Of a stretch of 64,000 bases of DNA, positions 1 to 64,000 are shown piece after piece (within the stretch, counting starts at the first letter, position 1; each line of letters opens with the position of its first letter). The position numbers and the translations under genes are program-made. Source of the DNA: a virus. The DNA lies in the IMG/VR virus record IMGVR_UViG_3300045988_120991, positions 101,979-165,978 of that record. The stretch is one strand, 5' to 3'. The notes under the pieces were generated by a model. It did not search any database, had not been told where the DNA came from, and was given only the letters and a program-made list of their open reading frames with translations.

Positions 1-575
1 TATGAGTAATCGTTCCATCTACTGTCACCAGTGTGTTGATAGCTTTTATCAAGTCGATAATATCTTTCGTATTGATAATTACTGTCTTTGACTATATATC
101 TTATACAATTAATCCATGTTTCCTGTGGTTCATACCAATAATCTGGCTGAAAGCATGTGCATTTCTTACTTATAGTTGTACCATCAGGCCAAGTCAAAAC
201 CCAGTTTCTATTTTCATCACATTTATCGCACTTAGGCTTTTCATGTGGTTTATTATCTGCAAACCAGAGCTGAGATTTTTCAAGCGCGTCCTTAAAGATA
301 TCGTCAATAGCAGTCTTATAAAATTCTTTTTCTACTTCTCTGCGAAGATTTTGTGCTTTATATTCCAAGTCAATTTCTTTGCTCGATACTTCTCGTGCCT
401 TGTCCTCAAGCTCTTTATTGCGCTTCTCAAGATATTCATTACGACTTTTAAGTGATTCCATGTCGTTCTTCAAAGAAGCTTTTGCTGCATCAACAAGTTT
501 TGATTTCATTTCGTCAAAAAGTTCATCTGCTTCTGACGGCTCCCATATAGGTTCTTCATAATCCCAATAACTCAT
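1..575 (-). CDS. hypothetical coiled-coil protein with Cys-containing C-terminal part; 3' end lies beyond window start
   Basis: Not in the ORF track because it runs off the edge. ATG at 575-573, then an open frame to base 1 when translated by hand (MSYWDYEEPIWEPSEADELF...KCDKCDENRNW...). ATGA overlap with the upstream mini-ORF. Confidence 0.55.
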   Translation of the reverse strand, partial: MSYWDYEEPIWEPSEADELFDEMKSKLVDAAKASLKNDMESLKSRNEYLEKRNKELEDKAREVSSKEIDLEYKAQNLRREVEKEFYKTAIDDIFKDALEKSQLWFADNKPHEKPKCDKCDENRNWVLTWPDGTTISKKCTCFQPDYWYEPQETWINCIRYIVKDSNYQYERYYRLDKSYQHTGDSRWNDYS

Positions 576-685
576 TTTATCCCTCTTTTCTTTGCAATTG
601 TTCTCATTGCATATCTGGCTCCGTATTTGCCATACTTCTTTCTACAACTCCAATAAATCATCCAATATAAGTTAGAATGTTTCAT
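572..685 (-). CDS. small basic protein (37 aa), hypothetical
   Basis: Hand-translated MKHSNLYWMIYWSCRKKYGKYGARYAMRTIAKKRGIK. ATGA start/stop overlaps with both neighbours. Confidence 0.3.
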   Translation of the reverse strand: MKHSNLYWMIYWSCRKKYGKYGARYAMRTIAKKRGIK

Positions 686-954
686 ACGCCACTAATCCTC
701 TTATCGTGCAAAGGCTCCGTTGGAATAAAGTCTTTATAATTATTTGAATGTCTGCAATCCTTATGTTCACAATCTTGTTCACAACCATACGCATAATATG
801 AATTGTTGCAATAATCACAAACATTTCCACAATTAAGCATAATCAAACATTTAATTCTATCTACTGGAGCCATATGAGATACTTCACACATTCTACATTC
901 TTTAGAGCTTTTAAATTCCCGTCCACAAGTATCACATTTATAAATAGTAGTCAT
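682..954 (-). CDS. Cys-rich small protein (multiple CxxC), hypothetical zinc-binding
   Basis: ORF track, 90 aa. Contains CDTCG...CRMCE...CDYC motifs and sits in the same-strand gene train. Confidence 0.6.
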   Translation of the reverse strand: MTTIYKCDTCGREFKSSKECRMCEVSHMAPVDRIKCLIMLNCGNVCDYCNNSYYAYGCEQDCEHKDCRHSNNYKDFIPTEPLHDKRISGV

Positions 955-962
955 AAGTCACC

Positions 963-1796
963 TCAAATTAGTTTCTCGACATAGTTTCTGTCTTGAGTAA
1001 AGATAGGAATTTCATTATCAATTACCCACTTACTTCTCTTGATATAACCACAAATATTTCCTACTTCATCATACTCGGTAAGACTATCATCAGCCTTAAT
1101 GCAGCAGCTACCACGCTTTAGAGTTGTAGAATAATCATTCCAGTTGATGCCCTTCTGTAGCATAAGCATATCCTGAATGTTGTTGCAAGACTTACCGTGA
1201 AGTTCCTTCTGACTGAAGTTTGCCTGACCTACAGACTGGATAGAGTTGCGAGTGGCATCTTGCTGTCGCCAGATTAGCGCATTGCAAACTTCCTCCTTGG
1301 GAATTGTAAAGACACGAGAATCAAACATAGCACCTTTATTTCTTGCGTTAATGAGAATTTTTGTATATTCGGTTAAATCCTTTGTAATACCACAATCGGC
1401 ATCAAGATTGTTGTCAATATACTTTACAATATTGTCGTTAAATGCTTTATTAAATGCTAGCGTTGCCATACTTGCAGATACACTACACATCTTCTGTAAA
1501 TTGTTGCCGAACCAAGCGTCAGTTGTAAGCTCTGCATAGTCAGTAAGCACAAGAGAAATTTCGTCGCTCTGTGTATAGCCAAGGACACAACCTTGGATGT
1601 TCTCACAGAGATACTTCATAGTATCTTGCATAGTCTTTACAAAAATATCATCAAAAGGTTTTTTCATGCCCTTAGTAAAAGTATGACCAGCTTTCATATC
1701 CATTCTAATAATAATCGGCATTCTACGAGTTAAATAATACCGACTGATATTCTCGTAGTTATTTTTCATACGGTCGCCCAGCGTAGTCTTATCCAT
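963..1796 (-). CDS. tRNA(His) guanylyltransferase-like protein (Thg1/TLP family 3'-5' nucleotidyltransferase)
   Basis: 277 aa. N-terminal GDRMKxYE, IIRMDMKAGHTFTKG (compare RxDGxxFHxFT) and YTQSDEISLVL (compare SDEYSF) are Thg1 family signatures as I remember them. Confidence 0.8.
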   Translation of the reverse strand: MDKTTLGDRMKNNYENISRYYLTRRMPIIIRMDMKAGHTFTKGMKKPFDDIFVKTMQDTMKYLCENIQGCVLGYTQSDEISLVLTDYAELTTDAWFGNNLQKMCSVSASMATLAFNKAFNDNIVKYIDNNLDADCGITKDLTEYTKILINARNKGAMFDSRVFTIPKEEVCNALIWRQQDATRNSIQSVGQANFSQKELHGKSCNNIQDMLMLQKGINWNDYSTTLKRGSCCIKADDSLTEYDEVGNICGYIKRSKWVIDNEIPIFTQDRNYVEKLI

Positions 1797-1798
1797 CT

Positions 1799-2098
1799 TT
1801 AATCCTCCTTAACGATTTCTTCTAGGCTATTGGTTTGTACATTATAAACGTATGGCATTCCGTTTGGTGCATAATAAGGAGACATATAACCGTAACCAGA
1901 ATTTCCAGCACATTCATTAAAAAGTATATATACGATTTTTGTATTCGTATCATAATATAAATCTTGCATCATTGTAGGCTGTAGCCTACCATTGGTGCGT
2001 GTTGTATAACCTTTAGAACCAGCAAATGTGGCACTACACCCAGCTAGACAAAAAACAAGAAATACAGTTAGAATCAACGCAATAATTTTATTTCGCAT
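1799..2098 (-). CDS. putative lipoprotein
   Basis: Start moved to MRNKIIALILTVFLVFCLAGC, which has AAGGAG upstream. Signal peptide plus a lipobox-like LAGC. Confidence 0.6.
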   Translation of the reverse strand: MRNKIIALILTVFLVFCLAGCSATFAGSKGYTTRTNGRLQPTMMQDLYYDTNTKIVYILFNECAGNSGYGYMSPYYAPNGMPYVYNVQTNSLEEIVKED

Positions 2099-2636
2099 TA
2101 GTCTTGCTCCTTTCAATAATTTCATCAAGTGTTCTTGGCCAATATTCCATCCAAGGCATCATGCAACCAACATTGATAATATTGCCGCAGTTATCACTAT
2201 TTGTTTGTTTGCTATCCTTTAGCTCCTTCGTCCACTTTTCAACAAAATCCTGCTCTCTTGTTACATGAGTGTGTCCATGCAGCATATAGCAGTTCGGATT
2301 ATAAGATGCTTTATAACACATAATTGGATAGTGACACATAATAACATGTCGCCCACAGTCTGTAATTTCTTTATAATCAACCGCTTCTACGATATATTTC
2401 TTAACGTCATATGGATAATCCTTCAAATCATGATTGCCTTTGATGATATGAATATTGCCGTTTAGCAGCTTTAGATACTTAATCCAATCATCCTTCTTTC
2501 CCCAGCAAAAATCTCCAAGATGATACACATGGTCTGCATTACTTATAACTGAATTCCAGTTGTTGACTAGTGCTTCGTTCATCTCATCAATTGTTCCAAA
2601 CGGTCTGTTATCAAATCTGATAACATTTTTATGCAT
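2088..2636 (-). CDS. metallophosphoesterase (calcineurin-like phosphoesterase)
   Basis: 182 aa with HLGD, GNHD and HGHTH metal-binding motifs in the canonical order. Confidence 0.8.
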   Translation of the reverse strand: MHKNVIRFDNRPFGTIDEMNEALVNNWNSVISNADHVYHLGDFCWGKKDDWIKYLKLLNGNIHIIKGNHDLKDYPYDVKKYIVEAVDYKEITDCGRHVIMCHYPIMCYKASYNPNCYMLHGHTHVTREQDFVEKWTKELKDSKQTNSDNCGNIINVGCMMPWMEYWPRTLDEIIERSKTNAK

Positions 2637-2693
2637 TAAGCGCCTTCAACTAATGAAGGTCAGAAATATAGAAAATCTGACTCATAGATAATA

Positions 2694-2924
2694 TCACGCT
2701 CCTTTCTTTGGTCTTCCACGCTTTTTCTTTTCTGGTTTATCTTCAATTTCTTCAACTTCAAATTTTGGAGCCTCTGGCATTTGCATCCAATATACAACTT
2801 GAAGGTATGTGTTAAACTTCGCATTACCCATATGTAGGGCTGATTTTACGATGCCTTCGTTTGTACATATAATTACGTCCTGATACTTCTCAGGCCATTT
2901 ATCATTGATATTAATCCAATCCAT
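2694..2924 (-). CDS. DUF551-like small protein with C-terminal AT-hook-like KKRGRPKKG
   Basis: 76 aa. The WININDKWPE...WMQMPEAP pattern resembles phage DUF551. Basic GRP tail. Confidence 0.5.
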   Translation of the reverse strand: MDWININDKWPEKYQDVIICTNEGIVKSALHMGNAKFNTYLQVVYWMQMPEAPKFEVEEIEDKPEKKKRGRPKKGA

Positions 2925-3849
2925 TTCTACCTCTCAAAAAGTTAAACATATCCTTGATGTCATCCATGATAGGATAACGGTCTACTGCACAAGAGTTACG
3001 AGCAAATTCACGTTTTACGAGGTCTACATACATACTTGCCGAAGTCATCTCACCATCCAAGCCATCATCTCCCATATACATCTCATCCCATGCTTCCTTA
3101 GACATAATACGCTGAGGATTGAGCTGCTTAATGGCAAGATTATCAAAGCTAACGACATCAAACCAACCATGTTCTACAATCTCAGGAAGATAGTTGTATA
3201 GGTCTTGTTTAAGACCATCAATATGCTCTCTTGCATCAGCATTCTCATAAAGCTTTTCACCACGGCGAAATTCCTTGTAACCAAGAATTAGAATCTTAAG
3301 TCCATAATAGCGAAGCTGCTCCAAATTCTGCATAGTTACAATACCATTGATGACATGAATAACTGCATTAGGAAATTCCTTCACGGCATCAATGAAGCCA
3401 TCCTGCCAAGGATTAGAGAGGGAAATACCAAGACCATAAATAAGCCCCTCGTCACGAAGCTTACGAATAAAGTCAAGGTTCTGCATAAAGTGTTCCTGAC
3501 GAATAGTAGTGTTGCAAATAAGCTTGAGATTCTTGCACTTAACAAGGAAGTCATAGAAATCAGGATGCTCAAGAACATTACCGCCACCGAGAGCCAGTTC
3601 AGTATAAGGATGGAGTTTATCAATAAAGCTCTCAGACATAATGTCTCCATGAGCACCATCACACTTAGAGTCTTCGTGGCACATCGGACAATTCATATTG
3701 CAACGATTTGTGATCTTGATATCCATAGACTCAGGGAAAGCAGCATCAAAAAAGTCTAGGTCATTCTCTCTGATTTTAGTTCCCGTGTCCAAATCAATGC
3801 TTACAGTATAATTACCATTTTGATAACTTACCCAATTACTATTCATCAT
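2911..3849 (-). CDS. radical SAM domain protein
   Basis: 312 aa. CNMNCPMC (CxxxCxxC) lies near the N-terminus within ITNRCNMNCPMCHE. Confidence 0.75.
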   Translation of the reverse strand: MMNSNWVSYQNGNYTVSIDLDTGTKIRENDLDFFDAAFPESMDIKITNRCNMNCPMCHEDSKCDGAHGDIMSESFIDKLHPYTELALGGGNVLEHPDFYDFLVKCKNLKLICNTTIRQEHFMQNLDFIRKLRDEGLIYGLGISLSNPWQDGFIDAVKEFPNAVIHVINGIVTMQNLEQLRYYGLKILILGYKEFRRGEKLYENADAREHIDGLKQDLYNYLPEIVEHGWFDVVSFDNLAIKQLNPQRIMSKEAWDEMYMGDDGLDGEMTSASMYVDLVKREFARNSCAVDRYPIMDDIKDMFNFLRGRNGLD

Positions 3850-4012
3850 AATAGCTCCTTTTCGGTGTTAATATATCAATAATTTTTTCTTTCTGCTCAT
3901 CTGTTAGGGTACAGTAGTCTAGTGTAAAATTTTCACATCCATGCTCAGGATATGCAAGACCATCGTCACAATCCCAAGAATAGCGACTTTTGCAATATTC
4001 GCAAAGGCTCAT
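3839..4012 (-). CDS. small Cys-rich protein (57 aa), hypothetical
   Basis: Below the track cutoff. Hand-translated MSLCEYCKSRYSWDCDDG...; AAGGAGG lies 5 nt upstream of the ATG. The stop overlaps the next start. Confidence 0.45.
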   Translation of the reverse strand: MSLCEYCKSRYSWDCDDGLAYPEHGCENFTLDYCTLTDEQKEKIIDILTPKRSYYDE

Positions 4013-4021
4013 AGATCCTCC

Positions 4022-4444
4022 TTAACCATCGTAGCCGTAATATCCAAAAGCAACAATCTTATCTCCACTATTAGTTGTGTAATACTCTGAGAATGTCTCT
4101 GTACCACTATTATGACGAACGAGCCACTCATTGTGTGTTAAGTACTCATCATGGCTCTTCTTCTTTTTATTTATTAGAACATACTCTGTAGTATAATCCT
4201 TTCGATCTTCTGCACTTAGTTCATCCCAACTCTTGTAATATTTACCCTTGCTAGATTCGTACTTAGCCTTAGCCTCCTCATAATCATAAGAAGTTAGTTC
4301 TTCTGCTTCAAGAAAGTCTTTATTCCAATCTCCAAACAAAATCCTACCATCACACCACTTTTCATAAGTTTCCTGTGGACAAATAGTAATTGAGTGAGTA
4401 GAAGAACTGTTTGTTTCAAATGTCATTCGTCTTACCTGTCTCAT
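4022..4444 (-). CDS. hypothetical protein, FETNSSSTHS-motif family (paralog B)
   Basis: Start moved to MRQVRRMTFETNSSSTHSI. It shares its N-terminal motif, at the same offset, with the gene immediately upstream. Confidence 0.6.
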   Translation of the reverse strand: MRQVRRMTFETNSSSTHSITICPQETYEKWCDGRILFGDWNKDFLEAEELTSYDYEEAKAKYESSKGKYYKSWDELSAEDRKDYTTEYVLINKKKKSHDEYLTHNEWLVRHNSGTETFSEYYTTNSGDKIVAFGYYGYDG

Positions 4445-4446
4445 AG

Positions 4447-5022
4447 TTAATTCCCCTTCCAATACCAATCATAGTCATTGCGATCTGTCATATAATACGG
4501 ATTTTTAATCTTAGATTCCGTTTTGGTTTGCCAGTTATAATCATCGAGATACTCCTGATCTCTTTCAATAAAACAACGCTCTTCGGCATCAGAATTGTCA
4601 TTACCAGTAAATACTAGTCCTCTACTCAGAAAACGTACAAGTTTGTCTCCATCGTTTAGTAGCTCATTTACAAAATCCGTCAATTTACTGCCATGGTCAA
4701 TATAACCATCATCAAGATATAGATAATAGTTATTGCCATAAGAAGAAATGTGAGTTTTTACATCTTCAAAATAATATTCAATGTTATGAGAATCTAGAAT
4801 ATCCTTTAAGGTTTGAATCTTCTCTTCAACTTCGTTCTCTGTATTAGACGTTTCATAAATTGCCGTGTAAAAATAATCCGCTGGATCTACTTCTTCCCAG
4901 CCCCAACCAAAATCACCTACATGAAATGAAATGAAATTAGTTGCTTTACAATTCTTTGGAATAGCAATACTGTGAGTGCTAGATGAGTTCGTCTCAAATA
5001 CGTTACTTCGAATAGTCTTCAT
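4447..5022 (-). CDS. hypothetical protein, FETNSSSTHS-motif family (paralog A)
   Basis: 191 aa, MKTIRSNVFETNSSSTHSIAIP..., with a later GYIDHGS. Tandem paralog of 4022-4444. Confidence 0.65.
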   Translation of the reverse strand: MKTIRSNVFETNSSSTHSIAIPKNCKATNFISFHVGDFGWGWEEVDPADYFYTAIYETSNTENEVEEKIQTLKDILDSHNIEYYFEDVKTHISSYGNNYYLYLDDGYIDHGSKLTDFVNELLNDGDKLVRFLSRGLVFTGNDNSDAEERCFIERDQEYLDDYNWQTKTESKIKNPYYMTDRNDYDWYWKGN

Positions 5023-5024
5023 AT

Positions 5025-5321
5025 TTATTCTCCTTCATTATTCATAATTTCATATTCATGATTAATTGCCTCTCGCATTGTAGAAAACATCTTCTCATCA
5101 GAAGTCATATATTCTGCATGAAGAATCTGAATCCTCTTTGCAGCCTTATTGCGACTAGTTTCAGATGGATCAATAGGATATAGCTTTGTAACATTGGTTG
5201 TATACCAATTCTCTCCGTCATAATATGTGGCAATAGAAGTAGTTCCATTTACTCCTACAGAAATGTTATATACGGAAACTACTTTATTATTTTTCTTTAG
5301 CTTCATCTGGATAGGGTACAT
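5025..5321 (-). CDS. hypothetical protein
   Basis: ORF track, 98 aa. First gene behind a consensus promoter plus GGAGG. Confidence 0.6.
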   Translation of the reverse strand: MYPIQMKLKKNNKVVSVYNISVGVNGTTSIATYYDGENWYTTNVTKLYPIDPSETSRNKAAKRIQILHAEYMTSDEKMFSTMREAINHEYEIMNNEGE

Positions 5322-5335
5322 ATTTGTTCCTCCTT

Positions 5336-5378
5336 TAATTTTGTACTGTAATTATATCATATACTACTCATTTGTCAA
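5336..5378 (-). promoter_or_regulatory. sigma-70-type promoter plus conserved leader
   Basis: Minus strand reads TTGACA-N16-TATAAT-t-ACAGTACAAAATTAA-AGGAGG-ATG. Confidence 0.7.
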
Positions 5379-5391
5379 GTTGGCATATTGC

Positions 5392-5419
5392 ACAAAAGGT
5401 ACGGCAAAAATGCCGTACC
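5392..5419 (-). terminator. rho-independent terminator after the kinase-HD gene
   Basis: Minus strand reads GGTACGGCA-TTTTT-GCCGTACC followed by TTTTGTG. 9-bp GC-rich stem. Confidence 0.7.
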
Positions 5420-5426
5420 TAATTGG

Positions 5427-6302
5427 TTAATGTGCTGCAAGGTCTGCTTCGTGAAGCAAATCCACAGAATTTTTAAGATATGCTGGAAGATTTTTATAAC
5501 ACTTTTCATTTAGAAATGGTGCCATATGAGTGCTTACAAGCCAAGCAACATCTATTCTGATTTCATCTGCAACAAGACCATATATCATATATGCTCCAAC
5601 GCATTGATGCTGATAGAAGTGTGCAGTATCGCTCGGTTCACCTTTTGCATTAACGAATGCTTTGACATATGGTTTACCAACATCGTGAAATGATGCTGCA
5701 AGTGCCATAATGTTATCACACATATCGTTATTTACAATATACTTATATGCCGACTCACAATGATTGTAAATATCTAAAGTATGATGTGGGTTATCATGTA
5801 GAATTCGCATGGCCTCTGTAGAATCATCTATGTATTTTTGCATATCAAATCCATCTGGAAAAATGACTCTAATTTTATCAATGCCTTCATCATAATAAGG
5901 AGCTTGAAAACGCTTAAGCATTCTGTCAATAACTTCTTTACCAACAGTACGTTCTCTTGCGGCATCACGTTCAATGCAAGTTTCAATAGGTGCCCAAATA
6001 ATATGGCATTCAATTTGTGCAAACCTTGGGCACTTTGTAATGATGCTAGCTCTATCTTTTCTTGTGATATTTGTAGCATCATAGATGACATCAAAACCAT
6101 TATTCAATAACATAATTGCTCTATCCTGCATCAATGCAAATACATCTGAAGGATTTCCCTGTATATTTTCATCTCCATATAGTTCTTTTCTGATAGCATC
6201 AGAAGACAGATGATATGTATAGCTATTTTTCATTTTTTCTGCATAAGTGGTTTTCCCAGAACCAGGAATTCCACAAAGAAGTATTAGTACAGGTCTAGTC
6301 AT
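5427..6302 (-). CDS. bifunctional P-loop polynucleotide-kinase-like / HD phosphohydrolase protein
   Basis: N-terminal LLCGIPGSGKTTYA (Walker A) and DATNITRKDR. The C-terminal half has H..HD..H spacing (HHTLDIYNH, FHDVGKP, HFYQHQ, STHMAPF). Confidence 0.75.
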   Translation of the reverse strand: MTRPVLILLCGIPGSGKTTYAEKMKNSYTYHLSSDAIRKELYGDENIQGNPSDVFALMQDRAIMLLNNGFDVIYDATNITRKDRASIITKCPRFAQIECHIIWAPIETCIERDAARERTVGKEVIDRMLKRFQAPYYDEGIDKIRVIFPDGFDMQKYIDDSTEAMRILHDNPHHTLDIYNHCESAYKYIVNNDMCDNIMALAASFHDVGKPYVKAFVNAKGEPSDTAHFYQHQCVGAYMIYGLVADEIRIDVAWLVSTHMAPFLNEKCYKNLPAYLKNSVDLLHEADLAAH

Positions 6303-6549
6303 TCTTATTCTCCATTTCCATCATAAAGTTCTTTTTAAGAACATTCACAAGTACATCATTCATAACCTTCTCTGCAACTTTATTTATAATTGGTTTGTGA
6401 GTATCCATATACTTCTGCTTAACATCTTTTACAATTTCAACAATATTATCTGCAATTTCTACTGCTTCATCTTTGGAATAGATATACGAAGCCTTTACTT
6501 CAATTAAATCTTTAATTGCTCCAGCTACAGCTCCAACGTTATCTTTCAT
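6295..6549 (-). CDS. hypothetical protein
   Basis: Start moved to MKDNVGAVAG, with GAGGAGG upstream. Overlaps its neighbours by a few nt. Confidence 0.5.
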   Translation of the reverse strand: MKDNVGAVAGAIKDLIEVKASYIYSKDEAVEIADNIVEIVKDVKQKYMDTHKPIINKVAEKVMNDVLVNVLKKNFMMEMENKND

Positions 6550-6550
6550 A

Positions 6551-8029
6551 TTAATTCTCCTCCTCATTAATCTCTTCTTGTGCTTCTTCCATATCAGGAG
6601 TAGTTGCCTCAGCCTTTACTAGACCCTCAAGACACTTAAATGCAAAGTTCTTATGTTTATATGCGCAGAATTTAGGCTTATTCACAATACGAACTACTAC
6701 ACCCTCGCGTACATGAATCTTGCCAATAGGATCGGGGCCATCATAATATTGCTCTGCAATATTTTTAATCCATTCACCAGGGGTCCCTTCACGACAGACT
6801 CTCCAAGTGCCATGCTCGCCATAACAATCATAACCTTCTTCAAGACCCTCATCAGCGGGGATAAAACCTCTCCACAACATCGGGACACATTTACAACCCA
6901 TTTGCTCACAACGATAACGCATGAAGTCAGGAGAATACTCTACTACATCTCCGTCTTCATTTGTCATAGTCATACGATAAACATAAAAGTCAGACTGAGG
7001 AACTTCTCTTTCAGTGATACCAATACCTTCTTTGCCGTCTGGATTACAGCCATAAGAGAAAGTCGTAGTCTTACCATACTGCTTCACAAATTCCTTATCA
7101 TTGAGCTTCTTATTATCAGCGGTTGCCATAATAGGAGTGCTAGTATGGGTGAACCCAACTACCTCATAGTAGACCTCTTCACCCTTATGTAGTTTGCCCT
7201 CAAAGAACTTGGAGTGCTGTTCGCGGAACTCATTAGAGCCATAGTAGCCGCCATCAAAATTCTCAAGAACGGTACGACGAGTACCAGACACATAGCCCCA
7301 ATTATAAATAGGAGTTGCAGAAGAAAGTCCAAGATTCGCGAACTTCTGAGTTATAGCACCAACTTTATCACCAGACATTACCGCATCGAGAGCAGCTTGA
7401 TAGATACGGTTTGTACATCTGTAACCCTTAAATACAGGTAAATAGCCGGTGCGCTGAGAAGTACCATGCATCTTTAGAGTGATTTCAATCTGGTCTCCCG
7501 CCTGAAAAGCTCCAAGATTATAGGCTAGCTGTTCAGTATCAGCATGTTCAGTAAACAGAGGTGCGATAGGAACCTTCTTCTTACGAGTATGATTACCATT
7601 TGTAGCATGACCACTACGGGTATTTCTGCGAGGAATGTACTTAGCGCAAATCTCATGTCCATTGAATGTAGTAATAACATCTCCAACTTTTAGATTGGAT
7701 ACGTCACCAAAAGATTCTAAGCAAGCCAATGGTAGAAATAGACCATCTGACTTTTCACCACGAAGCCTAATAGAAGTTACATTGCGCTTGTCTGGGTCCA
7801 TATAACCGCCAATGTTATTACCATCTACATCCTTCTTACGAAGCAAATTATTAGTATCTGCAAACTCAACAGAAAGTTGACCATCCGTAGGGAAATATAC
7901 ACCAATCTGACCGTCTGTATATTCCATACTTACACAAACCGTATTGCCAAAACACTCACCAAGCTGTAATCTGTCTGCGTTAGGATGCTTACGCAGATTT
8001 TTAATTGTTGTTACATACGCATTATACAT
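6551..8029 (-). CDS. ATP-dependent RNA ligase with N-terminal tRNA-binding-type OB domain
   Basis: N-terminal KHPNADRLQLGE resembles the Trbp111/EMAP tRNA-binding OB fold. Nucleotidyltransferase motif I is LKMHGTS (compare KIHGTN of T4 Rnl2), motif IV is REGVVVRI and motif V is AYKHKNFAFK. Confidence 0.75.
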   Translation of the reverse strand: MYNAYVTTIKNLRKHPNADRLQLGECFGNTVCVSMEYTDGQIGVYFPTDGQLSVEFADTNNLLRKKDVDGNNIGGYMDPDKRNVTSIRLRGEKSDGLFLPLACLESFGDVSNLKVGDVITTFNGHEICAKYIPRRNTRSGHATNGNHTRKKKVPIAPLFTEHADTEQLAYNLGAFQAGDQIEITLKMHGTSQRTGYLPVFKGYRCTNRIYQAALDAVMSGDKVGAITQKFANLGLSSATPIYNWGYVSGTRRTVLENFDGGYYGSNEFREQHSKFFEGKLHKGEEVYYEVVGFTHTSTPIMATADNKKLNDKEFVKQYGKTTTFSYGCNPDGKEGIGITEREVPQSDFYVYRMTMTNEDGDVVEYSPDFMRYRCEQMGCKCVPMLWRGFIPADEGLEEGYDCYGEHGTWRVCREGTPGEWIKNIAEQYYDGPDPIGKIHVREGVVVRIVNKPKFCAYKHKNFAFKCLEGLVKAEATTPDMEEAQEEINEEEN

Positions 8030-8058
8030 TTTGTTCTCCTCTCATTAATTTTGTATCG

Positions 8059-8538
8059 TTAAGAAAAATATTGTATATCAAATTCATACCCTTGTGAATC
8101 AACAAAATAATTATTCACAAATTGATTAATGAACTTATAACTCTGCGGACTTCCTTGGATATGACTAATAGGATAATAATCTGGTATATTTTTATCATAT
8201 AATTGAGAATATTTATTTTGCTCAATCTTCTCTGGCTTCTTCGCCCCAACAACACCACCATTGTGCTTTAGTACTCTGTCGTCAAACGCATCCCAATTGT
8301 ACTCACAGCCATACTCATCATAAATACGGAATTCGCCCGTATCGTATGCGGCCTTATACTCTGCCACAGAACTAATTCCATCCTTGTGTGCTTGAAACAA
8401 AGGCAACCAGCCAACACTTGTCTTTGCAATATGAATTTTATAACCAAAGTGTGGCTCATCTGTAAGTTCATAAGAATATGGTGCATAGCGCTGTGCTTGT
8501 TCTTTATTCTTTGTAATCATATAAAAATTTGCGCCCAT
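8059..8538 (-). CDS. hypothetical protein
   Basis: ORF track, 159 aa, in the gene train. Confidence 0.6.
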   Translation of the reverse strand: MGANFYMITKNKEQAQRYAPYSYELTDEPHFGYKIHIAKTSVGWLPLFQAHKDGISSVAEYKAAYDTGEFRIYDEYGCEYNWDAFDDRVLKHNGGVVGAKKPEKIEQNKYSQLYDKNIPDYYPISHIQGSPQSYKFINQFVNNYFVDSQGYEFDIQYFS

Positions 8539-8541
8539 ATC

Positions 8542-8931
8542 TTAGCCCTCATAAAATCTGAATAGTTTACTTAGTGGCACCCCATTCGCCTTAGCAAGAC
8601 CCATAGCATAATCGCACACGTCATCATCGTCCGTCACACCAAGCTCATCACTCATGTAATCACTCAAGGTATCATAAGTATCATTATTGTTATTACTCCA
8701 GCCAATTAACATCTGCCCATTTACTGTAAAAATATCACAAGGTGAACCACCAGCACCATTTGAGAATTTACACCAAGCACCTTCGAGGACCGAGTTACTC
8801 AATGCTTTTGCATCTCTCTTGTCAACTTCAATTACTTTATACTTTTCACCAGAATACGTCTTATTGAAAGTAATGTCGTTGTCCTTTAGAATCTTCTCAA
8901 TATTGCCAGTCGTTAGCATTTCTACTTTCAT
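8542..8931 (-). CDS. hypothetical protein
   Basis: Start moved to MKVEMLTTGN, with AAGGAGG upstream. The longer track start would overlap the HD gene. Confidence 0.55.
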   Translation of the reverse strand: MKVEMLTTGNIEKILKDNDITFNKTYSGEKYKVIEVDKRDAKALSNSVLEGAWCKFSNGAGGSPCDIFTVNGQMLIGWSNNNNDTYDTLSDYMSDELGVTDDDDVCDYAMGLAKANGVPLSKLFRFYEG

Positions 8932-8941
8932 CTTGTCCTCC

Positions 8942-9718
8942 TTATAGTTCATCGTCTTCTTCTGCAAGCTTCTTCTTAATAGCTTTAATTGCAACTTGTA
9001 CATCTGGACGAGTAATGTTCTCCTCCATCCAGACCACATAATCGTCACCAGATTTGAATAGGTCAATCAGCTTCTCGCCCTTATGCTTACCAAATGTTAG
9101 CACATACTCTTCTGGCTTAGATTCTACTCTAGGAGTTTCAATGTTCTCAAAATCCATAGTAAGAGTTTTGCGAGATGCAAGGTAGTCTGCAAGATGTACT
9201 AGCTCTTGATATGTGTCTTCTGGTTTCGGCAAACATTCTCCGGTTTTTCTATCCACATTCCATTGGCCCATATGCGATTCAATACAATGAGCAATTAGTT
9301 CAATCTCATCGTGATTTAGATACTTGCCATCATAACTACGAATAACTGCTGCCATTTGTAGAGGGTGGTCGAATTTAGTATACTTACTTCTTTCATAATC
9401 TGATTGGGACCCACTCTTACGGCCATCATGAATCAGTCCTGCCACACGTAGCAAGTCTCTTTCTCTACTAGGAATTATTTTGTTGTATTGTTCAAGTTCA
9501 AGAAAGAAATTTAGGAATCTTACAACTGCAATCTGATGACACATCAATCCAAGTTCTCCAAGTGAATAGGCCGGATGGTACTTTCCAGTAGACGATGCTC
9601 CAACATGCCATATATATTCTGGAAGGTTGTCTAATAACACAATTGCAAAATCTTTAATATCATCATTTTCAAATGTATTTAGTACTGGTTGTACTATATT
9701 TAGTCTTTCAGGCGTCAT
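8942..9718 (-). CDS. HD-domain phosphohydrolase with C-terminal DUF3820-like tail
   Basis: 258 aa with KYHPAYS...CHQ...LIHDGRK...HCIESH (H..HD..H). The C-terminal FGKHKGEKLIDL...YVVWM motif is seen in phage/ExoX-like tails. Confidence 0.7.
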   Translation of the reverse strand: MTPERLNIVQPVLNTFENDDIKDFAIVLLDNLPEYIWHVGASSTGKYHPAYSLGELGLMCHQIAVVRFLNFFLELEQYNKIIPSRERDLLRVAGLIHDGRKSGSQSDYERSKYTKFDHPLQMAAVIRSYDGKYLNHDEIELIAHCIESHMGQWNVDRKTGECLPKPEDTYQELVHLADYLASRKTLTMDFENIETPRVESKPEEYVLTFGKHKGEKLIDLFKSGDDYVVWMEENITRPDVQVAIKAIKKKLAEEDDEL

Positions 9719-9719
9719 A

Positions 9720-9968
9720 TTAGTCCTCCGTAGTGTAATACTCTAGTTCATCAAACATATTCGATAGGGTGATGACAGCATCTCTGCTATGATTATGTAC
9801 CGCATTAGTTGGGTTTTCATCTTCATAGTTCTCTACAAACCACATGATATTACTTAGTACAGTCTTTGCAAAATCAATAACCTCTACCACATCGTCTGCC
9901 TGGACATTCATAATACCGTTTTCTGAAATGTTATTACACACATTGAATAGGTCATTAAAAGTCTTCAT
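9720..9968 (-). CDS. hypothetical protein
   Basis: ORF track, 82 aa. Confidence 0.5.
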   Translation of the reverse strand: MKTFNDLFNVCNNISENGIMNVQADDVVEVIDFAKTVLSNIMWFVENYEDENPTNAVHNHSRDAVITLSNMFDELEYYTTED

Positions 9969-10132
9969 TCGTCATCCTCCTTAATATCATCTACAAGCTT
10001 TTCAATCTTTCCACAACAGGCACATGCTTCCATATAAGGTGTAAACACAATTCTGTCAATATTCTTCTTTGATAATTTGTGTTTCTTTAGGAAACATTTC
10101 CGGCAATAAATTCCATAATCAGTCTCGTTCAT
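9965..10132 (-). CDS. small zinc-ribbon-like protein (55 aa)
   Basis: Hand-translated MNETDYGIYCRKCF...ACACCGK. ATGA overlap with the next gene. Confidence 0.4.
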   Translation of the reverse strand: MNETDYGIYCRKCFLKKHKLSKKNIDRIVFTPYMEACACCGKIEKLVDDIKEDDE

Positions 10133-10147
10133 TTCTTTAATCCTTTC

Positions 10148-10555
10148 TTAATCAAATGTCTCTTGAATATATCCATTATCCGTTGTATAGTTAATCTTTT
10201 TAATGCCAAGGCTCTTGATAAGTTTTTGACATCCAGGACATGGTTTGCTCAATGCTTTGGTGCCGTTTTTCCACTCTCTATATATGTAAATCTGTACATC
10301 TTTCCAGTTGATATCTTTTCGATTCATAAGTGGTAAAAGAGCAGACGTTTCTGCGTGAAGAAAATGATTTGTATCTCCGTCAAAACGTTCTTTATTAAGT
10401 TCTTTTTGAAGGGGGTGGCTTTTTTTGATGTTACAAGCACTTGAAATAACTCTGTGCTTATATATCACGGCGCAACCTATATGATGCTTTTCAAAGTCGC
10501 TTAATTCAGAAACGGCTTTTGCCACATTAAAATATGTTCTATCCTTTTTTGTCAT
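10148..10555 (-). CDS. deoxycytidylate (dCMP) deaminase
   Basis: 135 aa with HAETSAL and PCPGCQKLI (the HAE...PCxxC zinc site of the cytidine/dCMP deaminase fold). Confidence 0.8.
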   Translation of the reverse strand: MTKKDRTYFNVAKAVSELSDFEKHHIGCAVIYKHRVISSACNIKKSHPLQKELNKERFDGDTNHFLHAETSALLPLMNRKDINWKDVQIYIYREWKNGTKALSKPCPGCQKLIKSLGIKKINYTTDNGYIQETFD

Positions 10556-10572
10556 AAATTAATTTTGTACTG

Positions 10573-11079
10573 TTAATCCTTTTTAATAATTGCCCACACA
10601 TCATTATACGTAACACTTTTACTTAGTGCTTCATCGTGTGTCTTAACCAAAACATCAATATGATTGCCGTTTACGGCACCACCTCTATCTTGAGCCGTTC
10701 TATATCCAATTCCATCAATATAAACTTTTGTGCCATATGGGATTACACTTGGATCAACTGCAATTGTTGTTCCAACATCTGTAGGTACTCCAGATGCGGT
10801 TACTCCAGACCCTCCACAAATATGATCTCTTCTTTCATCACAATAGTACGTAATTTTATATGATCCGAGATACATAAATTCAACACCAGGAGATTTCAGG
10901 TCCTCAATTTCTTGCTTCAATCGAGAATTTTCATCATCCTTTACAGAAATCACTTCGTTCAATCCATCAATAGAACTACTCATCATAGAGATTTCGTTAT
11001 TTTTCAAATGGATTGTCATTACAAGCAAAACAATCACCGTAGCCAAAATAAGATAAGATATGTATTTCTTTCTAATCAT
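10573..11079 (-). CDS. 3D-domain protein with N-terminal membrane anchor (cell-wall associated, MltA/YabE-like)
   Basis: N-terminal TM segment and a coiled coil. C-terminal GVTASG...IAVDPSVIPYGTKVYIDG...DRGGAVNGNHIDV is typical of a 3D domain. Confidence 0.7.
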   Translation of the reverse strand: MIRKKYISYLILATVIVLLVMTIHLKNNEISMMSSSIDGLNEVISVKDDENSRLKQEIEDLKSPGVEFMYLGSYKITYYCDERRDHICGGSGVTASGVPTDVGTTIAVDPSVIPYGTKVYIDGIGYRTAQDRGGAVNGNHIDVLVKTHDEALSKSVTYNDVWAIIKKD

Positions 11080-11097
11080 TCTTAATGTCCTTCCTAA

Positions 11098-11142
11098 ATT
11101 AATTTTGTACTGTAATTATAACAGATATTTTCTATTTGTCAA
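11098..11142 (-). promoter_or_regulatory. sigma-70-type promoter plus conserved leader
   Basis: Minus strand reads TTGACA-N16-TATAAT-t-ACAGTACAAAATTAA. The -35 overlaps the stop codon of the upstream gene. Confidence 0.65.
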
Positions 11143-12263
11143 GATGTTCTTAACCTTTCAATAAGTTTTTTTAGAATTTTAGCAATGTCAGAAATATCAT
11201 GCTGATTCAATGTTTCGTCCAATGTAATACGAATCGTGCTTAAAGCTTCTGCATCTGTAAGTCCAATAGCTTTTAACGTGCTACTTGGCACAGTCTCCCC
11301 ACTACTACAAGCAGAACCCGCAGAGATATAAATCCCACACATACTTGCTAGAGTCACAAGGTCACTAGCTTTTACTCCATCAATACGAACAGAAATATTA
11401 TTGCACAGACGATTAGTATCAAGTTCTGGACCATTTAGATGTACTCCAGGAATTTCAAGAATTTTCTTTGCAAGTTCATCCCTATTAAATCTAGTACAAA
11501 TGTTTGTATAGTCGTGTAACGTTCCTCTATTAATCTCTAGTGCTTTACCCATAGCTGCTATTGCAGGAGTATTTTCAGTTCCTCCTCGTTTGTGTAATTC
11601 TTGACTTCCATAAATAATCGGTGATAAATCAATTGTATCTTTGCAGTATAAAAATCCTGCACCTCTTCCACCTCTAAACTTCTGTGCTGAAATACTCATC
11701 ATATCTATTCTAAGCTTATCAACATCAATTCTTGATTCAGGGAAATATTGAACGGCATCCACATGTAATATACAATTATATTTATGCGTAATATATGAAA
11801 TAGATTTAATATCTTGGAGTGTTCCAATTTCAGAGTTTGCATACTGAATACTAACAATAGAATTATTATGTTCTTTTATTGTATCTTCTAAAATATTTGC
11901 ATCAATATTTCCAAATTCATCTACTGGAATATAATGTACATTAGTAAATTTATGATGATTTAAAATTTCACTAATAGATTTATGCTCTAATTGTGTCGTT
12001 ATAATAGTGTCAAAATTTGTTCCACAAAGTGCTAAAGTGTTTGCCTCTACTCCACCACTTGTGAAAATTATTTCTTTAGGTTCACAATTAATGTCTGCTG
12101 CAATTTGATCTCTTACATTTTCAATTATATTTTTAGCATCTTGCCCCATCTCATGAGTCGAAGATGGGTTGCCATAATGATTATACATTACATCGGCAAC
12201 CACATCTACAACTTCTTTGTATGGTTGAGTAGTAGATGCGCAATCTAAAAAGTATTTCTTCAT
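11139..12263 (-). CDS. cysteine desulfurase / class V aminotransferase (NifS/IscS-like)
   Basis: 374 aa. PLP-lysine context is SAQKFRGGRGAGFLY (compare SGHKxxGPKGxGxLY). C-terminal active-site loop is SAGSACSSG. Confidence 0.8.
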   Translation of the reverse strand: MKKYFLDCASTTQPYKEVVDVVADVMYNHYGNPSSTHEMGQDAKNIIENVRDQIAADINCEPKEIIFTSGGVEANTLALCGTNFDTIITTQLEHKSISEILNHHKFTNVHYIPVDEFGNIDANILEDTIKEHNNSIVSIQYANSEIGTLQDIKSISYITHKYNCILHVDAVQYFPESRIDVDKLRIDMMSISAQKFRGGRGAGFLYCKDTIDLSPIIYGSQELHKRGGTENTPAIAAMGKALEINRGTLHDYTNICTRFNRDELAKKILEIPGVHLNGPELDTNRLCNNISVRIDGVKASDLVTLASMCGIYISAGSACSSGETVPSSTLKAIGLTDAEALSTIRITLDETLNQHDISDIAKILKKLIERLRTS

Positions 12264-12266
12264 TGT

Positions 12267-12710
12267 CTACTCCTCAAATTCAATTTTCTCCTGGTGCCCA
12301 TTACGAACCTCTGTGTACAGATACTTACTAGCAGCATAATCATTGTGAAAGTGCGCCCACTTATAAGCATCAAACATTGAATCGAAATCTACATCGTATC
12401 CGTAATAAATTGTATAGAAAGATGTGTCGTCTCTATATCTTCCAATCATTACAAGTACATTATCCTCGTTCTGCAAAACGTTTCCAAGATACTTATGTGG
12501 GATTTCATAGATATTGTTAAGAACATCCTCCACAATATCATAATCTACTGTAGTAACATTCTTTGTGATAAGAACTGTATTATTGTTACATTTGCAAACT
12601 GCATGGTAATACTTTAACCCCTTTATCTTATTCTCTGTGAACTCAGCAGATACTACCTCAAGCATTGCCCCTGAAACATCATATAATGTGCTCATGTCTA
12701 ACCTCCTCAA
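12267..12710 (-). CDS. hypothetical protein
   Basis: ORF track, 147 aa, directly behind a consensus promoter. Confidence 0.6.
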   Translation of the reverse strand: MRRLDMSTLYDVSGAMLEVVSAEFTENKIKGLKYYHAVCKCNNNTVLITKNVTTVDYDIVEDVLNNIYEIPHKYLGNVLQNEDNVLVMIGRYRDDTSFYTIYYGYDVDFDSMFDAYKWAHFHNDYAASKYLYTEVRNGHQEKIEFEE

Positions 12711-12754
12711 TTAATTTTGTATTATAATTATAACGCAAATTTCTCATTTGTCAA
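12711..12754 (-). promoter_or_regulatory. sigma-70-type promoter plus conserved leader variant
   Basis: Minus strand reads TTGACA-N16-TATAAT-TATAATACAAAATTAATTGAGGAGG. Confidence 0.6.
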
Positions 12755-12763
12755 GTGCATTTT

Positions 12764-12793
12764 AGAAAAATAGCCACCTTTTTACAGGCGGCT
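12764..12793 (-). terminator. rho-independent terminator after glyA
   Basis: Minus strand reads AGCCGCC-TGTAAAA-AGGTGGCT followed by ATTTTTCT. Confidence 0.65.
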
Positions 12794-12799
12794 TATTTT

Positions 12800-14038
12800 T
12801 TACATATAAATTGGATGTAGTTCGCATAGTTGACGAGCTATATCGGAGATATATTTCTTATTGCCATCGAAGTCTTTGATGGCCAACGAAATAAGTCCCG
12901 CCACATTTCTTGCGTCAAACTTATCAAAGCCACGTGTAGTAATTGCGGGAGTCCCAATACGAAGACCACTAGTTACAAATGTGGATAGAGGGTCGTTAGG
13001 AATTGAATTTTTATTCGTTGTAATGTTTACACTATCGAGCTTCTCCTGTAATTCTTTGCCAGTAATTCCTGTGTCTCTAAGGTCTAGAATCATTAGATGA
13101 TTATCTGTTCCACCAGAAATAAGCTTAATGCCGTTTGTTTTAAATACACTTGCCATAGCCTTTGCATTATTAATAACATTATTCTGATATTCTGCAAATT
13201 CTGTCTTCAGTGCTTCACCAAAACATACTGCCTTTGCTGCAATTATATGTTCTAGTGGACCGCCCTGAGTACCAGGAAATACTGCCGAATCAATCTTCTT
13301 TGCAAGTTTACTCTTGCACAAAATAACTGCACCACGAGGGCCTCTCATGGATTTATGAGTCGTAAATGTGCAAACATCAGCATAAGGGACAGGACTTGGA
13401 TGTACACCTCCTGCTACAAGTCCAGCAATATGCGCCATGTCTACAAAGAGATAAGCGCCTACTTCATCTGCAATTTCACGGAACTTTGCAAAATCAATGA
13501 TACGCGGATATGCAGAAGCTCCTGCCAAAATCATCTTAGGCTTGTTATTTAGTGCAAGGTCCCTCACATTATCATAGTCAATAAAGCCATTTTCGCCTAC
13601 TCCATAACGAACTACGTTAAAGTACTTGCCAGAAATGTTGAATGGTGCTCCGTGACTGAGATGCCCACCAGCAGAAAGATCCATGGACAGAACGGTATCA
13701 CCAGGGGATAATAGTGCATAAAATACTGCCAAATTTGCGCTTGCTCCTGAATGCGGCTGCACGTTTGCATGTTCTGCTCCAAATAGCTTTTTACAACGTT
13801 CAATTGCAAGAAGTTCTACTTCATCAATATACTGACATCCACCATAGTATCTCGCATGAGGCTTTCCTTCTGCGTATTTATTGGTTAGAACAGATGACAT
13901 TGCGTCAAGAACTGCTGGAGACACAATGTTTTCTGATGCAATAAGTTCGATTGTACCACGCTGCCTGTTAAGTTCTTTCAAACAAATATCGTATACTTCT
14001 ACATCTTGCTTTTTTAGGTTGTCTAGCATTATATTCAC
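12800..14038 (-). CDS. glyA: serine hydroxymethyltransferase
   Basis: 412 aa. Family-wide similarity is evident, including [11 protein letters not shown] (PLP lysine), [10 protein letters not shown] and [10 protein letters not shown]. Confidence 0.9.
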
Positions 14039-14045
14039 TCCTTAC

Positions 14046-14074
14046 TTAAAAATAGGGGAGACTTTCGTCTCCCC
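14046..14074 (-). terminator. rho-independent terminator closing the tRNA array
   Basis: Minus strand reads GGGGAGAC-GAAA-GTCTCCCC followed by TATTTTTAAG, which runs into the glyA RBS. Confidence 0.75.
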
Positions 14075-14077
14075 TTA

Positions 14078-14153
14078 TGGAGCACGTGACGAGGCTTGAA
14101 CTCGCAACAGCCAGATTGGAAATCTGGAACTCTACCAATTGAGCTACACGTGC
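14078..14153 (-). tRNA. tRNA-Gly(UCC)
   Basis: Hand-folded cloverleaf: GCACGTG/CACGTGC acceptor, loop TTTCCAA, T-loop TTCAAGC, CCA encoded. Confidence 0.85.
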
Positions 14154-14158
14154 ATTTG

Positions 14159-14235
14159 TGGTACACCTTGAAGGACTCAAACCTTCGACCTTCTGATCCG
14201 TAGTCAGACGTTCTATTCAACTGAACTAAAGGTGC
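14159..14235 (-). tRNA. tRNA-Arg(ACG)
   Basis: Cloverleaf with TCTGA-CTACGGA-TCAGA anticodon arm, T-loop TTTGAGT, CCA encoded. Confidence 0.85.
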
Positions 14236-14240
14236 ATATA

Positions 14241-14315
14241 TGGTGCCCGTGGAGAGATTCGAACTCTCGACTCACGGCTTAAAAGGCCGTTACTCTACCA
14301 CTGAGTTACACGAGC
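14241..14315 (-). tRNA. tRNA-Lys(UUU)
   Basis: ACGGC-CTTTTAA-GCCGT anticodon arm, GAGAG-TTCGAAT-CTCTC T arm, CCA encoded. Confidence 0.9.
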
Positions 14316-14318
14316 ATA

Positions 14319-14395
14319 TGGTCGGAGTGCAGGGGCTTGAACCCTGGGCCTCTAGATCCCAAATCTAGCGCTCTACCAAACTGAGCTACACCCCG
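14319..14395 (-). tRNA. tRNA-Pro(UGG)
   Basis: CTAGA-TTTGGGA-TCTAG anticodon arm, CAGGG-TTCAAGC-CCCTG T arm, CCA encoded. Confidence 0.9.
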
Positions 14396-14400
14396 AAATG

Positions 14401-14477
14401 TGGCACCCCGTGTTGGACTCAAACCAACGACACATGGCTTAGAAGGCCATTGCTCTGTTCAACTGAGCTAACGGGGC
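14401..14477 (-). tRNA. tRNA-Arg(UCU)
   Basis: ATGGC-CTTCTAA-GCCAT anticodon arm, GTTGG-TTTGAGT-CCAAC T arm, CCA encoded. Confidence 0.9.
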
Positions 14478-14482
14478 ATATA

Positions 14483-14577
14483 TGGCGCCGAGGGTGGGAT
14501 TCGAACCCACGGGCCGAATATAAATCGGCACACAAGATTTCAAGTCTAGGCGCTTATGACCACTTGCGCACCTCGGC
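14483..14577 (-). tRNA. tRNA-Ser(UGA), class II
   Basis: Loop CTTGAAA, long variable arm GCCGA...TCGGC, GTGGG-TTCGAAT-CCCAC T arm, CCA encoded. One mismatch in the anticodon stem. Confidence 0.8.
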
Positions 14578-14690
14578 ATATTAACTTTGTAATCCCAAAC
14601 TCCTCCACACAGATTACTGGGCACCCCTTACCTCGAATGCTAGTTAGTAGCAACAAACGTTTGTGCCGTTTCCACAAATAAAGATACACC

Positions 14691-14885
14691 TCACTGCGTA
14701 TTAACCTCTGTATATTCAGTACTAGATAAGGTAATCATTCTTTCGCATCCGTCCTGTGGACAAAAAATATTTGCAACCCCAAGATTATTTATTCCGTCAG
14801 ACGGATTAAATGCAAATTCACAACCACAATAAGGGCAGATTGCCTTATAGGTCTTAACTTTGCCTCCCTTGATAATATACTTCAT
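14691..14885 (-). CDS. small zinc-ribbon protein embedded in the tRNA array
   Basis: 64 aa with CPYCGC...CPQDGC. GAGGTG RBS. Confidence 0.5.
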   Translation of the reverse strand: MKYIIKGGKVKTYKAICPYCGCEFAFNPSDGINNLGVANIFCPQDGCERMITLSSTEYTEVNTQ

Positions 14886-14896
14886 AATAACACCTC

Positions 14897-15016
14897 TTAA
14901 TTAAACTTGTTCAACTGCCGCTTAACTTTACGGATAAGGCCCTCGTTCATAGTCTCGCCTCGTGCCAAAAGCTTTGCTAGACGATTTTCATAATGTTCCT
15001 TAGTGCGAAAGTTCAT
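14897..15016 (-). CDS. small basic helical protein (39 aa) embedded in the tRNA array
   Basis: Hand-translated MNFRTKEHYENRLAKLLARGETMNEGLIRKVKRQLNKFN. Strong AGGAGG upstream. Confidence 0.35.
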   Translation of the reverse strand: MNFRTKEHYENRLAKLLARGETMNEGLIRKVKRQLNKFN

Positions 15017-15042
15017 AATATGTACCTCCTAAAATTTTTGTA

Positions 15043-15165
15043 TGGCAGGGGTAGTAGGGTTCGAACCTACGATGCGGGAGTCTGGTCAAGGTAGTTGGTA
15101 CTGCCCCAACTAAATTCACTTGAATACCTTGAAAGTCCCGTGCCTTACCACTTGGCTATACCCCT
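15043..15165 (-). tRNA. tRNA-Gln-like gene interrupted by a 49-nt insertion in the anticodon loop (UUG if CTTT+GAC are joined; UUC is the alternative)
   Basis: AGGGGTA/TACCCCT acceptor, GCC-AAGTGGTAA-GGC D arm, CGGGA...TCCCG anticodon stem enclosing 56 nt, GTAGG-TTCGAAC-CCTAC T arm, G73, CCA. Insertion at 15083-15131. Confidence 0.65.
15094..15110 (-). repeat. conserved insertion hairpin, copy 1 (GTTGG-GGCAGTA-CCAAC)
   Basis: The same 5-bp stem and 7-nt GGCAGNA loop recur in the insertions at 16662-16678 and 17532-17548. Confidence 0.7.
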
Positions 15166-15168
15166 ATA

Positions 15169-15243
15169 TGGTGGATCTGACGTGACTCGAACACGCAACT
15201 TCTTCCTTGCAAGGGAAGCTTTCTCCCATTGAAATACAGACCC
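15169..15243 (-). tRNA. tRNA-Cys(GCA)
   Basis: CTTCC-CTTGCAA-GGAAG anticodon arm, GCGTG-TTCGAGT-CACGT T arm, CCA encoded. Confidence 0.85.
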
Positions 15244-15405
15244 AGATTTTATGAGATAGCTACACTATGTATACCTAATGTAGCTATTAGGTTTTCTAAC
15301 TCCTCACCTCAAACCATTTTTATCTGTCTCTCCTCTTAGCCAATCAGATTTGAGTGACTTGAACGGACCGCCGTCCTCACATTGATAAAATAGTAAAATC
15401 AACAA
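15244..15405 (-). other. 162-nt non-coding spacer with strong hairpin inside the tRNA array
   Basis: Minus strand contains ATAGCTACA-N14-TGTAGCTAT (9-bp stem) and GGTTT...AAACC. I found no tRNA fold and no ORF. Confidence 0.3.
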
Positions 15406-15496
15406 TGGCGCGATAGGAAGGCTTCGAACCTTCGCACGGCTTTCACCGCCTAGCAGATTAGCAATCTACCCTCTTCAACCACTTGAGTACTACCGC
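15406..15496 (-). tRNA. tRNA-Ser(GCU), class II
   Basis: GTAGA-TTGCTAA-TCTGC anticodon arm, long variable arm GGCGGTGAAAGCCGT, CCA encoded. Confidence 0.85.
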
Positions 15497-15499
15497 ATA

Positions 15500-15703
15500 T
15501 TAATCTAATGTTCTTCCAGTTGCTAATTCAAAAATTAAATTATCAACACAGGGAATGTGCATTGCCTCTATCTCATATTGAGTACGATGTTCAATGTCAT
15601 TAATATAGATAGGACAATCTTTACATTCTACATTTTCACAAAAACGAACAGCTTTTTCTACTATTTTAGAATTCGCAAATTTTATATATTCTTCCCAACG
15701 CAT
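15500..15703 (-). CDS. small Cys-containing protein embedded in the tRNA array
   Basis: Start moved to MRWEEYIKF, with GGAGG 5 nt upstream. 67 aa. Confidence 0.5.
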   Translation of the reverse strand: MRWEEYIKFANSKIVEKAVRFCENVECKDCPIYINDIEHRTQYEIEAMHIPCVDNLIFELATGRTLD

Positions 15704-15723
15704 AAAATCCTCCATAAAACGAG

Positions 15724-15752
15724 CAGTTTATACAGTGATACTCAGCACTATC
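15724..15752 (-). repeat. 29-nt direct repeat, copy A (contains hairpin ATAGTG-N8-CACTGT)
   Basis: 25 of 29 nt identical to 16117-16145. Both copies sit just downstream (minus sense) of a tRNA 3' end. Confidence 0.6.
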
Positions 15753-15775
15753 CCACGGTCCCAATCGAGCTTTTC

Positions 15776-15850
15776 TGGAGCTGATGGAGAATTTCGAAAT
15801 CTCGACCTAGTGATTACAAATCACTCGCTCTGCCTCTGAGCTACACCAGC
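15776..15850 (-). tRNA. tRNA-Thr(UGU)
   Basis: AGTGA-TTTGTAA-TCACT anticodon arm, CCA encoded. One T-stem mismatch. Confidence 0.8.
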
Positions 15851-15956
15851 AGATCTCCTCGTCTTTCCGAGGTGTCAATCGCACTTTTACATTAATAATC
15901 TTAAATTATTCTTTAATAGGAAGATGACGCCAATCTTGTGTGATTACCTTTTATGT

Positions 15957-16025
15957 GAGGTCTTAATTGGAATCGAACCAACACCTGCCCCACCACGGGG
16001 CCGATCTACCATTGAACTATAAGAC
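15957..16025 (-). tRNA. atypical tRNA-like gene with a shortened (15-nt) anticodon arm; identity undetermined
   Basis: GGTCTTA/TAAGACC acceptor and GTTGG-TTCGATT-CCAAT T arm. The anticodon region is GCCCC-GTGGT-GGGGC (5-nt loop, or 4-bp stem with loop CGTGGTG). No CCA encoded. Confidence 0.4.
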
Positions 16026-16027
16026 CT

Positions 16028-16105
16028 ATGGTGACGCTACCGGGGATCGAACCCGGACACTCCACGGTGAAAGCGTGGTAACTCTACCAATTCGTCCATA
16101 GCGCC
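16028..16105 (-). tRNA. tRNA-Glu(UUC)
   Basis: CCACG-CTTTCAC-CGTGG anticodon arm, CCGGG-TTCGATC-CCCGG T arm, CCA encoded. Confidence 0.8.
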
Positions 16106-16116
16106 ATATCTTTGGA

Positions 16117-16145
16117 CAGTTTATACAGTGATGTCCAGCACTGTC
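16117..16145 (-). repeat. 29-nt direct repeat, copy B (hairpin ACAGTG-N8-CACTGT)
   Basis: See 15724-15752. Confidence 0.6.
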
Positions 16146-16156
16146 ACTTTTGGGAG

Positions 16157-16241
16157 TGGTAGCGGTGGTGGGCTACGATCCCACACGTCATAAGACATTG
16201 GTTTTTGAGACCAACCTGTCTGCCTGTTCCAGCACACCGCC
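16157..16241 (-). tRNA. tRNA-Leu(CAA), class II, atypical T-loop
   Basis: TTGGT-CTCAAAA-ACCAA anticodon arm, long variable arm. The T arm is GTGGG-ATCGTAG-CCCAC, with A where T54 normally sits. CCA encoded. Confidence 0.75.
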
Positions 16242-16448
16242 ATATTAAGCACAACCTACATAGAGCTAGCCTCGCTCACACTTGCTTTCCCGAACACTTC
16301 CCACCCTCGGTTATGCTTTGTTATTGTTTATCCTATTTTCACAATAACATATGCCTCGTTCTCTTCTCGTTACTATGGGTTAGTAACTTAGTAGCTTTTC
16401 TCTTGTGGATAGCACTTATCAATACACCGAGAACCCCAATAGGCGGCA
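16242..16448 (-). ncRNA. 207-nt structured non-coding spacer (candidate ncRNA)
   Basis: No credible ORF. Minus strand contains CTCGGT...ACCGAG enclosing about 110 nt, GTTACTA-ACCCA-TAGTAAC and GTTATTGT-N13-ACAATAAC hairpins. Confidence 0.3.
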
Positions 16449-16524
16449 TGGTTGCGAAGTTCTGGAATCGAACCAGATTCTGATAGCTTATGAGACTACC
16501 TGAGATTCCTACCTCCCACTCGCA
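16449..16524 (-). tRNA. tRNA with CAU anticodon (Met, or Ile2 if lysidine-modified)
   Basis: GTAGT-CTCATAA-GCTAT anticodon arm, TCTGG-TTCGATT-CCAGA T arm, CCA encoded. The acceptor has one mismatch. Confidence 0.7.
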
Positions 16525-16608
16525 TTATCTAGCAGACTACAATGCCGTCTGCTAGGGCATTAGAAAGAGGTGATGCCTATAACCAAGGCTCTGAACTTGT
16601 CATTCAGA

Positions 16609-16758
16609 TGGTCCCCCACCGGTGGATTGAACACCGAACCTCCCGATTATTTGTCACTACAGTAAGTCCTGCCCTTACATTACTGATTATCCTTCAGTGG
16701 TGTTGCTTTTACACTATGTAGTGAAGTCGGGTGCTCTAGCCAGTTGAGCTAGCAGGGG
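16609..16758 (-). tRNA. class I tRNA interrupted by an approx. 73-nt insertion in the anticodon loop (Ile-UAU-like if CTT+ATAA are joined; Arg-UCU or UCA readings also possible)
   Basis: CCCCTGC/GTGGGGG acceptor, GCTC-AACTGGCTA-GAGC D arm, CCCGA...TCGGG stem enclosing 80 nt, AGGTT variable loop, CGGTG-TTCAATC-CACCG T arm, A73, CCA. Confidence 0.6.
16662..16678 (-). repeat. conserved insertion hairpin, copy 2 (GTAAG-GGCAGGA-CTTAC)
   Basis: Shares stem ends and the GGCAGNA loop with copies 1 and 3. Confidence 0.7.
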
Positions 16759-17056
16759 ACATATAATCCGGCTTTTACGGTACGCCCAATAAGATGGACA
16801 CGCTTGAATTTCACAATTGCCATCAAAGTGCCTGATGACTAACACCCAATATGAAGCCTTGATATCATTGCTTCTAAGTCGTTATTGGGAACAACAGATG
16901 GTAATGATAGCAAGCGAAGCCGCGCATGACTCCATTTCACAGTGCTTCATCAACTACTTTTGGCATTTCTAATTATTATCGGTGCAGGTAGCTAATCCTG
17001 TAACGGCTTATCCTCATTGATTATCTCCTATGAAATTTGCACTACTTACTATCATT
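16759..17056 (-). ncRNA. 298-nt non-coding spacer (candidate structured RNA)
   Basis: No ORF above about 22 codons and no tRNA fold found by eye. Several 5-6-bp hairpins (e.g. CATCA-N7-TGATG). Confidence 0.25.
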
Positions 17057-17141
17057 TGGTGGGCCAGGGTGGTGCCGACCCACCTACTCCCGAAGGAAAC
17101 GGATTTACAGTCCGCCGCAGTTGCCGATTTGCTACTGACCC
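17057..17141 (-). tRNA. tRNA-Tyr(GUA), class II, atypical T-loop
   Basis: GCGGA-CTGTAAA-TCCGT anticodon arm, variable arm TTCCTTCGGGAGTA. The T arm is GGTGG-GTCGGCA-CCACC (G54/G58). CCA encoded. Confidence 0.75.
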
Positions 17142-17468
17142 ATATAGCTATACTTTTTAACTTGGGCAAGAAGTATAGTGAAACTTGCCAGACGATCAAA
17201 CCTTCATCCACATGGGAGCCACACGCAGTTCGTCCGTAGTATGTGGTTTTAATGTTTGAGTTGGTTCGCTACACCAACTCCGACTGACTTGCAATCGCAC
17301 TATTTTCTCTACAATTGGCCTTTGCACTACATTCGCACCCTAGTGCATTAACCTTCCTATATAGTGAACTTCCCTTTCATTTTCTGCTTCGAGAACCAAT
17401 CGCTTGTTCTCTACTCCAAGACTTTGGACGGGAGATGGGGCGGTAGTTTAATGACTTGCCAAGGTCGA
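17142..17468 (-). ncRNA. 327-nt structured non-coding element closed by a terminal helix (candidate large ncRNA)
   Basis: Minus-strand 5' CTTGGCAAG can pair with 3' CTTGCCCAAG. Internal hairpins are GAGAAC-N9-GTTCTC, GCACTA-N11-TAGTGC and GAGTTGG-N9-CCAACTC. No ORF. Confidence 0.35.
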
Positions 17469-17601
17469 TGGTGCGGGTAGCGAGACTTGAACTCGCACGG
17501 ATATTTCACCGAGGGATTTTTGGTGAGTATTGTAGGTGCTGCCCCTACCAAAGCACTGGCTATACCCAAGTCCCTTGTGTCTGCCATTCCACCATACCCG
17601 C
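17469..17601 (-). tRNA. tRNA-Leu (class II) interrupted by a 47-nt insertion in the anticodon loop (UAA if CTT+AAAA are joined)
   Basis: GCGGGTA/TACCCGC acceptor, Leu-type D arm GTG-GAATGGCAGA-CAC, AGGGA...TCCCT stem enclosing 54 nt, long variable arm, GCGAG-TTCAAGT-CTCGC T arm, A73, CCA. Confidence 0.65.
17532..17548 (-). repeat. conserved insertion hairpin, copy 3 (GTAGG-GGCAGCA-CCTAC)
   Basis: Shares stem ends and the GGCAGNA loop with copies 1 and 2. Confidence 0.7.
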
Positions 17602-17649
17602 ATATCACAGGGCAGCTTTAAGGTGATGCCCAGCACCATACTTAACTCC

Positions 17650-19203
17650 TTAAGAGTTCTTCAATGCGGCTTCCACCGCATCATATCTATCACTCATAAG
17701 CGTCTCAACGAGGCACTCATAAGGATTGGTCTTACCACTCATAACCATCTTGCAGACATTAGTGGAGAATCCACTAACAAGAGCAACACCAAGGTCATTC
17801 TCCTTTATAGGAATAGTTCCAGTGCGAGAATTTACATTCCAGAAGACTAGTCTAGGCATCTGATACCCAGCATCCTCGAAACGCTTCTTGATTACCTTAA
17901 AAAGTTTTGCATTAGGTCTATTAAGACCATATCTAGCGGAACCGTCACAAGTTGCACAAGAGTCAAACTCCATATCTGAAATAATCAGTACGTTCTTAGG
18001 CATATCCTCTTGCTTCATATGACCATTCACCGCAGTAGTAAGAATCAAATCAAACACCTTTTCAATGTTTGTATTTGAACACTCGTCATGACCATATGCA
18101 ACACGTAACTTATCTCTCAGAGAATCGCACTGACTAAAATCAACCAACTGAGGTCTGCTAGAGAAAGTAATGTATTTATCCTTAAAGTCTCCAGAAGAAT
18201 GTTCTGCAAAGTAAATCGCAAGTGCATTTGCAACTTCAAGTGCAGTAACACGGCTACTTCCACCAACGTTGCAACACATAGAACCAGAGCCATCTGCAAC
18301 TACAATGGTGTTTCCACATTCATTTACTGTGTTAGGCAAAGCTTTCCAAAGAGATTCAAGAGTTGCATCGTATTTGCCGATACCGCCGTACCATCCAGTT
18401 GCACTAGAATACTTATGCACAATGTCGTGAGGGAACAAAGTTCCAGCATTAATCTTAGTTTCGCCCTTTTCAAGCTTACTCAGATACTCTCTGCGACGCT
18501 CCTCATCATTACGAAGGAAAGCTCCGTTATAAATGAGATTTGCACGAGAAGGAACTGTTTCGTACTTAATGTCTCCCCATTTCTTTGCAGACATCTTGCC
18601 CTCTACAATATCAATGTAAGAACGCAGAGAAGAAAGTGTCTTACGATACTCACGCTCAGTCATACCAAGATTCTTGCAAATGTATCTTGCATCCATCTTA
18701 GTTTTTGCAGAAGAAGCATTCACAGAAGGAAGCCACTTGGCAAGAAGAGATACGGGCTTATTATCAGCCATATTTGCAATATCATCAGTGAGCTGCTTTT
18801 TGATGATGTCAAAAATAATACCATCTACGTCTGTACCAAACAGACACCACAGGTCATCATAACGACCATACTCACTCACCAGAGGAGCAAGATGCTTAAC
18901 AATATCAACGTCATCCTTTGCCATATTCTTAATAATCGCTCTGAACAAACGTCTTTCACCAAGACCACCACGAACATCTCTGGCGAAGAACAGCCAACGT
19001 AGAGCCATCATTTTATCTTCAAAATAAGCCTTAGTAAACTTATTATAGATATTCTCCTCACTCATACCACGCATAGAAGAAACTGCAAAGTTTAGGTCAA
19101 CCAGTTCCTTACCAGAGGTACGATACCCAAGAGCGCCATTCTCAGTTACTGAATAGTTGAAATCCTCGTTCAGAGTATTCTTTACTGCATTCATAAAAGA
19201 CAT
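17650..19203 (-). CDS. Ro60/TROVE-like vWA protein (DUF2828-type architecture)
   Basis: Start moved to MSFMNAVKN, with GGAGG upstream. N-terminal VTENGALGYRTSGKELVDLNF. C-terminal vWA domain with MIDAS VADGSGSM, and a tail FWNVNSRTGTIPI...VSGFS that parallels the Ro60 C-terminus. Confidence 0.65.
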   Translation of the reverse strand: MSFMNAVKNTLNEDFNYSVTENGALGYRTSGKELVDLNFAVSSMRGMSEENIYNKFTKAYFEDKMMALRWLFFARDVRGGLGERRLFRAIIKNMAKDDVDIVKHLAPLVSEYGRYDDLWCLFGTDVDGIIFDIIKKQLTDDIANMADNKPVSLLAKWLPSVNASSAKTKMDARYICKNLGMTEREYRKTLSSLRSYIDIVEGKMSAKKWGDIKYETVPSRANLIYNGAFLRNDEERRREYLSKLEKGETKINAGTLFPHDIVHKYSSATGWYGGIGKYDATLESLWKALPNTVNECGNTIVVADGSGSMCCNVGGSSRVTALEVANALAIYFAEHSSGDFKDKYITFSSRPQLVDFSQCDSLRDKLRVAYGHDECSNTNIEKVFDLILTTAVNGHMKQEDMPKNVLIISDMEFDSCATCDGSARYGLNRPNAKLFKVIKKRFEDAGYQMPRLVFWNVNSRTGTIPIKENDLGVALVSGFSTNVCKMVMSGKTNPYECLVETLMSDRYDAVEAALKNS

Positions 19204-19239
19204 TTTCTTTCCTCCATTTTTTTGATTTATTTCTAAATC

Positions 19240-19442
19240 CCAAGACACATTATTATGTACAATCTCCACATTAAAAATTTGCTGTTAGTGTCTTTGGAGT
19301 TTATTCAACGAGACGCCAAAATAAAACCATTAGTAAAAATATCATTTTCATCTTTTTAAATTGCTGTAAGCGTCTCTATGTAAGGCAAGGCACCATCAAT
19401 ATAAATCCATATCATATTATGTAAAGTTGCTGTTAGTGCCTT
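19240..19442 (-). repeat. three tandem imperfect hairpin units, each carrying a CTAACAGCAA-N-TTT box, in the leader of the Ro-like gene
   Basis: Minus-strand stems are AAGGCAC/GTGCCTT, GAGACGC/GCGTCTC and CCAAAGACAC/GTGTCTTGG. Each is followed on its 5' arm by (C)T(A/T)ACAGCAA-N-TTT. A fourth box lies inside the tRNA-Asn insertion. Confidence 0.6.
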
Positions 19443-19448
19443 TTTAAA

Positions 19449-19567
19449 GTCTCCTGACAGGACTTGAACCTGCGACCTCTGGTTTAACAGACCAATTAGA
19501 AACTTGCTGTTTAAGGCTTTTACAAGTCTCGTTATTAAGCGCTCTATCCGACTGAGCTACAGGAGAC
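19449..19567 (-). tRNA. tRNA-Asn(GUU)-like gene with a 44-nt insertion at the top of the anticodon stem; encoded G-1 opposite C73; no CCA
   Basis: Removing 19495-19538 gives TCTCCTG-TA-GCTC-AGTCGGATA-GAGC-G-CTGGT-CTGTTAA-ACCAG-AGGTC-GCAGG-TTCAAGT-CCTGT-CAGGAGA-C, a canonical cloverleaf. Confidence 0.6.
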
Positions 19568-19604
19568 ATATTTATGAGCAGTTTAACGAGGTGCTCGGCT
19601 CACT

Positions 19605-19649
19605 TTAATTTTGTACTGTGATTATACCACAGATTACTTATTTTGTCAA
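19605..19649 (-). promoter_or_regulatory. sigma-70-type promoter plus conserved leader, driving the tRNA-Asn-like / Ro-like unit
   Basis: Minus strand reads TTGACA-N17-TATAAT-c-ACAGTACAAAATTAA, with a TGTGG extended -10 context. Confidence 0.7.
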
Positions 19650-19763
19650 GTACTTTTTTACTTTTTATTCCAGAGAAGCCATCCACAAGCAACTCCGAAC
19701 AAGAAACATACAATTTCCTTCATCTTTACTTCTTCCTTATTATACCATATTCGGCATCATTTG

Positions 19764-20114
19764 TCAAGCATTTTCTCGATTTTTTCTTGTGCAATTTACT
19801 CGATTGCAGAACTCAAACATTGCTGCATTAAGATCCTCTGCAAACTCATCACACTTGGTATCCAGTGCTGCATAGTACCGATCCAGAAGCTTCGCCTTTG
19901 CCATCTTCATACCAATAGCAGGATCATACTCATCATCAGGATGACACACGACAACCGCACGATAAGAACTACTCATCAGGTACTTACTAGGATCGAAGCA
20001 CAGAGATTTGGTCTGTCCCATAATCTTTGCAATCTTATGGATAGCATCATACTTCGTGTTCTCAAGAACCGCAATGGTCTTGTTCTGCTCCGGCACATGT
20101 ACAAACTTAATCAT
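19764..20114 (-). CDS. hypothetical protein
   Basis: ORF track, 116 aa, behind two tandem consensus promoters. Confidence 0.6.
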   Translation of the reverse strand: MIKFVHVPEQNKTIAVLENTKYDAIHKIAKIMGQTKSLCFDPSKYLMSSSYRAVVVCHPDDEYDPAIGMKMAKAKLLDRYYAALDTKCDEFAEDLNAAMFEFCNRVNCTRKNRENA

Positions 20115-20134
20115 TTTTGTTATCCTTTCTTGTT

Positions 20135-20179
20135 TTAATTTTGTATTGTGATTATAACATGCTTTCTTGAACTTGTCAA
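20135..20179 (-). promoter_or_regulatory. sigma-70-type promoter plus conserved leader
   Basis: Minus strand reads TTGACA-N17-TATAAT-c-ACAATACAAAATTAA. Confidence 0.65.
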
Positions 20180-20228
20180 GCCCTTTTTAACCATCCCGGT
20201 AAAGGTTCTTGCCTCATTCATTGTTTGT

Positions 20229-20257
20229 ATTATAGCGCATTAATTTTGTTTTGTCAA
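20229..20257 (-). promoter_or_regulatory. second, upstream sigma-70-type promoter
   Basis: Minus strand reads TTGACA-N17-TATAAT. The -35 overlaps the stop codon of the preceding gene. Confidence 0.55.
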
Positions 20258-21402
20258 GTATCTTTTTTAAATAATTTTCTAGTTTCTTCATAAGACAGGT
20301 ACTTAATATTAATGCCCGTCAAATTCAGCAGTTTTTCATTTTTAAACTCGTTAACATGAGTTACTGCAAGAGATACCTCATAGGCAATATCCCCAATGTC
20401 TTCCTTAATTCTTTGCATAAGCTCACCAACATCAAGATGCCCATACCGAATGGACCCCTGATACTGGTTTGTAATATTGGTCTTGTCATCAATGTTAATG
20501 TTAATCTCCGACTTATCACATTCACATTCAAAGTCACCAGCACCATGCTTCGTCATATATGTTCTAGTAACATAGCACACTTCAACGTTTGCATTAGGTA
20601 AATACTTTTCAATGATTATATGAGGATTTGCAATGCCAGTATTGCTAGGAGTCGTATTATCATAATACTGAACATGACGCTGATCCAACAGCAATCCTTG
20701 CCCATTTTCAAATACGACATTATCAAACTTTTGCAAAATCCTACTATAATCAAATACTACATGAGAATGCATAAACTGCGCATCGTCAATAAAGTTATAA
20801 ATCAAATTGTCGGATGCCAAAATATCTTCCCATTCCTGCAAAACTTCAGGACTAGCCTTTAGCAGCCTCTTAGACGTATATTCATCCCTGACACGCTTAA
20901 GAAATGCGACCTGCTCGTCCTTAGTCATATTATAGAACTGCTGGAAAGACGGGCTTGTAGTATTCCTATATCTAAGAACAGTTTCCCAAATACCCATACC
21001 ACAAGAGCCATACCGATTTTTGCCACGACTATCCTCAAGGATTTGATTTGTAATCATATCATATGGAGTAGACCATCTGCAATTCCAATGACTATAAACA
21101 CGAGGTGCATAGCCTAATGCCTTCAATTCCTCGTACTCTTTTCTAAAAGTCATAGGGTTTAGAATATACTCTTCCCCAAAATAAGTATCTGCTCCCGCAA
21201 AGGTTCCTGAACCAAAATGGTGGAACACATGTCTAATGCCATCTGGAGTAACTACAGTATGTCCTCTTTGTGCGCCGCCATTGCATAGAGCAACGATACA
21301 AGATTCATTCCGCTTACTTGCTTCGGCACAAAAGTAATCGGTCATCAGACCTTTTCCCTCGTCGCCAAAGTTGCTACCAATTACTACCTTAACATTAGAC
21401 AT
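20254..21402 (-). CDS. adenylosuccinate synthetase family protein (short form; PurA/PurZ-like)
   Basis: Start moved to MSNVKVVIGSNFGDEGKGLMTDYF (AdSS P-loop GDEGKG). Also NGGAQRGHTV (compare GGHNAGHT), FENGQGLLLD and TRTYMTKHGAGDF (compare TRVGxGPF). Confidence 0.7.
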   Translation of the reverse strand: MSNVKVVIGSNFGDEGKGLMTDYFCAEASKRNESCIVALCNGGAQRGHTVVTPDGIRHVFHHFGSGTFAGADTYFGEEYILNPMTFRKEYEELKALGYAPRVYSHWNCRWSTPYDMITNQILEDSRGKNRYGSCGMGIWETVLRYRNTTSPSFQQFYNMTKDEQVAFLKRVRDEYTSKRLLKASPEVLQEWEDILASDNLIYNFIDDAQFMHSHVVFDYSRILQKFDNVVFENGQGLLLDQRHVQYYDNTTPSNTGIANPHIIIEKYLPNANVEVCYVTRTYMTKHGAGDFECECDKSEININIDDKTNITNQYQGSIRYGHLDVGELMQRIKEDIGDIAYEVSLAVTHVNEFKNEKLLNLTGINIKYLSYEETRKLFKKDT

Positions 21403-21416
21403 GTGTTTATCCTTTC

Positions 21417-22271
21417 TTACCAAGAAATACCTTCACTAGATGTTGCTACATTGCCACCAGAAAACGCATTGGTGACAATATCAATGATGTCATCTGCAAT
21501 CTTATCAATAGACGTATCCTTCAGATGGTTCTCGTCCAGAAGCAGCCCAAAAGTCCTATGAACGGCCTCATGATAACGACCATAACCATGCTTAACATAC
21601 AGATGATAAATGTCAAACTTCTCAGACGCATTAGCGTAAAGCTGTGCCGTTTCAACATCGCTCTGTAGATTATCACCAGTTACTGCGGATAGAGCCTTCT
21701 TCGGCAGATATGGATTCATAGGCTCGTCACCCATAGTGATAATGACACCCTTCTGTCCACGATTCCAGCAATCTAGCTTCGTGTGATTAAGACCGAAATA
21801 CCATGCGGCGCTATAAGACTCATAATCATTGCCTCCACCACCGCCCTCAAAATAAATCTTATCAAGCTGTTCTGCGATGCGGATATCAGACTCAAACTGT
21901 GATGCCTGAATAGGAGCGCAATCGTAAGCAAGATCCCCAATGCCCATAACCATGAACTCTACGTCTGCGATATTCTCGTATAGCTTAGTCATTACTACAT
22001 TGATCTGCTTTGCAACTTCCATAGCCGCCTTGCCCATGCTACCAGTTACATCGAGTGCCAGAATAACAGGCTTGGTATTAGGATGTTCCACAGAGTCAAC
22101 ACACTCACGCATTACATTCTTAGGATTAAGGTCTGCTACTAGCATTTTAGATTTAAAATTGTCCTGCACATTAGAGGACATTCCAGTGACTACACCATCC
22201 ATTGATACGCTGTACCCCTTGGTAGTCGCATAAGTGGTAAAAGCATTTTTAGTCCAACTGCCACCGCCCAT
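21417..22271 (-). CDS. von Willebrand factor A (vWA) domain protein
   Basis: 284 aa. MIDAS-like ILALDVTGSMG, followed by MVMGIGD and IITMGDE motifs. Confidence 0.7.
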   Translation of the reverse strand: MGGGSWTKNAFTTYATTKGYSVSMDGVVTGMSSNVQDNFKSKMLVADLNPKNVMRECVDSVEHPNTKPVILALDVTGSMGKAAMEVAKQINVVMTKLYENIADVEFMVMGIGDLAYDCAPIQASQFESDIRIAEQLDKIYFEGGGGGNDYESYSAAWYFGLNHTKLDCWNRGQKGVIITMGDEPMNPYLPKKALSAVTGDNLQSDVETAQLYANASEKFDIYHLYVKHGYGRYHEAVHRTFGLLLDENHLKDTSIDKIADDIIDIVTNAFSGGNVATSSEGISW

Positions 22272-22273
22272 TT

Positions 22274-22849
22274 TTACTCAGCCTCACTTTCATCATCAAT
22301 ATCAAAATCAAACATGCCACTAAACATGTCGGATACATTGTTACCGTTCATAAGCATCATCATAGGAAGCATAGAACCCATACCATTGCTGGAAGTATTG
22401 CTACCCTTCATCATCTCGGACATTACCATATAAGACATCATCTTATCCATACCCTTCTTGCCCTTCATAAAGTTGTTGCCGAACATGGAAACAATCTTGC
22501 CGTAGAAATAGGTATTGCCCATAAAGACATGACGCTCAGGAAGAATGGTTTCTACAGTAGAATCCTCGTAGTTAATTACCGTGATGGTATCCTTGTCAGA
22601 CTTAACAACACACTTGGGCTTACCAGATACCAGAATGATGTCTCCAACCTCAACCTTGTTTGTAGGAATAACGAAGAAGAACTCCTCACCAATGTCGAAG
22701 ACGAAGCTATCACAGTTCGTTAGACGACCATTCTTCACATTGTAGCTCTTATAGCCGGTAGTCGTCTTAACTGCAATGCCACCACTCATAGAAAGTCTGC
22801 ACATACCAGGGGCAATCTTGCCGAACATACCATTGAATACATTTGTCAT
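22274..22849 (-). CDS. hypothetical protein with Met-rich, acidic C-terminal tail
   Basis: 191 aa. C-terminal MMSYMVMSEMMKG...MLPMMMLMNG...DIDDESEAE. First gene of the 3-gene operon. Confidence 0.6.
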   Translation of the reverse strand: MTNVFNGMFGKIAPGMCRLSMSGGIAVKTTTGYKSYNVKNGRLTNCDSFVFDIGEEFFFVIPTNKVEVGDIILVSGKPKCVVKSDKDTITVINYEDSTVETILPERHVFMGNTYFYGKIVSMFGNNFMKGKKGMDKMMSYMVMSEMMKGSNTSSNGMGSMLPMMMLMNGNNVSDMFSGMFDFDIDDESEAE

Positions 22850-22870
22850 AACACTTCTCCTTTTTGAACT

Positions 22871-22930
22871 TTAATTTTGTATTGTGTTTTTTGATAATTG
22901 AATAATACCACGCCATTTTCGTTTTGTCAA
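22871..22930 (-). promoter_or_regulatory. sigma-70-type promoter plus conserved leader
   Basis: Minus strand reads TTGACA-N17-TATTAT ... ACAATACAAAATTAA ... AAGGAG. Confidence 0.55.
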
Positions 22931-22977
22931 GAGGTAATTCGGTGGCAGTATGCGTAAGTTTTTGACTGAATTACCTC
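22931..22977. promoter_or_regulatory. 10-bp perfect inverted repeat between tandem promoters
   Basis: GAGGTAATTC-N27-GAATTACCTC, abutting the -35 of the downstream promoter. Confidence 0.4.
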
Positions 22978-22992
22978 TCAACTGTATTTTGG

Positions 22993-23021
22993 ATTATAGC
23001 ACTATATATTTCATTTGTCAA
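22993..23021 (-). promoter_or_regulatory. sigma-70-type promoter
   Basis: Minus strand reads TTGACA-N17-TATAAT. Confidence 0.55.
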
Positions 23022-23187
23022 GTGCTTTTTCATATTTTTCGCAATCTAATTGTAGTCTTGCCTGAGAGTATATATCTTTGTTGTTGCTTATATGCCTCTG
23101 ACAATTGATGTGAGTGCAGTCTTTGCCATCACATACGGTAAAGCACATAGGATTTGTGTGCTCATCATATTCAATAAAATAATTCAT
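23011..23187 (-). CDS. small Cys/His-rich protein (58 aa)
   Basis: Hand-translated MNYFIEYDEHTNPMCFTVCDGKDCTHINCQRH.... AAGGTGA RBS. Confidence 0.4.
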   Translation of the reverse strand: MNYFIEYDEHTNPMCFTVCDGKDCTHINCQRHISNNKDIYSQARLQLDCEKYEKALDK

Positions 23188-23196
23188 AATATCACC

Positions 23197-26100
23197 TTAT
23201 ATAATTATATTTACAAGATAATTCGTCAACCAAGGTTCTTGCTCTGGGAGTTTAACCCATTGACCATTCTCGTCCTTACGGCTCTTATTTCTCATTTCAG
23301 AATGGAACTGTAATATACAATCTTTATTAAAAGGATTCTTCTCATAAGCCTTTTTCTGTACCTTATAGACTACAGTTTGCCCATCCCAAAGTTGATAAAC
23401 CGTAATACGAGGACTCCAATTTGTATTCAAATCCATAACATAACCAATATTCTTTTTATCTGGAATTACCAATGAACAGAATCCAAAAAGGTCACATTGC
23501 CATTTTATTTTAGACTGAATAGGAACTTCTACTTGTGGAATCATAGAACATAATTCTTTAAGTAGTCCATCTGGATCGGTAATTCTATATTGTTTCTCTG
23601 TAGCCGTTGTGTATTTGTCAAGAAGTTCTTGTGGAAGTCTACATTTGTCCTTCTTCAAAATTTTCTTTCCAGCAAACTGGTCATATACTTCTACAAGGTG
23701 CAAAAGAGTTCCCGAAGGTCCAAAGTCAGAAAAATAGTCAATCTTAATCAATGTATCAATCTTTGCAGAGTTTAAACTAGGAATCTTTTTCATAGCAGTA
23801 AGTAACTCAATGAAACTATCAAACTTCTGTTTCTGTGAAAGTTCATACAAATCATCCGCACAAGCTTGGCTTAGTCCTTTAATTGACAATAGAGACGGGT
23901 TAATTACATGCTTCTCCTTGTCTGCAACAAACTTTCTGTTATCAACACCAAATTTATACTCACCCTCTTTAATGCCAAAAGCTACTTGCATCTCCTGTTT
24001 AAGAGCTTGAACTTTATCCTTCTTGCCCTTATCAGAAAACACTTGTAGAAGGACTTCATAAAATTCATATTGATAATGAGCCTTTAACCATGCACAATAC
24101 AGACTATCAAGAGCCATACAATAAGCATGAGCACTATTGAAGCCATATCCGCAGGAATCATCAATAATCTGCCATACCTTTGCACTCATTTCTTCCGCTT
24201 CTGCATCTGGAATATGGTCATCCTCCATAATACGCTTCTTGAATCCTTCAATGAATCTAGATTTCAAAGGACGAACCTTTTCTGGATGCTTCTTTGCAAT
24301 AGCTTTAATAATTCCATAGCATTCATCAAGGGGGAATCCAGCATAGTTTAATGTATTCATACTCTGCTCTTGATAAAGAATATAAGAATATGGGAATTGT
24401 GGTGTTTGAAGAATCTTATCAAAAGCCTTAATTCCATACTCAAAATGCTCACGTGATTCAAACTTAGAATACATAGACTTAAAAGCAGGACGAATTGCAG
24501 CAATCCAAGCGGCTAACTCTGAAATATTCTGAGGCTTATACTTTTTGAGCTTTCTCATTGCAGATTCTTTCTCACACTGATTAACTCCAATAGTATATCC
24601 ATTGGCATAAATATCCCATACTTTCTTGTCACCATCAACAAGGTCACTAATCTCGCTAGCCGTATGTACTGGAATACCAATACGCTTATAAATCATATCA
24701 ATGAGCAAAACAACATCTACTTTAAGCAAGTCATTTTTAAGGAACTTGTACTTTTCTGCAATTGCTCCATCAATAACTGTAGTAATATATTCACGCTTTG
24801 TGCTTTCACTCTTGCACTTGATAAGACCAATTTCTTCTCTGATGCTACCCTGGTACAATAAGTAGGCACAAGGGGCCTTGTTTTTGTGGTCAATTACTCC
24901 CCAATATTTCTTGCTCTTATCAATATATGGTTTATACTGCTCATCAATAAAGTCATAAATATTAATATCATCCTTGTCGTCATCGTCGGCATATTTTACT
25001 GCTTCTTCATACTTATCAATCTGCTTAGAAATTTCATTTGCAATATCATAATCTAAGTTAGCTGCTCTTGCGTACAACTTGAATGCTGACTTCTTCTTTA
25101 GTGTACCAAAAGCAACCATAGGATATGCATGATCTTCTCCAAGAATTTCTTTCTGAGCTTCTGCAAAAGGTTCTACCGTGCCAAGGTTCATATCCAAATC
25201 TGGTAATGACTTGGTTTCCAAAATTCTCGTCTTACTAATAAAACGCTCTGGATACAGTTTAATTGGAGATGTAAATCTATCAACCTTAGAAAATCCACAT
25301 AGGGTATTGGTAAAATAACCAACGGCACTACCTCTGCCAGTAGTTGTGATAAGCCCACCCTTTTCAATGCCACGCTTAATAATAGCATAATCCATCAAAG
25401 GATAGTCCACCATACCAGTTTCTTTATATACTGATACTTCTTGTTTAACTCCATCAAAGTATTCTTTATATTTATCCTTTGGAACATGTTTCACATAGTC
25501 TTTAAAAAGCCTAGAAATAAGCTTACTATATATTTTATTTCGTTCCTCCTGTGTTTTATCTGGATACAATGTAGGTAACTTAATGTCTGTAGTAAATACT
25601 GGCACATTGTCATAATCATCAAAAGTTAGCAGAATATCAGTATTGTCCATAGCTTTTTGCACAGTTTCTGCATCAAACACACCTTGCTCTACAAATCTTT
25701 GACGAACAGTATCATCGTCTGGATAATCCATATACCAACCAACTTCATTGTCATCAAACTGAATATTTCGCCCAGCTAGGATATCATCTCTTTCTACCGA
25801 TTGCTCTGGATAAATATAATGGCTATCAAGTCCAACTATCATTGGAATGTTATACTTCTCAGACAATTCTTTAATATGCTTGTTTAGAATAATTTGTCTT
25901 GAAGTATTGTGATTTTGAATTTCTAACATGAAGTTGTCTTTAAAATAATCATGTAGATGTTTTACAATTTCGTCACTGTCTTCATATTTCCAAAAGGCAA
26001 TACATGCAGTTGTGATAAAAACATCATCAGCAGGAAGTGAAAAAATTAAATCAAGGTCAATTCTTGGTTTATAATAATATCCTGTTTCGTTAGCATCAGA

Positions 26101-26463
26101 TAGAATACGATTTATGGCACGTCTTCCGTTTTCGTTCTTAGCAAGAATAATTATATGATTGTTGGATTTATCTTTATTGGTACGAATTATTCCATCTTTA
26201 TTCTTTTTAACTTCACCAGTTTCTTTATCGTATTCTTCATATTCTTTCTGGCGATCTTTAACCCAATATGCTTCCGTACCAAAAATGAACTTTAAATTAT
26301 ATTCTTTTGCCAACTCAAATGCTTTATGATAATAGCCTTGCCATCCATGTTCAACAGAGCTAATAACCTTATGCCCAAGTTCTACTGCTCTTTTTGCATA
26401 TTCCTCTGGCATTGCTGCACTATCACCTTCGCTATAGCTTGTATGACGATGGTAATTTTGCAT
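23197..26463 (-). CDS. dnaE: DNA polymerase III alpha subunit (DnaE-type, N-terminal PHP domain)
   Basis: 1088 aa. N-terminal HRHTSYSEGDS...SVEHG PHP motifs. Size and overall layout are typical of C-family replicases. Confidence 0.85.
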   Translation of the reverse strand: MQNYHRHTSYSEGDSAAMPEEYAKRAVELGHKVISSVEHGWQGYYHKAFELAKEYNLKFIFGTEAYWVKDRQKEYEEYDKETGEVKKNKDGIIRTNKDKSNNHIIILAKNENGRRAINRILSDANETGYYYKPRIDLDLIFSLPADDVFITTACIAFWKYEDSDEIVKHLHDYFKDNFMLEIQNHNTSRQIILNKHIKELSEKYNIPMIVGLDSHYIYPEQSVERDDILAGRNIQFDDNEVGWYMDYPDDDTVRQRFVEQGVFDAETVQKAMDNTDILLTFDDYDNVPVFTTDIKLPTLYPDKTQEERNKIYSKLISRLFKDYVKHVPKDKYKEYFDGVKQEVSVYKETGMVDYPLMDYAIIKRGIEKGGLITTTGRGSAVGYFTNTLCGFSKVDRFTSPIKLYPERFISKTRILETKSLPDLDMNLGTVEPFAEAQKEILGEDHAYPMVAFGTLKKKSAFKLYARAANLDYDIANEISKQIDKYEEAVKYADDDDKDDINIYDFIDEQYKPYIDKSKKYWGVIDHKNKAPCAYLLYQGSIREEIGLIKCKSESTKREYITTVIDGAIAEKYKFLKNDLLKVDVVLLIDMIYKRIGIPVHTASEISDLVDGDKKVWDIYANGYTIGVNQCEKESAMRKLKKYKPQNISELAAWIAAIRPAFKSMYSKFESREHFEYGIKAFDKILQTPQFPYSYILYQEQSMNTLNYAGFPLDECYGIIKAIAKKHPEKVRPLKSRFIEGFKKRIMEDDHIPDAEAEEMSAKVWQIIDDSCGYGFNSAHAYCMALDSLYCAWLKAHYQYEFYEVLLQVFSDKGKKDKVQALKQEMQVAFGIKEGEYKFGVDNRKFVADKEKHVINPSLLSIKGLSQACADDLYELSQKQKFDSFIELLTAMKKIPSLNSAKIDTLIKIDYFSDFGPSGTLLHLVEVYDQFAGKKILKKDKCRLPQELLDKYTTATEKQYRITDPDGLLKELCSMIPQVEVPIQSKIKWQCDLFGFCSLVIPDKKNIGYVMDLNTNWSPRITVYQLWDGQTVVYKVQKKAYEKNPFNKDCILQFHSEMRNKSRKDENGQWVKLPEQEPWLTNYLVNIII

Positions 26464-26479
26464 TATGTCACCTCCTACT

Positions 26480-26521
26480 TTAATTTTGTACTGTTATATC
26501 ATAATTCTTCTTCTTTGTCAA
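26480..26521 (-). promoter_or_regulatory. sigma-70-type promoter plus conserved leader inside the 3' end of the RecJ-like gene
   Basis: Minus strand reads TTGACA-N17-TATAAC-AGTACAAAATTAA-AGTAGGAGG. Confidence 0.6.
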
Positions 26522-28235
26522 CCACTTCATAATCATTAATAATCATTTGGGCAATTCTTTTTCCCCCATAATCATTAATGCTACATTCTCCAACAACATT
26601 AAGTTTAATATTTTCTCCTATTGCCTCATTTGCCAACTGTAGCAACTCATCATCTTGTGGAAGCTTGAACTTGCAATATTTTACACCATCGGCAAAAAAC
26701 GATATGGAATTCTTGTCTTTGCCCATAATTGCAATTTCATCTGTAGAAACCTCAACCCCTTCTACTGCAACCAAAGGCTCAGAAACTCCATGTCCCCAAA
26801 CCCATTGATTTTTATCAAGCGTCTGAAAGAAATCTGCGTCTAAATCATACGGGCTAAAAATAAAATCTACATATATAGTATCATCATATTCAATATGATT
26901 CAAAGCTTCATTAAGTGCTTTTTTTGCATCTTCAAGTTTATCCTTATCAATATCACAGCCAAATGCACCTGAATGACCTTGTGCGAAATTAAATAAACCA
27001 ACAGAATTTACTAATTCCTTAAAATCTTTCACTGGGGAACCATCGTAATTTCTTGCAGAACCACCTAATGCACCGTCTTTATATTCTTGAAGAACAATAG
27101 TAGGTTTGCTTGCAAAGTCGCATAGTTTCATACATGATAGACCTACAATGCCACTATCGGCACCATTCACTACAAGCACAACGACCTTATCGTCTGGATT
27201 AATTTCATCTTTAAGCTCATTATATAAAGCATCTCTCATTTTGTCTTGCTTGGCTTTAATATTTTTACAGAGTCTTGCTGCTCTTGTATAAATATCTTCA
27301 TCAACCTCGATATCACTTCCACGTTTCTTATATGGAAATCTTTCATCAGTTTCAATAAATGCTCTAAATACAAGATCTCTATCTTCCATACTTCCAATAC
27401 GTATCATACTATTTAAAATTGGGGTCCAATACCATGAAATTGTATGAATGTTTATAATCCCCTTTGTACTAAATTCTTGTGCTTTTGCTAGAGCTAGTAA
27501 GAATTTATTTTTGATGTTCTTAATGCCTTCTTCAATATAATATCTTGTTTGTGAATTGCGTATATCCATAACATCGCTAATGTTTGCAAAGGCACATAGG
27601 TCTAAAAACTTATCAGCATAATCACAAATGTAATAATCATCAAGCGCTCTAAGAAACTCCATTGCAATTCCTGCACCTGAAAAATCTTTATCTGTGTAAT
27701 TTTTGCTCATTTGATTATTGACAATAATAGCTTTATTTGATTTTGCTATATCTTCGGCTTCGTGATGGTCTAAAACAATACAATCAATACCACTATCAAT
27801 AAGCTTATTAAATTGCTCTGCATCATTTGTTCCTGCATCTGGTACTATAAATAATTTTGTACCATCTGGAATACAAAAATCTCCATCTTCCATCTTCACA
27901 AGACCATGTGTTTTGTTATTATTATGTAAAATATATCTAACTGGATAATCCTCTTCTAGCATTTTGATATAACTATATAACATTGCCGCACTTGAAAATC
28001 CGTCAGGATCACTATCGACGAGAATGGAAATACAGTCATTGTTTTCAAAATGCTTCGCGAAGCAGTCAACAGCTTCTTCCATATTGTCAAGGTTATCATA
28101 GTCATTTATGCAACTCGAATCCAGAGAAAGGTATTCCTCTGGATTCTCAATGCCACGATTTAAAAGCACTGTTTCTATTAATTTGTCTTTATCATTTAAA
28201 TTATTTTTAAAAAGTTTATAATTCAAATAAATCAT
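26499..28235 (-). CDS. DHH-family ssDNA exonuclease (RecJ-like)
   Basis: ILVDSDPDGFSSA, VPDAGTND and IVLDHHE are DHH motifs I-III. Start chosen at MIYLNYK to avoid a 52-nt overlap, so the start is uncertain (track start is 28292). Confidence 0.75.
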   Translation of the reverse strand: MIYLNYKLFKNNLNDKDKLIETVLLNRGIENPEEYLSLDSSCINDYDNLDNMEEAVDCFAKHFENNDCISILVDSDPDGFSSAAMLYSYIKMLEEDYPVRYILHNNNKTHGLVKMEDGDFCIPDGTKLFIVPDAGTNDAEQFNKLIDSGIDCIVLDHHEAEDIAKSNKAIIVNNQMSKNYTDKDFSGAGIAMEFLRALDDYYICDYADKFLDLCAFANISDVMDIRNSQTRYYIEEGIKNIKNKFLLALAKAQEFSTKGIINIHTISWYWTPILNSMIRIGSMEDRDLVFRAFIETDERFPYKKRGSDIEVDEDIYTRAARLCKNIKAKQDKMRDALYNELKDEINPDDKVVVLVVNGADSGIVGLSCMKLCDFASKPTIVLQEYKDGALGGSARNYDGSPVKDFKELVNSVGLFNFAQGHSGAFGCDIDKDKLEDAKKALNEALNHIEYDDTIYVDFIFSPYDLDADFFQTLDKNQWVWGHGVSEPLVAVEGVEVSTDEIAIMGKDKNSISFFADGVKYCKFKLPQDDELLQLANEAIGENIKLNVVGECSINDYGGKRIAQMIINDYEVVDKEEEL

Positions 28236-28239
28236 TCCT

Positions 28240-29529
28240 TTATTCTGTTTTCCACCTAAATACAAACCCTTTTGTTTTTTCTTGTACACCATGACAGCAT
28301 TCTAAAATTCTTGTTTTACTTGCATTCGTATTTTTTACGGCATCCGCAACATTTTTATATTCTGCTATAAAATTTCCATCTAAATCATACTGTAATACTG
28401 GAAGTCTAACTGGGCTTTTATGATAATTTGTAGATTTAATTTTATCTAAATCATAATCTCCGTCGGCATATTTCCATACAAATCCACCAGCCATAGAGCC
28501 ATCTTTAGCTAAACATCTCGATATGGTAGAATTGTTAATTCCAGTTATCCTTGATGCCTCAACAATACTTTCATAAGTTGCAATAATATTTCCATTTGTG
28601 TCTATTTGCACAACTTCTTTATATACTGGATTTTTATATACATATGTTTTTGACGGGTCATATTCTTCTTTGTATATCCAGATATATTCGCCAGCGTGGT
28701 TATAATTGCCTTTGCAGCACATAGTTATACTTGAATCATAAATATTTGTGTTTATACTTGCGTCTTTTATAGTACTATATTCTGCTATAAAATTACCCAA
28801 TTTATCCAATTGTACAACCGGCCTTAATGTATTATTATCATATGTTATATCATTATGAGGATCATAATCTTTTTTATAAACCCAAAGAAACTTTCCGCCA
28901 GATTTAGAATGTAATTTACCAAGGCAGCACTTGTTAATAGTTGTTTCATCAACACCAGTTATTTCACTGGCTTCTCTACCACTTTTAAATTCTGCTATAT
29001 ATTTTCCATCTAAGCCTAATTGAATAACTGGTACACTTTGTATTTTGCTTATAACATTTTTTGTTTCATCCGAATGATGTTTACCATAAAATGGGTTACA
29101 TTCTCCAGAAAATTTCTTGCTCCACTTTTCTTTTAACTCGTCTGTCCATCTATTTCTTTGAGCTTCACTCATTTTGTTTTTAGTATCATCAGATACTATT
29201 AATCCACTTACTCCGCCTCCACCATAACAAAGATTGTACCAATTTTTATCTTCTACAACATTAAGAAAAACACTTAAATCATATTCAGATTTATTTAATT
29301 CTTCTAATGAATCACAAAAACATATAATATTTCTAGAAAAATTTTCTTTGCCATATTTTCTTACTGCACTTTTAAATGCACTACCGCTTCCTAAATAATT
29401 CTTCCATTTATAATTATCATCAAAAGATTTTTGTCCAAGGTATCTTTTGCCGTTAACCATATTTGTAGTAATATATATAAATCCATATGGTTCTTTAATT
29501 ATTTTTTTTACTTCTTCCACAACTCTCAA
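28240..29529 (-). CDS. GIY-YIG homing endonuclease with four tandem NUMOD/IENR-like DNA-binding repeats
   Basis: N-terminal GFIYITTNMVNGKRYLGQ (GIY...YxG). Repeated units of the form xVxQxDxxGNxIAxYxSxxEAxxxTG....I..C......GGFxWxY. Non-ATG (TTG/GTG) start. Confidence 0.8.
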   Translation of the reverse strand: MRVVEEVKKIIKEPYGFIYITTNMVNGKRYLGQKSFDDNYKWKNYLGSGSAFKSAVRKYGKENFSRNIICFCDSLEELNKSEYDLSVFLNVVEDKNWYNLCYGGGGVSGLIVSDDTKNKMSEAQRNRWTDELKEKWSKKFSGECNPFYGKHHSDETKNVISKIQSVPVIQLGLDGKYIAEFKSGREASEITGVDETTINKCCLGKLHSKSGGKFLWVYKKDYDPHNDITYDNNTLRPVVQLDKLGNFIAEYSTIKDASINTNIYDSSITMCCKGNYNHAGEYIWIYKEEYDPSKTYVYKNPVYKEVVQIDTNGNIIATYESIVEASRITGINNSTISRCLAKDGSMAGGFVWKYADGDYDLDKIKSTNYHKSPVRLPVLQYDLDGNFIAEYKNVADAVKNTNASKTRILECCHGVQEKTKGFVFRWKTE

Positions 29530-29561
29530 TCATAAGAGTTTTTATCGCATCTTTTGTTCTC

Positions 29562-29735
29562 TTAATTACTCCTTTCTTGATTAATTTGCAATGCATCTAC
29601 AATATCTAAATAATCATCAATAATATCCAAAATCATTTCTCTGTCGTTATCATCCCTAAAAACGCACTCTCCACGACTTCTTGCTTCTTTTTGTCTCGCG
29701 ATAAATTCTTCTTCTGTTTCGTAAGAATACTTCAT
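29562..29735 (-). CDS. small acidic protein (57 aa)
   Basis: Hand-translated MKYSYETEEEFIARQKEARSRGEC.... Fills the gap between neighbours. Confidence 0.35.
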   Translation of the reverse strand: MKYSYETEEEFIARQKEARSRGECVFRDDNDREMILDIIDDYLDIVDALQINQERSN

Positions 29736-29749
29736 TTACATCACCAACA

Positions 29750-30031
29750 TTAATTTTTCGCAGTTATTGTAATACATTTTGTGCCAACATAAGGAACAGT
29801 TTTTCGAGCATAGCATTTTCTACACATATAATCCGTTCCTCCTGTGGACATTCCAATACATTCCCACTCATGGTCGGATTCTGATTGGCACGTTTTATTA
29901 GCGGCAGCATCATCAATAGGATTACACTTTGCTCTTTGTCCACGCTCTGGTGTCTTTTTATCACACTTCTTATCCCACTTTGAGCACCATCCACAAGGGG
30001 TTTCATACACACAATTTATTGTTCCCATCAT
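29750..30031 (-). CDS. Cys-rich small protein
   Basis: Start moved to MMGTINCVYETPCGWC, with GAGGTG upstream. More than 10 Cys residues. Confidence 0.5.
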   Translation of the reverse strand: MMGTINCVYETPCGWCSKWDKKCDKKTPERGQRAKCNPIDDAAANKTCQSESDHEWECIGMSTGGTDYMCRKCYARKTVPYVGTKCITITAKN

Positions 30032-30036
30032 AATTT

Positions 30037-30204
30037 TCACCTCATATTCACCGTAGCATAAATTTCATAATCCTTATGCTCTCCAATTCCGTACCCACTA
30101 TATACTTTGCTAATTGAAACAATCACCTGTTCTTCTTTAACATCAAACTCTTTTGCAATTAGCCGCTTAATATCTTTTGCATCTAATTCAATTGTTTGTT
30201 TCAT
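30037..30204 (-). CDS. small protein (55 aa)
   Basis: Hand-translated MKQTIELDAKDIKRLIAKEFDV.... GAGGTG RBS. Confidence 0.4.
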   Translation of the reverse strand: MKQTIELDAKDIKRLIAKEFDVKEEQVIVSISKVYSGYGIGEHKDYEIYATVNMR

Positions 30205-30212
30205 GCTTCACC

Positions 30213-30566
30213 TCAATAAACAATATTCTGTCCCAAGGTGCAGAAACAAATGCCATCTCCACCATTCTTCGGGTTGCTAGGACAATTTTCACAGGCCTTC
30301 GCACCAAATGCAGTAATAGCACTTGAAGTTGCTAGATTTGTACTATCCCAACCTGTTGATGTTCCATTCCAACTTAGTGGAATACTATCCTTATTAATAA
30401 GAGTATCTTTATTACCACCGAACGGTACTCTGGTAATCTTCTCTGGCTTCCCTGTCCAGCTCCATCCGCAATTCCAACACACCTTACGAGGAATAGGTGG
30501 ATATGTGCAAATCACTGTATTCTGTAAATCGTGCCCACACTTTGGGCAAGTTTCAATAACAATCAT
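30213..30566 (-). CDS. zinc-ribbon protein, hypothetical
   Basis: 117 aa. CPKCGH...CWNCGW at the N-terminus. Confidence 0.55.
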   Translation of the reverse strand: MIVIETCPKCGHDLQNTVICTYPPIPRKVCWNCGWSWTGKPEKITRVPFGGNKDTLINKDSIPLSWNGTSTGWDSTNLATSSAITAFGAKACENCPSNPKNGGDGICFCTLGQNIVY

Positions 30567-30760
30567 CTCTTATCCTCCTTAAACTTAACCTCATATTTCA
30601 TACCATCATCAAAGTTAACAAATAGCCGTCTATATTCTTCAGGACAATCATTATCGAATATATAATCAAAGCAGCTTGTGTCCCACCACTCATAAAAGTC
30701 TTCGTCATAACATCCATCTTTGTCATAAAAGGCAACTTGAAAATTTTCAATCTTCTTCAT
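30563..30760 (-). CDS. hypothetical protein
   Basis: ORF track, 65 aa. 4-nt overlap coupling. Confidence 0.5.
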   Translation of the reverse strand: MKKIENFQVAFYDKDGCYDEDFYEWWDTSCFDYIFDNDCPEEYRRLFVNFDDGMKYEVKFKEDKR

Positions 30761-30995
30761 TATTCATTCTCCACCAATCTTTCATATCCCACCGATAACT
30801 TTCTTGAGCTTCCTTATGCATTCTCCTCAGCGAGTCCTTCAAGAATGCTTTAGTTTGTTCGTCCCAACCAATGCACTCTAACTGCATACGAGCATTATCA
30901 TCACATTTACTTAGAGCATGGTCTAAATTCCCAAGAAAAGAGATTGCCTTATTATATGCTGGATAAAAATGTTTATTATAATCAGATGTAGTCAT
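30747..30995 (-). CDS. hypothetical protein
   Basis: ORF track, 82 aa. Confidence 0.5.
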   Translation of the reverse strand: MTTSDYNKHFYPAYNKAISFLGNLDHALSKCDDNARMQLECIGWDEQTKAFLKDSLRRMHKEAQESYRWDMKDWWRMNNEED

Positions 30996-31004
30996 TCTAC
31001 TACC

Positions 31005-31223
31005 TCACAATCCAAGATAATATTCTGGCTCGTTACTGCCGCCATTATAAGCCTGAACTTCATATCCAAAGAGAATGTGAGTCATGTCATTATAAACAAG
31101 AATTTCCGATTGACAAAGCCTAAAGGCAGGATAATTCAAGAAAATCTTTTTAGGCTCTAAATTATCAAATTTAAGCATCATAATGGAACAATAAATACTA
31201 TTCAAAAAATCTTCTTTATTCAT
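31005..31223 (-). CDS. hypothetical protein
   Basis: ORF track, 72 aa. GAGGAGG upstream. Confidence 0.5.
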   Translation of the reverse strand: MNKEDFLNSIYCSIMMLKFDNLEPKKIFLNYPAFRLCQSEILVYNDMTHILFGYEVQAYNGGSNEPEYYLGL

Positions 31224-31226
31224 AAT

Positions 31227-31385
31227 TCAATCCTCCTCTGAAATAGCTTCAATGGCATCAATAAGCTCCTGCCAAAAATCAAAAGCCTCTATATCGTCGG
31301 CTTTGTTCCTACTATACAGACCTATTGGGTAAGTTTCCTTCTGTCTATTTTCTAAAATTGAAATGACTGATTCCTTATAAATCAT
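31227..31385 (-). CDS. small acidic protein (52 aa)
   Basis: Hand-translated MIYKESVISILENRQKETYPIG.... First ORF behind the promoter at 31400-31443. Confidence 0.4.
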   Translation of the reverse strand: MIYKESVISILENRQKETYPIGLYSRNKADDIEAFDFWQELIDAIEAISEED

Positions 31386-31399
31386 TGTAATTTACTCCA

Positions 31400-31443
31400 T
31401 TAATTTTGTACTGTCATTATATCACATGATTTCTATTTGTTAA
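31400..31443 (-). promoter_or_regulatory. sigma-70-type promoter plus conserved leader
   Basis: Minus strand reads TTAACA-N16-TATAAT-g-ACAGTACAAAATTAA-TGGAG. Confidence 0.55.
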
Positions 31444-31625
31444 ATAGAACTTCTTGGGTATTTAGTAGTATTAGAGATTATAATCAACGCTCTTACTGCC
31501 GTATTACAAATACAATCTCCATCTTGCCACCACATACATTTCTCCTTTTCACACATCAATGTCCCTGGAGACAGTGCAGTATCAGCAAGGCAATAACACA
31601 GTGGACAAAATTTTCTATCTTCCAT
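31440..31625 (-). CDS. Cys-rich small protein
   Basis: ORF track, 61 aa. CPLCYC...CEKEKC...CIC. Confidence 0.45.
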   Translation of the reverse strand: MEDRKFCPLCYCLADTALSPGTLMCEKEKCMWWQDGDCICNTAVRALIIISNTTKYPRSSI

Positions 31626-31636
31626 AATAATCCTCC

Positions 31637-32065
31637 TTAATAGCTATCATAAAAATACGCCGTGTCTTCTGGGTGTTTCTTCAACCAACACTTTAGCCTA
31701 TATAGCCCAACAAGATTTCTTGCCTGATTGTGTCGAGTATATTTGTCCCAATCCCAGATGGTGTTTCCTTCATATACCCAAGTATCCTTGTGGAGAAAAT
31801 GCTTGAATGCTTTAATGACATCATCAATATTATCAAGCGTCACAGGATACTCATACTCATTTGTTACTGTCGGGTCTACCGCTCGTAAGATAGCATTCCT
31901 AATTCCCCAGCACTTCCTCCAGTAGCAAACGGAACATTCACCTGGTTCATACCACTCTTCGTGACTAAATAGTTTATATGCCTTTTTATAATTCTCTATA
32001 TTCTTTACATGTAGGTCAATACCATTATCAAGTCCCAAATCAATTACCTCCCAAAATACAGCCAA
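31637..32065 (-). CDS. hypothetical protein
   Basis: ORF track, 142 aa. Confidence 0.6.
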   Translation of the reverse strand: MAVFWEVIDLGLDNGIDLHVKNIENYKKAYKLFSHEEWYEPGECSVCYWRKCWGIRNAILRAVDPTVTNEYEYPVTLDNIDDVIKAFKHFLHKDTWVYEGNTIWDWDKYTRHNQARNLVGLYRLKCWLKKHPEDTAYFYDSY

Positions 32066-32478
32066 AATCTATTTTTAGACAAGTTAATCTGATCCTCTTT
32101 TAGTTCCTTAATTTTATTGTTGTTATCTACATAAATCTCAAGCTGCTTTGTAGCAAGTTCATTGCTCTGTAGTTCAGGATATGCAGAAGCAAATAGAACT
32201 GCATTCTCAGGTTTCAAAGAGCTATATGTATCAGACTCGTGCTTATAATAATCTTTTACAAGTACATCAAGGCTCTGCTCAATCCTCAAATTCTCTTCTT
32301 CATACATTTCAATCTTGTCATCGAAAGTTCTCCCATGAATAAGAATACCAATATTGATAAAAATGCCTAATAAAGCTATTCCTATAATAATAACTCCGAA
32401 TTCACCAAGGCCATCTTCTGTTGTATGTACATATAATATGATAAGAACAACTCCAATAAGAAAGAATAAAATAAACAT
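32044..32478 (-). CDS. membrane protein, hypothetical
   Basis: Start moved to MFILFFLIGVVLII, with GGAGGT upstream. Two N-terminal TM segments. Confidence 0.55.
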   Translation of the reverse strand: MFILFFLIGVVLIILYVHTTEDGLGEFGVIIIGIALLGIFINIGILIHGRTFDDKIEMYEEENLRIEQSLDVLVKDYYKHESDTYSSLKPENAVLFASAYPELQSNELATKQLEIYVDNNNKIKELKEDQINLSKNRFWLYFGR

Positions 32479-32480
32479 AG

Positions 32481-32882
32481 TTACCTCCAAAACTTCTTCA
32501 TATTAAGCCCACGAAATTGTTCTTGTCCCTTATAAATCTCTCCTTTATACGGAGCTGATTTCCATGTATGACCTTCTGAGTATTTTTTGATGTAATAATT
32601 ACTCTCACCTTCATGATATAGCTTCTCAGCTTCTCTATCTGTCATATAAACCTGAGAGAACACACTGACTCCGTTGCAATAAAGAATATAACCATTTAAG
32701 TTGTTCTTGCACCACGCAAAATAAAGCTCCTTATAACACCAACCGATAATGTTCAAGATAAAAACAGGTACACAAAGAACGAAAACAAAGACATCATCGT
32801 TCTCACCACTTGCCTCATAAATAATAATACCAATAATCTGCCACACTAGAATCCCGATAAGCCCAGCGATAATATAATTCAT
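32481..32882 (-). CDS. membrane protein, hypothetical
   Basis: 133 aa with two hydrophobic N-terminal segments. Confidence 0.55.
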   Translation of the reverse strand: MNYIIAGLIGILVWQIIGIIIYEASGENDDVFVFVLCVPVFILNIIGWCYKELYFAWCKNNLNGYILYCNGVSVFSQVYMTDREAEKLYHEGESNYYIKKYSEGHTWKSAPYKGEIYKGQEQFRGLNMKKFWR

Positions 32883-33073
32883 CTGCTACCACCCCTTCTT
32901 TCAAAGTCAATCAGTGCAGTAATATCTGCAATACTTAGCCCATAATCTTCTGCTACTTGCTTGATTTTATCAATACTAATCTCAAAGTCGTCTTTACACG
33001 ACCATGCCGTGCATCCATCAAAGGAATCGTAGCATTTACAACAATAACATTTCATGTTTTTAATATCACTCAT
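32879..33073 (-). CDS. small Cys-rich protein
   Basis: ORF track, 64 aa. CYCCKCYDSFDGC. Confidence 0.5.
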   Translation of the reverse strand: MSDIKNMKCYCCKCYDSFDGCTAWSCKDDFEISIDKIKQVAEDYGLSIADITALIDFERRGGSR

Positions 33074-33393
33074 TATTTTTCTCCTTTTGCAAACGGATCA
33101 TATTCTGACGGGTCTGCTTTATTTGCCCACTCAACCCATCGTACCGCCTTATCTCTCAGTTCATCATCGAGTAGAAATGGCTCTTGCACAAGAATAAGAC
33201 TTGGATTCTTCTTCATAATATCAGCGTTATCTACGATTTCCTCATAATCAATTGGGAATTGTAACATTTTCGAGTAAACTCGGTCTCCGCGTGAACTAAT
33301 TCTACGAGTAAATGTCTCTTCTCTGAACTTAAACTTCTCTGTTAAGTGTGGATTAAGTGTTAAATCATATTTTACGATATAGCCAATTTTCAT
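33073..33393 (-). CDS. hypothetical protein
   Basis: Start moved to MKIGYIVKYD (TAATG overlap; GGGAGG upstream). Confidence 0.5.
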   Translation of the reverse strand: MKIGYIVKYDLTLNPHLTEKFKFREETFTRRISSRGDRVYSKMLQFPIDYEEIVDNADIMKKNPSLILVQEPFLLDDELRDKAVRWVEWANKADPSEYDPFAKGEK

Positions 33394-33662
33394 TAAATTT
33401 TCCTCCCTAGACAATCAACTTCAATAATGTCGTTGTCAAGTACATCTGTTTCGTAAAGCATCTTTTCCAATGCATGAAGTTCATTGAAATAACGCTCAAG
33501 TTCTTTCTTGAGATTCTTTACTGCTTCTTCTTTTGTCTCTCCATATCCACGGATGTTTGTTATATCAAATTCATGATAATCATCAGCATCATTAAATAAA
33601 TAACAGGTATGTGATTCCCGTTTTTCTTTACCATCATTGTGGTGTGCAATCTTCATTAACAT
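33393..33662 (-). CDS. hypothetical protein
   Basis: ORF track, 89 aa. Confidence 0.5.
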   Translation of the reverse strand: MLMKIAHHNDGKEKRESHTCYLFNDADDYHEFDITNIRGYGETKEEAVKNLKKELERYFNELHALEKMLYETDVLDNDIIEVDCLGRKI

Positions 33663-33683
33663 AATTCATTCTCCTTGGCGATA

Positions 33684-33947
33684 TTATCTATAATACCCTC
33701 CATCCGACGCATCTCTCTTATAACGCTTACAACCTACTGGGTTGCCATGGCATCCAACTTCGTATACACACTTGCTGCAATCTCTTGTGAATGGAACTTT
33801 GTCTCCAAGTGCAACGTCTTTAACGTCCACAAATTGCTCTGCATGTTTACACGTGGCTTTTTCTATAACTTCTGGATGTTCGTGTATATATTCATCAAAC
33901 TTCTTAACGGCATCTACAAATGCCTGATATTGTTCTGGTGTCAGCAT
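33684..33947 (-). CDS. hypothetical Cys-containing protein
   Basis: ORF track, 87 aa. Confidence 0.5.
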   Translation of the reverse strand: MLTPEQYQAFVDAVKKFDEYIHEHPEVIEKATCKHAEQFVDVKDVALGDKVPFTRDCSKCVYEVGCHGNPVGCKRYKRDASDGGYYR

Positions 33948-33952
33948 AATTA

Positions 33953-34111
33953 CTACACTACCCTCTTTCTAAACAAGTCAAATTTTCGGAAGAACTTTCC
34001 CCATGGTAAGCAACACCAATATGTTACTCTATACCTACCATTTGAAGTAGTCTCGTAATAATGCCAAAAGCCGAAAAACGAATAAATCTTTTGCCATAGT
34101 GTCTTTTTCAT
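33953..34111 (-). CDS. small aromatic/basic protein (52 aa)
   Basis: Hand-translated MKKTLWQKIYSFFGFWHYYE.... GAGGAG RBS. Confidence 0.35.
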   Translation of the reverse strand: MKKTLWQKIYSFFGFWHYYETTSNGRYRVTYWCCLPWGKFFRKFDLFRKRVV

Positions 34112-34116
34112 CTTAT

Positions 34117-34362
34117 TTACTCCTCGCCTTCCTCATCTTCCTTTGCTGGTTTTCCATGAATCCCAAATAGCTTACCATCCCACAGACAATCTCGTGCTTG
34201 ATTAGCCATTTCAACCAATTCAGCAACAAGATTTTTCAAATCCTCAACAGAACGACACCCATCATAATCACAACCAATTGCCCAAATATCAAATAACAAC
34301 TCGTCCACACAGTCTGGAGAACACATCTTACAATTAGTTTGTTTATCAATCCAATACTTCAA
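34117..34362 (-). CDS. hypothetical protein
   Basis: ORF track, 81 aa. Confidence 0.5.
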   Translation of the reverse strand: MKYWIDKQTNCKMCSPDCVDELLFDIWAIGCDYDGCRSVEDLKNLVAELVEMANQARDCLWDGKLFGIHGKPAKEDEEGEE

Positions 34363-34540
34363 AATTTATTCTCCTTTTATCACAAATAATAAAATTCGGC
34401 TTAGCTTTGGGAGTATAATGAAATGCTAACTGTGCCAGACTCAAATCTAACTCACAAAATGTACCTTGCCAATGAGGACAATCTGTATCAGGAGCAGTAC
34501 AGTATCCATGTCCGTGGTCACAAAAAGGAATATTAATCAA
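34346..34540 (-). CDS. hypothetical Cys/His-rich protein
   Basis: ORF track, 64 aa. Confidence 0.45.
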   Translation of the reverse strand: MINIPFCDHGHGYCTAPDTDCPHWQGTFCELDLSLAQLAFHYTPKAKPNFIICDKRRINFEVLD

Positions 34541-34743
34541 AATACCGCCTCCTCATAATTCATACACCAAAAGTCCTCACAATAGCTACATCCTCTCACT
34601 AATTGTGTGTGCTCTTTATCCAAGTGTAATTTACAAAAAATAGGGCTACCTATAACTTTACCACTTTCAAATTCAATCACTTCATGAACTACATAGTTAC
34701 AATAATCGCAACAAGGGATACATTCTTCACTACATTTCCTCAT
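34537..34743 (-). CDS. Cys-rich small protein
   Basis: ORF track, 68 aa. CSEECIPCCDYCNY...CKLH...CSYCEDFWC. Confidence 0.5.
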   Translation of the reverse strand: MRKCSEECIPCCDYCNYVVHEVIEFESGKVIGSPIFCKLHLDKEHTQLVRGCSYCEDFWCMNYEEAVF

Positions 34744-35231
34744 AGTCTCCTCCCAATTTCATTCGTAATTCTTTCGGCCTCTCTAATTTCTTTCTCTGCT
34801 TGCTTACGGATACTGTCGATGTCCTTCTGAACAAGTTCAAGCATCCCTCTCATATCTTCGTTGTGCTTATACTTCTTCTTTACCTTTTGTTTATGTTTAT
34901 CCCAATAATAAAATCTGATATATGAGAATAATTTAAATTTGATTTTATATTTGTTTCTAAACTGTACACCATATTGACAATACATATTATATTCATTATA
35001 TTCTTCTTTAATATTTAAAGAACATGGTTCTCCATTATTGTATTCTATTTCATATCTGTCTGGATTTAAATTATAAAAATCTATAAAATCTTTGAAGGAT
35101 AAAAATATTTCACTTTTGCCATCGCCATAACCACTCTGATTGAAATAGTTTTGCTTTATAACAAGCATCAATACAAAAATAGCAATACCAATAATTGTGA
35201 AAAATATTAAACAAAAAATAGGAAATGTCAT
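34740..35231 (-). CDS. membrane-anchored hypothetical protein
   Basis: 163 aa with an N-terminal TM segment. Confidence 0.55.
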   Translation of the reverse strand: MTFPIFCLIFFTIIGIAIFVLMLVIKQNYFNQSGYGDGKSEIFLSFKDFIDFYNLNPDRYEIEYNNGEPCSLNIKEEYNEYNMYCQYGVQFRNKYKIKFKLFSYIRFYYWDKHKQKVKKKYKHNEDMRGMLELVQKDIDSIRKQAEKEIREAERITNEIGRRL

Positions 35232-35845
35232 AACTCCTCCTCTAACTCCGTTTCGTTTTTTATGTTTTCTGCTAATATATTTTCAAAAACCTCCTTGCCC
35301 TCGTCAGAGGGATTTATATTATATTTTTCAAAAAGATGGAGCTGAGGAGCAAACTCTCCGTAGTATTTTGCTTCTGCTTTAAGACGAGTAATAATTGCAT
35401 CCTCTTTATTTATGAAACACCCCAATTGAACCTGATTTTTATTAATTGAAATGTATACGCGCCAATAGTTTTGCTTCTTGTCATAACAGACACCAACAAC
35501 ACCAGAATTATTTCTATTTGTTTTCTTTCTATTTTGACTTTGTTGCTCTTGTGTAGCTTTTCTTAAATTGCTTTTTCTATTATTCATAGGGTCCCTATCC
35601 TTATGGTCGTATTCTTTCCCCACAATTAACCAATGCATCCATATCATTTGTTCTAAATTAGAATCCCATGCTCTTAATTCATGATAACCATTTCTCCATC
35701 TATCACTCCATGTATAATCTTTTATTTTATCATAATCCTCTGGATCAAAATAAAACGGATTTCCAGTATTTCTACAATATCCTACACCTGGAATATTTTC
35801 GTCATATTTATTTCCTTGTTTTTTCTTTATTTGTTTATCTTCCAT
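35228..35845 (-). CDS. HNH homing endonuclease with AP2 DNA-binding domain
   Basis: WMHWLIVGKEYDHKDRDPMNNRKSNLR (HNH) followed by SGVVGVCYDKKQNYWRVYISINKNQVQLGCF...AEAKYYGEFA (AP2-like). Confidence 0.7.
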   Translation of the reverse strand: MEDKQIKKKQGNKYDENIPGVGYCRNTGNPFYFDPEDYDKIKDYTWSDRWRNGYHELRAWDSNLEQMIWMHWLIVGKEYDHKDRDPMNNRKSNLRKATQEQQSQNRKKTNRNNSGVVGVCYDKKQNYWRVYISINKNQVQLGCFINKEDAIITRLKAEAKYYGEFAPQLHLFEKYNINPSDEGKEVFENILAENIKNETELEEEL

Positions 35846-35907
35846 AATCCATTATTGAGTAAGAATTCTTTTATGGTATTTTTTAATTTCCTACATTCTC
35901 CTTTTCA

Positions 35908-36960
35908 TTAAATTTCATCTTCTGCTAATTCTTCCTCTAATTCGTTGATATCTTGAATTTCATTATTTAATATATAATAAAAATTATCTTTTCCTCCGTC
36001 TGTTGGAGATTCCTTTTCACCTATTGACAAAGAATTCCTCCAGTCAAACCAAGTAATTTTAAATTTCCTCATAGTTGCTAACGATTTTAATGTTTGTGCA
36101 TTTTTATATGTAATTTCTGGATCAAGTCCTTCATCGAGCATAAAACAATACTCTTTTGCATTTAAACTTAATAATTCTTTAGCTTGGTTTTCGCTTAATA
36201 TGTTGCCCATAATACTTACAGCATTTTGATAACCATAAGAATCTGCTGCAATTACACTTTTTTCTGCTTCAAATATAAATATTTTATCTGAACCATATAG
36301 CCAAGGATAGTTCTGATAAGCACCATAAAGTATTAAGCTTTTTTGACATGGATATTCAAAAATATATTTTGGATCATCTTCATTATCCGTATCATAATTT
36401 CTCCTGCACTTTGTCCCACACAAATCACCAAATGTATTCCTAATAGGTATGACTATTCTATCTGTTTCAACATTATACATAATTTCAAAACGACGTTGAC
36501 TTTCTAACGATAAATGGTCTTTTAGAAATCTTGTGTTGCCTACTTTTAGATAATTATTTAAAATTGATTCGTTATACACTTTTGGTTGAGGTTTTGTCTT
36601 ATTAATTATTCTAGAGAATACACCTCCAAATATTTCTCTTTTATTACTTTGTGGCCTCCAATCGTCTGACAAATGAAGAATCTTCTTGATAGCTGTAAGT
36701 ACAGTTCTAAAGTCTGTATGCTTTTCTTTAATAATATATGAAACAATATCACAATGCTCAGACCTTGCGTAGTCTGTTACATTGAGATAGTCATTATTCT
36801 CAAGCCTTATACGAATGTTCTGTCCGCCTTCACTGTTTCTAGCAAAGCGAATTTCATTTCTTTTAAGTGTGATATGCTCAAACTCGAACTCTTCAAGGAG
36901 GGCGTGAATGCTTTCTGGATTTTCTAATAGTTGTTTTTTTAGTTCTTGAATCACATTCAC
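35908..36960 (-). CDS. DNA primase (Toprim-type), putative
   Basis: 350 aa directly upstream of the DnaB-like helicase. IFIFEAEKSVIAADSYG resembles the Toprim E-motif and LDEGLD the DxD. This call rests partly on gene context. Confidence 0.55.
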   Translation of the reverse strand: MNVIQELKKQLLENPESIHALLEEFEFEHITLKRNEIRFARNSEGGQNIRIRLENNDYLNVTDYARSEHCDIVSYIIKEKHTDFRTVLTAIKKILHLSDDWRPQSNKREIFGGVFSRIINKTKPQPKVYNESILNNYLKVGNTRFLKDHLSLESQRRFEIMYNVETDRIVIPIRNTFGDLCGTKCRRNYDTDNEDDPKYIFEYPCQKSLILYGAYQNYPWLYGSDKIFIFEAEKSVIAADSYGYQNAVSIMGNILSENQAKELLSLNAKEYCFMLDEGLDPEITYKNAQTLKSLATMRKFKITWFDWRNSLSIGEKESPTDGGKDNFYYILNNEIQDINELEEELAEDEI

Positions 36961-36973
36961 ACCACTCCTTTCG

Positions 36974-37017
36974 TTAATTTTGTATTGTAATTATATCATA
37001 AAATTTGGATTTGTCAA
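36974..37017 (-). promoter_or_regulatory. sigma-70-type promoter plus conserved leader
   Basis: Minus strand reads TTGACA-N16-TATAAT-t-ACAATACAAAATTAA-CGAAAGGAG. Confidence 0.65.
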
Positions 37018-37059
37018 GAGGAAGATGCTTATTTATATTTTATTTATTCACTAGGTCTA

Positions 37060-38628
37060 TTAATTTGAGCCAATAAACCCATGCTTCGGTTTGCCCCAGC
37101 AACATTCACTAAATGTAGCATATCTACCGTTAAACCTAAACATCAATGCAGAACCAGAAGATGTAGAGTTTTCTGAATTTCTACTTTTTGCCAAGAAGCA
37201 GAATTTCCATGGATACTTTGGGTCGCACAAATAATCTTTTGTTACAGAATTTCCGTTTTCGTCTCTTACAATTTGATATGGATGACAAAAATATTTTGAA
37301 GATTGGTCAAGCTCATCCTTATATACATCTCTAATACAGAGTAATGTATCAAGTTGTTCTACCATTCCTTTTGCGCCTGATAACATATTAGAGTCTAGGA
37401 ATAAGGCTCCCTTTTGGCTTTGTGCTAACTGGACAGAAGCGCACATAATCAGGTTAAATTTCTTTGCCAGGATGTCAAGATCGCGGCTATACTGTACAAG
37501 TTCTTCCCATGCTGCTAAATTACCATCTCTCTTATTGCTATCAGAAATCTTTAGTGTGTCGAAAATAACCATAGAATACCCATACTGCAATGCATAGAAT
37601 CTGATCTTTGACTTTACTACGTCAAATGAATTTTCAGAGAGTTGAATAAAATGCATTCTTCCTTTATAATGCTCGTTGAAATAATCCTTTGCCTTTTGAA
37701 GCATCCTTTTATTTTCGTCTGTTAATTTACCAGCCATAAGACTCGACTTTGTGATACCATACTCTTTAAAATGTTTGTATAGAATGAACAGTATCATGTT
37801 GATCTTCCAAACTTTTGATGATTGCTCATTACACAAAATCAATATCTTTTCTTGAAGTGCCATAGACATGGCAATTGAACACCACATTGCAGTTTTACCA
37901 CTTGACGAAAACCCAGCAATATAGTGTGACGCTTGTCGAGTGAATCCCAATGTCAAAGAGGAAAGATAAGGAAAGACGTTCATGTTGTCCCCATTTATAT
38001 CTTTTCCTGCGTATGCGTATGGAGTTCCGTACTCTTCTGCATTTTCCAACGACTCTAGAAATTCATCCGTAATTTCAATATCTACATCTTCAAGCAACTT
38101 TACATCGTAACCGCCAACATACATTTTGTTAAGCTGCGTTTCATACCACTCCACAAGTTCTGTTGATGTAAGATTTTTAGAAAATTCGAGTGGTGTCATT
38201 TCTTTTTTACCAATTTGAATCTTCTTTGTAAGATTAAATCCAGCATCATATAGGCGTAAAATTGTATTATATCTATAAAGTTCATCTAGAATGCTATCTT
38301 TATTCTTCAATGAAACAACGCTTGCCATATTATCAATTGCCTTATACCCTCCACGTTCATTGAACTTTTCTAGTGCTTCTTCAGATAAATTACTAATTAC
38401 TGCAACTTCATCAAACTCGTTCAAATTTTTCGAACGAAGATGTTTTTCTACACCGAAATAAAAGCGCCCATCTTTACTGAAAAAGTCTGCCGATGATAAT
38501 GAAATTTCATCTAGAATAAGTGGGTCTTGCCACAGGACACCAATTACAGATGCTTCTGCATTGATACGTCCTTCTAGTAGTTCTTTTGGATATTTGTCTT
38601 CTACACCTCTTAACCAAACATCATTCAT
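37060..38628 (-). CDS. dnaB: replicative DNA helicase (DnaB-like)
   Basis: 522 aa. N-terminal EASVIGVLWQDPLIL is typical of DnaB. Walker A is GFSSSGKTAM. RecA-like C-terminal domain. Confidence 0.75.
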   Translation of the reverse strand: MNDVWLRGVEDKYPKELLEGRINAEASVIGVLWQDPLILDEISLSSADFFSKDGRFYFGVEKHLRSKNLNEFDEVAVISNLSEEALEKFNERGGYKAIDNMASVVSLKNKDSILDELYRYNTILRLYDAGFNLTKKIQIGKKEMTPLEFSKNLTSTELVEWYETQLNKMYVGGYDVKLLEDVDIEITDEFLESLENAEEYGTPYAYAGKDINGDNMNVFPYLSSLTLGFTRQASHYIAGFSSSGKTAMWCSIAMSMALQEKILILCNEQSSKVWKINMILFILYKHFKEYGITKSSLMAGKLTDENKRMLQKAKDYFNEHYKGRMHFIQLSENSFDVVKSKIRFYALQYGYSMVIFDTLKISDSNKRDGNLAAWEELVQYSRDLDILAKKFNLIMCASVQLAQSQKGALFLDSNMLSGAKGMVEQLDTLLCIRDVYKDELDQSSKYFCHPYQIVRDENGNSVTKDYLCDPKYPWKFCFLAKSRNSENSTSSGSALMFRFNGRYATFSECCWGKPKHGFIGSN

Positions 38629-39185
38629 AGATCATCCTCCAATTCCGCAAATGATTTTCGTACCTTTTTATTCTCCCTTACTGGCTCGAATAATACAAAA
38701 GAAGATTCCTTTGGTATAGCATTGTCAACAACTGGAGGCTGTCCTCTATAATCATGTAGCTTCGATGACACAATAACACTATAATAGCGCACACGATTAA
38801 AGTCATTTGAAAATTCCTTTCGTGCTAATATGGAAGATAAGAAATCTTCATTCTCTTTGAGATAGCTTAAAATCTTCTTTCTGTCCGCAAGCTTCTCCCA
38901 ATTCTTTACTTCTCTTTTCAGTATTCCATAGCCTTGAAACTCATACCCGAAGATAGTTTTTGTTTCTTCAAAAATTTCATCGTACTCTGCCTTTTCTTTC
39001 ACATATTCTTCCCTCTCTTGCTTATTTGCAAGTCTCTCAATCTCTTTCACTTTCTTTTCTGCGTTTGCTTTGTCATAGCATTCTTGATTACAATAATATG
39101 TATTATATTTCTCTCCTGGAATTTGAAGAGCATCTTTCTTTTCTATTTTAGACTTACAGTATCTGCAAGTTACTCTCATTCCCAT
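38625..39185 (-). CDS. hypothetical protein with N-terminal zinc ribbon
   Basis: 186 aa. CRYCKS...CNQEC. Confidence 0.55.
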   Translation of the reverse strand: MGMRVTCRYCKSKIEKKDALQIPGEKYNTYYCNQECYDKANAEKKVKEIERLANKQEREEYVKEKAEYDEIFEETKTIFGYEFQGYGILKREVKNWEKLADRKKILSYLKENEDFLSSILARKEFSNDFNRVRYYSVIVSSKLHDYRGQPPVVDNAIPKESSFVLFEPVRENKKVRKSFAELEDDL

Positions 39186-39232
39186 AGTCTACCTCCAAAA
39201 AAATAAGGGGAAGGTTGCCCTCCCCCTGTTTG

Positions 39233-40435
39233 TTAAGCTAGGGCTTCTAGAATTGCCTTTAGAGTCTTCTCATCATGTACGTCTGCAAGCTTTGCACCAT
39301 TTAGAATTCCCTTAATAATCTTCTTGGTTTCTGCATCTGCTACCTTGAATGCAGGTCTGATAGTTGCTTTGGCTGCGTCCTCATCAAAAGTCTCTGTATC
39401 GCCTTCGTTATCTTCATCGAAAAGATCCGTGTCATCATCGTCCCAAGGAGCAGCTTCTGCTTCATCTGACTGAACTGGAGTAGCATCAATCTCTTCGTCT
39501 TCCTCAACGACAGGCTCCTCAACCTTTGCCTTCTTGGTAATCTTCTTAGCAGTCTTCTTGACTAAAACCTCTACATCACCAGAAGAAGCGTTGCAAGTCT
39601 TACTCTTTTCCATACCATCCTCGATAACCTTGATAAAATCCTTTGCCATATTTGGCTTGTCAAATACTAGATACTCAGGCACTGCACCAAAAGCAAATCT
39701 GCCACCAGCATCAATTTCAGGGGTGCCGCGGAAATAAAGCTTACGAATAGAATCAGTTGCATATCTCTTAGCATCGCTTCCCTCTCCAACAGTCTCAATA
39801 TTACGGTCAATCATACCAGTAACAACGACATCAAAGATGTCGCCTAGAGCCGCTTCATATGCGGCAGATAGATTGCTTGTTAGCTGCATATAGCCCTCGC
39901 TGTCTACATTTGCCTTATCCTTAATATTCTTATACTTCGAATGGCCTAGAACCCAAACCTGAATACCCGCCTTGCGAATCTTATCAAAATAGTTCTTCAT
40001 AAGAGTGGCGGAATACTGTTCTCCTGCAGTATAGCCCCCCATAGCCGCCTTCACAGATTTTACCGTCTTCTGAGGATTCTCAATATTGTGCTGACGGATA
40101 GTTTCCTTATCAAACAGGGGAACAAGTTCATCGGCAACATCGAAACCAACAATTTCAATGTGATGCTCAGTTCCCTTGCCCTCAATCAGCCACTTTTGGA
40201 ACTCAATAAGATCCTTGTAAGTATCTAGATGAAGAGTGTTTAGGTTATCTAGCAGCTCATCACCGTGCTCCATGCCAATTTCTGCAAGGCATCCATAGGT
40301 TGGGTCTCCATACTTCTCCATAATTACGTCTCTAAATAGAGTGGACTTTCCGAATTTCTTTACTGAACGAATATAAATACTTACATTCTTTAGATCTGGT
40401 TTAATAGTCTTTACAGTAGGTTTTACAAATGCCAT
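39233..40435 (-). CDS. RecA-like P-loop ATPase (AAA_24 / Sak4-like) with acidic C-terminal extension
   Basis: Start moved to MAFVKPTVKT, with AAGGAG upstream. P-loop-like KKFGKSTL. Long Asp/Glu-rich tail. Confidence 0.6.
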   Translation of the reverse strand: MAFVKPTVKTIKPDLKNVSIYIRSVKKFGKSTLFRDVIMEKYGDPTYGCLAEIGMEHGDELLDNLNTLHLDTYKDLIEFQKWLIEGKGTEHHIEIVGFDVADELVPLFDKETIRQHNIENPQKTVKSVKAAMGGYTAGEQYSATLMKNYFDKIRKAGIQVWVLGHSKYKNIKDKANVDSEGYMQLTSNLSAAYEAALGDIFDVVVTGMIDRNIETVGEGSDAKRYATDSIRKLYFRGTPEIDAGGRFAFGAVPEYLVFDKPNMAKDFIKVIEDGMEKSKTCNASSGDVEVLVKKTAKKITKKAKVEEPVVEEDEEIDATPVQSDEAEAAPWDDDDTDLFDEDNEGDTETFDEDAAKATIRPAFKVADAETKKIIKGILNGAKLADVHDEKTLKAILEALA

Positions 40436-40436
40436 A

Positions 40437-40814
40437 TTAATTATCTCCTTCATTAATTAAAATTTTTTCATAATTTTCTTTATACATGAAAATATATCCA
40501 TGAGAATATTTATGACGACCAGAACAACATTCACCAATACTAGATTTAGAAAATCCAGTTTGATTTGAAGCTTCTGATATGCTTGAATACTCCTTAATAT
40601 ATTTATTATCTTTTGTTAATTGCACAACTAATCTTTCTCTATGTGATTTATATTTATATACAATAGATGGATCGTATTCGTCTTCGTATAACCACATAAA
40701 ACCACCGGATGATATTTTTATATGTCTCACACAGGCACTAATTTGCTGATATCTAACTCCGGTACACTTTTCTGCTTCTTTTAATGAATTATATGTTTGT
40801 AAATATTCTCCATT
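40437..40814 (-). pseudogene. remnant of a homing-endonuclease DNA-binding region (two NUMOD/IENR-like repeats, no catalytic domain, no in-frame ATG)
   Basis: The frame reads NGEYLQTYNSLKEAEKCTGVRYQQISACV...GGFMWLYEDEYD...VVQLTKDNKYIKEYSSISEASNQTGFSKSSIGEC...GYIFMYKE, matching the repeats of 28240-29529. The only nearby ATG is out of frame and stops after 10 codons. Confidence 0.5.
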
Positions 40815-40856
40815 TTATTATCTCTAAATTCACCTCCATTAATTTTGTATTATAAA

Positions 40857-40874
40857 GGGAGAAATTAATCTCCC
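40857..40874 (-). terminator. hairpin directly after the SSB-like gene (terminator-like)
   Basis: Minus strand reads GGGAGA-TTAATT-TCTCCC followed by TTTATAAT. Confidence 0.4.
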
Positions 40875-42050
40875 TTATAGATCATCATCAAACAAATCCA
40901 CATCTTCTGTATCTTCTTTGACATCGGCTCTAGCAGGATGCATATCGTCTGTAGTATAACTTGTATCTTCAACATTCTTTTTTCTTGCATTTAGACCCTT
41001 GAAACGAATCTCGGAAATTCTTTCTCCTGCCTTTTGTCCACCCATTGCTGCCGCTAACTCTTCTACTGTCACTAGCCCACAGTCCACATCCTCTTTATCT
41101 TCATCACTCAAATCTTCATAAGTAATTGCAGACATACTCGCACCTTGAATTACTTCTCCTACAAGACCAATGTTCTTAATTTCATCGTCATCTGCAACGA
41201 GCTTCTTCTTCATCACTTTTAGCTTCTTTTCATCACGAACAACAAATGTAATAGGTGTAAAGCCGTTTTTCTTCATCATACCATCCCAATATGTGGTATA
41301 CCCATTGATAAATCCCTTGCCAGTTTCATCAAAGTCTGAATCATCTACTGCGTTAGCTCCAAAATAAAAATCTACAGAAAGATCTGTGGCTTCATCAATA
41401 CCATCTTTTGCAATATCAACACGGTTCACATGATAATTTACATAGAAACGACCCTTTTCTGCATTATACTGCACCTCCTGATAGCCAGAAATACGGAACA
41501 CAGTATCCTTAATTTTAGGGGAAGAAACTACCTTAGTCATAAACTCGGCAAAATCCCACTCACTCAAGAACACATGGCGTCTCTTGTTACTCTTATCAAG
41601 AGCTTCCTTTACCTCTTCAAGATTATTACATCCTGTCTTGGCAATTAATTCATCAGTAATCTCATCATTTTCAAATGCCTTTACTGCATCTTGTAGTGCA
41701 TAACGCATCTGAGCATCCCCAAGATCTACAACAAATTTACGATAGCCCGCAACTTTTTCGATTTCCTTTTCATCAAATCTCTTTGACCAGGGAATGTCAA
41801 TCTTTTCTCCCTTGGTAACAGAACCGTCCTCATTAGTTACAGTTTTTGCAATTGTCTTTACAACATTTTTTTTGTCATCATTCCATTTTCCACCTTGTGC
41901 TACACACATCACACGATTAGTTCTAGAAATGCAGTTAAATCTAACTGTAGTCATAGACCAGCCTGAATCAAAAGTCTTTTTCTCTACTGGATGAAATGAG
42001 TTCGAATCCTTAATGCTTTGAATTTTCCCGATAAATGTAAATTGATTCAT
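40875..42050 (-). CDS. single-stranded DNA-binding protein-like (OB-fold N-terminus, acidic tail)
   Basis: 391 aa. The N-terminal FTFIGKIQSIKD...TTVRFN pattern and the C-terminal DVDLFDDDL tail are typical of SSB. Sits in the replication module. Confidence 0.5.
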   Translation of the reverse strand: MNQFTFIGKIQSIKDSNSFHPVEKKTFDSGWSMTTVRFNCISRTNRVMCVAQGGKWNDDKKNVVKTIAKTVTNEDGSVTKGEKIDIPWSKRFDEKEIEKVAGYRKFVVDLGDAQMRYALQDAVKAFENDEITDELIAKTGCNNLEEVKEALDKSNKRRHVFLSEWDFAEFMTKVVSSPKIKDTVFRISGYQEVQYNAEKGRFYVNYHVNRVDIAKDGIDEATDLSVDFYFGANAVDDSDFDETGKGFINGYTTYWDGMMKKNGFTPITFVVRDEKKLKVMKKKLVADDDEIKNIGLVGEVIQGASMSAITYEDLSDEDKEDVDCGLVTVEELAAAMGGQKAGERISEIRFKGLNARKKNVEDTSYTTDDMHPARADVKEDTEDVDLFDDDL

Positions 42051-42087
42051 TATTATATTTCCTTTCTTTCATTAATTTTGTACTGTA

Positions 42088-42291
42088 TTAATATAAAAAA
42101 TATCTTGGATCGTTATTTATATCCCAATATAAATACTTATCATCCAAGTTGTCGCCTATCCATAACTGTAATGTTTCGTCTTCACATTCTTCACAAAACA
42201 TTTCATAATATAGTTCTTCTGTCTTATATGGATATTTTATGTAATGCACTGCACCACAACTGCAGCATTGGTAGTATCCTCCTACTTTCAT
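42088..42291 (-). CDS. Cys-rich small protein
   Basis: ORF track, 67 aa. CCSCG...CEECE. Confidence 0.45.
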   Translation of the reverse strand: MKVGGYYQCCSCGAVHYIKYPYKTEELYYEMFCEECEDETLQLWIGDNLDDKYLYWDINNDPRYFLY

Positions 42292-42370
42292 ACACTCGCC
42301 CTAATGTCAACCCGACATTTTGCTGCCTCCTTTCCTCATGTGGTATAACCACTTTTCTACTTATGTTGTG

Positions 42371-42399
42371 ATTATACCACATAATGTAAGTTTTGTCAA
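42371..42399 (-). promoter_or_regulatory. sigma-70-type promoter (extended -10 TGTGGTATAAT)
   Basis: Minus strand reads TTGACA-N17-TATAAT. The -35 overlaps the upstream stop codon. Confidence 0.6.
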
Positions 42400-42647
42400 T
42401 AGTTTAAAATAATTTTTATTGTCATCCTATTTCCGTTGATTACGATCCTTCCATCATCAACCTCATACGAAACAACATCATCTTTATCAATACATATTGC
42501 CTGTCCATACACACGGAACCCCCATCCCGCTTCTGTCTCTGGTACAAACTTCATCTGAATATGTTGCTTGTCAAAGAGCTTATGCTCAGTATAAATATCT
42601 ACATTTTTCCCCTTTATTTCTTTTAATGCATCAATTAATTGTCTCAT
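42396..42647 (-). CDS. hypothetical protein
   Basis: ORF track, 83 aa. Preceded by a promoter carrying the LexA-like box. Confidence 0.5.
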   Translation of the reverse strand: MRQLIDALKEIKGKNVDIYTEHKLFDKQHIQMKFVPETEAGWGFRVYGQAICIDKDDVVSYEVDDGRIVINGNRMTIKIILNY

Positions 42648-42683
42648 GTTTTTCTCCCCTTTTCGTCTAAAGTTTGTACGGAT

Positions 42684-42712
42684 ATTTTAGCATATTTGAC
42701 CATAAATTACAA
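42684..42712 (-). promoter_or_regulatory. sigma-70-type promoter (TTGTAA-N17-TGcTAAAAT)
   Basis: Read on the minus strand upstream of 42396-42647. Confidence 0.45.
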
Positions 42713-42725
42713 GAACAAATGTTCT
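42712..42725. promoter_or_regulatory. Cheo-box-like palindrome AGAACAAATGTTCT (GAAC-N4-GTTC), candidate LexA operator
   Basis: Perfect dyad abutting the -35 of the 42684-42712 promoter. It matches the core of the Gram-positive LexA consensus CGAACRNRYGTTYC. Confidence 0.45.
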
Positions 42726-42783
42726 CCTTCTATAAATTACTAATTAATTTTGTGCTGTAAGCAGTATATAATAAGCAATATGC

Positions 42784-43689
42784 TTATACATACTGCTCGT
42801 ATTTCTGACAAATGTTGTCTACATAATAATCACCAAACCCATATTGCTTTGCCAATATTTCTCCCTTGTTTGTCTTCAAGAACTCTCTAAGGTCCAATCC
42901 CGTTTCCTTCATACCATGTTGAAGATAATGCCATAAACCAGACGCTGCAATATTCTTCATTGTTAGACCAGGTATATCTAAATAGTCCCTAAATATTTGA
43001 ATTTTACGATAAAAGTAGCGAAAATGCACATCATCAGAGTCTACGCCTCTTGTATTTGGTCTTTCTTTATAAATACGCCCTCTACCGATTACTTGTGAGA
43101 TCCTCATTGTGTTTCCATATGCCATAGATTCTGTTTCAGAAAACGCTTTCGGTAAAAATTCTTTTAGTCTTCTTGTCATAGTAAACTCTTTACCGTTTAC
43201 ACATAACTTATCTCCTTGCACACAGTCTTCTGTAACTGAATATATATCATTCATATTCTTACCAGCGACACCTTCCCAAAGCAATTCTACGATTGCCTTG
43301 TCTACCCAGTTAAGAAGCTGCACTTCAACATCATCAAGTTCCTCCCTTGTAAGCAAGATATTTGCATCTTTGTCTACCATATCGGCAACATCTGCTTTTC
43401 CAATTGACTCATACGCATTTGTACCAACTTCTCCGAATACGAATCTAGAATAATGCTTTAAAACTATGGTGTAATTCAACAAAGAGTTGATTGACTTTGC
43501 CTTAAATTTTGCAAGCATATCTAGAATCTCATCCCTAGTAAACTTTGACACATCCTTATTAAGTTTCTCTTCAAAATCCTCTGTCTTTTTAAAAACTGCA
43601 TAAAGGCTAGTTTCTGCAACCACCTTACTCCTCAAGTACTTTTTTATAAACGTCTCTTTTTGCGCTTCGTTAAACATCTCCTTCTTCAC
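42784..43689 (-). CDS. hypothetical protein adjacent to integrase (possible recombinase-fold regulator; unassigned)
   Basis: 301 aa with its own consensus promoter. No catalytic R-H-R-Y motif that I could place. Confidence 0.5.
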   Translation of the reverse strand: MKKEMFNEAQKETFIKKYLRSKVVAETSLYAVFKKTEDFEEKLNKDVSKFTRDEILDMLAKFKAKSINSLLNYTIVLKHYSRFVFGEVGTNAYESIGKADVADMVDKDANILLTREELDDVEVQLLNWVDKAIVELLWEGVAGKNMNDIYSVTEDCVQGDKLCVNGKEFTMTRRLKEFLPKAFSETESMAYGNTMRISQVIGRGRIYKERPNTRGVDSDDVHFRYFYRKIQIFRDYLDIPGLTMKNIAASGLWHYLQHGMKETGLDLREFLKTNKGEILAKQYGFGDYYVDNICQKYEQYV

Positions 43690-43702
43690 TCCTTATAACT
43701 GT

Positions 43703-43731
43703 ATTATACAGTACAATATTAATTTTGTCAA
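43703..43731 (-). promoter_or_regulatory. sigma-70-type promoter
   Basis: Minus strand reads TTGACA-N17-TATAAT, followed by AAGGAG. Confidence 0.6.
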
Positions 43732-43734
43732 GTT

Positions 43735-44712
43735 TTAAATAATGCTATCAAGAATATTAACAGCTTCCTGCTTCTGCTTATCGAGTGCAGCGACATATCT
43801 CATAGTCGTATTGACATTATTATGCCCCAAAATTTCCTTTATTACTTGCACTGGTACATCGTGTGCTCCCATTTGTGTTGCTGCAGTTGCTCTAAGCTTA
43901 TGAGGTGTAATATGCTTATCTGTAACACCCTCAATATATTTCTTCAATAGCAATTCTATATTCTTTGGTGACATTCTATTATTCCATTGTGATACAAACA
44001 AAGGACCTCTTTCATCTACATCAAAATAATCCCTTCTGTCCTGAAGCCAATTTAATAACAATTGTTTCATATTTTCACCAAATCCAATAGTTCTTTCTTT
44101 TCTTCCCTTTTCAATAACTGTGATTGTATTTGTCTTGAAATTCACATCTTCTACATTTATTTGCACCAATGCAGACTTTCTTAATCCGGTAGAAATGAAA
44201 AGTGAGAAGATACACAAATCTCTATTAAACAATCTTTCTGTAGACTTTTCTTTTATGTTTGCAAACAGCTTACTAATCTCGTCCTCCTCCAAGAATGTTA
44301 CTTCACTTTTTGCTTTTACTTTTGGTCTCTTTGCCCCTTCTACCGGATTATTATCTGTAAAACCAAGATCATTCAAGAATACGAATAATTTTTTAATTGC
44401 CGACCATTTTGTTGCAAGAATACTATCGCCCGTTCTTACAATCTCTCCTTCTTTTTCCTTTGTTCTCTGAGAAGAAATAAACTGCCTTACATTGGATTGA
44501 GTTACATTCTTATAATACTCATCGTCCTTTTTTCCTCCTGTAATATATTCCATGAATTCAACATTATAATCAATATAATGCTCTATCGTATTATAAGATC
44601 TATCATCTTCTTCCATATAACTATAAAATTCTGTAAAGATAGGCGGAAGCTTTTTCAATTTTGCCTTAATAACTTTTTGCTTATTCAATTCAGATTCCAA
44701 ACGTCCGTTCAT
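43735..44712 (-). CDS. tyrosine recombinase / phage integrase (XerC/D-like)
   Basis: 325 aa. GLRKSALVQI (Arg I), HKLRATAAT (HxxR) and LGHNNVNTTMRYV (H...Y) in canonical order. Confidence 0.8.
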   Translation of the reverse strand: MNGRLESELNKQKVIKAKLKKLPPIFTEFYSYMEEDDRSYNTIEHYIDYNVEFMEYITGGKKDDEYYKNVTQSNVRQFISSQRTKEKEGEIVRTGDSILATKWSAIKKLFVFLNDLGFTDNNPVEGAKRPKVKAKSEVTFLEEDEISKLFANIKEKSTERLFNRDLCIFSLFISTGLRKSALVQINVEDVNFKTNTITVIEKGRKERTIGFGENMKQLLLNWLQDRRDYFDVDERGPLFVSQWNNRMSPKNIELLLKKYIEGVTDKHITPHKLRATAATQMGAHDVPVQVIKEILGHNNVNTTMRYVAALDKQKQEAVNILDSII

Positions 44713-44726
44713 AATAATATCCTCCT

Positions 44727-45170
44727 TTAATTATACTTTGAAGATTTCCAAATAAGATAGAATATTGTTGCACCAATCCAACCGATAATTCTATCATTAA
44801 AGATTGTCAGAAGCAACATGACGACTACATACAACAAAGTTCCGTTGAATGTGTCTACTGATTGCTTCTTATTTTTACCATCAAGATATAATGGTCCACT
44901 CTTTTTCCATTTTTCTGGCTCACTAGCATAATACACTTCTTGAAGAATATTCAGAATGTCACGACGAGCTGCAACAACACCCATTTCGTTTTCGTCAATA
45001 CAGTTATAAATTTCATTCCCGTGACTGTCGTACAAATAATAATCTCCTTTAATATAATGCATTTGATTGTCTACCATACATTTTATATACCCCTCTAAAC
45101 GCAGTTTTGTCTTATACTTGCCTTTTCTTTGCATATCGTTTAGCCACTTATCAAATCCCGGTTTTGCCAT
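44727..45170 (-). CDS. hypothetical protein with C-terminal TM segments
   Basis: Start moved to MAKPGFDKWL (TAATG overlap; GAAGGTGGA upstream). Confidence 0.5.
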   Translation of the reverse strand: MAKPGFDKWLNDMQRKGKYKTKLRLEGYIKCMVDNQMHYIKGDYYLYDSHGNEIYNCIDENEMGVVAARRDILNILQEVYYASEPEKWKKSGPLYLDGKNKKQSVDTFNGTLLYVVVMLLLTIFNDRIIGWIGATIFYLIWKSSKYN

Positions 45171-45595
45171 TAATCCACCTTCTTTCCAACATACTCCCAA
45201 TAATTGCCCACAACTCCATCCGTACAATCCCAAATGTCATACCAGCTATGGTCACACAGATAGCTCATATGGTGAGTACCCACATGAGCAAGACATCTTC
45301 CGTTATAAATCTTTGCAAACTCATAACCTCTATATTTCTGTCTATTGCTCTTCACAGGTTGCTTCATTTTCTTCCAACCATTCTCCTCAAAATACAAGGT
45401 ATAATTTTCTACTGCCGTTACCATATATCCAGTTCTAATTGAATATTCTACGAGTTTTCTTAAAACATCTTCCCATGTTTTTCCTTCTGCCGCTGCAATT
45501 GCACGAATTACACAATCATCAGTTCTTTTACCTTTAGGATTTGCGTTGTAATAAACATATGCAGGTTCCCCATTGTACTTTGTCTTCTTAAACAT
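45170..45595 (-). CDS. hypothetical protein (possible Cys-His peptidase-like)
   Basis: Start moved to MFKKTKYNGE, with GGAGG upstream. TDDCVIRAIAAA ... HVGTHH suggests a Cys/His pair. Weak call. Confidence 0.45.
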   Translation of the reverse strand: MFKKTKYNGEPAYVYYNANPKGKRTDDCVIRAIAAAEGKTWEDVLRKLVEYSIRTGYMVTAVENYTLYFEENGWKKMKQPVKSNRQKYRGYEFAKIYNGRCLAHVGTHHMSYLCDHSWYDIWDCTDGVVGNYWEYVGKKVD

Positions 45596-45821
45596 TTTCA
45601 ATACCTCCACAAAGTCTTTCTTTTCTTTCAATTCTCTTTCGTTTTGCTGCAGCTCTTTGTTGCCACCAATTATGGGTTTCATTCTTCTCTAGGTGCCAAC
45701 ATTGCTTTTGCAAGCAATTCTTTTGTCTGATTTGTTTTACCGTTAAATAACAAGAATGATGATGACAATAGGCGGCGCAGTTCTTAGATTCACACCTATT
45801 CAATGTTTTCATCAACATCAA
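45588..45821 (-). CDS. Cys/His-rich small protein
   Basis: ORF track, 77 aa. Confidence 0.45.
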   Translation of the reverse strand: MMLMKTLNRCESKNCAAYCHHHSCYLTVKQIRQKNCLQKQCWHLEKNETHNWWQQRAAAKRKRIERKERLCGGIENV

Positions 45822-45883
45822 CCTTCCTTTCTTTTATAATAACGCCTTAATTTCGTATTGTCAATAATTTTGAGAATATTTTG

Positions 45884-46423
45884 TCAACTTGCCATCCTCT
45901 TTTCAAACGCTGTTTTGTATCTTGCGTAAGCTGCAACTTCATCATATCCATTTTTCTTCAAAATCTCCCGCCTTTCCTTTTCGTCCAACACCCTCATAAC
46001 ACGAATTGCACTTGTAATAATCCACGTTCCACGAGAACCTTCCTTAAACCAGTAGAATCCATTCTCTGGGACTTTGTCTTTCATACACTTTCCTGGGAGC
46101 TTCAATACCTCCTCTCTATAATCATTTGTTGCATCGTATTCACACAAGCACCATACTCGTTTCCATCCTTTATTCCTTCCCTTATAAGGTCCAAGGTCAG
46201 AACCGTCATATCCACGAAGCCAAGGAGCATCAGGGATATCCATACCAAGGTGCCATCCTGGTCTGAGCGAAAACCCCTTTGTCGGCAAATTCTCTGCAGG
46301 AATCCATTCTCCAATCTTAGTTTCCTTATTTTTGCCAATAAAAAGAGGATACAACTTGCCAGTAGTATCCATTTCAAACAGTTTGTAACCATATCCAGTT
46401 TTCATTTTAAAATCTCCTTTCAA
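45884..46423 (-). CDS. hypothetical protein
   Basis: ORF track, 179 aa. Confidence 0.55.
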   Translation of the reverse strand: MKGDFKMKTGYGYKLFEMDTTGKLYPLFIGKNKETKIGEWIPAENLPTKGFSLRPGWHLGMDIPDAPWLRGYDGSDLGPYKGRNKGWKRVWCLCEYDATNDYREEVLKLPGKCMKDKVPENGFYWFKEGSRGTWIITSAIRVMRVLDEKERREILKKNGYDEVAAYARYKTAFEKRMAS

Positions 46424-46665
46424 ACATTACAAGCAACGACTTCCGTCATAATAATATGACCTCCAGTACAATGAAAGTCATATCTGTGATATAATGCACC
46501 GGGCATCACATCATACTCCTCTCTTACACCAAACAAATCACACTTCTCTTCAAAACTCATCTCCTCAAAATCCAAAACTTCTTCATCATTCTCAAGCTCG
46601 TACACATAAACACGGTCTGCCGATTCGTCCCAACCACAAAGAGGTGAAGTATAAATGTGTTTCAT
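46420..46665 (-). CDS. hypothetical protein
   Basis: ORF track, 81 aa. 4-nt overlap. Confidence 0.5.
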   Translation of the reverse strand: MKHIYTSPLCGWDESADRVYVYELENDEEVLDFEEMSFEEKCDLFGVREEYDVMPGALYHRYDFHCTGGHIIMTEVVACNV

Positions 46666-46678
46666 AATTAATTTCCTT

Positions 46679-47035
46679 TCAATATTCCATAGTTGTTACT
46701 TTACCGACAACATTACAGTGACTAACATATAGCCACAAACACTTTCCGTTTTCTATATTTTCCATTAGGTCTTTTACTTCGTTTTCCTTGTACTTTGACC
46801 CGTGTACGTTTTTATAGTTTCTACTTTTAACTGCGACTCTTATCGCTCCATAGGCATTATTACTGGCTTCGGCTCGGTAATTCCCATCATCATCCTTATA
46901 AATCTCATAAATGAAATTGCAAACTCCATCTGGCATTCGTCTACTTCCAATAAATCCTGTATAATACGGTTCCCAATCAATTTTTTCGTGCGTCCGACAA
47001 GGCTGCGTATAATGAATAGGTCTATTAATTTTCAT
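46679..47035 (-). CDS. hypothetical protein
   Basis: ORF track, 118 aa. Confidence 0.5.
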   Translation of the reverse strand: MKINRPIHYTQPCRTHEKIDWEPYYTGFIGSRRMPDGVCNFIYEIYKDDDGNYRAEASNNAYGAIRVAVKSRNYKNVHGSKYKENEVKDLMENIENGKCLWLYVSHCNVVGKVTTMEY

Positions 47036-47047
47036 AATTAATCTCCT

Positions 47048-47320
47048 TTACATTTTCAAGATTTCCTCCAACAGAGCTTCTGCTTTTTTATCTTCTGTGT
47101 CATGATATAGAGTACCATCATAATAAAGATACCTTCTATCAAGATAACCAAGATCAAAAAGTTTTTCGGCACATCTCCAATCTATCTCAAATTCGCTTAC
47201 CCATGAATTAAATATATTAACTATGTTATCCAGAGTCTCCAATAATTCATTTCCATCAAATTTCACTCCATCTACAATATAATACGTAGTTGGAATCATC
47301 TTAGTAATTTTAGTAATCAT
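47048..47320 (-). CDS. hypothetical protein
   Basis: Start moved to MITKITKMIP, with GGAGG upstream. Confidence 0.5.
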   Translation of the reverse strand: MITKITKMIPTTYYIVDGVKFDGNELLETLDNIVNIFNSWVSEFEIDWRCAEKLFDLGYLDRRYLYYDGTLYHDTEDKKAEALLEEILKM

Positions 47321-47321
47321 T

Positions 47322-48038
47322 TTAATCCTCCAAGAAGTTATCTTCCAACACAAGTACATTTACCTTGTGTGTCCAAGCAGTGCAGGCATCCAAACCAATG
47401 CATCCATCGTGCTCAATAATATCAAAGCAAGCATCTTCATCGAACTCACTACCAATTCCCTTTCTGTGCCAACCGTAGCTATTATGAAAATGTCCATGTA
47501 CAATCGTCTTGCCAGTTTTATTTCCAATTACTGACGCAATATCAAAAGGATTGCCCCAAAACGCCTTGTTCCATTTGCTTTGTGAAGCATATCTCCAGTC
47601 TTTGCCGCCAGGAATCCAGCTATGTACAAAAACATAGTGTTCTGTCTCAAAGTAATTCACCAACAAGCTCATATACTTTTGATATTCTGGATCATCTCTC
47701 AGTTCTCCAAGAATCTGAGCGTGGCTCATGAGCCCAGCATTTTCCTTTGTGCAAAAATCATATGCAGTATTTGCTGTACCATTATGGAAATCATGCATTA
47801 GAAAACATCTTCTTTGAATTGCGTCTTGCATGAGTTGTTCATGATTTCCTTTAACCAATACTTTATTTGGTAGTCCATTGAGAAACTCAATTACTTCCCT
47901 AGGTTGTTTGCCTCTATCCATTGCATCTCCGCAACTTATAAATAAATCTGTTTCAGGATTAAAGTTTACTTTATCCAATGCATCCATTAATTTATCGTAA
48001 AATCCGTGAATATCACTGCAAACTACAAGTCTCTGCAT
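47322..48038 (-). CDS. metallophosphoesterase (Ser/Thr phosphatase / ApaH-like)
   Basis: 238 aa. VCSDIHG, GDAMDRG, GNHE and HGHFH motifs. Confidence 0.75.
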   Translation of the reverse strand: MQRLVVCSDIHGFYDKLMDALDKVNFNPETDLFISCGDAMDRGKQPREVIEFLNGLPNKVLVKGNHEQLMQDAIQRRCFLMHDFHNGTANTAYDFCTKENAGLMSHAQILGELRDDPEYQKYMSLLVNYFETEHYVFVHSWIPGGKDWRYASQSKWNKAFWGNPFDIASVIGNKTGKTIVHGHFHNSYGWHRKGIGSEFDEDACFDIIEHDGCIGLDACTAWTHKVNVLVLEDNFLED

Positions 48039-48052
48039 CTTTTATTCCTCCA

Positions 48053-48472
48053 TTACAGGTTATTTCCTTGGTCAAAACTTGATACTCTATCTTCTTTAGC
48101 AAACCTAAACATATCCATACAAGAAATTCTCTTAGCCGCTTCTTCTTTCTCTTCTTCTGTGCCAATGTACACTTCATAAAGTGTATCCTCTCTGCCAACA
48201 ATATCTCTTACAAATTTCACTTTTCTTTGATGCTTCTCATAGTAGTCAATGATTTTGTCTACATATTTTACTGTATCATCATCATCCATATCTCCGTAGA
48301 AGTATGTGATTAACTTGTCGTATACAAGAACATTTGTATCAAACAACTCCCAAACATCACCAAATTCATCAATAATTACATTGTACTCTGTTGTGATTTG
48401 CCCAATTGTATATTCGTGTCCTCCATCAGAAGTGTAAATCAACGCTCCGTATTTCTTTTCTAATTTACTCAT
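48053..48472 (-). CDS. hypothetical protein
   Basis: ORF track, 139 aa. Confidence 0.55.
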   Translation of the reverse strand: MSKLEKKYGALIYTSDGGHEYTIGQITTEYNVIIDEFGDVWELFDTNVLVYDKLITYFYGDMDDDDTVKYVDKIIDYYEKHQRKVKFVRDIVGREDTLYEVYIGTEEEKEEAAKRISCMDMFRFAKEDRVSSFDQGNNL

Positions 48473-48485
48473 TTTTTATTCCTCC

Positions 48486-48713
48486 TTAAATCTTCTTGCG
48501 ACGAAAAGTTTTATTATCAATCAGGACAATGTGTCCTTTCTCAATTTTTCGCATGAAGCTATTAAACTTTTTCTCATCAGTTTCTGTTGTGTTGATTCCA
48601 ATGTCACCAATGTATTCAGTACGAATTATCTTATAGCACTTATTTTTGAGTTCTACCATCATTTCCTTTCTTGTTACTGGTTTGCCGTTTACATAATATT
48701 GATATTTGTTCAT
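48486..48713 (-). CDS. hypothetical protein
   Basis: ORF track, 75 aa. Confidence 0.5.
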   Translation of the reverse strand: MNKYQYYVNGKPVTRKEMMVELKNKCYKIIRTEYIGDIGINTTETDEKKFNSFMRKIEKGHIVLIDNKTFRRKKI

Positions 48714-48725
48714 TAATATTCCTCC

Positions 48726-49340
48726 TTAATTAAACCATTTAATTTTCGGTTCTCCATTGAACCCTTTTTGCCAGATATACCAGCAATAAGCAACTGCTGA
48801 ATCAGCCTTCAGATTTCCATTTTTATCCTTCTTAAATTCACCGTTCTTTGCACAACCAATACGAGAAGTAGAAACATAAACCGTCTTAGGTGGATACTTT
48901 TTAAACAATTCTCTTCTGCTTTGCCCCTCAAGAAATGTCAACTTAAGAAACATTGCAACCTTATGCCCGTCTGTTACAACTTCCATTGCATGTTCTACAA
49001 ATTCTTTTGCCATACTATAGGGAGGATTTGTAACAATATCTACATCCATTGGTTTGTTCATGCAGAAAAAGTCTACTCCTCCAATACCATACCCTCTGTC
49101 AATAAGATCTGTTGCCAAAACCCTATGCCCATGAGCTTTAAGAACCTCCGCAATATGTCCCTCTCCACAAGCCGGTTCCATAATTATTTCGCTGAAACCC
49201 TCAAGCCCAAGCAACATCTCTACTGCACTAGGAGGAGTCGCATAATAATCATTTGCTTCTCGTTCAGTATCACTGTGATTACTTGCTCCGTGACAAGAAT
49301 AAATTGCCTTACTATTACCGGTCCAATCACTAGTTGTCAT
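48726..49340 (-). CDS. DNA methyltransferase (amino-MTase, NPPY type; N6-adenine likely)
   Basis: 204 aa. EPACGEGH (SAM motif I) and TNPPYS (motif IV). Confidence 0.7.
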   Translation of the reverse strand: MTTSDWTGNSKAIYSCHGASNHSDTEREANDYYATPPSAVEMLLGLEGFSEIIMEPACGEGHIAEVLKAHGHRVLATDLIDRGYGIGGVDFFCMNKPMDVDIVTNPPYSMAKEFVEHAMEVVTDGHKVAMFLKLTFLEGQSRRELFKKYPPKTVYVSTSRIGCAKNGEFKKDKNGNLKADSAVAYCWYIWQKGFNGEPKIKWFN

Positions 49341-49358
49341 TATGTCATTTCCTTTCTG

Positions 49359-49532
49359 TTATTCATTAACCAAAACTACAGTTTCGCCGTCTTCAAATTC
49401 TTTTCCACATATATCACAATAACGTCCATGTGGGTCGTCGAAATCTTCTGTTGCATCAAACCATTGCCAGTAATCAAACTCAGCTTCTTTGTATGTTTCA
49501 TCTCCTTTAAAGCATTGTTTGCAAATAATCAT
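49359..49532 (-). CDS. small zinc-ribbon protein (57 aa)
   Basis: Start moved to MIICKQCF...CDICGK, with AAGGAGGTG upstream. Confidence 0.45.
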   Translation of the reverse strand: MIICKQCFKGDETYKEAEFDYWQWFDATEDFDDPHGRYCDICGKEFEDGETVVLVNE

Positions 49533-49563
49533 TAAATCACCTCCTTGCGTTAATTTTGTATTG

Positions 49564-50259
49564 TTAATGTTGGTCAAATTTAATAGATTGGATTTTCTTA
49601 TTGAAGCACTTCCTACAAATACTACAAGTGATTGTTTTATCCTTTTGGTTAGGACAACCAGTCGTTCCATTCGGAAACTCAGGATTCAAAGTTTTGTCTT
49701 TAAAGTCTACATAGGCAATAGGTAAGCTGTGAGGATTTTCTACCTTCCAACCAATATGCCATGCAGAGAATCTTACTGTGAAGTTATCTGGCAAATCTCC
49801 ATTCTTATCAATCCATTCGTTAACAATCCAATATTTCTTTGTGTATGCAAGGAACTTAATGTCGGGAAATGTGTTTGCCAAGTCTACCATACCAACAAAG
49901 AAATCTGCATCTGGAATGTCGCCGCTATCAGTCCAACGAAACAAAGGATAGGGACGGTGTTTAATCTTAAATTTCACTTGCTCCCAGAAGTCTACAGGAT
50001 TTGTATTATACAATCTCAAGTTTCTTGCATATGCAGCCTGTACAACTGCTAATTGCTGTCTGCCCTTGTTGCAATAACAGCCTCCCTCTCTGCACGGTGC
50101 ATCCTCACGGCATGTACAAATAGGAAATGCTAGGTCATTACACAAGGGTCCAGTCTTACTATTTCTGTCGCTGATATGCACCTCATTACTTTGTGCTGCG
50201 AGATAATTAATATAGTCTTCTCTTTCCATCCATACTTTGCTTTCATTTTTCTTTTTCAT
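49564..50259 (-). CDS. Cys-rich hypothetical protein (GP88-like by memory; unverified)
   Basis: Start moved to MKKKNESKVW, with GGAGGT upstream. N-terminal CNDLAFPICTCREDAPCREGGCYC cluster. Confidence 0.5.
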   Translation of the reverse strand: MKKKNESKVWMEREDYINYLAAQSNEVHISDRNSKTGPLCNDLAFPICTCREDAPCREGGCYCNKGRQQLAVVQAAYARNLRLYNTNPVDFWEQVKFKIKHRPYPLFRWTDSGDIPDADFFVGMVDLANTFPDIKFLAYTKKYWIVNEWIDKNGDLPDNFTVRFSAWHIGWKVENPHSLPIAYVDFKDKTLNPEFPNGTTGCPNQKDKTITCSICRKCFNKKIQSIKFDQH

Positions 50260-50272
50260 AATTTGTACCTCC

Positions 50273-50301
50273 ATTATACATTAATTTTGTATCCTTGTCA
50301 A
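50273..50301 (-). promoter_or_regulatory. sigma-70-type promoter
   Basis: Minus strand reads TTGACA-N17-TATAAT-GGAGG. Here the ACAAAATTAA box lies in the spacer. Confidence 0.6.
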
Positions 50302-50302
50302 G

Positions 50303-50325
50303 TAAAAAGGAGCCTTTCGGCTCCT
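50303..50325 (-). terminator. rho-independent terminator
   Basis: Minus strand reads AGGAGCC-GAAA-GGCTCCT followed by TTTTTAC. Confidence 0.7.
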
Positions 50326-50486
50326 TACATTTCCCAAAATCCAACTTTATTCCCGTTAATGTCTATAATTGCGCCGTGGTCATATCCTCGCCTTACCTTA
50401 TGCACAATTTCCTCAAGGATACGAGCTACCTCAGTACCACCATATTCATCAAAAGCCGCATTACTTGTATTGAATTCAATTTTCAT
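50325..50486 (-). CDS. small protein (53 aa)
   Basis: Hand-translated MKIEFNTSNAAFDEYGGTEVARILEEI.... GGGAGA RBS. Followed by a terminator. Confidence 0.45.
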   Translation of the reverse strand: MKIEFNTSNAAFDEYGGTEVARILEEIVHKVRRGYDHGAIIDINGNKVGFWEM

Positions 50487-50499
50487 TTTTAATTCTCCC

Positions 50500-50880
50500 T
50501 TAAAACTTCAAAGTGTTTTTTGCAATCTCCGAAAGCATATGCGTAAAGTCTTCAACAACTTTACTTAACAGATATACATCTGCCCAATCGCCATCAGATG
50601 TTGTTGTCATATACCATCCGTTGCCTGAGTACTCTTCAATTCCGTAAATGTCGCTATAGTTATACTTTAGATATGTCATAAACATATTGAACTCATTTTC
50701 TGAAGTAATTTTGTAAGCGACGTGAGTATAAAGGCCGTCGTCTCCATAAGGAATTTGTACGTCAAACTTCTGCAAATTGACATCTTTAAATGCATTTGCT
50801 TCATACTCCACGCAATCGCTACGGCTCACAAATTCCTTTCCATCAAATGCCTTGTAAACTGTGCTTGTAATTTCTTTCAT
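50500..50880 (-). CDS. hypothetical protein
   Basis: Start moved to MKEITSTVYK, with GGGGAGG upstream. The longer track ORF overlaps the upstream gene. Confidence 0.5.
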   Translation of the reverse strand: MKEITSTVYKAFDGKEFVSRSDCVEYEANAFKDVNLQKFDVQIPYGDDGLYTHVAYKITSENEFNMFMTYLKYNYSDIYGIEEYSGNGWYMTTTSDGDWADVYLLSKVVEDFTHMLSEIAKNTLKF

Positions 50881-50881
50881 T

Positions 50882-51106
50882 TTAATATTCCTCCCCATCA
50901 ATCTGATTTCCATTGTACCATTCACGAAGATAATCTTCGTCAAAGCAATCGACTTCCCAAGAACCATCCATAAATGTCCCATCATCTGGAATAGGAATAA
51001 CACCTGCATCATCTTTTGCAATTTCAATTGCTTCTGCAAGAGTATTTGCTTCAACCTTTACAGTTCCCATCATTGCCCAACACACAGGAATTTTCCAAGT
51101 TTTCAT
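50882..51106 (-). CDS. hypothetical protein
   Basis: ORF track, 74 aa. Confidence 0.5.
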   Translation of the reverse strand: MKTWKIPVCWAMMGTVKVEANTLAEAIEIAKDDAGVIPIPDDGTFMDGSWEVDCFDEDYLREWYNGNQIDGEEY

Positions 51107-51253
51107 TTAATTTTCCTTCCTTTCATAAATCATAGAATGAATCGCATCATTTACAACATCAAGGTCTTCCCAATATTCTTCTGGGATATTAAGAAGCCTT
51201 AATTCTTCTTCATCAAGTGTAACATATGTTTGAACATACTTATTATTTTCCAT
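51107..51253 (-). CDS. small acidic protein (48 aa)
   Basis: Hand-translated MENNKYVQTYVTLDEEELRLL.... GGAGGAGG upstream. TAAATG junction. Confidence 0.35.
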   Translation of the reverse strand: MENNKYVQTYVTLDEEELRLLNIPEEYWEDLDVVNDAIHSMIYERKEN

Positions 51254-51724
51254 TTAGCCTTCCTCCTCCAAAATCCAATCATATCCGAACCATTTAATTT
51301 CGTCATCCGAAAATCCTATGGCGTCCAAATCTCTTCGTACAATCGCAAGCTCTACGTTTCCGTTATTTGTACAACATTTAATTGCATTGTCAAGCAATTC
51401 AAGTGCCCTTCTGTATGTAATATATCCAGAATTATGTGTCTTGTCTGGTGAAATTTCATTTCCATTTTCGTCTTCGTCGCCTTCAACCCACCAAGATGAC
51501 CACATATTGTAAGTTTCACTTAACCTTTCTACCATAAACTCTTCGCAACAAGAATCTTCGACATATGCTCTATAATCAGGATCTTCAATTTCTTCTGTGC
51601 TATGCCATTCAGAATAATATTCGTCAAGCATATCAAGAATTTCCCTTTCAAGATGTTTGTACGCATCATCCCATTCGATACATAATTCTCTTTCAAAACA
51701 ATTTACCCAATATTTTGTTATCAT
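51254..51724 (-). CDS. hypothetical acidic protein
   Basis: ORF track, 156 aa. Confidence 0.55.
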   Translation of the reverse strand: MITKYWVNCFERELCIEWDDAYKHLEREILDMLDEYYSEWHSTEEIEDPDYRAYVEDSCCEEFMVERLSETYNMWSSWWVEGDEDENGNEISPDKTHNSGYITYRRALELLDNAIKCCTNNGNVELAIVRRDLDAIGFSDDEIKWFGYDWILEEEG

Positions 51725-51991
51725 TTATTCCTCCTCCTCATGAATATTAATTTTAAATTCATTGGTATAGTCTTCATTGTTTGCATCTGCATATACTAAA
51801 ACATTAATTCCTTTGTCTTGTATAATTTCATAATCCTCATTATAATGATACTTTTGTCCCACTACTGCAATGTCTTGTAGCCACACTCCATTTTTATCTT
51901 CAAGAGAAACAATCACTTCTCTATAATCCTTGTCTGCTCCTCTTTCAGCAACTAATGTTGCAAATCCAAGGTCGATTTTAATTTTATCCAT
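51725..51991 (-). CDS. hypothetical protein
   Basis: ORF track, 88 aa. Confidence 0.5.
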   Translation of the reverse strand: MDKIKIDLGFATLVAERGADKDYREVIVSLEDKNGVWLQDIAVVGQKYHYNEDYEIIQDKGINVLVYADANNEDYTNEFKINIHEEEE

Positions 51992-52213
51992 TTACATTTC
52001 CTCCTCATCAATCTCTATATTAAACTCAATATGGATACTCTTTCTTTTCTCATCATAGAAAATATCCATACCTCCAATTTCGTAATCCTCCCACTCAGAA
52101 TGCCTCAGATCTTCTTCTGAAATATCAAATGCTCTTTCGCTATTACAATCAAATATCGAAAATTCTACACCATCAATAGTACAGCAAGTATTAATAAAAT
52201 CATAAATTGTCAT
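51992..52213 (-). CDS. hypothetical protein
   Basis: ORF track, 73 aa. Confidence 0.5.
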   Translation of the reverse strand: MTIYDFINTCCTIDGVEFSIFDCNSERAFDISEEDLRHSEWEDYEIGGMDIFYDEKRKSIHIEFNIEIDEEEM

Positions 52214-52332
52214 TTACTCGTCCTCCTATTCTCTTCATAGTACCCGCCGATGTAATAAGCAATGCAGTCTGCCTCAATTTCGTTCCACACAGTTTCGTAA
52301 GGAATCCCCTTTGAATCGTACACAGTATACAT
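52210..52332 (-). CDS. small protein (40 aa)
   Basis: Hand-translated MYTVYDSKGIPYETVWNEIEADC.... GGAAGGAA upstream. ATGA overlap. Confidence 0.3.
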   Translation of the reverse strand: MYTVYDSKGIPYETVWNEIEADCIAYYIGGYYEENRRTSK

Positions 52333-52369
52333 TTTAATTTCCTTCCTTTCCATATAGCTAGCCTTATTT

Positions 52370-52756
52370 TTACCAGCTACTTACATAATAGACCATTTCC
52401 TTTTCAAAGTCCGTTGTTTCAAGCACTCGTGTCAGAATATCAATCGTATCCTCAACACCTCTCATATACCAATTGTCATACTCAGTTCCTCCAAAGAAGA
52501 ATCCTCCCTGAGTAGGAAGAAGTGCTGCAATTTCATCGGCATTTACAACGACCTCTCCGTCCTCATAACAATTCTTCCACTTTCCGTTTATAAGTGTCTG
52601 TCCATTTATAACCTTTCCTGGTTTCAATACTGCAATCTGCTTCACTTTCTCACAAGTATCAAGCAATTCCTCAAGAATTTCCTTTGTACACTCATTGTGG
52701 TAACGGCAGTCGTCAATTCCATCCTGAACATGGTCAACAAACCATTGATGAATCAT
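52370..52756 (-). CDS. hypothetical protein
   Basis: ORF track, 128 aa. Confidence 0.55.
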   Translation of the reverse strand: MIHQWFVDHVQDGIDDCRYHNECTKEILEELLDTCEKVKQIAVLKPGKVINGQTLINGKWKNCYEDGEVVVNADEIAALLPTQGGFFFGGTEYDNWYMRGVEDTIDILTRVLETTDFEKEMVYYVSSW

Positions 52757-52768
52757 ATTCTCTTTTCG

Positions 52769-53050
52769 TCAGTAACCAACCTGTTTCATAATGGAATTAT
52801 GTCCATAGTTGTGCTCAGTATCCCAAGCACAATACTTTGTGTTATAGAATTGCTTATAATAACTAATGATGTCATTATCAAGCAATATATTTTCATCTGC
52901 TCCACAATACTCTTGCCATGTACAATTTGCATACTCACTCCCTTCCTTTTTTGCTTTCTGCCAATCAAGATAGCCCTCAACTGCGTTTATTACACTTGCG
53001 GTAGCCTTCTTGTAACGAGGCATTCTGTAAAGCATCATATCAAGTCCCAT
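52769..53050 (-). CDS. hypothetical protein
   Basis: ORF track, 93 aa. Confidence 0.5.
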   Translation of the reverse strand: MGLDMMLYRMPRYKKATASVINAVEGYLDWQKAKKEGSEYANCTWQEYCGADENILLDNDIISYYKQFYNTKYCAWDTEHNYGHNSIMKQVGY

Positions 53051-53051
53051 A

Positions 53052-53480
53052 TTAAAATCCTCCTTTATTAATCATCTCTTTAATTTTATTTGCACCAAGC
53101 TGTTCTCTTGTTGGCTGTGCATCATCAATGTCGCAAAGCATTCCATACAAGTCGTAATTATACTGCTCGTTTTCATTAAAATATTCTCTGTCTACAATGT
53201 CCCACCCGTCAATGATATAAGTTCCGTTATCGTAGTTATCATAGTCAAGATGACTACACGTATCAATCCCAATAGAAAGTCCCCCGCCAAAGAAGTTTCC
53301 AATCACCTGGCAGAGTCTTGCCCACCCATAATTATCACTTGTCGGCTCTCTATATCCTTTCATTTTGCAATAGGTTAAGAATGCTTGTACACTATCTCGG
53401 CCTCCGTTCCAGTGTAGGTATACACCTACTCCATCGTTATTAAAGTTCTCCCTCGTAGTGATTACAGCTCTGTTACCCAT
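53052..53480 (-). CDS. hypothetical protein
   Basis: ORF track, 142 aa. Confidence 0.55.
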   Translation of the reverse strand: MGNRAVITTRENFNNDGVGVYLHWNGGRDSVQAFLTYCKMKGYREPTSDNYGWARLCQVIGNFFGGGLSIGIDTCSHLDYDNYDNGTYIIDGWDIVDREYFNENEQYNYDLYGMLCDIDDAQPTREQLGANKIKEMINKGGF

Positions 53481-53494
53481 TTTTAAATCCTCCT

Positions 53495-53704
53495 TTAATA
53501 TTTTGTTTCTCTTTCATTCATCAGCCAGCCAACGCCTTTGCTGTGGTTTTCATCAAACCAATGCCAAATCTCCTCTCTGTGAGTTCCTTTGCTCCAACCT
53601 TTCCAATCAACATCAAGGCATTCATTTTCGTCAATAGGTACATCTTCAAGCTCGTCCCACATAGATTCAAGAAGTTCATCATCGTATTTCTGATAAACAC
53701 TCAT
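53495..53704 (-). CDS. hypothetical protein
   Basis: ORF track, 69 aa. Confidence 0.5.
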   Translation of the reverse strand: MSVYQKYDDELLESMWDELEDVPIDENECLDVDWKGWSKGTHREEIWHWFDENHSKGVGWLMNERETKY

Positions 53705-54358
53705 TTACATTTCCTCCTCGTCGTCTTCTGTAATATACTCTACTCTAATCGCAACAATTTTCCCTTCCTCATTATGCGCAGTCCAACAACAATAACTGCC
53801 ATCTCCATATCCAGAAGAAGAAGCAAAGCCAAGACCATCAATAGTATTTCCATCATTAATTTGAATCGTTTGCCAACTTACCTTTGTGTTGTTGCTCCAT
53901 TCTCTGTACTTTTTTAACTGTTCAGCCATATCTTCTGCATTATAATCAAAAACGAATGCTACATAATTTGGATTTTTCTTAGTCGTTGTTGTAAGTTCAC
54001 ATACCCTCCAATACCAATCGTCATTTACGTGTTCGGTTTCATTATCATCACTATGATATTTCTTATAATATTCATAATCAAAAATACCAGCCTGACCACT
54101 ATCAACGCCGACCACGAAGCTTTCCTTACTGTATTCAAGGAACTTATTCATATAATCTGCATGTACAACCTGAATTGCGGAAACTCGTCTACCCCATGCG
54201 TCTTCATCAGAAGTTTCCACCGTACACTTATAGTTGCCTTTGAGCACATTATTAATCGCGCCTTGACACCAAGTATTCATTCCATAACATGGATCGGAAA
54301 CCATCACCTTATCATCAAGAGTTATAAAACCCTTATCATTAATTTCAATATTATTCAT
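53705..54358 (-). CDS. hypothetical protein (DUF4241-like SGYGDGSY motif; unverified)
   Basis: 217 aa. MVSDPCY ... SSSGYGDGSY. Confidence 0.5.
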   Translation of the reverse strand: MNNIEINDKGFITLDDKVMVSDPCYGMNTWCQGAINNVLKGNYKCTVETSDEDAWGRRVSAIQVVHADYMNKFLEYSKESFVVGVDSGQAGIFDYEYYKKYHSDDNETEHVNDDWYWRVCELTTTTKKNPNYVAFVFDYNAEDMAEQLKKYREWSNNTKVSWQTIQINDGNTIDGLGFASSSGYGDGSYCCWTAHNEEGKIVAIRVEYITEDDEEEM

Positions 54359-54569
54359 TCCTCATCTTCCTTTCATATTCATCAATTTGTTCCATACTCA
54401 ACCATACAGGCTTCTCTTCAAGTTCATTCCAAATTCGTCTCATGGCTTCAATGTGTTTTTCAACACTCTTTCCCCATAGATATTTTGTACTTCTGTTTCC
54501 AAAATCAAGATAATAGTCGCAATCTGACCTCATACGGTCAAGCATTTTGTATTGAAATTCACTATTCAT
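54351..54569 (-). CDS. hypothetical protein
   Basis: Start moved to MNSEFQYKML to avoid overlap with the upstream gene. Confidence 0.45.
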   Translation of the reverse strand: MNSEFQYKMLDRMRSDCDYYLDFGNRSTKYLWGKSVEKHIEAMRRIWNELEEKPVWLSMEQIDEYERKMRNE

Positions 54570-54570
54570 A

Positions 54571-54795
54571 TTAATCATCAACCTCACATTCAAAGAAGTT
54601 CTCATCACATTCTGAACATACATAATCGTATTGTTCTAAATCACTTAGAAGAAGCGGTCTTCCACAATGTGGACATCTCTTTTCTGTAATGAGCATATCA
54701 ATCAACGCCTTTACCTTAAAAATTGTGTACGTATCAAGCTCAATATTTTTCAATTCTTTTCTAATGGTTAGTCTTTTCTCGTAGTTCTTAGACAT
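54571..54795 (-). CDS. zinc-ribbon small protein
   Basis: 74 aa. CPHCG...CSECD. Confidence 0.5.
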   Translation of the reverse strand: MSKNYEKRLTIRKELKNIELDTYTIFKVKALIDMLITEKRCPHCGRPLLLSDLEQYDYVCSECDENFFECEVDD

Positions 54796-54809
54796 TTAAT
54801 TATCCTCCT

Positions 54810-55121
54810 TTAATTTTCTTCGGAACAAATATCCATGATTGTATCAACCAAATTCTGCAAAGAATCCACTCCATACCCATGTAGCGGAATCATTAACTCT
54901 CCAGTTTCCTTATCTCTCAGTTCGCAATAATGTGTCCATCCATCTTCCTCAAGATAATCGAAAGAAATGTCAAGTTCGTTTCCGTTAATAGAATTAATGT
55001 CATAAGTCACAATCCTTGTGTCAAAAGATTTCGGTCTTCTTCCTTCCCCATTCCAATTAGTAGGATTCATTTTCTCCAAAAAATCATCTGCAATTTTTTC
55101 TGCCTTTTCTCTGTTGAACAT
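54810..55121 (-). CDS. hypothetical protein
   Basis: ORF track, 103 aa. Leader box TTAATTTTGTATCGT lies upstream. Confidence 0.5.
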   Translation of the reverse strand: MFNREKAEKIADDFLEKMNPTNWNGEGRRPKSFDTRIVTYDINSINGNELDISFDYLEEDGWTHYCELRDKETGELMIPLHGYGVDSLQNLVDTIMDICSEEN

Positions 55122-55151
55122 AATTAAATCCTCCTTTAATTTTGTATCGTC

Positions 55152-55514
55152 TTAAATGCATCCACCGCAACATCCCCATGGAACGTTGTCATTAAATACT
55201 CTATCAATCTCTGCTGCATATTTTCGGAATTCTTCAGGAATCTCATCTGCGTCGATTTCCCATTCGCCTTGATATACATCAAAGTTCCAGTCTTCATCTG
55301 CCCGAATATTTCCTCCGCTATGCCAGAACGGTTCGCAGTTATGATCTCTAAATTTATTTGTATTAAAATCATAACTTCCAACTTCATGCCCAAAGCCATA
55401 TGCGAGTCCATCAATTCTCAACACGAGAACGCCACTACAAAGATTTGGATATCTGCCACTATAAGAAACAAACTCGACATGATTAGTTTCATTGTTGTTA
55501 TGATTAATCAACAT
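55152..55514 (-). CDS. hypothetical protein
   Basis: ORF track, 120 aa. Preferred over the overlapping 55136-55414 frame. Confidence 0.5.
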   Translation of the reverse strand: MLINHNNNETNHVEFVSYSGRYPNLCSGVLVLRIDGLAYGFGHEVGSYDFNTNKFRDHNCEPFWHSGGNIRADEDWNFDVYQGEWEIDADEIPEEFRKYAAEIDRVFNDNVPWGCCGGCI

Positions 55515-55515
55515 T

Positions 55516-55698
55516 TTATTCTCCTTTCAACATCTGCTCAATCAGTTCCATTGCCTTATCGCCTTCCAGATAGAAGCCATCACTTCCAATCTGTGTTTGA
55601 AGATTACATACCAACTGCATAAATCTCCAATCGGGAAACATGTGCCAGTATGCCTTGAGCATCTCACAAAATTTATCAATTCTCTTGGGGTCTCTCAT
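55516..55698 (-). CDS. hypothetical protein
   Basis: ORF track, 60 aa. Confidence 0.45.
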   Translation of the reverse strand: MRDPKRIDKFCEMLKAYWHMFPDWRFMQLVCNLQTQIGSDGFYLEGDKAMELIEQMLKGE

Positions 55699-55765
55699 TT
55701 TTGAATCTCCTTTAAATCAAATTCCATATCCAGCATGTTGTATGACATTTATTCTTCCTCCTTAT

Positions 55766-56101
55766 TTACTGCAAATGACCAGTTCTTCTTTCATCTTCAT
55801 ATGTCCACATAAAATTAGAAGTAACGAGTGGTTTATCTGCATCGTAAGTGAACAAATGGGCATCAATGGTAGCTGTAGCAAAACGAATGAAATGTTTTGT
55901 ATCGTGCGAAAGAAACGTGTATTGGACAGAAAAACTATCAGATTTCACTTCAAAAATTTCTGCCTCATCAGCATACTTTTGAATATAGTCAAAAGCATCT
56001 CCAAATGTTTGAAACATTCTTTTACGGCTTCTGATATAATCCACAATAGTAACAGTAAACAAACAAAACTGACCTGCGGGAATTGTACGTCTAAATTCCA
56101 T
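55766..56101 (-). CDS. hypothetical protein
   Basis: Start moved to MEFRRTIPAG, with AAGGAG upstream. Confidence 0.5.
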   Translation of the reverse strand: MEFRRTIPAGQFCLFTVTIVDYIRSRKRMFQTFGDAFDYIQKYADEAEIFEVKSDSFSVQYTFLSHDTKHFIRFATATIDAHLFTYDADKPLVTSNFMWTYEDERRTGHLQ

Positions 56102-56114
56102 GTTATATCTCCTT

Positions 56115-57674
56115 TCAAGCCAAACAAAAACAATGACTAATTCTACCATTCTCTGTGATGGGTTTACCACAGTTGGCGCAGATTCCAGAATGCCCAATGC
56201 TAATTACATTGTCACGGCTCTCGCTTCTTTCTCTTGGATAAGAAACGTTACAATCTTCAAAAGTTGTATAGTCACGATAGTGTACTCCGTAGGAATCTAC
56301 ATTATTGATTACATCACCATTTTCTTTCTTTTTCCAGACAGTATCCGTAAGACCAAGAATAGTGGCGAGTACATTTTGTACATAGTTGCGGAATACTTTA
56401 TACAAATCCGTTCTACCATCATTCCCCTGTGGATACACTCTGCCCTGTACAAGAATGTTATTTCCATAATGAAACATACACCTATAAATCTTTCCGTCCT
56501 CCCAATTGGTCGGAACATGATTATGCACAAAGGTAACAATCGAAGTGCTATCCAGCATATAACTCACAGTCCCTCCGCAGTACATACCAGAATAGGCGTT
56601 ATCCATACCTCTACGGTTCTCTTTGTCAATTGTATGGCAAGAAGCCCAGTTTACACCGAAGCTCATAGTTAAATAATCAATAGGATTGACGCTAATAAAG
56701 AACTTTAGCTTTCTCTTGAGTCCACTTACCATGTCGGCATACTTTGCAAATAGCTTATTATACTTAGGTAATTTATCTATTCCATAGAATCCGCACACTC
56801 GATTGAAAGCACGGCTGGTTTTCATGCCTTCCCTTACTTTATATTTTGCATCCATGCTTTCAGAAAATTCTTTATCAATAGTAGAAAGTCTGAACATCTT
56901 AAATTTACGCATTGCGCTATAGCACTCATTTTCGATTGCATGAGAAGCAAGCGTTGCTTTATCATCTGCAAACTTATTGCGTGCATCTGTTACATTTTTT
57001 AACTTTGCAACCACTTCTGGCTTCATCAAATCTTTTGCCGTAATGCACTCTACTCCAGTTCTGATGTAATCATCAATTTTCTTACCATACTCATCTTCGT
57101 ACTTCAGAATCAACCTGCTTGCGTCAACATTATTATAGAAGTTTTCGCAAAATGAATAAATATCATCTGCATTATTTTCTCTTTCGAGTTCAATGTCAAT
57201 CATGATTCGCATGTCGCCCATGTAATAAGCAGACTTTTGAAACAGTTCAATCAAATCCTTTTTGTTGGTGAAATATTCATTCAGCATCGTACATACGCCG
57301 TGCTCAGTATTTCTATGCCCATATTTGGTAAGCAGAGCCATCACATCATCGACGAGCTTGTCCGTGTCACAATACTGACCCCACGCTTCCTTGATATCTG
57401 CCTTTGTAAGAATGGTGCTTGGCTGTGCTGTAGGAACCGTCCCATCCTCAAAACCAGCAAAGTCAGCGCTGCCCCAAGAAAATTTCCCATCATCTTCTTC
57501 GAGGAAGTATTCAGTATCTTCTTCGATACCGTTATGTTCAACAACTCTTTCGATTGTTACAGCACGTCCATTAAAACGCTCCATTCCCCATCCGTACCCA
57601 TAACGATAATTTCTACTAATGACACCAAGATTTTCCCTTACAACAACACGATCCCCAACATTGTAGAGTGCCAT
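56115..57674 (-). CDS. large hypothetical protein, WASCH-motif family (paralog 1)
   Basis: Start moved to MALYNVGDRV. Shares SVNPxDYLTMSFGxxWASCHTIDKENRRGM...GTVSYMLDS...QGRxYPQxNDG with 62537-64000. Confidence 0.6.
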   Translation of the reverse strand: MALYNVGDRVVVRENLGVISRNYRYGYGWGMERFNGRAVTIERVVEHNGIEEDTEYFLEEDDGKFSWGSADFAGFEDGTVPTAQPSTILTKADIKEAWGQYCDTDKLVDDVMALLTKYGHRNTEHGVCTMLNEYFTNKKDLIELFQKSAYYMGDMRIMIDIELERENNADDIYSFCENFYNNVDASRLILKYEDEYGKKIDDYIRTGVECITAKDLMKPEVVAKLKNVTDARNKFADDKATLASHAIENECYSAMRKFKMFRLSTIDKEFSESMDAKYKVREGMKTSRAFNRVCGFYGIDKLPKYNKLFAKYADMVSGLKRKLKFFISVNPIDYLTMSFGVNWASCHTIDKENRRGMDNAYSGMYCGGTVSYMLDSTSIVTFVHNHVPTNWEDGKIYRCMFHYGNNILVQGRVYPQGNDGRTDLYKVFRNYVQNVLATILGLTDTVWKKKENGDVINNVDSYGVHYRDYTTFEDCNVSYPRERSESRDNVISIGHSGICANCGKPITENGRISHCFCLA

Positions 57675-57688
57675 AATTATATCTCCTT

Positions 57689-58483
57689 TCAATTATACAG
57701 GCTTGCAATTTTTTCCTTAATGCTTTTAAGGGTTTTGTCAGGAATGGATTCGGAACTATTGTATTCATTATACCAGCAACCATTAATAAGAAACAGCTTG
57801 TTGTACTTTTTAGAATACACAACATCAAACGACTGACTTCTGTAACAAATTACAAAACGGTCAACAATGTTTAACTTGTTGACTATTGCAGTAATATGAT
57901 TCTTCCCTTTCAGTTTATAGTAGGTAACGCCACTGTGTTTATATTCAATCTTTTCTGTGAACCCGTTTTCAAGAATTCTATCCACAGTAATTATGTCATC
58001 AAATAGGCCAGGATAATTTGTAAATATATCCTCAATGGGCTGCATTTCCGCCGTGGCACAACCTTTGAACCTACAGACTTCCCTTGCTTCTTGAGAATTA
58101 ATATCCTGGAACCTAAACGATGCTCTGCAATACAATTTAACGCTCTTTTTTGTATTTACCACGTAGCTCCCATCCTCTTGCAGAGTATATTTTGCAGATA
58201 ACTGCTTACCATCTCCTTCTCTCATGTACTGGCAACCAAAACAAGATGCAGAAGTTGAAGCCCTATCGGTATGTTCCTTAATTGCTTCCGGTGTATTTCT
58301 GATAAGTGCTCCGCAGAAAGAACACTTTACAAATTTCTTTCTGTTATCTCTTGAAATAGAAACAATGCCTGCTTGATACACGCAAGTTCCATCCTCTAAA
58401 GCAAATGTTCTTGCATCTTTCATTTCTGCCTTCTTCCATACATACCGATCTCCGTTTGGGCAGCTTCTGAGCAGCACTCTCAT
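57689..58483 (-). CDS. hypothetical Cys-containing protein
   Basis: ORF track, 264 aa. Confidence 0.55.
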   Translation of the reverse strand: MRVLLRSCPNGDRYVWKKAEMKDARTFALEDGTCVYQAGIVSISRDNRKKFVKCSFCGALIRNTPEAIKEHTDRASTSASCFGCQYMREGDGKQLSAKYTLQEDGSYVVNTKKSVKLYCRASFRFQDINSQEAREVCRFKGCATAEMQPIEDIFTNYPGLFDDIITVDRILENGFTEKIEYKHSGVTYYKLKGKNHITAIVNKLNIVDRFVICYRSQSFDVVYSKKYNKLFLINGCWYNEYNSSESIPDKTLKSIKEKIASLYN

Positions 58484-58515
58484 AAAATTACCTCCATTAA
58501 TTTTGTGTTGTGTAA

Positions 58516-58537
58516 GGGGTGGGGAAAATGCCCCTCC
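58516..58537 (-). terminator. weak hairpin after a small CDS (terminator-like)
   Basis: Minus strand reads GGAGGGGC-ATTTT-CCCCACCCC, with one internal mismatch and only a short T run. Confidence 0.3.
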
Positions 58538-58539
58538 GC

Positions 58540-58671
58540 TTACTTTGACTTTGTTTCAAACTTGTCAAACCACTCGTCTATTTCGTCGAACTTCTTGTTG
58601 AATCTCTCCTCCATTTCAAGCAATGCCTGAAGTATCACATCAACCACTTCTTGTAACTCTTTGTTTTCCAT
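58540..58671 (-). CDS. small acidic helical protein (43 aa)
   Basis: Hand-translated MENKELQEVVDVILQALLEMEERFNKKFDEIDEWF.... AAGGAG RBS. Confidence 0.4.
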   Translation of the reverse strand: MENKELQEVVDVILQALLEMEERFNKKFDEIDEWFDKFETKSK

Positions 58672-58744
58672 TTACACCAACTCCTTTTGCCTTTATTATA
58701 TCACCTCCCCTCTGAAATTCAATAAACAATTTTCACAAATTTTC

Positions 58745-59170
58745 TTAGCCGATTCTCACGAGTCCGCCAAACATTCCTTTTACGGCAATACTGCCGAATT
58801 CACTAAAATAGTCAATGGTTTTGTTCCATACATAAGCAAATACATAGCCTTCCTTAATATCGGCATTGTCCGTCTCCCATTCTTCCTGATAGTCAGACAC
58901 ATACAAGAAATTGTACATATCCATCACTTCTCCATCAAGCTTCATAAGAGTATGGATTACATGATACACAAGTGCATTGTTTTTCCTTTCAAACTCCTGC
59001 ACCTTTGCAGTAAGCTCCCTGTTGCTGCTAAATTCGTACAAGCCTCCAGTCAGCTCAGAAAGCTGTACTTCATCTCTGCTCTTAAATGCCTTGATGCAAG
59101 GAGCAAATAGCCCAAGCTCCTTCATGCGGTTAATTGCCTCTGCCTTCTTGATTTCTCTTGATACTTCCAT
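58745..59170 (-). CDS. hypothetical protein
   Basis: Start moved to MEVSREIKKA, with GGGAGG upstream. Confidence 0.5.
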   Translation of the reverse strand: MEVSREIKKAEAINRMKELGLFAPCIKAFKSRDEVQLSELTGGLYEFSSNRELTAKVQEFERKNNALVYHVIHTLMKLDGEVMDMYNFLYVSDYQEEWETDNADIKEGYVFAYVWNKTIDYFSEFGSIAVKGMFGGLVRIG

Positions 59171-59249
59171 GTTTATTCCTCCCTTTAATTTCGTACTGTA
59201 TTCTCGTTTTGTATTAGTTTGCCCCATTATAGGACAAACTATTTGTTTA

Positions 59250-59393
59250 GTCTAAAAGCCCACATGCATTTGTAATCATTGCAATAATTGCAAAAATTAT
59301 GATTGTTCCAATGAGAGCAATAATCCCGTCTTTTGTTTCGTCCTTTCCGAATAGTAGTACACAAGCAATGATGATAAGCAAAATAGTAATCAT
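59250..59393 (-). CDS. small two-TM membrane peptide (47 aa)
   Basis: Hand-translated MITILLIIIACVLLFGKDETKDGIIALIGTIIIFAIIAMITNACGLLD. GGGAGG RBS and its own promoter. Confidence 0.45.
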
Positions 59394-59426
59394 TTGTTTA
59401 CCTCCCTTTATACATTATTCGTAATT

Positions 59427-59455
59427 ATTTTACCCCTATTATGCTACTGCGTCAA
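59427..59455 (-). promoter_or_regulatory. sigma-70-type promoter
   Basis: Minus strand reads TTGACG-N17-TAAAAT. Confidence 0.45.
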
Positions 59456-59473
59456 CTTACTCTTACCTCCTTT

Positions 59474-59686
59474 TTATTCTCCCTTCAAACTCCTAAATAC
59501 GTTGTCATACTGCTTCTTGGTCATAAAGATTACATGTGGATGATACTCATCTCCCTCTCGAATTAGCTTGTTAACTTCTTCTTCGGAAATATCTCTGTCA
59601 TCAAATAATGCAACATTGTCTTGCTCAGCCCAGAAATCATATTTCTCTGTGTATTCAATCATTTTTACATGATGATTTGCGTTCAT
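59474..59686 (-). CDS. hypothetical protein
   Basis: ORF track, 70 aa. Confidence 0.5.
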   Translation of the reverse strand: MNANHHVKMIEYTEKYDFWAEQDNVALFDDRDISEEEVNKLIREGDEYHPHVIFMTKKQYDNVFRSLKGE

Positions 59687-59688
59687 AT

Positions 59689-59892
59689 TTATTCCACCTC
59701 AACTTTCTTTTTTAATTCTTCAAGTACATCAAGGTACTCTCTCATATCCACTTCATTTTGAATAAATATACGCTCTTCTTCCTCGTCTGCTGCACCCAAA
59801 ATACATAAATGATTGTTTGATATAGTTCCTTTGATTTCTTCAATTTCTCTTTCGTACAAATCCGTCAGCCAGAATTTAATCATTTCATTCAT
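59689..59892 (-). CDS. hypothetical protein
   Basis: ORF track, 67 aa. Confidence 0.5.
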   Translation of the reverse strand: MNEMIKFWLTDLYEREIEEIKGTISNNHLCILGAADEEEERIFIQNEVDMREYLDVLEELKKKVEVE

Positions 59893-59893
59893 G

Positions 59894-60049
59894 TTAATTT
59901 TCCCCCTTCAAGCAAATCAATGTTTCTTCAATAAGTGTGCAGTATTCGTTGTAGGTTTCAACGTCCCAAGTAGGATCTTCGGGAAATACTTTTGTCAGAA
60001 CTTTGTAAATGATATCCTCTACGTCTACGGCCTGTGCTGCAATTTTCAT
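59894..60049 (-). CDS. small protein (51 aa)
   Basis: Hand-translated MKIAAQAVDVEDIIYKVLTKVFPEDPTW.... AAGGAGG RBS. Confidence 0.4.
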   Translation of the reverse strand: MKIAAQAVDVEDIIYKVLTKVFPEDPTWDVETYNEYCTLIEETLICLKGEN

Positions 60050-60078
60050 TTTACTTTACCTCCTTTAAAATTATCATT

Positions 60079-60225
60079 TTAGAGTTCTTCTCCAGTTTCT
60101 GCATCGAATACGGAGAGATTGTTTACACAATCAAATCCAGTATGTTTAAGTTCGTCATTCACGGTGAACCAAGGAGTATAATCTGTCGGATAGATTTCGC
60201 ATTCAAATACTACTTTAACTTTCAT
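60079..60225 (-). CDS. small protein (48 aa)
   Basis: Hand-translated MKVKVVFECEIYPTDYTPWFTVNDELKH.... GGGAGG RBS. Confidence 0.4.
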   Translation of the reverse strand: MKVKVVFECEIYPTDYTPWFTVNDELKHTGFDCVNNLSVFDAETGEEL

Positions 60226-60226
60226 T

Positions 60227-60427
60227 TTATTTTACCTCCCTAACTGTCTTACCATACTCCGAAAACTCTGTTTCATATATCGGGCAATTGGGCGCCCGAT
60301 GAAGAAAACCGTTATAGACATAACCAATAACTTTTTCTTTTACCCATTCTTCAAGTCCAGTCCATCTTGGAGCATACCACTCAATTTCTAAACCAAGTTT
60401 ACACCAATCAGGAATATTGATTACCAT
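60227..60427 (-). CDS. hypothetical protein
   Basis: ORF track, 66 aa. Confidence 0.5.
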   Translation of the reverse strand: MVINIPDWCKLGLEIEWYAPRWTGLEEWVKEKVIGYVYNGFLHRAPNCPIYETEFSEYGKTVREVK

Positions 60428-60440
60428 TTATTTTGCCTCC

Positions 60441-60533
60441 TTATTTTTTATATATATCCACAAATATAGCTACAAATGCTCCAGACATTCCTCCAATCAT
60501 TGCAGATAAGATAACGATTGTGGCAATTGTCAT
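60441..60533 (-). CDS. single-TM micro-protein (30 aa)
   Basis: Hand-translated MTIATIVILSAMIGGMSGAFVAIFVDIYKK. GAGGAGG RBS. Confidence 0.35.
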   Translation of the reverse strand: MTIATIVILSAMIGGMSGAFVAIFVDIYKK

Positions 60534-60546
60534 TTACTTTACCTCC

Positions 60547-60744
60547 TCATAATTCAATCATCCTATTGTCAACTTCAATCACGTCAATTAAAAGTTTGTC
60601 TTGTACAATGTCAAGCATATCTTCAAACCCATTTGCTTCAAGCAGCGTTTTTGCCTTTTGTGCTTTCTCAAAAGTGGTACATCTTGCAAAAACCATTCCA
60701 TCTAAATCGTCAATGCCAATTACGTTAAATAGCTTTTCGGGCAT
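60547..60744 (-). CDS. hypothetical protein
   Basis: ORF track, 65 aa. Confidence 0.5.
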   Translation of the reverse strand: MPEKLFNVIGIDDLDGMVFARCTTFEKAQKAKTLLEANGFEDMLDIVQDKLLIDVIEVDNRMIEL

Positions 60745-61002
60745 TTACTTTTCCTCCTTATCCAAATACCGCTCAACTGCATTATTCCACGCTTCATTCA
60801 CGGAGATTTTTTCGTTTGTCCAATCTCCTTCAAAATCACAGAAAGAGCACTTCCTTTTTGTACCAACGCCTCTTTGACCATACCATACACTCGTACCCCT
60901 CTTGCCGCATACTGGGCAGGGTTTAATGGGAATATACGGTTTCTTTTTGATTAGACTATAACCGAGCTTGCTTGCTTCGGTTTTCAGTTCTTCAAGTGTC
61001 AT
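60745..61002 (-). CDS. zinc-ribbon small protein
   Basis: 85 aa. CPVCG...CSFCD. Confidence 0.5.
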   Translation of the reverse strand: MTLEELKTEASKLGYSLIKKKPYIPIKPCPVCGKRGTSVWYGQRGVGTKRKCSFCDFEGDWTNEKISVNEAWNNAVERYLDKEEK

Positions 61003-61184
61003 TTACTTTGTCTCCTTTTACTATACGCATTCACAACTACGTCTCTTTTATATCTTTCATATTCTTTGTCGGCCCTCATCTTCTCTCTTATGTTGTCTAC
61101 GCCGTTGCGAAAACTTATGTAATTTTCACAATTTGAGTGACACCCAACTGTTCTTTTTGTGCAGTTTTGACAAGGAGATTTCAT
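60999..61184 (-). CDS. Cys-rich small protein
   Basis: 61 aa. CQNCTKRTVGCHSNCE. Confidence 0.45.
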   Translation of the reverse strand: MKSPCQNCTKRTVGCHSNCENYISFRNGVDNIREKMRADKEYERYKRDVVVNAYSKRRQSK

Positions 61185-61549
61185 TCACCGTCCTCCTTAA
61201 TATTCTTGAACTTGCCCATTTCGGCGCACAGCTTCGCTTTCTTTCGCTCAATCTCTGCCAACTGAAGCTTCATTACATCATACTCCATCTTTGCCTTTGC
61301 ATAGATACGATCCTGAATCGCATCCGCATAATAGCTCATGTCTGCCACATAGCAGTACAGATGACCATCGACGGCAGGCTTTCCATCACGAAGCTTCACA
61401 TGGAAGTTTGCATAAGGCATATGCTTCAAATCAGCACATTCCTTTGCAGAAGTAAACACCTCACCGGTGTCCAGATTCATAACTGCCTTACCCTTACGAC
61501 GGTCGCTCTCCACAATATATTTGGCCTTGACGATTTTGATGTTTTTCAT
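61181..61549 (-). CDS. hypothetical protein
   Basis: ORF track, 122 aa. Confidence 0.5.
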   Translation of the reverse strand: MKNIKIVKAKYIVESDRRKGKAVMNLDTGEVFTSAKECADLKHMPYANFHVKLRDGKPAVDGHLYCYVADMSYYADAIQDRIYAKAKMEYDVMKLQLAEIERKKAKLCAEMGKFKNIKEDGE

Positions 61550-61583
61550 GATGTCAATTTCCTTTCTGCCAGTTTGGCGTTAA

Positions 61584-62528
61584 TTAATAATACAAATCCT
61601 GAGAGCACACGTCAACAACGTTGTCGTATGTCATATCAGTTTTGTCCATAACGAAGTGACCGATTGCTTCTGCTTTGGAACGAGCATAAGTGTCATAATA
61701 TTCAGTCGTGCCATACACATTCACATACTCGATAATATAATACTTCTGCGCATAGTAACTTTCCATTGTGCCGGTGTAGCTGTAGTTTGAGTATCCGCCG
61801 CTGTAACTATAGTTGTTACCATAATAGACAGAACTCATATCTTCCACATACTCAAACTTATCACTTTCCGTTGTCCTTTCGAGGATTGCACACGACGCCT
61901 CAATGCTTGCTTCCATTTCGGAAAACACCACATATTCACTTGTTGTGTGTGCATTGTGGTATCCACAAGACAGATTCACTGCCGCACAACCAAGAGCGGG
62001 AGCCACTTCGCAGATGTCAGAATAACTTCCATAGTTTGTTTTGTAGAAATCCTGCGTGATAAATTCCTCAAATTCATCATTTGCACAGGAATAAAACACA
62101 GCATCATTTGAGTTAGCTCGGTCAAACTCGATAATATAGTTAAAATCAAGTTCTTCAAGTAAGTCGCTTTTTGCAAACTTACCTGCACCAATTCCTCCCA
62201 CCTCCTCATCTTCCGTGAAAAGCACGGAGCAGTTAAATCTCTTGAGGATTTCAAAAATCATATACACGCCGCAACGATCATCTCCTCCAATCCCTTGCGG
62301 AGAAGAAATAATGTCTCCAGTGTCATCGTACACAATCAGGTTCGGAAGATTCTTGTGTACAGTATCCATATGAGCCACCAGCAGCACAGGAAATTTCCCT
62401 TGTGCATATACAAAACCATCTTCAACAATGGCCTTCCCATGAGTTACCTGCAACTTTTGCTTCACATGATTCTTCAAAGACTTCTGAGACATACGGCAAA
62501 TCTTTTCAAATTCTTTATTCATATACAT
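61584..62528 (-). CDS. Zn-metallopeptidase-like protein (M20/M28/M42-type motifs)
   Basis: 314 aa. VAHMDTVH, GGDDRCG and TEDEEVGGIGA match the H-x-D / D / EE metal-ligand pattern. Confidence 0.45.
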   Translation of the reverse strand: MYMNKEFEKICRMSQKSLKNHVKQKLQVTHGKAIVEDGFVYAQGKFPVLLVAHMDTVHKNLPNLIVYDDTGDIISSPQGIGGDDRCGVYMIFEILKRFNCSVLFTEDEEVGGIGAGKFAKSDLLEELDFNYIIEFDRANSNDAVFYSCANDEFEEFITQDFYKTNYGSYSDICEVAPALGCAAVNLSCGYHNAHTTSEYVVFSEMEASIEASCAILERTTESDKFEYVEDMSSVYYGNNYSYSGGYSNYSYTGTMESYYAQKYYIIEYVNVYGTTEYYDTYARSKAEAIGHFVMDKTDMTYDNVVDVCSQDLYY

Positions 62529-62536
62529 TACCTCCC

Positions 62537-64000
62537 TTAGACTTCAGTTTCGTTTTCGGCTTCCTCGGCACAGTTGGGGCAAAGCATACGACGAGCGACC
62601 TCCCTCATGTTTCTGTGTCTGTGCAGTTCGCCGCACTGTTCGCACGGCGCAAAGTTATCCTCGATGCAATCATCACAGAAGTATGCGCCCTCGCTTTCCA
62701 CATAAGTGGCATGTCTTTCGGTTACATATTCTCCACATTCATCGCAGTAATAGAAGTCGTCGAGGCAACTATCACATACAATTCCGAAACCTCTTACGCT
62801 GGTTCCCTCGCCAACATGATACTCCTCACACTGTTCACACCAGAAAGAACAGTCGCAGCAGTAAGGCTCATCGTCAATCCATCTGATGTCGCCATCATCA
62901 ATTTCACTTCCACAATGAGCACAGAAAACCTTCTTTGCACAGCAGGAAATATTGTCCTGTATGTCGTGTTCCTCGCCACAATTGATGCAGATAGGATCGT
63001 GGCCAATGATGATATTGTTCTCGTTCTCGCTTCCTTTCGGACGAGAAAGGGTGCAGTTGTCATAGCACTCATAGTCTTTGTAATGAGTTCCCTCAGAAAT
63101 CACATATTTTGCGGAAGCACCAGTCCCTCTGCCTACAGTCCACAGATTGGCAAACCCGAACAGTTCGGACATGATGCTTTGTACAATCTCCCTGTAAGGA
63201 GTGTATGCACCATTGTTACCGTCATTGTCCTGTGGATACAGTCTGCCTTGGATGAGCTTGTCCTCGCCCCAATGGAACATCTGACGGTTGATTTTAGGCT
63301 CATTCCAGAAATCGTTTCCTTTGTAGGAAGCATCCACAGTATAGAATACCATAGACGGAGAATCGAGCATATAACTTACAGTGCCAGAGGAATACATTCC
63401 CTCATAACTGTTGGGCATACCACGTCTGTTTTCCTTGTCGATGGTGTGGCAGCTTGCCCAGGAGTTACCGAAGGACATGGTGAGATAGTCCAGAGGATTC
63501 ACAGAAAGAACGGTATGCCTTGTAATTTGCAGAGGATTAAGCGCGTCGGCATATTTGGCAAAGGCACTGTTGTAGGCGGGCAGCTTGTCATATCCAATGT
63601 AGCTAAGGAGCTTATTAACCACACGGCTCATTTTCTGTCCCTTGTGGGCATGAATGCTGGGGCAGCTCCTGTTCAAATAATCGGTCATAACTTCATCAAT
63701 ATACTGTTCGGTACTATTAGGCAAGGAACTAATGAAATCGTAAAATTCCCTCGGAAGTTTCAGGCCATAGCAAATGACATGATCCCTCATATCTTCGGGC
63801 ATGAATTCTCTTACTGCCATAGCAGTATCATAACTAAGCAGCCACGTCCTAAACTTATCAATCTCATCCTTATCAACTTCGCGGTTGAAATTGTGGCTGA
63901 ACACAATCATAAACTTGCCTTCAAGATAATTCGGATGCCTCTTGAATGCGGTGATGAGGTCTGCCTTGTTGGTTGCCCAGGTGTCGATAATTTTGTTGAG
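62537..64000 (-). CDS. large hypothetical protein, WASCH-motif family (paralog 2) with CxxC-rich C-terminal tail; 5' end beyond window
   Basis: The frame stays open from 63910 to base 64000 (LNKIIDTWATNKADLITAFK...). That stretch aligns with NEYFTNKKDLIELFQK of paralog 1, so the true start is upstream of the window. The C-terminus has at least 8 CxxC pairs. Confidence 0.6.
   Translation of the reverse strand, partial: LNKIIDTWATNKADLITAFKRHPNYLEGKFMIVFSHNFNREVDKDEIDKFRTWLLSYDTAMAVREFMPEDMRDHVICYGLKLPREFYDFISSLPNSTEQYIDEVMTDYLNRSCPSIHAHKGQKMSRVVNKLLSYIGYDKLPAYNSAFAKYADALNPLQITRHTVLSVNPLDYLTMSFGNSWASCHTIDKENRRGMPNSYEGMYSSGTVSYMLDSPSMVFYTVDASYKGNDFWNEPKINRQMFHWGEDKLIQGRLYPQDNDGNNGAYTPYREIVQSIMSELFGFANLWTVGRGTGASAKYVISEGTHYKDYECYDNCTLSRPKGSENENNIIIGHDPICINCGEEHDIQDNISCCAKKVFCAHCGSEIDDGDIRWIDDEPYCCDCSFWCEQCEEYHVGEGTSVRGFGIVCDSCLDDFYYCDECGEYVTERHATYVESEGAYFCDDCIEDNFAPCEQCGELHRHRNMREVARRMLCPNCAEEAENETEV

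Follow-up and report, generated by a model that had tools for sequence, protein, structure and literature searches.

The viral DNA analysed here, a stretch of 64,000 nucleotides referred to below as the window, carries a gene for a DUF2828/DUF7788 protein that resembles Ro60 in its predicted fold, and this gene is surrounded by small structured RNAs built on a common module. Together these features suggest a virus-made RNA-protein particle, formed from the Ro60-like protein and the structured RNAs that flank its gene.

A DUF2828/DUF7788 protein with an invariant metal site

Open reading frame, Pfam and PHROG evidence defined a coding sequence at 17650..19203 on the minus strand. The open reading frame itself extends over 17650..19269 (-) and would encode 539 aa counted from a GTG, while an ATG at 19203 (MSFMNAVK), preceded by GGAGG, yields 517 aa; we retained 19203 as the likely start because the 517-aa product aligns end to end with homologs of 505-524 aa. 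Both Pfam families scored above their gathering thresholds, DUF2828 (PF11443) with 116.1 bits (cut-off 29, E 2e-33) and DUF7788 (PF25043) with 156.3 bits (cut-off 27.1, E 9e-46), and both were matched by 88/88 diverse homologs. The generic VWA_2 model reached only E 0.08 on the window protein, and PHROG 850, labelled 'RNA-binding protein', matched it at E 1e-139.

The family is large and widely distributed. The window protein matches more than 8000 database proteins and, at E<=0.001, the representatives of 8087 clusters drawn up at 50% identity; homologs occur in 710 isolated phages, among them Felix O1, Listeria P100-type, staphylococcal, Campylobacter and mycobacterial phages, and giant viruses contain structural relatives. 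These homologs are annotated as 'Ro-like RNA binding protein' in some phage records and plainly as 'vWFA protein' in others. At the nucleotide level, Megablast found no close relative of the region among isolated phages.

Residues 1-297 (18313..19203, -) form an N-terminal domain that is entirely helical in the predicted model and occupies the position of the Ro60 HEAT-repeat region, with the motifs TENG, RDxRxGxGERR, EYGRxDD and KWxPS conserved among the 88 diverse homologs. Residues 298-517 (17653..18312, -) form a C-terminal vWA domain with a complete MIDAS, in which D304, S306 and S308, encoded at 18280-18294, are completed by T378 and D410; these five residues (DxSxS...T...D) are invariant across the same homologs. 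The invariant metal site, along with the matches of vWA-domain structures to the C-terminal half, places this half in the von Willebrand A/MIDAS superfamily. The architecture originally predicted, an N-terminal region followed by a C-terminal MIDAS vWA domain, was thus recovered, and the strings on which it had been based (SVTENGALGYRTSGKELVDLNF, VVADGSGSM and RLVFWNVNSRTGTIPIKENDLGVALVSGFS) all lie in the open reading frame.

Resemblance to Ro60

An AF2 model computed from the alignment of the 88 diverse homologs reached a pLDDT of 93.3 and a pTM of 0.93, and replaced a first, mediocre model (pLDDT 72.8) built on a shallow alignment. When this model was searched against the PDB with Foldseek, the top five matches were all Ro60/TROVE structures (9kop, 1yvr, 2i91_B, 9nen and 9l5y_B), aligned over their full length (523-582 columns, E 2.8e-7 to 2e-5, TM 0.47-0.58); with TM ~0.5 and an rmsd of 8-10 A, the resemblance of the predicted model to Ro60 is moderate. 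The PDB matches that followed were vWA-only, with TMq ~0.2, and a viral TROVE protein in BFVD matched the model with TMq 0.59. The outcome that would have spoken against the original prediction, a generic vWA protein devoid of any TROVE-like domain, is therefore not what the structure search returned.

Profile comparisons located a sequence-level relation in the C-terminal half. The vWA halves of the family and of Ro60 were aligned by hhalign over 177 columns (Prob 88.6%, E 2.6e-6), and Ro60 chains were the only matches (E ~0.02) of the family profile among 177,635 PDB sequences, a marginal result obtained solely with the diverse 88-sequence profile, as single-sequence and close-homolog profiles did not find Ro60 in this set. 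The Pfam vWA_Ro60 family (PF25045) was matched weakly by 19/88 members. These profile matches and the invariant residues identify the domain as a Ro60-type vWA domain with MIDAS. In hhalign alignments, PRLVFWNVNSRTGTIPIKENDLGVALVSGFS is also paired with a 30-residue stretch of human Ro60, which bears out the parallel between the C-terminal segment and the Ro60 C-terminus drawn in the original prediction.

For the N-terminal half, a Pfam search of the window protein gave no TROVE (PF05731) match at E<=1, and the 25 families with the most matches across the 88 members did not include TROVE. Comparing the N-terminal halves with alignments of 21, then 54 Ro60/Rsr sequences in hhalign yielded no signal (E 0.33 with 54). 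A collinear HMMER alignment to Ro60, pairing RDxRxGxGER with KDLKEGMKCGMWGR and EYGRW..DDL with KYKQRNGWSHKDLL, stayed below threshold (domain score -2.6). Because the hhalign comparison of the N-terminal halves gave nothing, we do not claim TROVE membership at the sequence level, where the relation to Ro60 is confined to the vWA half. The proposal of a Ro60/TROVE-like protein is supported by the predicted full-length fold and by the vWA profile, and not by a TROVE signal in the N-terminal sequence. The model predicts a divergent phage-type relative of Ro60 that combines a helical-repeat N-terminal half with a MIDAS vWA domain.

A structured RNA module next to the gene

The RNAs beside the gene share a three-part module composed of a 7-bp helix (H1), a single-stranded heptamer ACAGCAA and a hairpin resembling an anticodon arm. 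In H1, GYGYCUU pairs with AAGRCRC, and ACAGCAA follows directly 3' of the AAGRCRC strand. The module occurs in two circularly permuted forms, a standalone hairpin of ~55-75 nt (Form B) and an insertion in a tRNA-like scaffold (Form A), the window containing three copies of the former and one of the latter, all on the strand of the gene.

The Form A element (19446..19568, -) lies 245 nt before the start of the coding sequence and scores 42.3 bits with the Rfam tRNA model, with a 57-nt insertion. Its scaffold comprises acceptor, D and T arms and an anticodon arm with the loop CUGUUAA (YU-NNN-AA type), while the inserted arm of ~47 nt, which carries H1 and ACAGCAA (19504-19510), is placed between positions 28 and 29 of the anticodon stem. 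As the 5' strand of this stem is split by the arm, the element lacks the contiguous 5-bp stem expected of a tRNA. In the alignment of the Form A family (A5), RNAalifold recovered the acceptor, H1, anticodon-arm and T stems de novo; paired cells amounted to 97%, compared with 67% in shuffles, and the covariation score to 0.855, compared with 0.233, a level attained by 0/500 shuffles.

The three Form B elements follow between Form A and the gene. Element 1 (19385..19444, -; AAGGCAC-UA-ACAGCAA-(loop)-GUGCCUU) scored 42.6 bits (E 2e-7) with covariance model R1, element 2 (19308..19378, -; GAGACGC-UU-ACAGCAA-(loop)-GCGUCUC) 46.2 bits (E 2.6e-8) and element 3 (19240..19296, -; AAGACAC-UA-ACAGCAA-(loop)-GUGUCUU), which ends ~35 nt ahead of the start codon, 48.9 bits (E 5.6e-9). 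Across the 64-kb window, R1 found these three matches only, all beside the gene. The inner hairpins of Form B elements are also anticodon-loop-like more often than in shuffles (53/165 elements against 10, at most 19).

Upstream of these elements, a consensus sigma-70 promoter (19621..19649, -) combines TTGACA, a 17-nt spacer and TATAAT (12/12) with the TG of an extended -10, and the stretch from there to the coding sequence showed no terminator-like site. The position of this promoter suits expression of both the RNA elements and the gene, which are probably co-transcribed. The module copy in the probable 5' UTR would also fit autoregulation or processing.

At gathering and E-value thresholds, Rfam reported only tRNA in the region. 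The best score of the YrlA model was 23.3 bits, at noise level against a gathering score of 69, in a weak match that overlaps ordinary tRNAs, and the motif has no sequence likeness to known Ro60-binding sites or to Rfam YrlA. A role of ACAGCAA as a promoter or terminator was rejected, as the motif is confined to the surroundings of the gene, lacks a trailing U-tract and is flanked by a heptamer that covaries with a partner. The candidate partner RNAs defined by H1 and ACAGCAA appear to constitute an undescribed family of small structured RNAs.

The module accompanies the gene across phage lineages

The association extends well beyond the window. Over 1.52 Mb, the gene strand carries 489 copies of ACAGCAA and the opposite strand 117, a bias that becomes absolute in the 500 nt immediately upstream of the gene (130 versus 0). 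Between -2 and +1 kb on the gene strand, 76/80 viral loci contain at least one copy and 59/80 at least three, the motif being absent near the gene from 4/80, and its density falls from 1.37/kb near the gene to 0.12/kb beyond 3 kb. The motif association is thus strand-specific and ~11-fold to >100-fold enriched. Up to 8 copies stand in tandem at one locus, and in many related loci an element occupies -39 to -114 from the gene, about the position of the copy in the window.

The heptamer that precedes ACAGCAA has a perfect complement nearby in 194/288 instances, against 22-46 for displaced controls, and Form B is the commonest form (159/194 paired instances). The instances of the Form B alignment (A4) were chosen by complementarity, so that its covariation is partly circular, a circularity addressed by the displaced controls and the independent A5. 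At E<=0.01, R1 returned 164 matches in 70/80 viral loci, all on the gene strand. It also matched isolates outside its training set, namely Staphylococcus phage S-CoN_Ph3, where three copies directly follow the gene, Bacillus phage PJN02 and Enterococcus phage EA1; no match was obtained in Vibrio phage nt-1 or Fusobacterium phage Fnu1. Copies of ACAGCAA stand beside the homologs of Salmonella phage FO1a, Mycobacterium phage Crossroads, Listeria phage LP-083-2 and Campylobacter phage F358. The phages that share the module therefore infect Actinobacteria, Proteobacteria and Firmicutes, their proteins being only 33-36% identical to the window protein, and in Felix-O1-type, mycobacterial and staphylococcal phages it is found in intergenic spacers. 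The link to tRNA-like RNAs proposed in the original prediction comes out stronger than could be seen from a single stretch of DNA, with a conserved RNA module following the gene from one phage lineage to another.

The tRNA array and the RNA repair genes

ARAGORN detected 14 tRNAs at 14078-17141, on the same strand as the coding sequence, and Rfam added tRNA-like genes with ~50-nt insertions at 15046-15165, 17472-17601 and 19449-19566, so that the gene does lie inside a tRNA array, with interrupted tRNA-likes on either side, as the original prediction had it. The neighbour on the 3' side, a class II tRNA gene, probably Leu-UAA (17469..17602, -), starts 49 nt past the stop codon and is supported by Rfam (42.5 bits, with a 50-nt insertion), by the intron mode of ARAGORN and by its fold. 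It has a 3' ACCA and a minihelix-like insertion of ~50 nt with a GGCAGCA hairpin loop, and carries no ACAGCAA element. The three tRNA genes with GGCAGNA-loop insertions form a separate class without a specific tie to the DUF2828 gene.

In related loci, tRNA calls concentrate within 500 nt of the gene (1.37/kb versus 0.02-0.03/kb at 4-10 kb), as do insert-bearing tRNA-likes (0.73/kb versus 0.002-0.003/kb), and 69/85 distinct insert-bearing calls carry the ACAGCAA module. We rejected the idea that insert-bearing tRNAs are all anticodon-loop introns, as the alignment shows an intact loop in the ACAGCAA class, the insertion falling within the anticodon stem; the anticodons aaa, aat, cta and tca given by ARAGORN are artefacts of a forced intron model.

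The window also encodes an RNA ligase (6551-8029; PHROG 968, E 4e-62), a polynucleotide kinase with an HD domain (5427-6302) and a Thg1-like protein (963-1796; E 2e-90). The RNA repair genes that had been proposed to flank the gene therefore exist, but at 9.6-16.7 kb from it, and a tight link is absent from the related loci, where homologs of Rnl were found within 10 kb in 17/80, of PNK in 9, of Thg1 in 6 and of RtcB in 0.

Comparison with known Ro60 systems

Ro60 binds Y RNA on its outer surface and single-stranded RNA ends in its cavity, and in YrlA the RNA ends form the Ro-binding stem. The Ro60/Rsr-Y RNA systems (Rsr-YrlA/YrlB and the D. radiodurans Rsr-Yrn1-PNPase complex 'RYPER') share with the window protein an order of helical repeats followed by a MIDAS vWA domain, provide its best full-length structural matches and are related to it at profile level through the vWA halves; they differ in that its N-terminal half is not detectably TROVE by sequence. 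Both kinds of loci encode small structured RNAs beside the gene, often multicopy and some of them tRNA-like. Unlike YrlA, the RNAs described here have H1 and ACAGCAA as their signature and no match to the Rfam YrlA model, Form A ends at the acceptor stem with its putative protein-binding arm closed by a loop, and an anticodon arm whose YU-NNN-AA loop is intact forms the candidate effector part. In bacteria and phages, tRNA-like Y RNAs are encoded within 4 kb of canonical Ro60 genes, and the Y RNAs beside bacterial Ro60/Rsr genes often occur in several copies, some with a tRNA-like module (PMC4201824).

The closest solved structure to the window model is the Ro60 of Thermus phage phiLo (PDB 9kop, 9l5y; TMt 0.58, E 2.8e-7), which is likewise phage-encoded, has its partner RNAs Yrl1/Yrl2 encoded just upstream and binds these two adjacent Y-like RNAs and the host PNPase (PMC12135203). 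In contrast to the window protein it is a canonical TROVE protein, and its Yrl RNAs were identified by a CGAA motif rather than ACAGCAA. PNPase binding is a feature of phiLo Ro60, whereas the window protein is known here from its sequence and a predicted model.

A probable member of the DUF2828/DUF7788 family, gp130 of the Felix-O1-like Escherichia phage Bas63, was described in the PhageMaP preprint as Ro60-like in structure, located directly upstream of a tRNA stretch and able to counter the Ppl defence; its authors guessed that some of these 'tRNAs' were Y RNAs and named no RNA motif (PMC11482910). This protein is probably the ortholog of gp42 of FO1a, a homolog 36% identical to the window protein, and in FO1a the candidate RNAs take the form of four hairpins, which adjoin tRNA genes or lie between them but are not themselves tRNA genes. 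The actinobacteriophage 'Ro-like RNA binding protein', such as gp55 of Mycobacterium phage Crossroads, belongs to the same family (PHROG 850; 33-37% identity over the full length), 'Ro-like' and the 'RNA-binding protein' of PHROG 850 being annotation labels only. Crossroads gene 55 is followed by an unannotated gap containing three ACAGCAA elements, one of which precedes a T-arm-like GGTTCGACTCC, and no tRNA gene was found within 6 kb of this gene. The Ro-like label for the family is accordingly not new, as phage annotations and the Bas63 preprint already bear it.

A candidate Ro60/Y-RNA-like particle and alternative readings

From the direct observations of fold resemblance, invariant MIDAS, gene-RNA co-occurrence, covariation and operon-like layout, we infer RNA binding, particle formation and a cellular target. 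A single transcript would yield the protein and the set of adjacent small RNAs, and binding of these RNAs by the protein would produce a Ro60/Y-RNA-like particle, a reading that we hold to be probable. By analogy with Ro60, the helix and its adjoining single strand may serve as the docking site for the protein, and the tRNA-like or anticodon-arm part as an effector engaging a host enzyme or a defence factor; in Form A, this arm belongs to a complete tRNA-like body that may be compared to the tRNA-like domain of bacterial YrlA.

The ACAGCAA hairpins could instead act in cis, as autoregulatory operators in the 5' UTR or as RNase processing or stability signals of a tRNA-operon transcript, with a protein that binds its own mRNA only, or none of the hairpins. 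The copy ending ~35 nt before the start codon, the recurrent position at -39 to -114, the location of the elements on the gene strand within a probable polycistronic transcript and the FO1a elements that fill the spacers between tRNAs would all suit such signals. We nevertheless find this unlikely, as loci contain as many as 8 tandem copies, the copies stand solely downstream of the gene in S-CoN_Ph3, FO1a and Crossroads, and a simple operator leaves unexplained why complete tRNA-like scaffolds, with anticodon-type loops that are conserved, also contain the module. Nor does the commonest form, the standalone Form B (159/194 paired instances), have any tRNA exons to join, which weighs against regarding the insert-bearing tRNA-likes as precursors of real tRNAs, the H1-ACAGCAA arm being an intervening sequence whose excision is marked by the protein as a maturation or splicing cofactor before the phage RNA ligase and polynucleotide kinase reseal the tRNA. 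Looping out the insertion does restore a normal anticodon arm with a 5-bp stem and a 7-nt loop (e.g. GUU), the window has no other tRNA-Asn, RNA ligase, PNK and Thg1-like genes are present, and the same array contains a second class of interrupted tRNAs. No endonuclease is evident, however, only 17/80 loci have an RNA-ligase homolog within 10 kb and the Felix-O1-type, mycobacterial and staphylococcal phages have the module in intergenic spacers, all of which makes this maturation role quite improbable.

It would be most surprising if the protein were a generic vWA/MIDAS protein, for instance an assembly or adhesion cofactor, devoid of any RNA role, its likeness to Ro60 and its neighbourhood being a coincidence or reflecting nothing more than common ancestry. 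In favour of this reading, the sequence of the N-terminal half gives no TROVE signal, phages commonly encode vWA domains and some records say just 'vWFA protein'; yet the full-length fold matches are specific to Ro60, and a strand-specific, covarying and strongly enriched RNA motif accompanies these divergent proteins in phages of three bacterial phyla.

The Ro60/Y-RNA-like particle thus remains our preferred reading. The original prediction had suggested a role in RNA quality control or processing, and the quality-control role is not upheld, the sole experimental datum found for a probable homolog being counter-defence against Ppl (PMC11482910). As a speculative and rather doubtful extension, the H1-ACAGCAA-anticodon-arm RNAs might form a new and very widespread class of phage Y-like RNAs, with a Ro-like ring displaying anticodon-arm or tRNA decoys (e.g. 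with Lys-UUU, Asn-GUU or Ser-UGA loops) that would trap, mislead or tether host defence nucleases directed at tRNAs, or other enzymes recognising tRNA, the whole serving as a general RNA-based counter-defence particle of tRNA-carrying phages.

Implications

DUF2828/DUF7788 proteins form a family that is both very large and uncharacterised. Should the flanking RNAs prove to be their ligands, these proteins would represent a second, phage-centred branch of the Ro60/Y-RNA system endowed with a simple, searchable RNA signature, and would account for many of the 'odd tRNAs' and unannotated gaps of phage tRNA clusters, some of which now appear in annotations, wrongly, as tiny ORFs or as tRNAs whose anticodons are unusual. 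This also provides a hypothesis for how the probable homolog in Bas63 counters host defence, for which well-known model phages are suitable test systems.

Target gene and its distribution

On the minus strand of the window, an open reading frame spans 17650..19269 and contains all the protein strings quoted in the original prediction. The start codon of the target gene is likely the ATG at 19203, preceded by GGAGG and yielding a 517-aa product, because homologs of 505-524 aa align with it from residue 1. The protein matched the Pfam families DUF2828 (E 2e-33) and DUF7788 (E 9e-46) and the PHROG 850 family 'RNA-binding protein' (E 1e-139), the generic VWA_2 Pfam model giving no better than E 0.08. 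The gene is real and very widespread, with more than 8000 matching database proteins and, by profile search, 8087 representatives of 50%-identity clusters (E<=0.001). An identical protein is encoded on a human-gut metagenome contig of 166 kb, and contigs of 165-178 kb carry relatives.

A DNA-level search of isolated phages returned no close relative of the window. At the protein level, tblastn recovered full-length homologs with 26-41% identity in 710 isolated phage records, including Felix-O1-like, Listeria P100-like, Staphylococcus, Campylobacter, Enterococcus, Bacillus and Vibrio phages and mycobacteriophages. Their labels vary ('Ro-like RNA binding protein', 'RNA-binding protein', 'vWFA protein', 'DUF2828'), and the Ro-like label for this family predates our analysis. 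A literature search on DUF2828 retrieved mentions, none of them on function.

Ro60 likeness of the protein

The MIDAS residues D304, S306, S308, T378 and D410 showed no variation across A2, our alignment of 88 diverse homologs. As a single query, the target protein had zero matches among PDB sequences, and the A2 profile matched only 2 of 177,635 distinct PDB sequences, both Ro60 (human 9nen and Xenopus 1yvp; E about 0.02, MIDAS region). Ro60 and Rsr homologs were then gathered for a profile-profile comparison with the target family, the human Ro60 query having been checked against 9nen_A (one residue different). The Ro60/TROVE likeness originally proposed was recovered in the vWA halves (Prob 88.6%, E 2.6e-6) but not in the N-terminal halves, which gave no signal (E 0.33). 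The Pfam model vWA_Ro60 was weakly matched by 19 of the 88 A2 members, and TROVE was absent from the listed Pfam families that they matched. Judged from sequence, the vWA domain is thus of Ro60 type, and TROVE membership cannot be assigned to the N-terminal half.

A first structural model, based on a shallow alignment, was mediocre (pLDDT 72.8), and the A2-based model reached pLDDT 93.3 and pTM 0.93. Its top five PDB matches were all Ro60/TROVE structures, namely 9kop and 9l5y (Thermus phage phiLo Trove/Ro60), Xenopus Ro60 free and RNA-bound, and human Ro60 (523-582 aligned columns, E 2.8e-7 to 2e-5, TM 0.47-0.58). The proposal of a Ro60/TROVE rather than a generic vWA protein was not refuted by the structure search, full-length Ro60 ranking first and the lower matches covering the vWA domain only (TMq about 0.2). 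The protein is accordingly predicted by modelling to share the Ro60 architecture at fold level. In the viral structure library BFVD, phage and giant-virus DUF2828 proteins matched the model with TM 0.8-0.89, and one viral TROVE protein with TMq 0.59. Close structural relatives (TM 0.6-0.89) were also seen in Pithovirus, Marseillevirus, Cafeteria roenbergensis virus and Mimiviridae, eukaryote-infecting giant viruses, and the family is therefore not phage-only.

Two genes upstream of the target, at 21417-22271 (-), lies the gene for a second protein with a MIDAS-like motif (DVTGSMG). This protein lacks a Pfam match, is matched by PHROG 2971 (a family of no known function), and has homologs within 10 kb of the gene in only 4 of the 80 related loci.

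tRNA and RNA-repair neighbourhood

All tRNA genes of the window lie on the strand of the target gene. This link between gene and tRNA cluster extends well beyond the window phage: among 80 IMG/VR loci surrounding homologs, a tRNA lies within 2 kb of the gene in 53 and within 500 nt in 45, and tRNA calls are exclusively on the gene strand in 79. tRNA density reaches 1.37/kb within 500 nt of the gene versus 0.02-0.03/kb at 4-10 kb, and insert-bearing tRNA-like calls are even more concentrated (0.73/kb close to the gene versus 0.002-0.003/kb). In Salmonella phage FO1a, the homolog gp42 stands at the head of a 23-tRNA array.

RNA repair genes show a weaker association with the gene. The repair kit described as flanking the gene exists in the window (RNA ligase, PNK/HD and Thg1-like genes), but about 10-17 kb away, and homologs within 10 kb were found in 17/80 (RNA ligase), 9/80 (PNK) and 6/80 (Thg1) loci. 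For RtcB the count in these IMG/VR loci was 0/80. Listeria phage LP-083-2 encodes an RtcB-like 'tRNA splicing ligase' and a metal-dependent phosphohydrolase (L086 5860-7071) 0.6-1.3 kb downstream of its homolog, the ligase at 1.3 kb, an arrangement reminiscent of the bacterial rsr-yrlBA-rtcBA operon.

About 0.9 kb at 16525-17470 (-) is devoid of convincing ORFs, its sole tRNA genes being a standard one (Tyr, 17057-17141) and an interrupted one (16609-16778); the rest may correspond to the 'long structured RNAs' of the original prediction. In a related phage of 173 kb, the tRNA cluster includes a drum RNA (L001 7976-8091 and L002 1432-1547; Rfam RF02958, 56.5 bits, exceeding the gathering score) about 2 kb upstream of the DUF2828 gene; none was found in the window.

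The ACAGCAA module

The heptamer ACAGCAA was first recognised in insert-bearing tRNA-likes and in the 245-nt stretch that separates 19446 from the start codon. Across the 80 viral loci it has 489 gene-strand versus 117 opposite-strand copies. Gene-strand copies number 130, 70 and 47 in successive upstream 500-nt bins outward from the gene and 53 in the first 500 nt downstream, with 0-2 opposite-strand copies in these bins. At least one copy lies within -2 to +1 kb of the gene in 76/80 loci, and at least three in 59/80.

The module consensus is wAAGRCRC-WW-ACAGCAA-WUUUa. The heptamer before ACAGCAA has a perfect complement in 194 of 288 instances, versus 22-46 for displaced control heptamers, located within 40 nt upstream in 37 cases and within 90 nt downstream in 159. 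These arrangements are circular permutations of one module: Form B, a standalone hairpin (AAGRCRC-WW-ACAGCAA-(30-60 nt)-GYGYCUUG, typically 55-75 nt in total), and Form A (GYGYCUUG-(short loop)-AAGRCRC-WW-ACAGCAA), inside a tRNA-like scaffold. RNAalifold on 67 Form B sequences recovered the helix formed by these complements, H1, with compensatory changes at 7/7 pairs, a covariation that is in part a product of choosing instances that pair. Among 165 Form B elements, 53 have an anticodon-loop-like inner hairpin, versus 10 (maximum 19) in shuffles, CUUUUAA and CUUGAAA being the most frequent loops.

For Form A, 18 homologous elements were aligned with structure ignored, and RNAalifold returned an acceptor stem, H1, an anticodon-arm stem of 3 bp capped by a 7-nt loop, and a T stem. 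Paired cells amounted to 97%, versus 67% when shuffled and 33-49% with partners slid; the covariation score was 0.855 versus 0.233, reached by 0/500 shuffles. The H1-ACAGCAA arm is inserted between anticodon-stem positions 28 and 29, leaving the YU-NNN-AA loop intact (GUU, UUU, UGU, GGU). Both forms therefore share a common order: H1 3' strand, ACAGCAA, anticodon arm.

A covariance model, R1, was built from the 67 Form B sequences. Over both strands of the whole 64-kb window it matched only 19240-19296, 19308-19378 and 19385-19444 (E 6e-9 to 2e-7). Of the viral loci, 70/80 contain R1 matches (164 in total, E<=0.01), exclusively on the gene strand and with few exceptions no further than about 2 kb from the gene. 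Among isolates outside its training set, Staphylococcus phage S-CoN_Ph3 has three tandem copies directly 3' of the gene, Bacillus phage PJN02 has four to five copies upstream and Enterococcus phage EA1 has a single one; Vibrio phage nt-1 and Fusobacterium phage Fnu1 were not matched. R1 also matched 32 of 80 loci taken from bacterial genome assemblies and MAGs, predominantly of Lachnospiraceae and other Clostridia; four R1-negative ones were inspected (L108, L127, L135, L159), and three contain Form A copies, none being evident in L159.

Homologs with only 33-36% identity to the window protein are also flanked by the module. Four copies lie in or beside inter-tRNA spacers of FO1a, three in an unannotated gap after gene 55 of Mycobacterium phage Crossroads (one followed by T-arm-like sequence), three in LP-083-2 and two in Campylobacter phage F358. 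In S-CoN_Ph3, an annotated 29-codon 'hypothetical protein' (L089 4513-4602) overlaps the first R1 match (4524-4590; further matches 4601-4664 and 4673-4735), so that an RNA element has probably been annotated there as a CDS. Upstream of the LP-083-2 homolog, the annotated 'tRNA-OTHER' (L086 1345-1419) may be a Form A-type element.

In the window, a perfect extended -10 promoter (19649-19621, -) is followed by a Form A element (19568-19446, -), three Form B elements (19444-19240, -), the RBS and CDS (19203-17650, -) and then more tRNA genes. No terminator-like site was found between this promoter and the CDS, and we infer that the RNA elements and CDS are co-transcribed. Three 12/12 sigma-70 promoters with extended -10 TG (20151-20179, 19739-19767 and 19621-19649, -) fall within one 560-nt stretch and precede a small ORF (19764-20114) and the RNA elements, suggesting that host polymerase transcribes the region strongly. 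A PurZ-type adenylosuccinate synthetase homolog (20254-21423, -; PHROG 1211, E 2e-62), near a PolIII-alpha DnaE gene (23197-26463), and an HD-domain protein (8942-9718, -) hint that the phage may swap adenine for 2-aminoadenine (Z-genome).

A second class of interrupted tRNAs

Other tRNA genes (window 17469-17602, 15043-15166 and 16609-16778, all -; L006 at +1052 and +4135, L031 at +1263) carry tRNA-minihelix-like insertions of 49-75 nt in the anticodon loop. The two insertion ends pair as a 5-8-bp stem, a hairpin with a 7-nt loop GGCAG(N)A lies beside the 3' strand, and the 3' tail is ACCA (ACAA once). Excision is predicted to give Leu-UAA, Gln-UUG and Ile-UAU, none of which is among the window's uninterrupted tRNAs (ARAGORN). 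These insertions may be bacterial or phage tRNA introns of a kind not yet described, for which tRNA-end-processing enzymes might do the cutting and the phage RNA ligase the resealing.

Discussion

The protein alone is a further case of a known, annotated Ro60-like phage gene beside tRNAs. In bacteria and phages alike, tRNA-like Y RNAs are encoded no more than 4 kb from canonical Ro60 genes (PMC4201824), and the Ro60 of Thermus phage phiLo binds PNPase and two adjacent Y-like RNAs (PMC12135203). In the Felix-O1-like phage Bas63, gp130 is reported in a preprint to be structurally similar to Ro60, to be encoded directly upstream of the tRNA genes and to counter the Ppl defence, and the preprint's authors guessed that some annotated tRNAs are Y RNAs (PMC11482910). 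The homolog gene is kept in 251 Felix-O1-type records, Bas63 gp130 being the presumed ortholog. The module was absent from Rfam 15 at the thresholds used and was not found in the literature searched, absences that are no proof of novelty. It differs from YrlA by its circular permutation and anticodon-stem insertion.

A Ro60/Y-RNA-like particle formed by the target protein and the module RNAs is the best-supported interpretation of these data. Ro60 is known to bind ligands combining a helix and a single strand, and H1 with ACAGCAA is of that kind. H1 and its neighbouring single strand would provide the docking site for the protein, and the anticodon arm or the whole tRNA-like body would be the effector part. 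Less likely rival readings concern both partners. Lying between promoter and CDS in the window, the ACAGCAA elements could be cis-regulatory or processing elements, although in S-CoN_Ph3 the copies lie only 3' of the gene, which speaks against this. The insert-bearing tRNA-likes, with their tRNA scaffold and intact anticodon-like loop, could be tRNA precursors requiring arm excision. A generic vWA protein is the least likely alternative: an N-terminal half silent at the sequence level would fit it, and the full-length Ro60 matches to the model speak against it.

For a Ro60/Y-RNA-like particle, RNA surveillance is a possible function by analogy with Ro60, as is counter-defence considering the Bas63 datum; more speculatively, the module RNAs might act as anticodon-arm decoys.

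What the first reader, a model, noticed from the sequence alone, without database searches (positions are those of the whole stretch)
19240..19521. Four copies of a CTAACAGCAA-N-TTT box, three at the 5' arm of tandem hairpins, in the leader of the Ro-like gene
Minus-strand boxes are AAAGCCTTAAACAGCAAGTTT (inside the tRNA-Asn insertion), AAAGGCACTAACAGCAACTTT, GAGACGCTTACAGCAATTT and AAAGACACTAACAGCAAATTT, spaced 67-81 nt apart. The last three immediately follow the 5' arm of 7-9-bp stems that close 40-55-nt loops. This is a regular, non-coding, repeat-structured RNA region between a tRNA-like gene and a Ro/TROVE-like ORF. That arrangement matches where bacterial Ro orthologues keep their Y RNAs. 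The repeats are too degenerate, and lack the spacer logic, to be CRISPR.
Basis: partly seen in the sequence, partly recalled or inferred. Interest (0 to 1): 0.7.

Follow-up and report, generated by a model that had tools for sequence, protein, structure and literature searches.

The report
Y-RNA-like array upstream of Ro-like gene
The leader of a phage gene for a Ro60-like protein (Pfam DUF2828) holds one tRNA-like RNA and three small stem-plus-ACAGCAA-box RNAs; these belong to a widespread, undescribed RNA family that sits next to DUF2828 genes much as Y RNAs sit next to Ro60 genes.

Summary
Four ACAGCAA boxes lie at 19275-19510 on the minus strand. Three sit 2 nt after the 5' strand of a 7-bp stem whose 3' strand is followed by G (H1-H3). 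The fourth follows a small hairpin inserted into a tRNA-Asn-like gene (B1).

The elements are conserved in 16 close relatives and in phages whose protein is only 66-73% identical. The stems covary: 140 of 140 cells are paired. The interiors are unrelated. A covariance model trained only on other phages finds exactly H1-H3 in the window (E about 1e-9).

The downstream protein (Pfam DUF2828/DUF7788) is predicted to fold like Ro60. Its only strong PDB matches are a phage Ro60 and frog Ro60. Of 80 diverse DUF2828 loci, 71 carry such elements on the gene strand, at more than 100 times the background density.

Longer family members enclose anticodon-arm mimics or whole tRNA-like domains. Circularly permuted ones match Rfam YrlA below threshold.

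Best reading: these are Y-RNA-like partner RNAs of a divergent Ro60 family. Binding is inferred, not shown.

Rivals are a cis-regulatory leader and a processing or splicing signal for interrupted or permuted tRNAs.

I rate it a new variant of a known kind.

The parts
19621..19649 (-). Sigma-70-type promoter (TTGACA, 17 nt, TG-TATAAT) that probably drives the whole array together with the DUF2828 gene
   Evidence: It matches 12 of 12 consensus positions and has an extended -10. No minus-strand terminator-like site lies between it and 17650. It is conserved in L001, L002, L004, L012 and L019.
19449..19566 (-). B1: a tRNA-Asn-derived tRNA-like RNA with acceptor, D, anticodon and T arms, a 44-nt insertion in the 5' strand of the anticodon stem, and no encoded CCA
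   Evidence: It scores 42.3 bits against Rfam tRNA, above the gathering score of 29, with a large insertion. It lacks CCA, whereas 16 of the 17 other tRNA genes in the window encode it. In orthologues the triplet and discriminator vary.
19494..19537 (-). Insertion in B1 between positions 28 and 29 of the tRNA. It holds the hairpin GAGACTT-GTAA-AAGCCTT, then AA, then ACAGCAA (hairpin plus box = 19504-19530).
   Evidence: The same hairpin + NN + ACAGCAA is found in 99 distinct insertions in the loci scanned. The hairpin sequences covary and the loops start with G.
19386..19442 (-). H1: 7-bp terminal helix AAGGCAC/GTGCCTT, then G; TA-ACAGCAA follows the 5' strand; the interior is A/U-rich
   Evidence: Model R1 scores it 44.1 bits, E 6.9e-9. 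The fold has z = -3.8. It is conserved in L001-L022.
19309..19376 (-). H2: helix GAGACGC/GCGTCTC, then G; TT-ACAGCAA follows the 5' strand
   Evidence: Model R1 scores it 45.7 bits, E 2.7e-9. Relatives have GAGAGAC/GTCTCTC (L017) and GAGATGC/GCATCTC (L038). It is fused to H3 at the box in L013 and L015.
19241..19294 (-). H3: helix AAGACAC/GTGTCTT, then G; TA-ACAGCAA follows the 5' strand. It ends about 40 nt before the start codon.
   Evidence: Model R1 scores it 46.1 bits, E 2.1e-9. An element occupies this position (about -90 to -110 from the ATG) in many divergent loci. Covariation was measured on this position-defined set.
19224..19239 (-). Small conserved hairpin GATTT-AGAAAT-AAATC between H3 and the ribosome-binding site
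   Evidence: It folds with z = -2.2. L017 and L021 have GATTTT...AAAATC, which keeps the pairing through a matched insertion.
17650..19203 (-). Gene for a 517-aa DUF2828/DUF7788 protein with a predicted Ro60-like fold (helical-repeat ring plus von Willebrand A domain); the proposed RNA partner
   Evidence: Pfam gives DUF7788 at 8.9e-46 and DUF2828 at 2.3e-33. It matches PHROG 850, 'RNA-binding protein', at 1e-139. A family profile against PDB ranks Ro60 first, E 0.011. Foldseek gives 9KOP at 2e-8 and 1YVP at 5e-6.

Best explanation
The region encodes four small non-coding RNAs: the tRNA-like B1 and the stem-box RNAs H1, H2 and H3. They are transcribed with the DUF2828 gene from the promoter at 19649-19621 and then cut apart.

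All four share one module. It is a 7-bp helix (consensus AAGRCRC/GYGYCTT) whose 3' strand is followed by an unpaired G and whose 5' strand is followed by two variable bases and the invariant ACAGCAA, then a U-rich tract.

I propose that this module is the binding site for the Ro60-like DUF2828 protein. It would play the role that the conserved helix and CGAA bulge play in Y RNAs. The variable part presents tRNA-like shapes. In B1 this is a whole tRNA-like body. In relatives it is an anticodon-arm mimic or a whole tRNA-like domain, in normal or circularly permuted order.

The resulting particle would act in tRNA or RNA surveillance, repair or protection during infection, as Ro60-Y RNA particles do.

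Shown: the RNA family, its structure, and its tight linkage to DUF2828 genes. Inferred: co-transcription and processing, protein binding, and the physiological role.
For: 1. The family is real and structured.
- The array is conserved in 16 loci with 89-98% protein identity and in loci at 66-73% identity, where stems change by compensation and interiors are unrelated.
- RNAalifold was run on 20 sequences chosen only by position (the last box before the ATG). It returns just the 7-bp helix. All 140 cells are paired. There are 27 double changes against 6.6 in shuffles (0 of 500 shuffles reach this), and slid controls give 28-56% paired.
- A perfect partner followed by G is found for 186 of 455 same-strand boxes, against 16-27 of 455 at control offsets and 4 of 68 on the other strand.

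2. The family is linked to DUF2828.
- 71 of 80 loci with proteins 40-73% identical carry at least one element on the gene strand; only 4 elements lie on the opposite strand.
- Density is 2.5 per kb in the 500 nt before the gene, 0.9 per kb in the 500 nt after it, and 0.01-0.02 per kb beyond 3 kb.
- In bacterial genomes and MAGs, 17 of 20 structured hits have a DUF2828 gene within the 8-kb locus.
- No other window gene recurs in more than 9 of the 80 loci.

3. The protein is Ro60-like.

4. The architecture resembles Y RNAs.
- Twelve of 443 elements enclose a circularly permuted tRNA-like domain (T arm, acceptor hairpin, D arm). Six such elements match Rfam YrlA over most or all of the model, at 29-44 bits and E 2e-6 to 5e-2.
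- Short elements are enriched about 5-fold for 5-bp/7-nt hairpins with anticodon-loop features. CUUUUAA is the commonest loop.

5. There is precedent. Ro60 genes of bacteria and phages have adjacent YrlA RNAs (PMC4201824). Thermus phage phiLo Ro60 (9KOP, the best structural match here) binds two stem-bulge RNAs encoded upstream of its gene (PMC12135203).

6. The context fits. The window has 17 tRNA genes and genes for an RNA-ligase-like protein, a kinase+HD protein and a Thg1-like protein.
Against: - There is no experimental evidence of discrete RNAs or of binding.
- No Y_RNA or YrlA match occurs in the window region, even at E<=10.
- The Ro-binding CGAA/GNCGAAN0-1G motif is absent from all four elements (sequence).
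- In the YrlA alignment of relatives only the tRNA-like part aligns. The terminal stem does not.
- Pfam TROVE does not hit the protein. Ro60 similarity rests on a model of moderate confidence (pLDDT 72.9, pTM 0.71) and a weak profile hit (E 0.011).
- H3's fixed position just ahead of the ribosome-binding site would also suit a cis-acting regulator.
- B1 keeps an intact Asn-type anticodon arm in many lineages, so it could be a tRNA with an intron.
- Nine of the 80 DUF2828 loci showed no element under the strict definition.
Confidence: 0.6

Rival explanations
1. The elements are a cis-regulatory leader. They act only in cis on the mRNA, for example as operators through which the DUF2828 protein or another factor controls translation, stability or processing of its own message. 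They would not be stable trans-acting RNAs.
For: An element ends about 40 nt upstream of the start codon in many divergent loci, at positions -91 to -110. A conserved mini-hairpin lies between H3 and the ribosome-binding site. No terminator separates the array from the gene.
Against: Elements come in arrays of 3-9 and also lie just downstream of the gene: 36 in the first 500 nt after the stop codon. Many carry whole tRNA-like domains with CCA or capped acceptor stems, which a translational operator does not need. This rival is compatible with the best explanation, because the protein could both regulate itself and form particles.
Confidence: 0.15
2. The helix plus box is a processing or splicing signal, a phage counterpart of the archaeal bulge-helix-bulge motif. 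An endonuclease would cut around it and the phage RNA ligase would rejoin the ends. This would remove it from interrupted tRNAs such as B1 and un-permute circularly permuted tRNA genes. Free-standing copies would be processing sites or excised by-products.
For: Removing the 44-nt insertion from B1 restores a perfect anticodon arm, CTGGT-CTGTTAA-ACCAG. In permuted members, the 3' part (position 30 to CCA), a 3-5-nt linker and the 5' part (positions 1-29) would rejoin into canonical tRNA-Asp(GUC) and tRNA-Gly(GCC). The GUU loop recurs in 20 of 50 tRNA-like members. The window encodes an RNA-ligase-like protein and a kinase+HD protein. The same phages hold a second class of precisely bounded tRNA insertions.
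Against: Most elements (291 of 443) have no recognisable tRNA-like part in their interior, yet they are conserved with covariation at fixed positions. Some permuted members have acceptor stems closed by a tetraloop and no CCA (L051, L120, L130), so they cannot mature into tRNAs by simple end processing. In orthologues of B1 the triplet changes (GTT, GCT) with the body kept, in the wider set of box-bearing tRNA-likes the loop and discriminator vary, and CCA is missing. The elements cluster at DUF2828 genes, not in the tRNA arrays. RNA ligase is within 6 kb in only 9 of 80 loci. No candidate endonuclease was identified.
Confidence: 0.12
3. The elements are DNA-level repeats: miniature inverted-repeat elements, recombination sites, or binding sites for a DNA-binding protein.
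For: Each element has 7-bp terminal inverted repeats around a variable interior, and copy number varies. H2 and H3 are fused in L013 and L015 by recombination at the box.
Against: There is strict strand bias relative to the gene: 186 structured elements on the gene strand against 4 on the other. Many pairs are G-U (G-T) pairs, which are complementary only in RNA. The box is asymmetric and present at one arm only. There are no target-site duplications. The elements lie inside a transcribed leader.
Confidence: 0.03

Closest known systems
YrlA-type bacterial Y RNAs (Rfam RF02553) with Ro60/Rsr (Chen et al. 2014, PMC4201824)
   Same: They are small RNAs encoded next to a Ro60-type gene, often in several copies, in bacteria and phages. 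They are modular: a terminal stem formed by the 5' and 3' ends, plus a tRNA-like domain in permuted order (T arm, acceptor hairpin, D arm). Long relatives of the window elements match the YrlA model over its length at 29-44 bits. M. smegmatis YrlA has a 7-bp acceptor stem, is cut by RNase P and receives CCA. This resembles the CCA-bearing permuted members here.
   Different: The terminal module is different. It is a 7-bp AAGRCRC/GYGYCTT helix plus ACAGCAA, not the GNCGAAN0-1G motif. The protein is DUF2828/DUF7788, not Pfam TROVE. The window's H1-H3 have no tRNA-like domain. B1 has the tRNA-like body in normal order, with the module inserted as a capped hairpin. No element reaches the Rfam gathering score (69 bits).
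Ro60 of Thermus phage phiLo with Yrl1 and Yrl2 (PDB 9KOP, 9L5Y; PMC12135203)
   Same: A phage-encoded Ro60-type protein has several stem-bulge RNAs encoded directly upstream of its gene. 9KOP is the best structural match of the window protein (E 2e-8).
   Different: Sequence identity is about 16%. The Yrl RNAs carry the CGAA motif and the window elements do not. Binding and a complex with host PNPase were shown for phiLo. Nothing has been shown here.
Metazoan Y RNAs with Ro60 (PDB 1YVP)
   Same: A conserved helix formed by the RNA ends, with an adjacent unpaired conserved stretch, serves as the protein-binding site, and the distal part is variable. The predicted protein fold is similar (E 5e-6).
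   Different: There is no sequence similarity in the RNA. There is no polymerase III context and no 3' oligo-U/La site.
Intron-containing and circularly permuted tRNA genes of archaea and the red alga Cyanidioschyzon merolae (bulge-helix-bulge splicing)
   Same: One short motif occurs as an insertion inside tRNA bodies at non-canonical sites (28/29, 29/30), at the termini of permuted tRNA-like genes, and flanking whole tRNA-like units.
   Different: There is no bulge-helix-bulge geometry and no splicing endonuclease gene was found. The hosts are bacteria (Clostridia). Most copies have no exons. Several permuted copies cannot yield a tRNA.
Ordinary tRNA genes
   Same: B1 has acceptor, D, anticodon and T arms and passes the Rfam tRNA threshold (42.3 bits).
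   Different: It has a 44-nt insertion in the anticodon stem, no encoded CCA, and a variable triplet and discriminator among orthologues.

Membership tests
Y RNA / YrlA (Ro60-associated RNAs) | Encoded adjacent to a gene for a Ro60/TROVE protein | tested here: inconclusive
   The elements are adjacent to and co-oriented with the gene. The protein is Ro60-like by predicted fold and by a weak profile match. However, it belongs to Pfam DUF2828/DUF7788 and gets no TROVE hit.
Y RNA / YrlA (Ro60-associated RNAs) | Terminal stem carrying the conserved Ro-binding sequence (CGAA / GNCGAAN0-1G on the 5' strand) | tested here: not met
   A terminal stem is present, but no CGAA motif occurs in B1 or H1-H3 (sequence). 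The conserved sequence is AAGRCRC-NN-ACAGCAA. The YrlA stem does not align in relatives.
Y RNA / YrlA (Ro60-associated RNAs) | tRNA-like domain (T arm, acceptor-like hairpin, D arm) | tested here: inconclusive
   It is absent from H1-H3. It is present in B1, but in normal tRNA order. It is present in permuted order in 12 of 443 family members from other phages.
Y RNA / YrlA (Ro60-associated RNAs) | Score at or above the Rfam gathering threshold (RF02553, 69 bits) | tested here: not met
   There is no hit in window 19000-19800 at E<=10. Relatives reach 28.6-43.7 bits.
Y RNA / YrlA (Ro60-associated RNAs) | Physically bound by the Ro60-type protein | not testable with these tools
   This needs immunoprecipitation or gel-shift. 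Only genomic linkage is available (71 of 80 loci).
Ro60 / TROVE protein family | Helical-repeat ring plus C-terminal von Willebrand A domain with a DxSxS metal site | tested here: met
   The predicted structure aligns over 531-581 columns with 9KOP and 1YVP; these are the only PDB hits with E<=1e-3. D304, S306 and S308 are invariant in 64 homologues. The model's confidence is moderate.
tRNA (for B1) | Cloverleaf that passes the Rfam tRNA threshold | tested here: met
   It scores 42.3 bits against a gathering score of 29, with a 57-nt unaligned insertion.
tRNA (for B1) | Continuous anticodon stem, a stable anticodon and discriminator among orthologues, and a 3' CCA as in the phage's other tRNA genes | tested here: not met
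   There is an insertion at 28/29. CCA is absent here but present in 16 of the 17 other tRNA genes. L019, an orthologue of B1, has GCT instead of GTT on the same body, and other box-bearing tRNA-likes carry other or no clear triplets and discriminators of C, G or A.
CRISPR array | Near-identical direct repeats of 24-48 nt separated by unique spacers of similar length | tested here: not met
   Only a core of about 16-20 nt is shared. The units are 54-118 nt long and each carries its own inverted-repeat stem.
Bulge-helix-bulge tRNA introns / permuted tRNAs | Two 3-nt bulges separated by a 4-bp helix at the exon-intron junctions, plus a splicing endonuclease | tested here: not met
   The junctions show no such geometry. 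No endonuclease of that family appeared among the 41 window ORFs scanned with Pfam.

The most novel reading that the evidence does not exclude
The helix plus ACAGCAA module is the handle of a phage cut-and-rejoin system for tRNA. Bound by the Ro60-like DUF2828 protein, it would mark sites where RNAs are cleaved and then religated by phage RNA ligase. This would let these phages carry interrupted and circularly permuted tRNA genes, so far unknown outside archaea and a few algae. Alternatively, it would display anticodon-arm decoys (often Lys-UUU-like) against host anticodon nucleases.
Probability: 0.15. Interest if true: 0.9.

Novelty: new variant of a known kind. Interest (0 to 1): 0.65.

Why it matters
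DUF2828/DUF7788 is a large uncharacterised family. It has 6,880 clusters at 50% identity with E<=1e-3 and occurs in phages of gut and rumen Clostridia, in Acinetobacter phage ME3 and in giant viruses.

Linking it to a defined, easily recognised RNA partner gives this family a testable function. It also extends the Ro60-Y RNA pairing to a second protein-RNA pair with a different recognition module.

The family shows how one protein-binding RNA module is combined with tRNA-derived parts in four topologies:
- inserted into a tRNA body;
- flanking a whole tRNA-like unit;
- flanking a permuted one;
- carrying only an anticodon-arm mimic.

This makes it directly testable what the tRNA-like half of bacterial Y RNAs is for, which is still an open question. 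Candidate answers are recruiting tRNA enzymes, acting as decoys for anticodon nucleases, and serving as a repair platform.

The motif is absent from Rfam 15, and I found no paper on it in the library I could search.

Tried and rejected
1. A hairpin GAGACUUGU/GCAAGUUUC inside the B1 insertion, predicted by RNAfold. Rejected: L011 and L014 break it, and relatives support the alternative hairpin GAGACTT-GTAA-AAGCCTT that precedes the box.

2. A second helix in fixed register next to the box, pairing the U-rich tract after the box with the A-rich tract before the 3' strand. Observed pairing equals that of shuffled partners: 4.03 against 3.90 of 6. Not supported.

3. Known RNA families. Rfam at gathering threshold and at E<=10 gives only tRNA for B1 and noise for H1-H3.

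4. Close relatives among deposited phage genomes. None was found by blastn.

5. A sequence match of the protein to solved structures. phmmer gave nothing useful. Only the family profile and the fold search reached Ro60.

6. A conserved protein-coding neighbour other than DUF2828. None recurs; the maximum is 9 of 80 loci, for the RNA ligase and for the class-V aminotransferase.

7. A first test of whether the other class of tRNA insertions ends in CCA, without requiring tRNA context, was swamped by chance hits. It became clear only after requiring a downstream T-loop.

8. Retron-like RNA, self-cleaving ribozyme and CRISPR were considered and dropped. No gene with a reverse-transcriptase or Cas domain appeared among the 41 window ORFs scanned with Pfam, the interiors are not conserved, and the repeats are too short. 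The reverse-transcriptase and ribozyme points rest on inspection only.

9. Literature searches for DUF2828 RNAs, phage permuted tRNAs and short phage tRNA introns found nothing relevant.
Full report
**Context.** The window is part of a large phage genome read on the minus strand. It encodes:
- a PurZ-like adenylosuccinate synthetase (20254-21423);
- a DnaE-type polymerase, a RecJ-like protein and a serine hydroxymethyltransferase;
- homing endonucleases;
- an RNA-ligase-like protein (6551-8029), a P-loop kinase+HD protein (5427-6302) and a Thg1-like protein (963-1796).

ARAGORN finds 14 tRNA genes at 14078-17141, and three more there carry insertions. No deposited phage genome is similar at the DNA level.

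**Checking the observation.**
- The four quoted boxes exist on the minus strand. ACAGCAA starts at 19510, 19433, 19367 and 19285.
- The last three lie 2 nt after a 7-nt strand (AAGGCAC, GAGACGC, AAGACAC). The exact complement lies 39-53 nt downstream and is followed by G. This gives H1 19386-19442, H2 19309-19376 and H3 19241-19294.
- Minimum-energy folds keep the terminal helix in each.
- The first box lies inside a 44-nt insertion (19494-19537) in a tRNA-like gene (19449-19566; Rfam tRNA 42.3 bits). There it follows a capped hairpin, GAGACTT-GTAA-AAGCCTT.
- ACAGCAANTTT occurs three times in 64 kb, all here, against 0.46 expected.
- A perfect sigma-70 promoter with an extended -10 lies at 19649-19621. 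No terminator-like site separates it from the gene that starts at 19203.

**Conservation.** Sixteen IMG/VR contigs encode a protein 89-98% identical to the 17650-19203 product and keep the whole array.
- Several add another tRNA-like gene with a 'hairpin + ACAGCAA' insertion upstream.
- In L013 and L015, H2 and H3 are fused at the box, and the hybrid stem still pairs.

Loci whose protein is only 66-73% identical (L017, L019, L021) have the same layout. A promoter is visible in L019. There are one to three tRNA-like genes with the inserted hairpin and box, then three or four free-standing stem-box elements, the last ending about 40 nt before the start codon. Stems differ by compensatory changes, for example AAGACAC/GTGTCTT against AAGACGC/GCGTCTT and GAGACGC/GCGTCTC against GAGAGAC/GTCTCTC. 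Interiors are unrelated.

**A widespread family.** Of 125 matches, 94 have a perfect 7-bp partner followed by G within 200 nt.

Across all loci I collected 443 distinct elements. The consensus is (A)AAG-R-C-R-C, two variable bases, ACAGCAA, a U-rich tract, a variable interior, then G-Y-G-Y-C-T-T-G. Pairs 4 and 6 switch between A-U and G-C.

The structure was tested without circularity in three ways:
- In 80 loci chosen through the protein, ACAGCAA is 455 against 68 in favour of the gene strand. The 7-mer at the true offset has a perfect partner followed by G in 186 of 455 cases. Control offsets give 16-27 of 455, and the opposite strand gives 4 of 68.
- RNAalifold on 20 sequences defined only as 'last box before the ATG' predicts just this helix. 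All 140 cells pair. There are 27 double changes against 6.6 in shuffles (0 of 500), and slid controls give 28-56%.
- A covariance model built from 48 elements of other phages (the window and its close relatives were excluded) finds H3, H2 and H1 at 46.1, 45.7 and 44.1 bits. Nothing else in 64 kb scores above 11 bits.

**The protein.**
- Pfam assigns DUF7788 (8.9e-46) and DUF2828 (2.3e-33), with a marginal VWA hit. PHROG 850 is labelled 'RNA-binding protein'.
- A profile of 64 homologues ranks Ro60 chains first in the PDB (E 0.011 and 0.023), then two bacterial TROVE chains. These matches cover the metal-site region. D304, S306 and S308 are invariant.
- An AlphaFold2 model (pLDDT 72.9, pTM 0.71) has only two PDB matches with E<=1e-3. 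One is 9KOP (2e-8, 531 columns). The other is Xenopus Ro60 1YVP (5e-6).
- 9KOP is the Ro60 of Thermus phage phiLo (PMC12135203).
- Among viral models the family includes DUF2828/DUF7788 proteins of phages and giant viruses, and a phage TROVE protein.
- The 'Ro-like' label is therefore justified at the level of fold, with moderate confidence. It is not justified as Pfam TROVE membership.

**Linkage of RNA and protein.**
- Of 80 IMG/VR loci encoding proteins 40-73% identical to the query, 71 carry at least one element on the gene strand. Only four elements lie on the other strand.
- Density is 2.5 per kb in the 500 nt upstream and 1.05 per kb from -1500 to -500. It is 0.9 per kb in the 500 nt after the stop codon and 0.01-0.02 per kb beyond 3 kb.
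- In the bacterial genome collection most pattern hits are chance. Of the 20 with the stem, 17 have a DUF2828 gene within the 8-kb locus. These records are mainly Clostridia MAGs: Oscillospiraceae, Ruminococcus, Acutalibacteraceae and Christensenellaceae.
- No other window gene recurs near DUF2828 in more than 9 of the 80 loci. RNA ligase is in 9, Thg1 in 6 and the kinase in 4.

**What the variable parts are.**
- Of 443 elements, 75 contain a T-loop motif.
- Thirteen enclose a tRNA-like unit in normal order.
- Twelve enclose one in circularly permuted order: T arm, 3' acceptor strand, then either CCA plus a 3-5-nt linker or a tetraloop, then the 5' acceptor strand and the D arm.
- Six of the permuted members match Rfam YrlA, most over the full model, at 29-44 bits (E 2e-6 to 5e-2 in a 65-kb search; 2e-8 locally). 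The tRNA-like part aligns well, but the YrlA terminal stem does not, and the helix and box lie outside the match.
- Short elements are enriched for 5-bp/7-nt hairpins (184 of 347 against 90 in shuffles). They are enriched about 5-fold for loops with U33 and a purine at 37 (109 against 23). CUUUUAA is the commonest loop.
- The window's H1-H3 belong to the short class and have no clear tRNA-like part.

**B1.**
- It has the tRNA-like body in normal order, and the module is inserted between positions 28 and 29. C27 and T28 come from the 5' part. GGT comes from the 3' part. Together they complete the stem CTGGT/ACCAG around the loop CTGTTAA.
- It lacks an encoded CCA, unlike 16 of the 17 other tRNA genes.
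- L019, an orthologue with the same body, carries GCT instead of GTT. In the wider set of box-bearing tRNA-likes the triplet and discriminator vary.
- So it looks like a tRNA mimic. However, the GUU loop recurs in 20 of 50 such RNAs, which keeps an intron reading alive.

**Interpretation.** The shared module always has the same parts, whether the helix is open (free-standing elements) or capped by a loop that starts with G (insertions). These are circular permutations of one structure.
- This is what a protein-binding module fused to variable tRNA-derived parts would look like. It matches the published architecture of bacterial Y RNAs.
- YrlA has a Ro60-binding stem plus a permuted tRNA-like domain and lies next to Ro60 genes in more than 250 bacteria and phages. 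M. smegmatis YrlA is cut by RNase P and receives CCA (PMC4201824).
- It also matches phage phiLo, whose Ro60 binds two stem-bulge RNAs encoded upstream of its gene (PMC12135203).
- I therefore read B1 and H1-H3 as Y-RNA-like partners of a divergent Ro60 family (confidence about 0.6).
- The recognition sequence differs (ACAGCAA, not CGAA) and no Rfam threshold is met. So this is a new variant, not a member of the YrlA family.
- Co-transcription, processing, binding and the role in tRNA surveillance, repair or protection are all inferences.

**Rivals.**
- A purely cis-acting leader is suggested by H3's fixed position. It is weakened by the arrays, by copies downstream of the gene and by the tRNA-like cargo.
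- A processing or splicing signal, analogous to the archaeal bulge-helix-bulge motif, would explain B1 and the CCA-bearing permuted members. These would rejoin into tRNA-Asp and tRNA-Gly. It does not explain the majority of elements, which have no exons. It also does not explain members with capped acceptor stems, or the clustering at DUF2828 genes instead of in tRNA arrays.
- DNA-level repeats are excluded by the strand bias and the G-U pairs.

**Literature.** Searches of the held library found no description of RNAs associated with DUF2828, of permuted tRNA-like genes in phages, or of this motif. The library is incomplete, so prior description elsewhere cannot be excluded.

Noticed in passing
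window 17469-17601, 16609-16758 and 15043-15164 (minus strand); insertions 17521-17567 and 15083-15131; also L005:6164-6240, L044 (minus strand of the locus, reverse-complement positions 11206-11282), L098 and L142: Three tRNA genes (Leu-UAA, Ile-UAU, Gln-UUG) carry 47-73-nt insertions in the anticodon loop, and each insertion is itself a mini-tRNA. It starts with the 5' strand of a 7-bp acceptor-like stem, contains a 5-bp/7-nt-loop hairpin, and ends in discriminator + CCA (the window's Ile copy ends in A-CA instead). Removing it leaves a canonical 7-nt loop. The stems covary between phages. In outer-tRNA context, 20 such insertions end in CCA, against at most 3 for any other trinucleotide. 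Some inner units are whole tRNAs. This suggests release by tRNA end-processing enzymes followed by exon ligation. I found no paper on it.
   Followed up: partly
window 20254-21423 (minus strand): This adenylosuccinate-synthetase homologue matches the PHROG family annotated as the 2-aminoadenine (PurZ) enzyme at 2.4e-62. The phage DNA may therefore contain diaminopurine in place of adenine.
   Followed up: no
window 6551-8029, 5427-6302, 963-1796 and 8942-9718 (minus strand): This is a set of RNA-repair-type genes: an RNA-ligase-like protein with a PHA02142 OB fold (weak Pfam hits), a P-loop kinase fused to an HD phosphohydrolase, a Thg1-like 3'-5' nucleotidyltransferase, and another HD protein.
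   Followed up: partly
window 17610-17636, 16114-16141 and 15721-15748 (minus strand); also after stem-box elements in L019 and L142: The motif GTGCTGGRYATCAC(Y)(N)TAWAARCTGYYC is repeated three times, each copy 10-50 nt upstream of a tRNA gene or small ORF. By chance 0 copies are expected. Its function is unknown; it may be a processing site or a phage promoter.
   Followed up: partly
window 19621-20257 (minus strand): Four perfect 12-of-12 sigma-70 promoters (three with an extended -10 TG) lie within 640 nt, in front of very short units. One unit is a 21-codon hydrophobic ORF at 19658-19723.
   Followed up: no
L013:3896-3975 and L015:3896-3975: H2 and H3 are replaced by one hybrid element, with the 5' strand and box of H2 and the interior and 3' strand of H3. 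This indicates recombination at the box. The hybrid stem still pairs through a G-U pair.
   Followed up: yes
L117:7982-8394, L117:2050-2137, L051:3902-4222 and L032:2610-2661: Related phage contigs hold a ROOL RNA (263 bits), an OLE-like fragment (53 bits), a tmRNA (77 bits) and a sub-threshold twister-P1 match, all within the same tRNA-rich regions.
   Followed up: no
L019:156-1433 and L019:4563-5390: In one relative the DUF2828 gene is flanked by a TnpB/Cas12f-like ORF and a LAGLIDADG-like ORF. Two further stem-box elements lie downstream of the latter, and one of them encloses a whole tRNA-like unit.
   Followed up: no
window 15957-16026 (minus strand): This 70-nt 'tRNA-Pro(UGG)' duplicates the Pro-UGG gene at 14319-14395. 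It is the only other tRNA gene in the window without an encoded CCA.
   Followed up: no
window 28240-29529, 35228-35845 and 42784-44712 (minus strand): These are a GIY-YIG/NUMOD homing endonuclease, an HNH endonuclease and two tyrosine-recombinase genes. They show that mobile elements are active in this genome.
   Followed up: no
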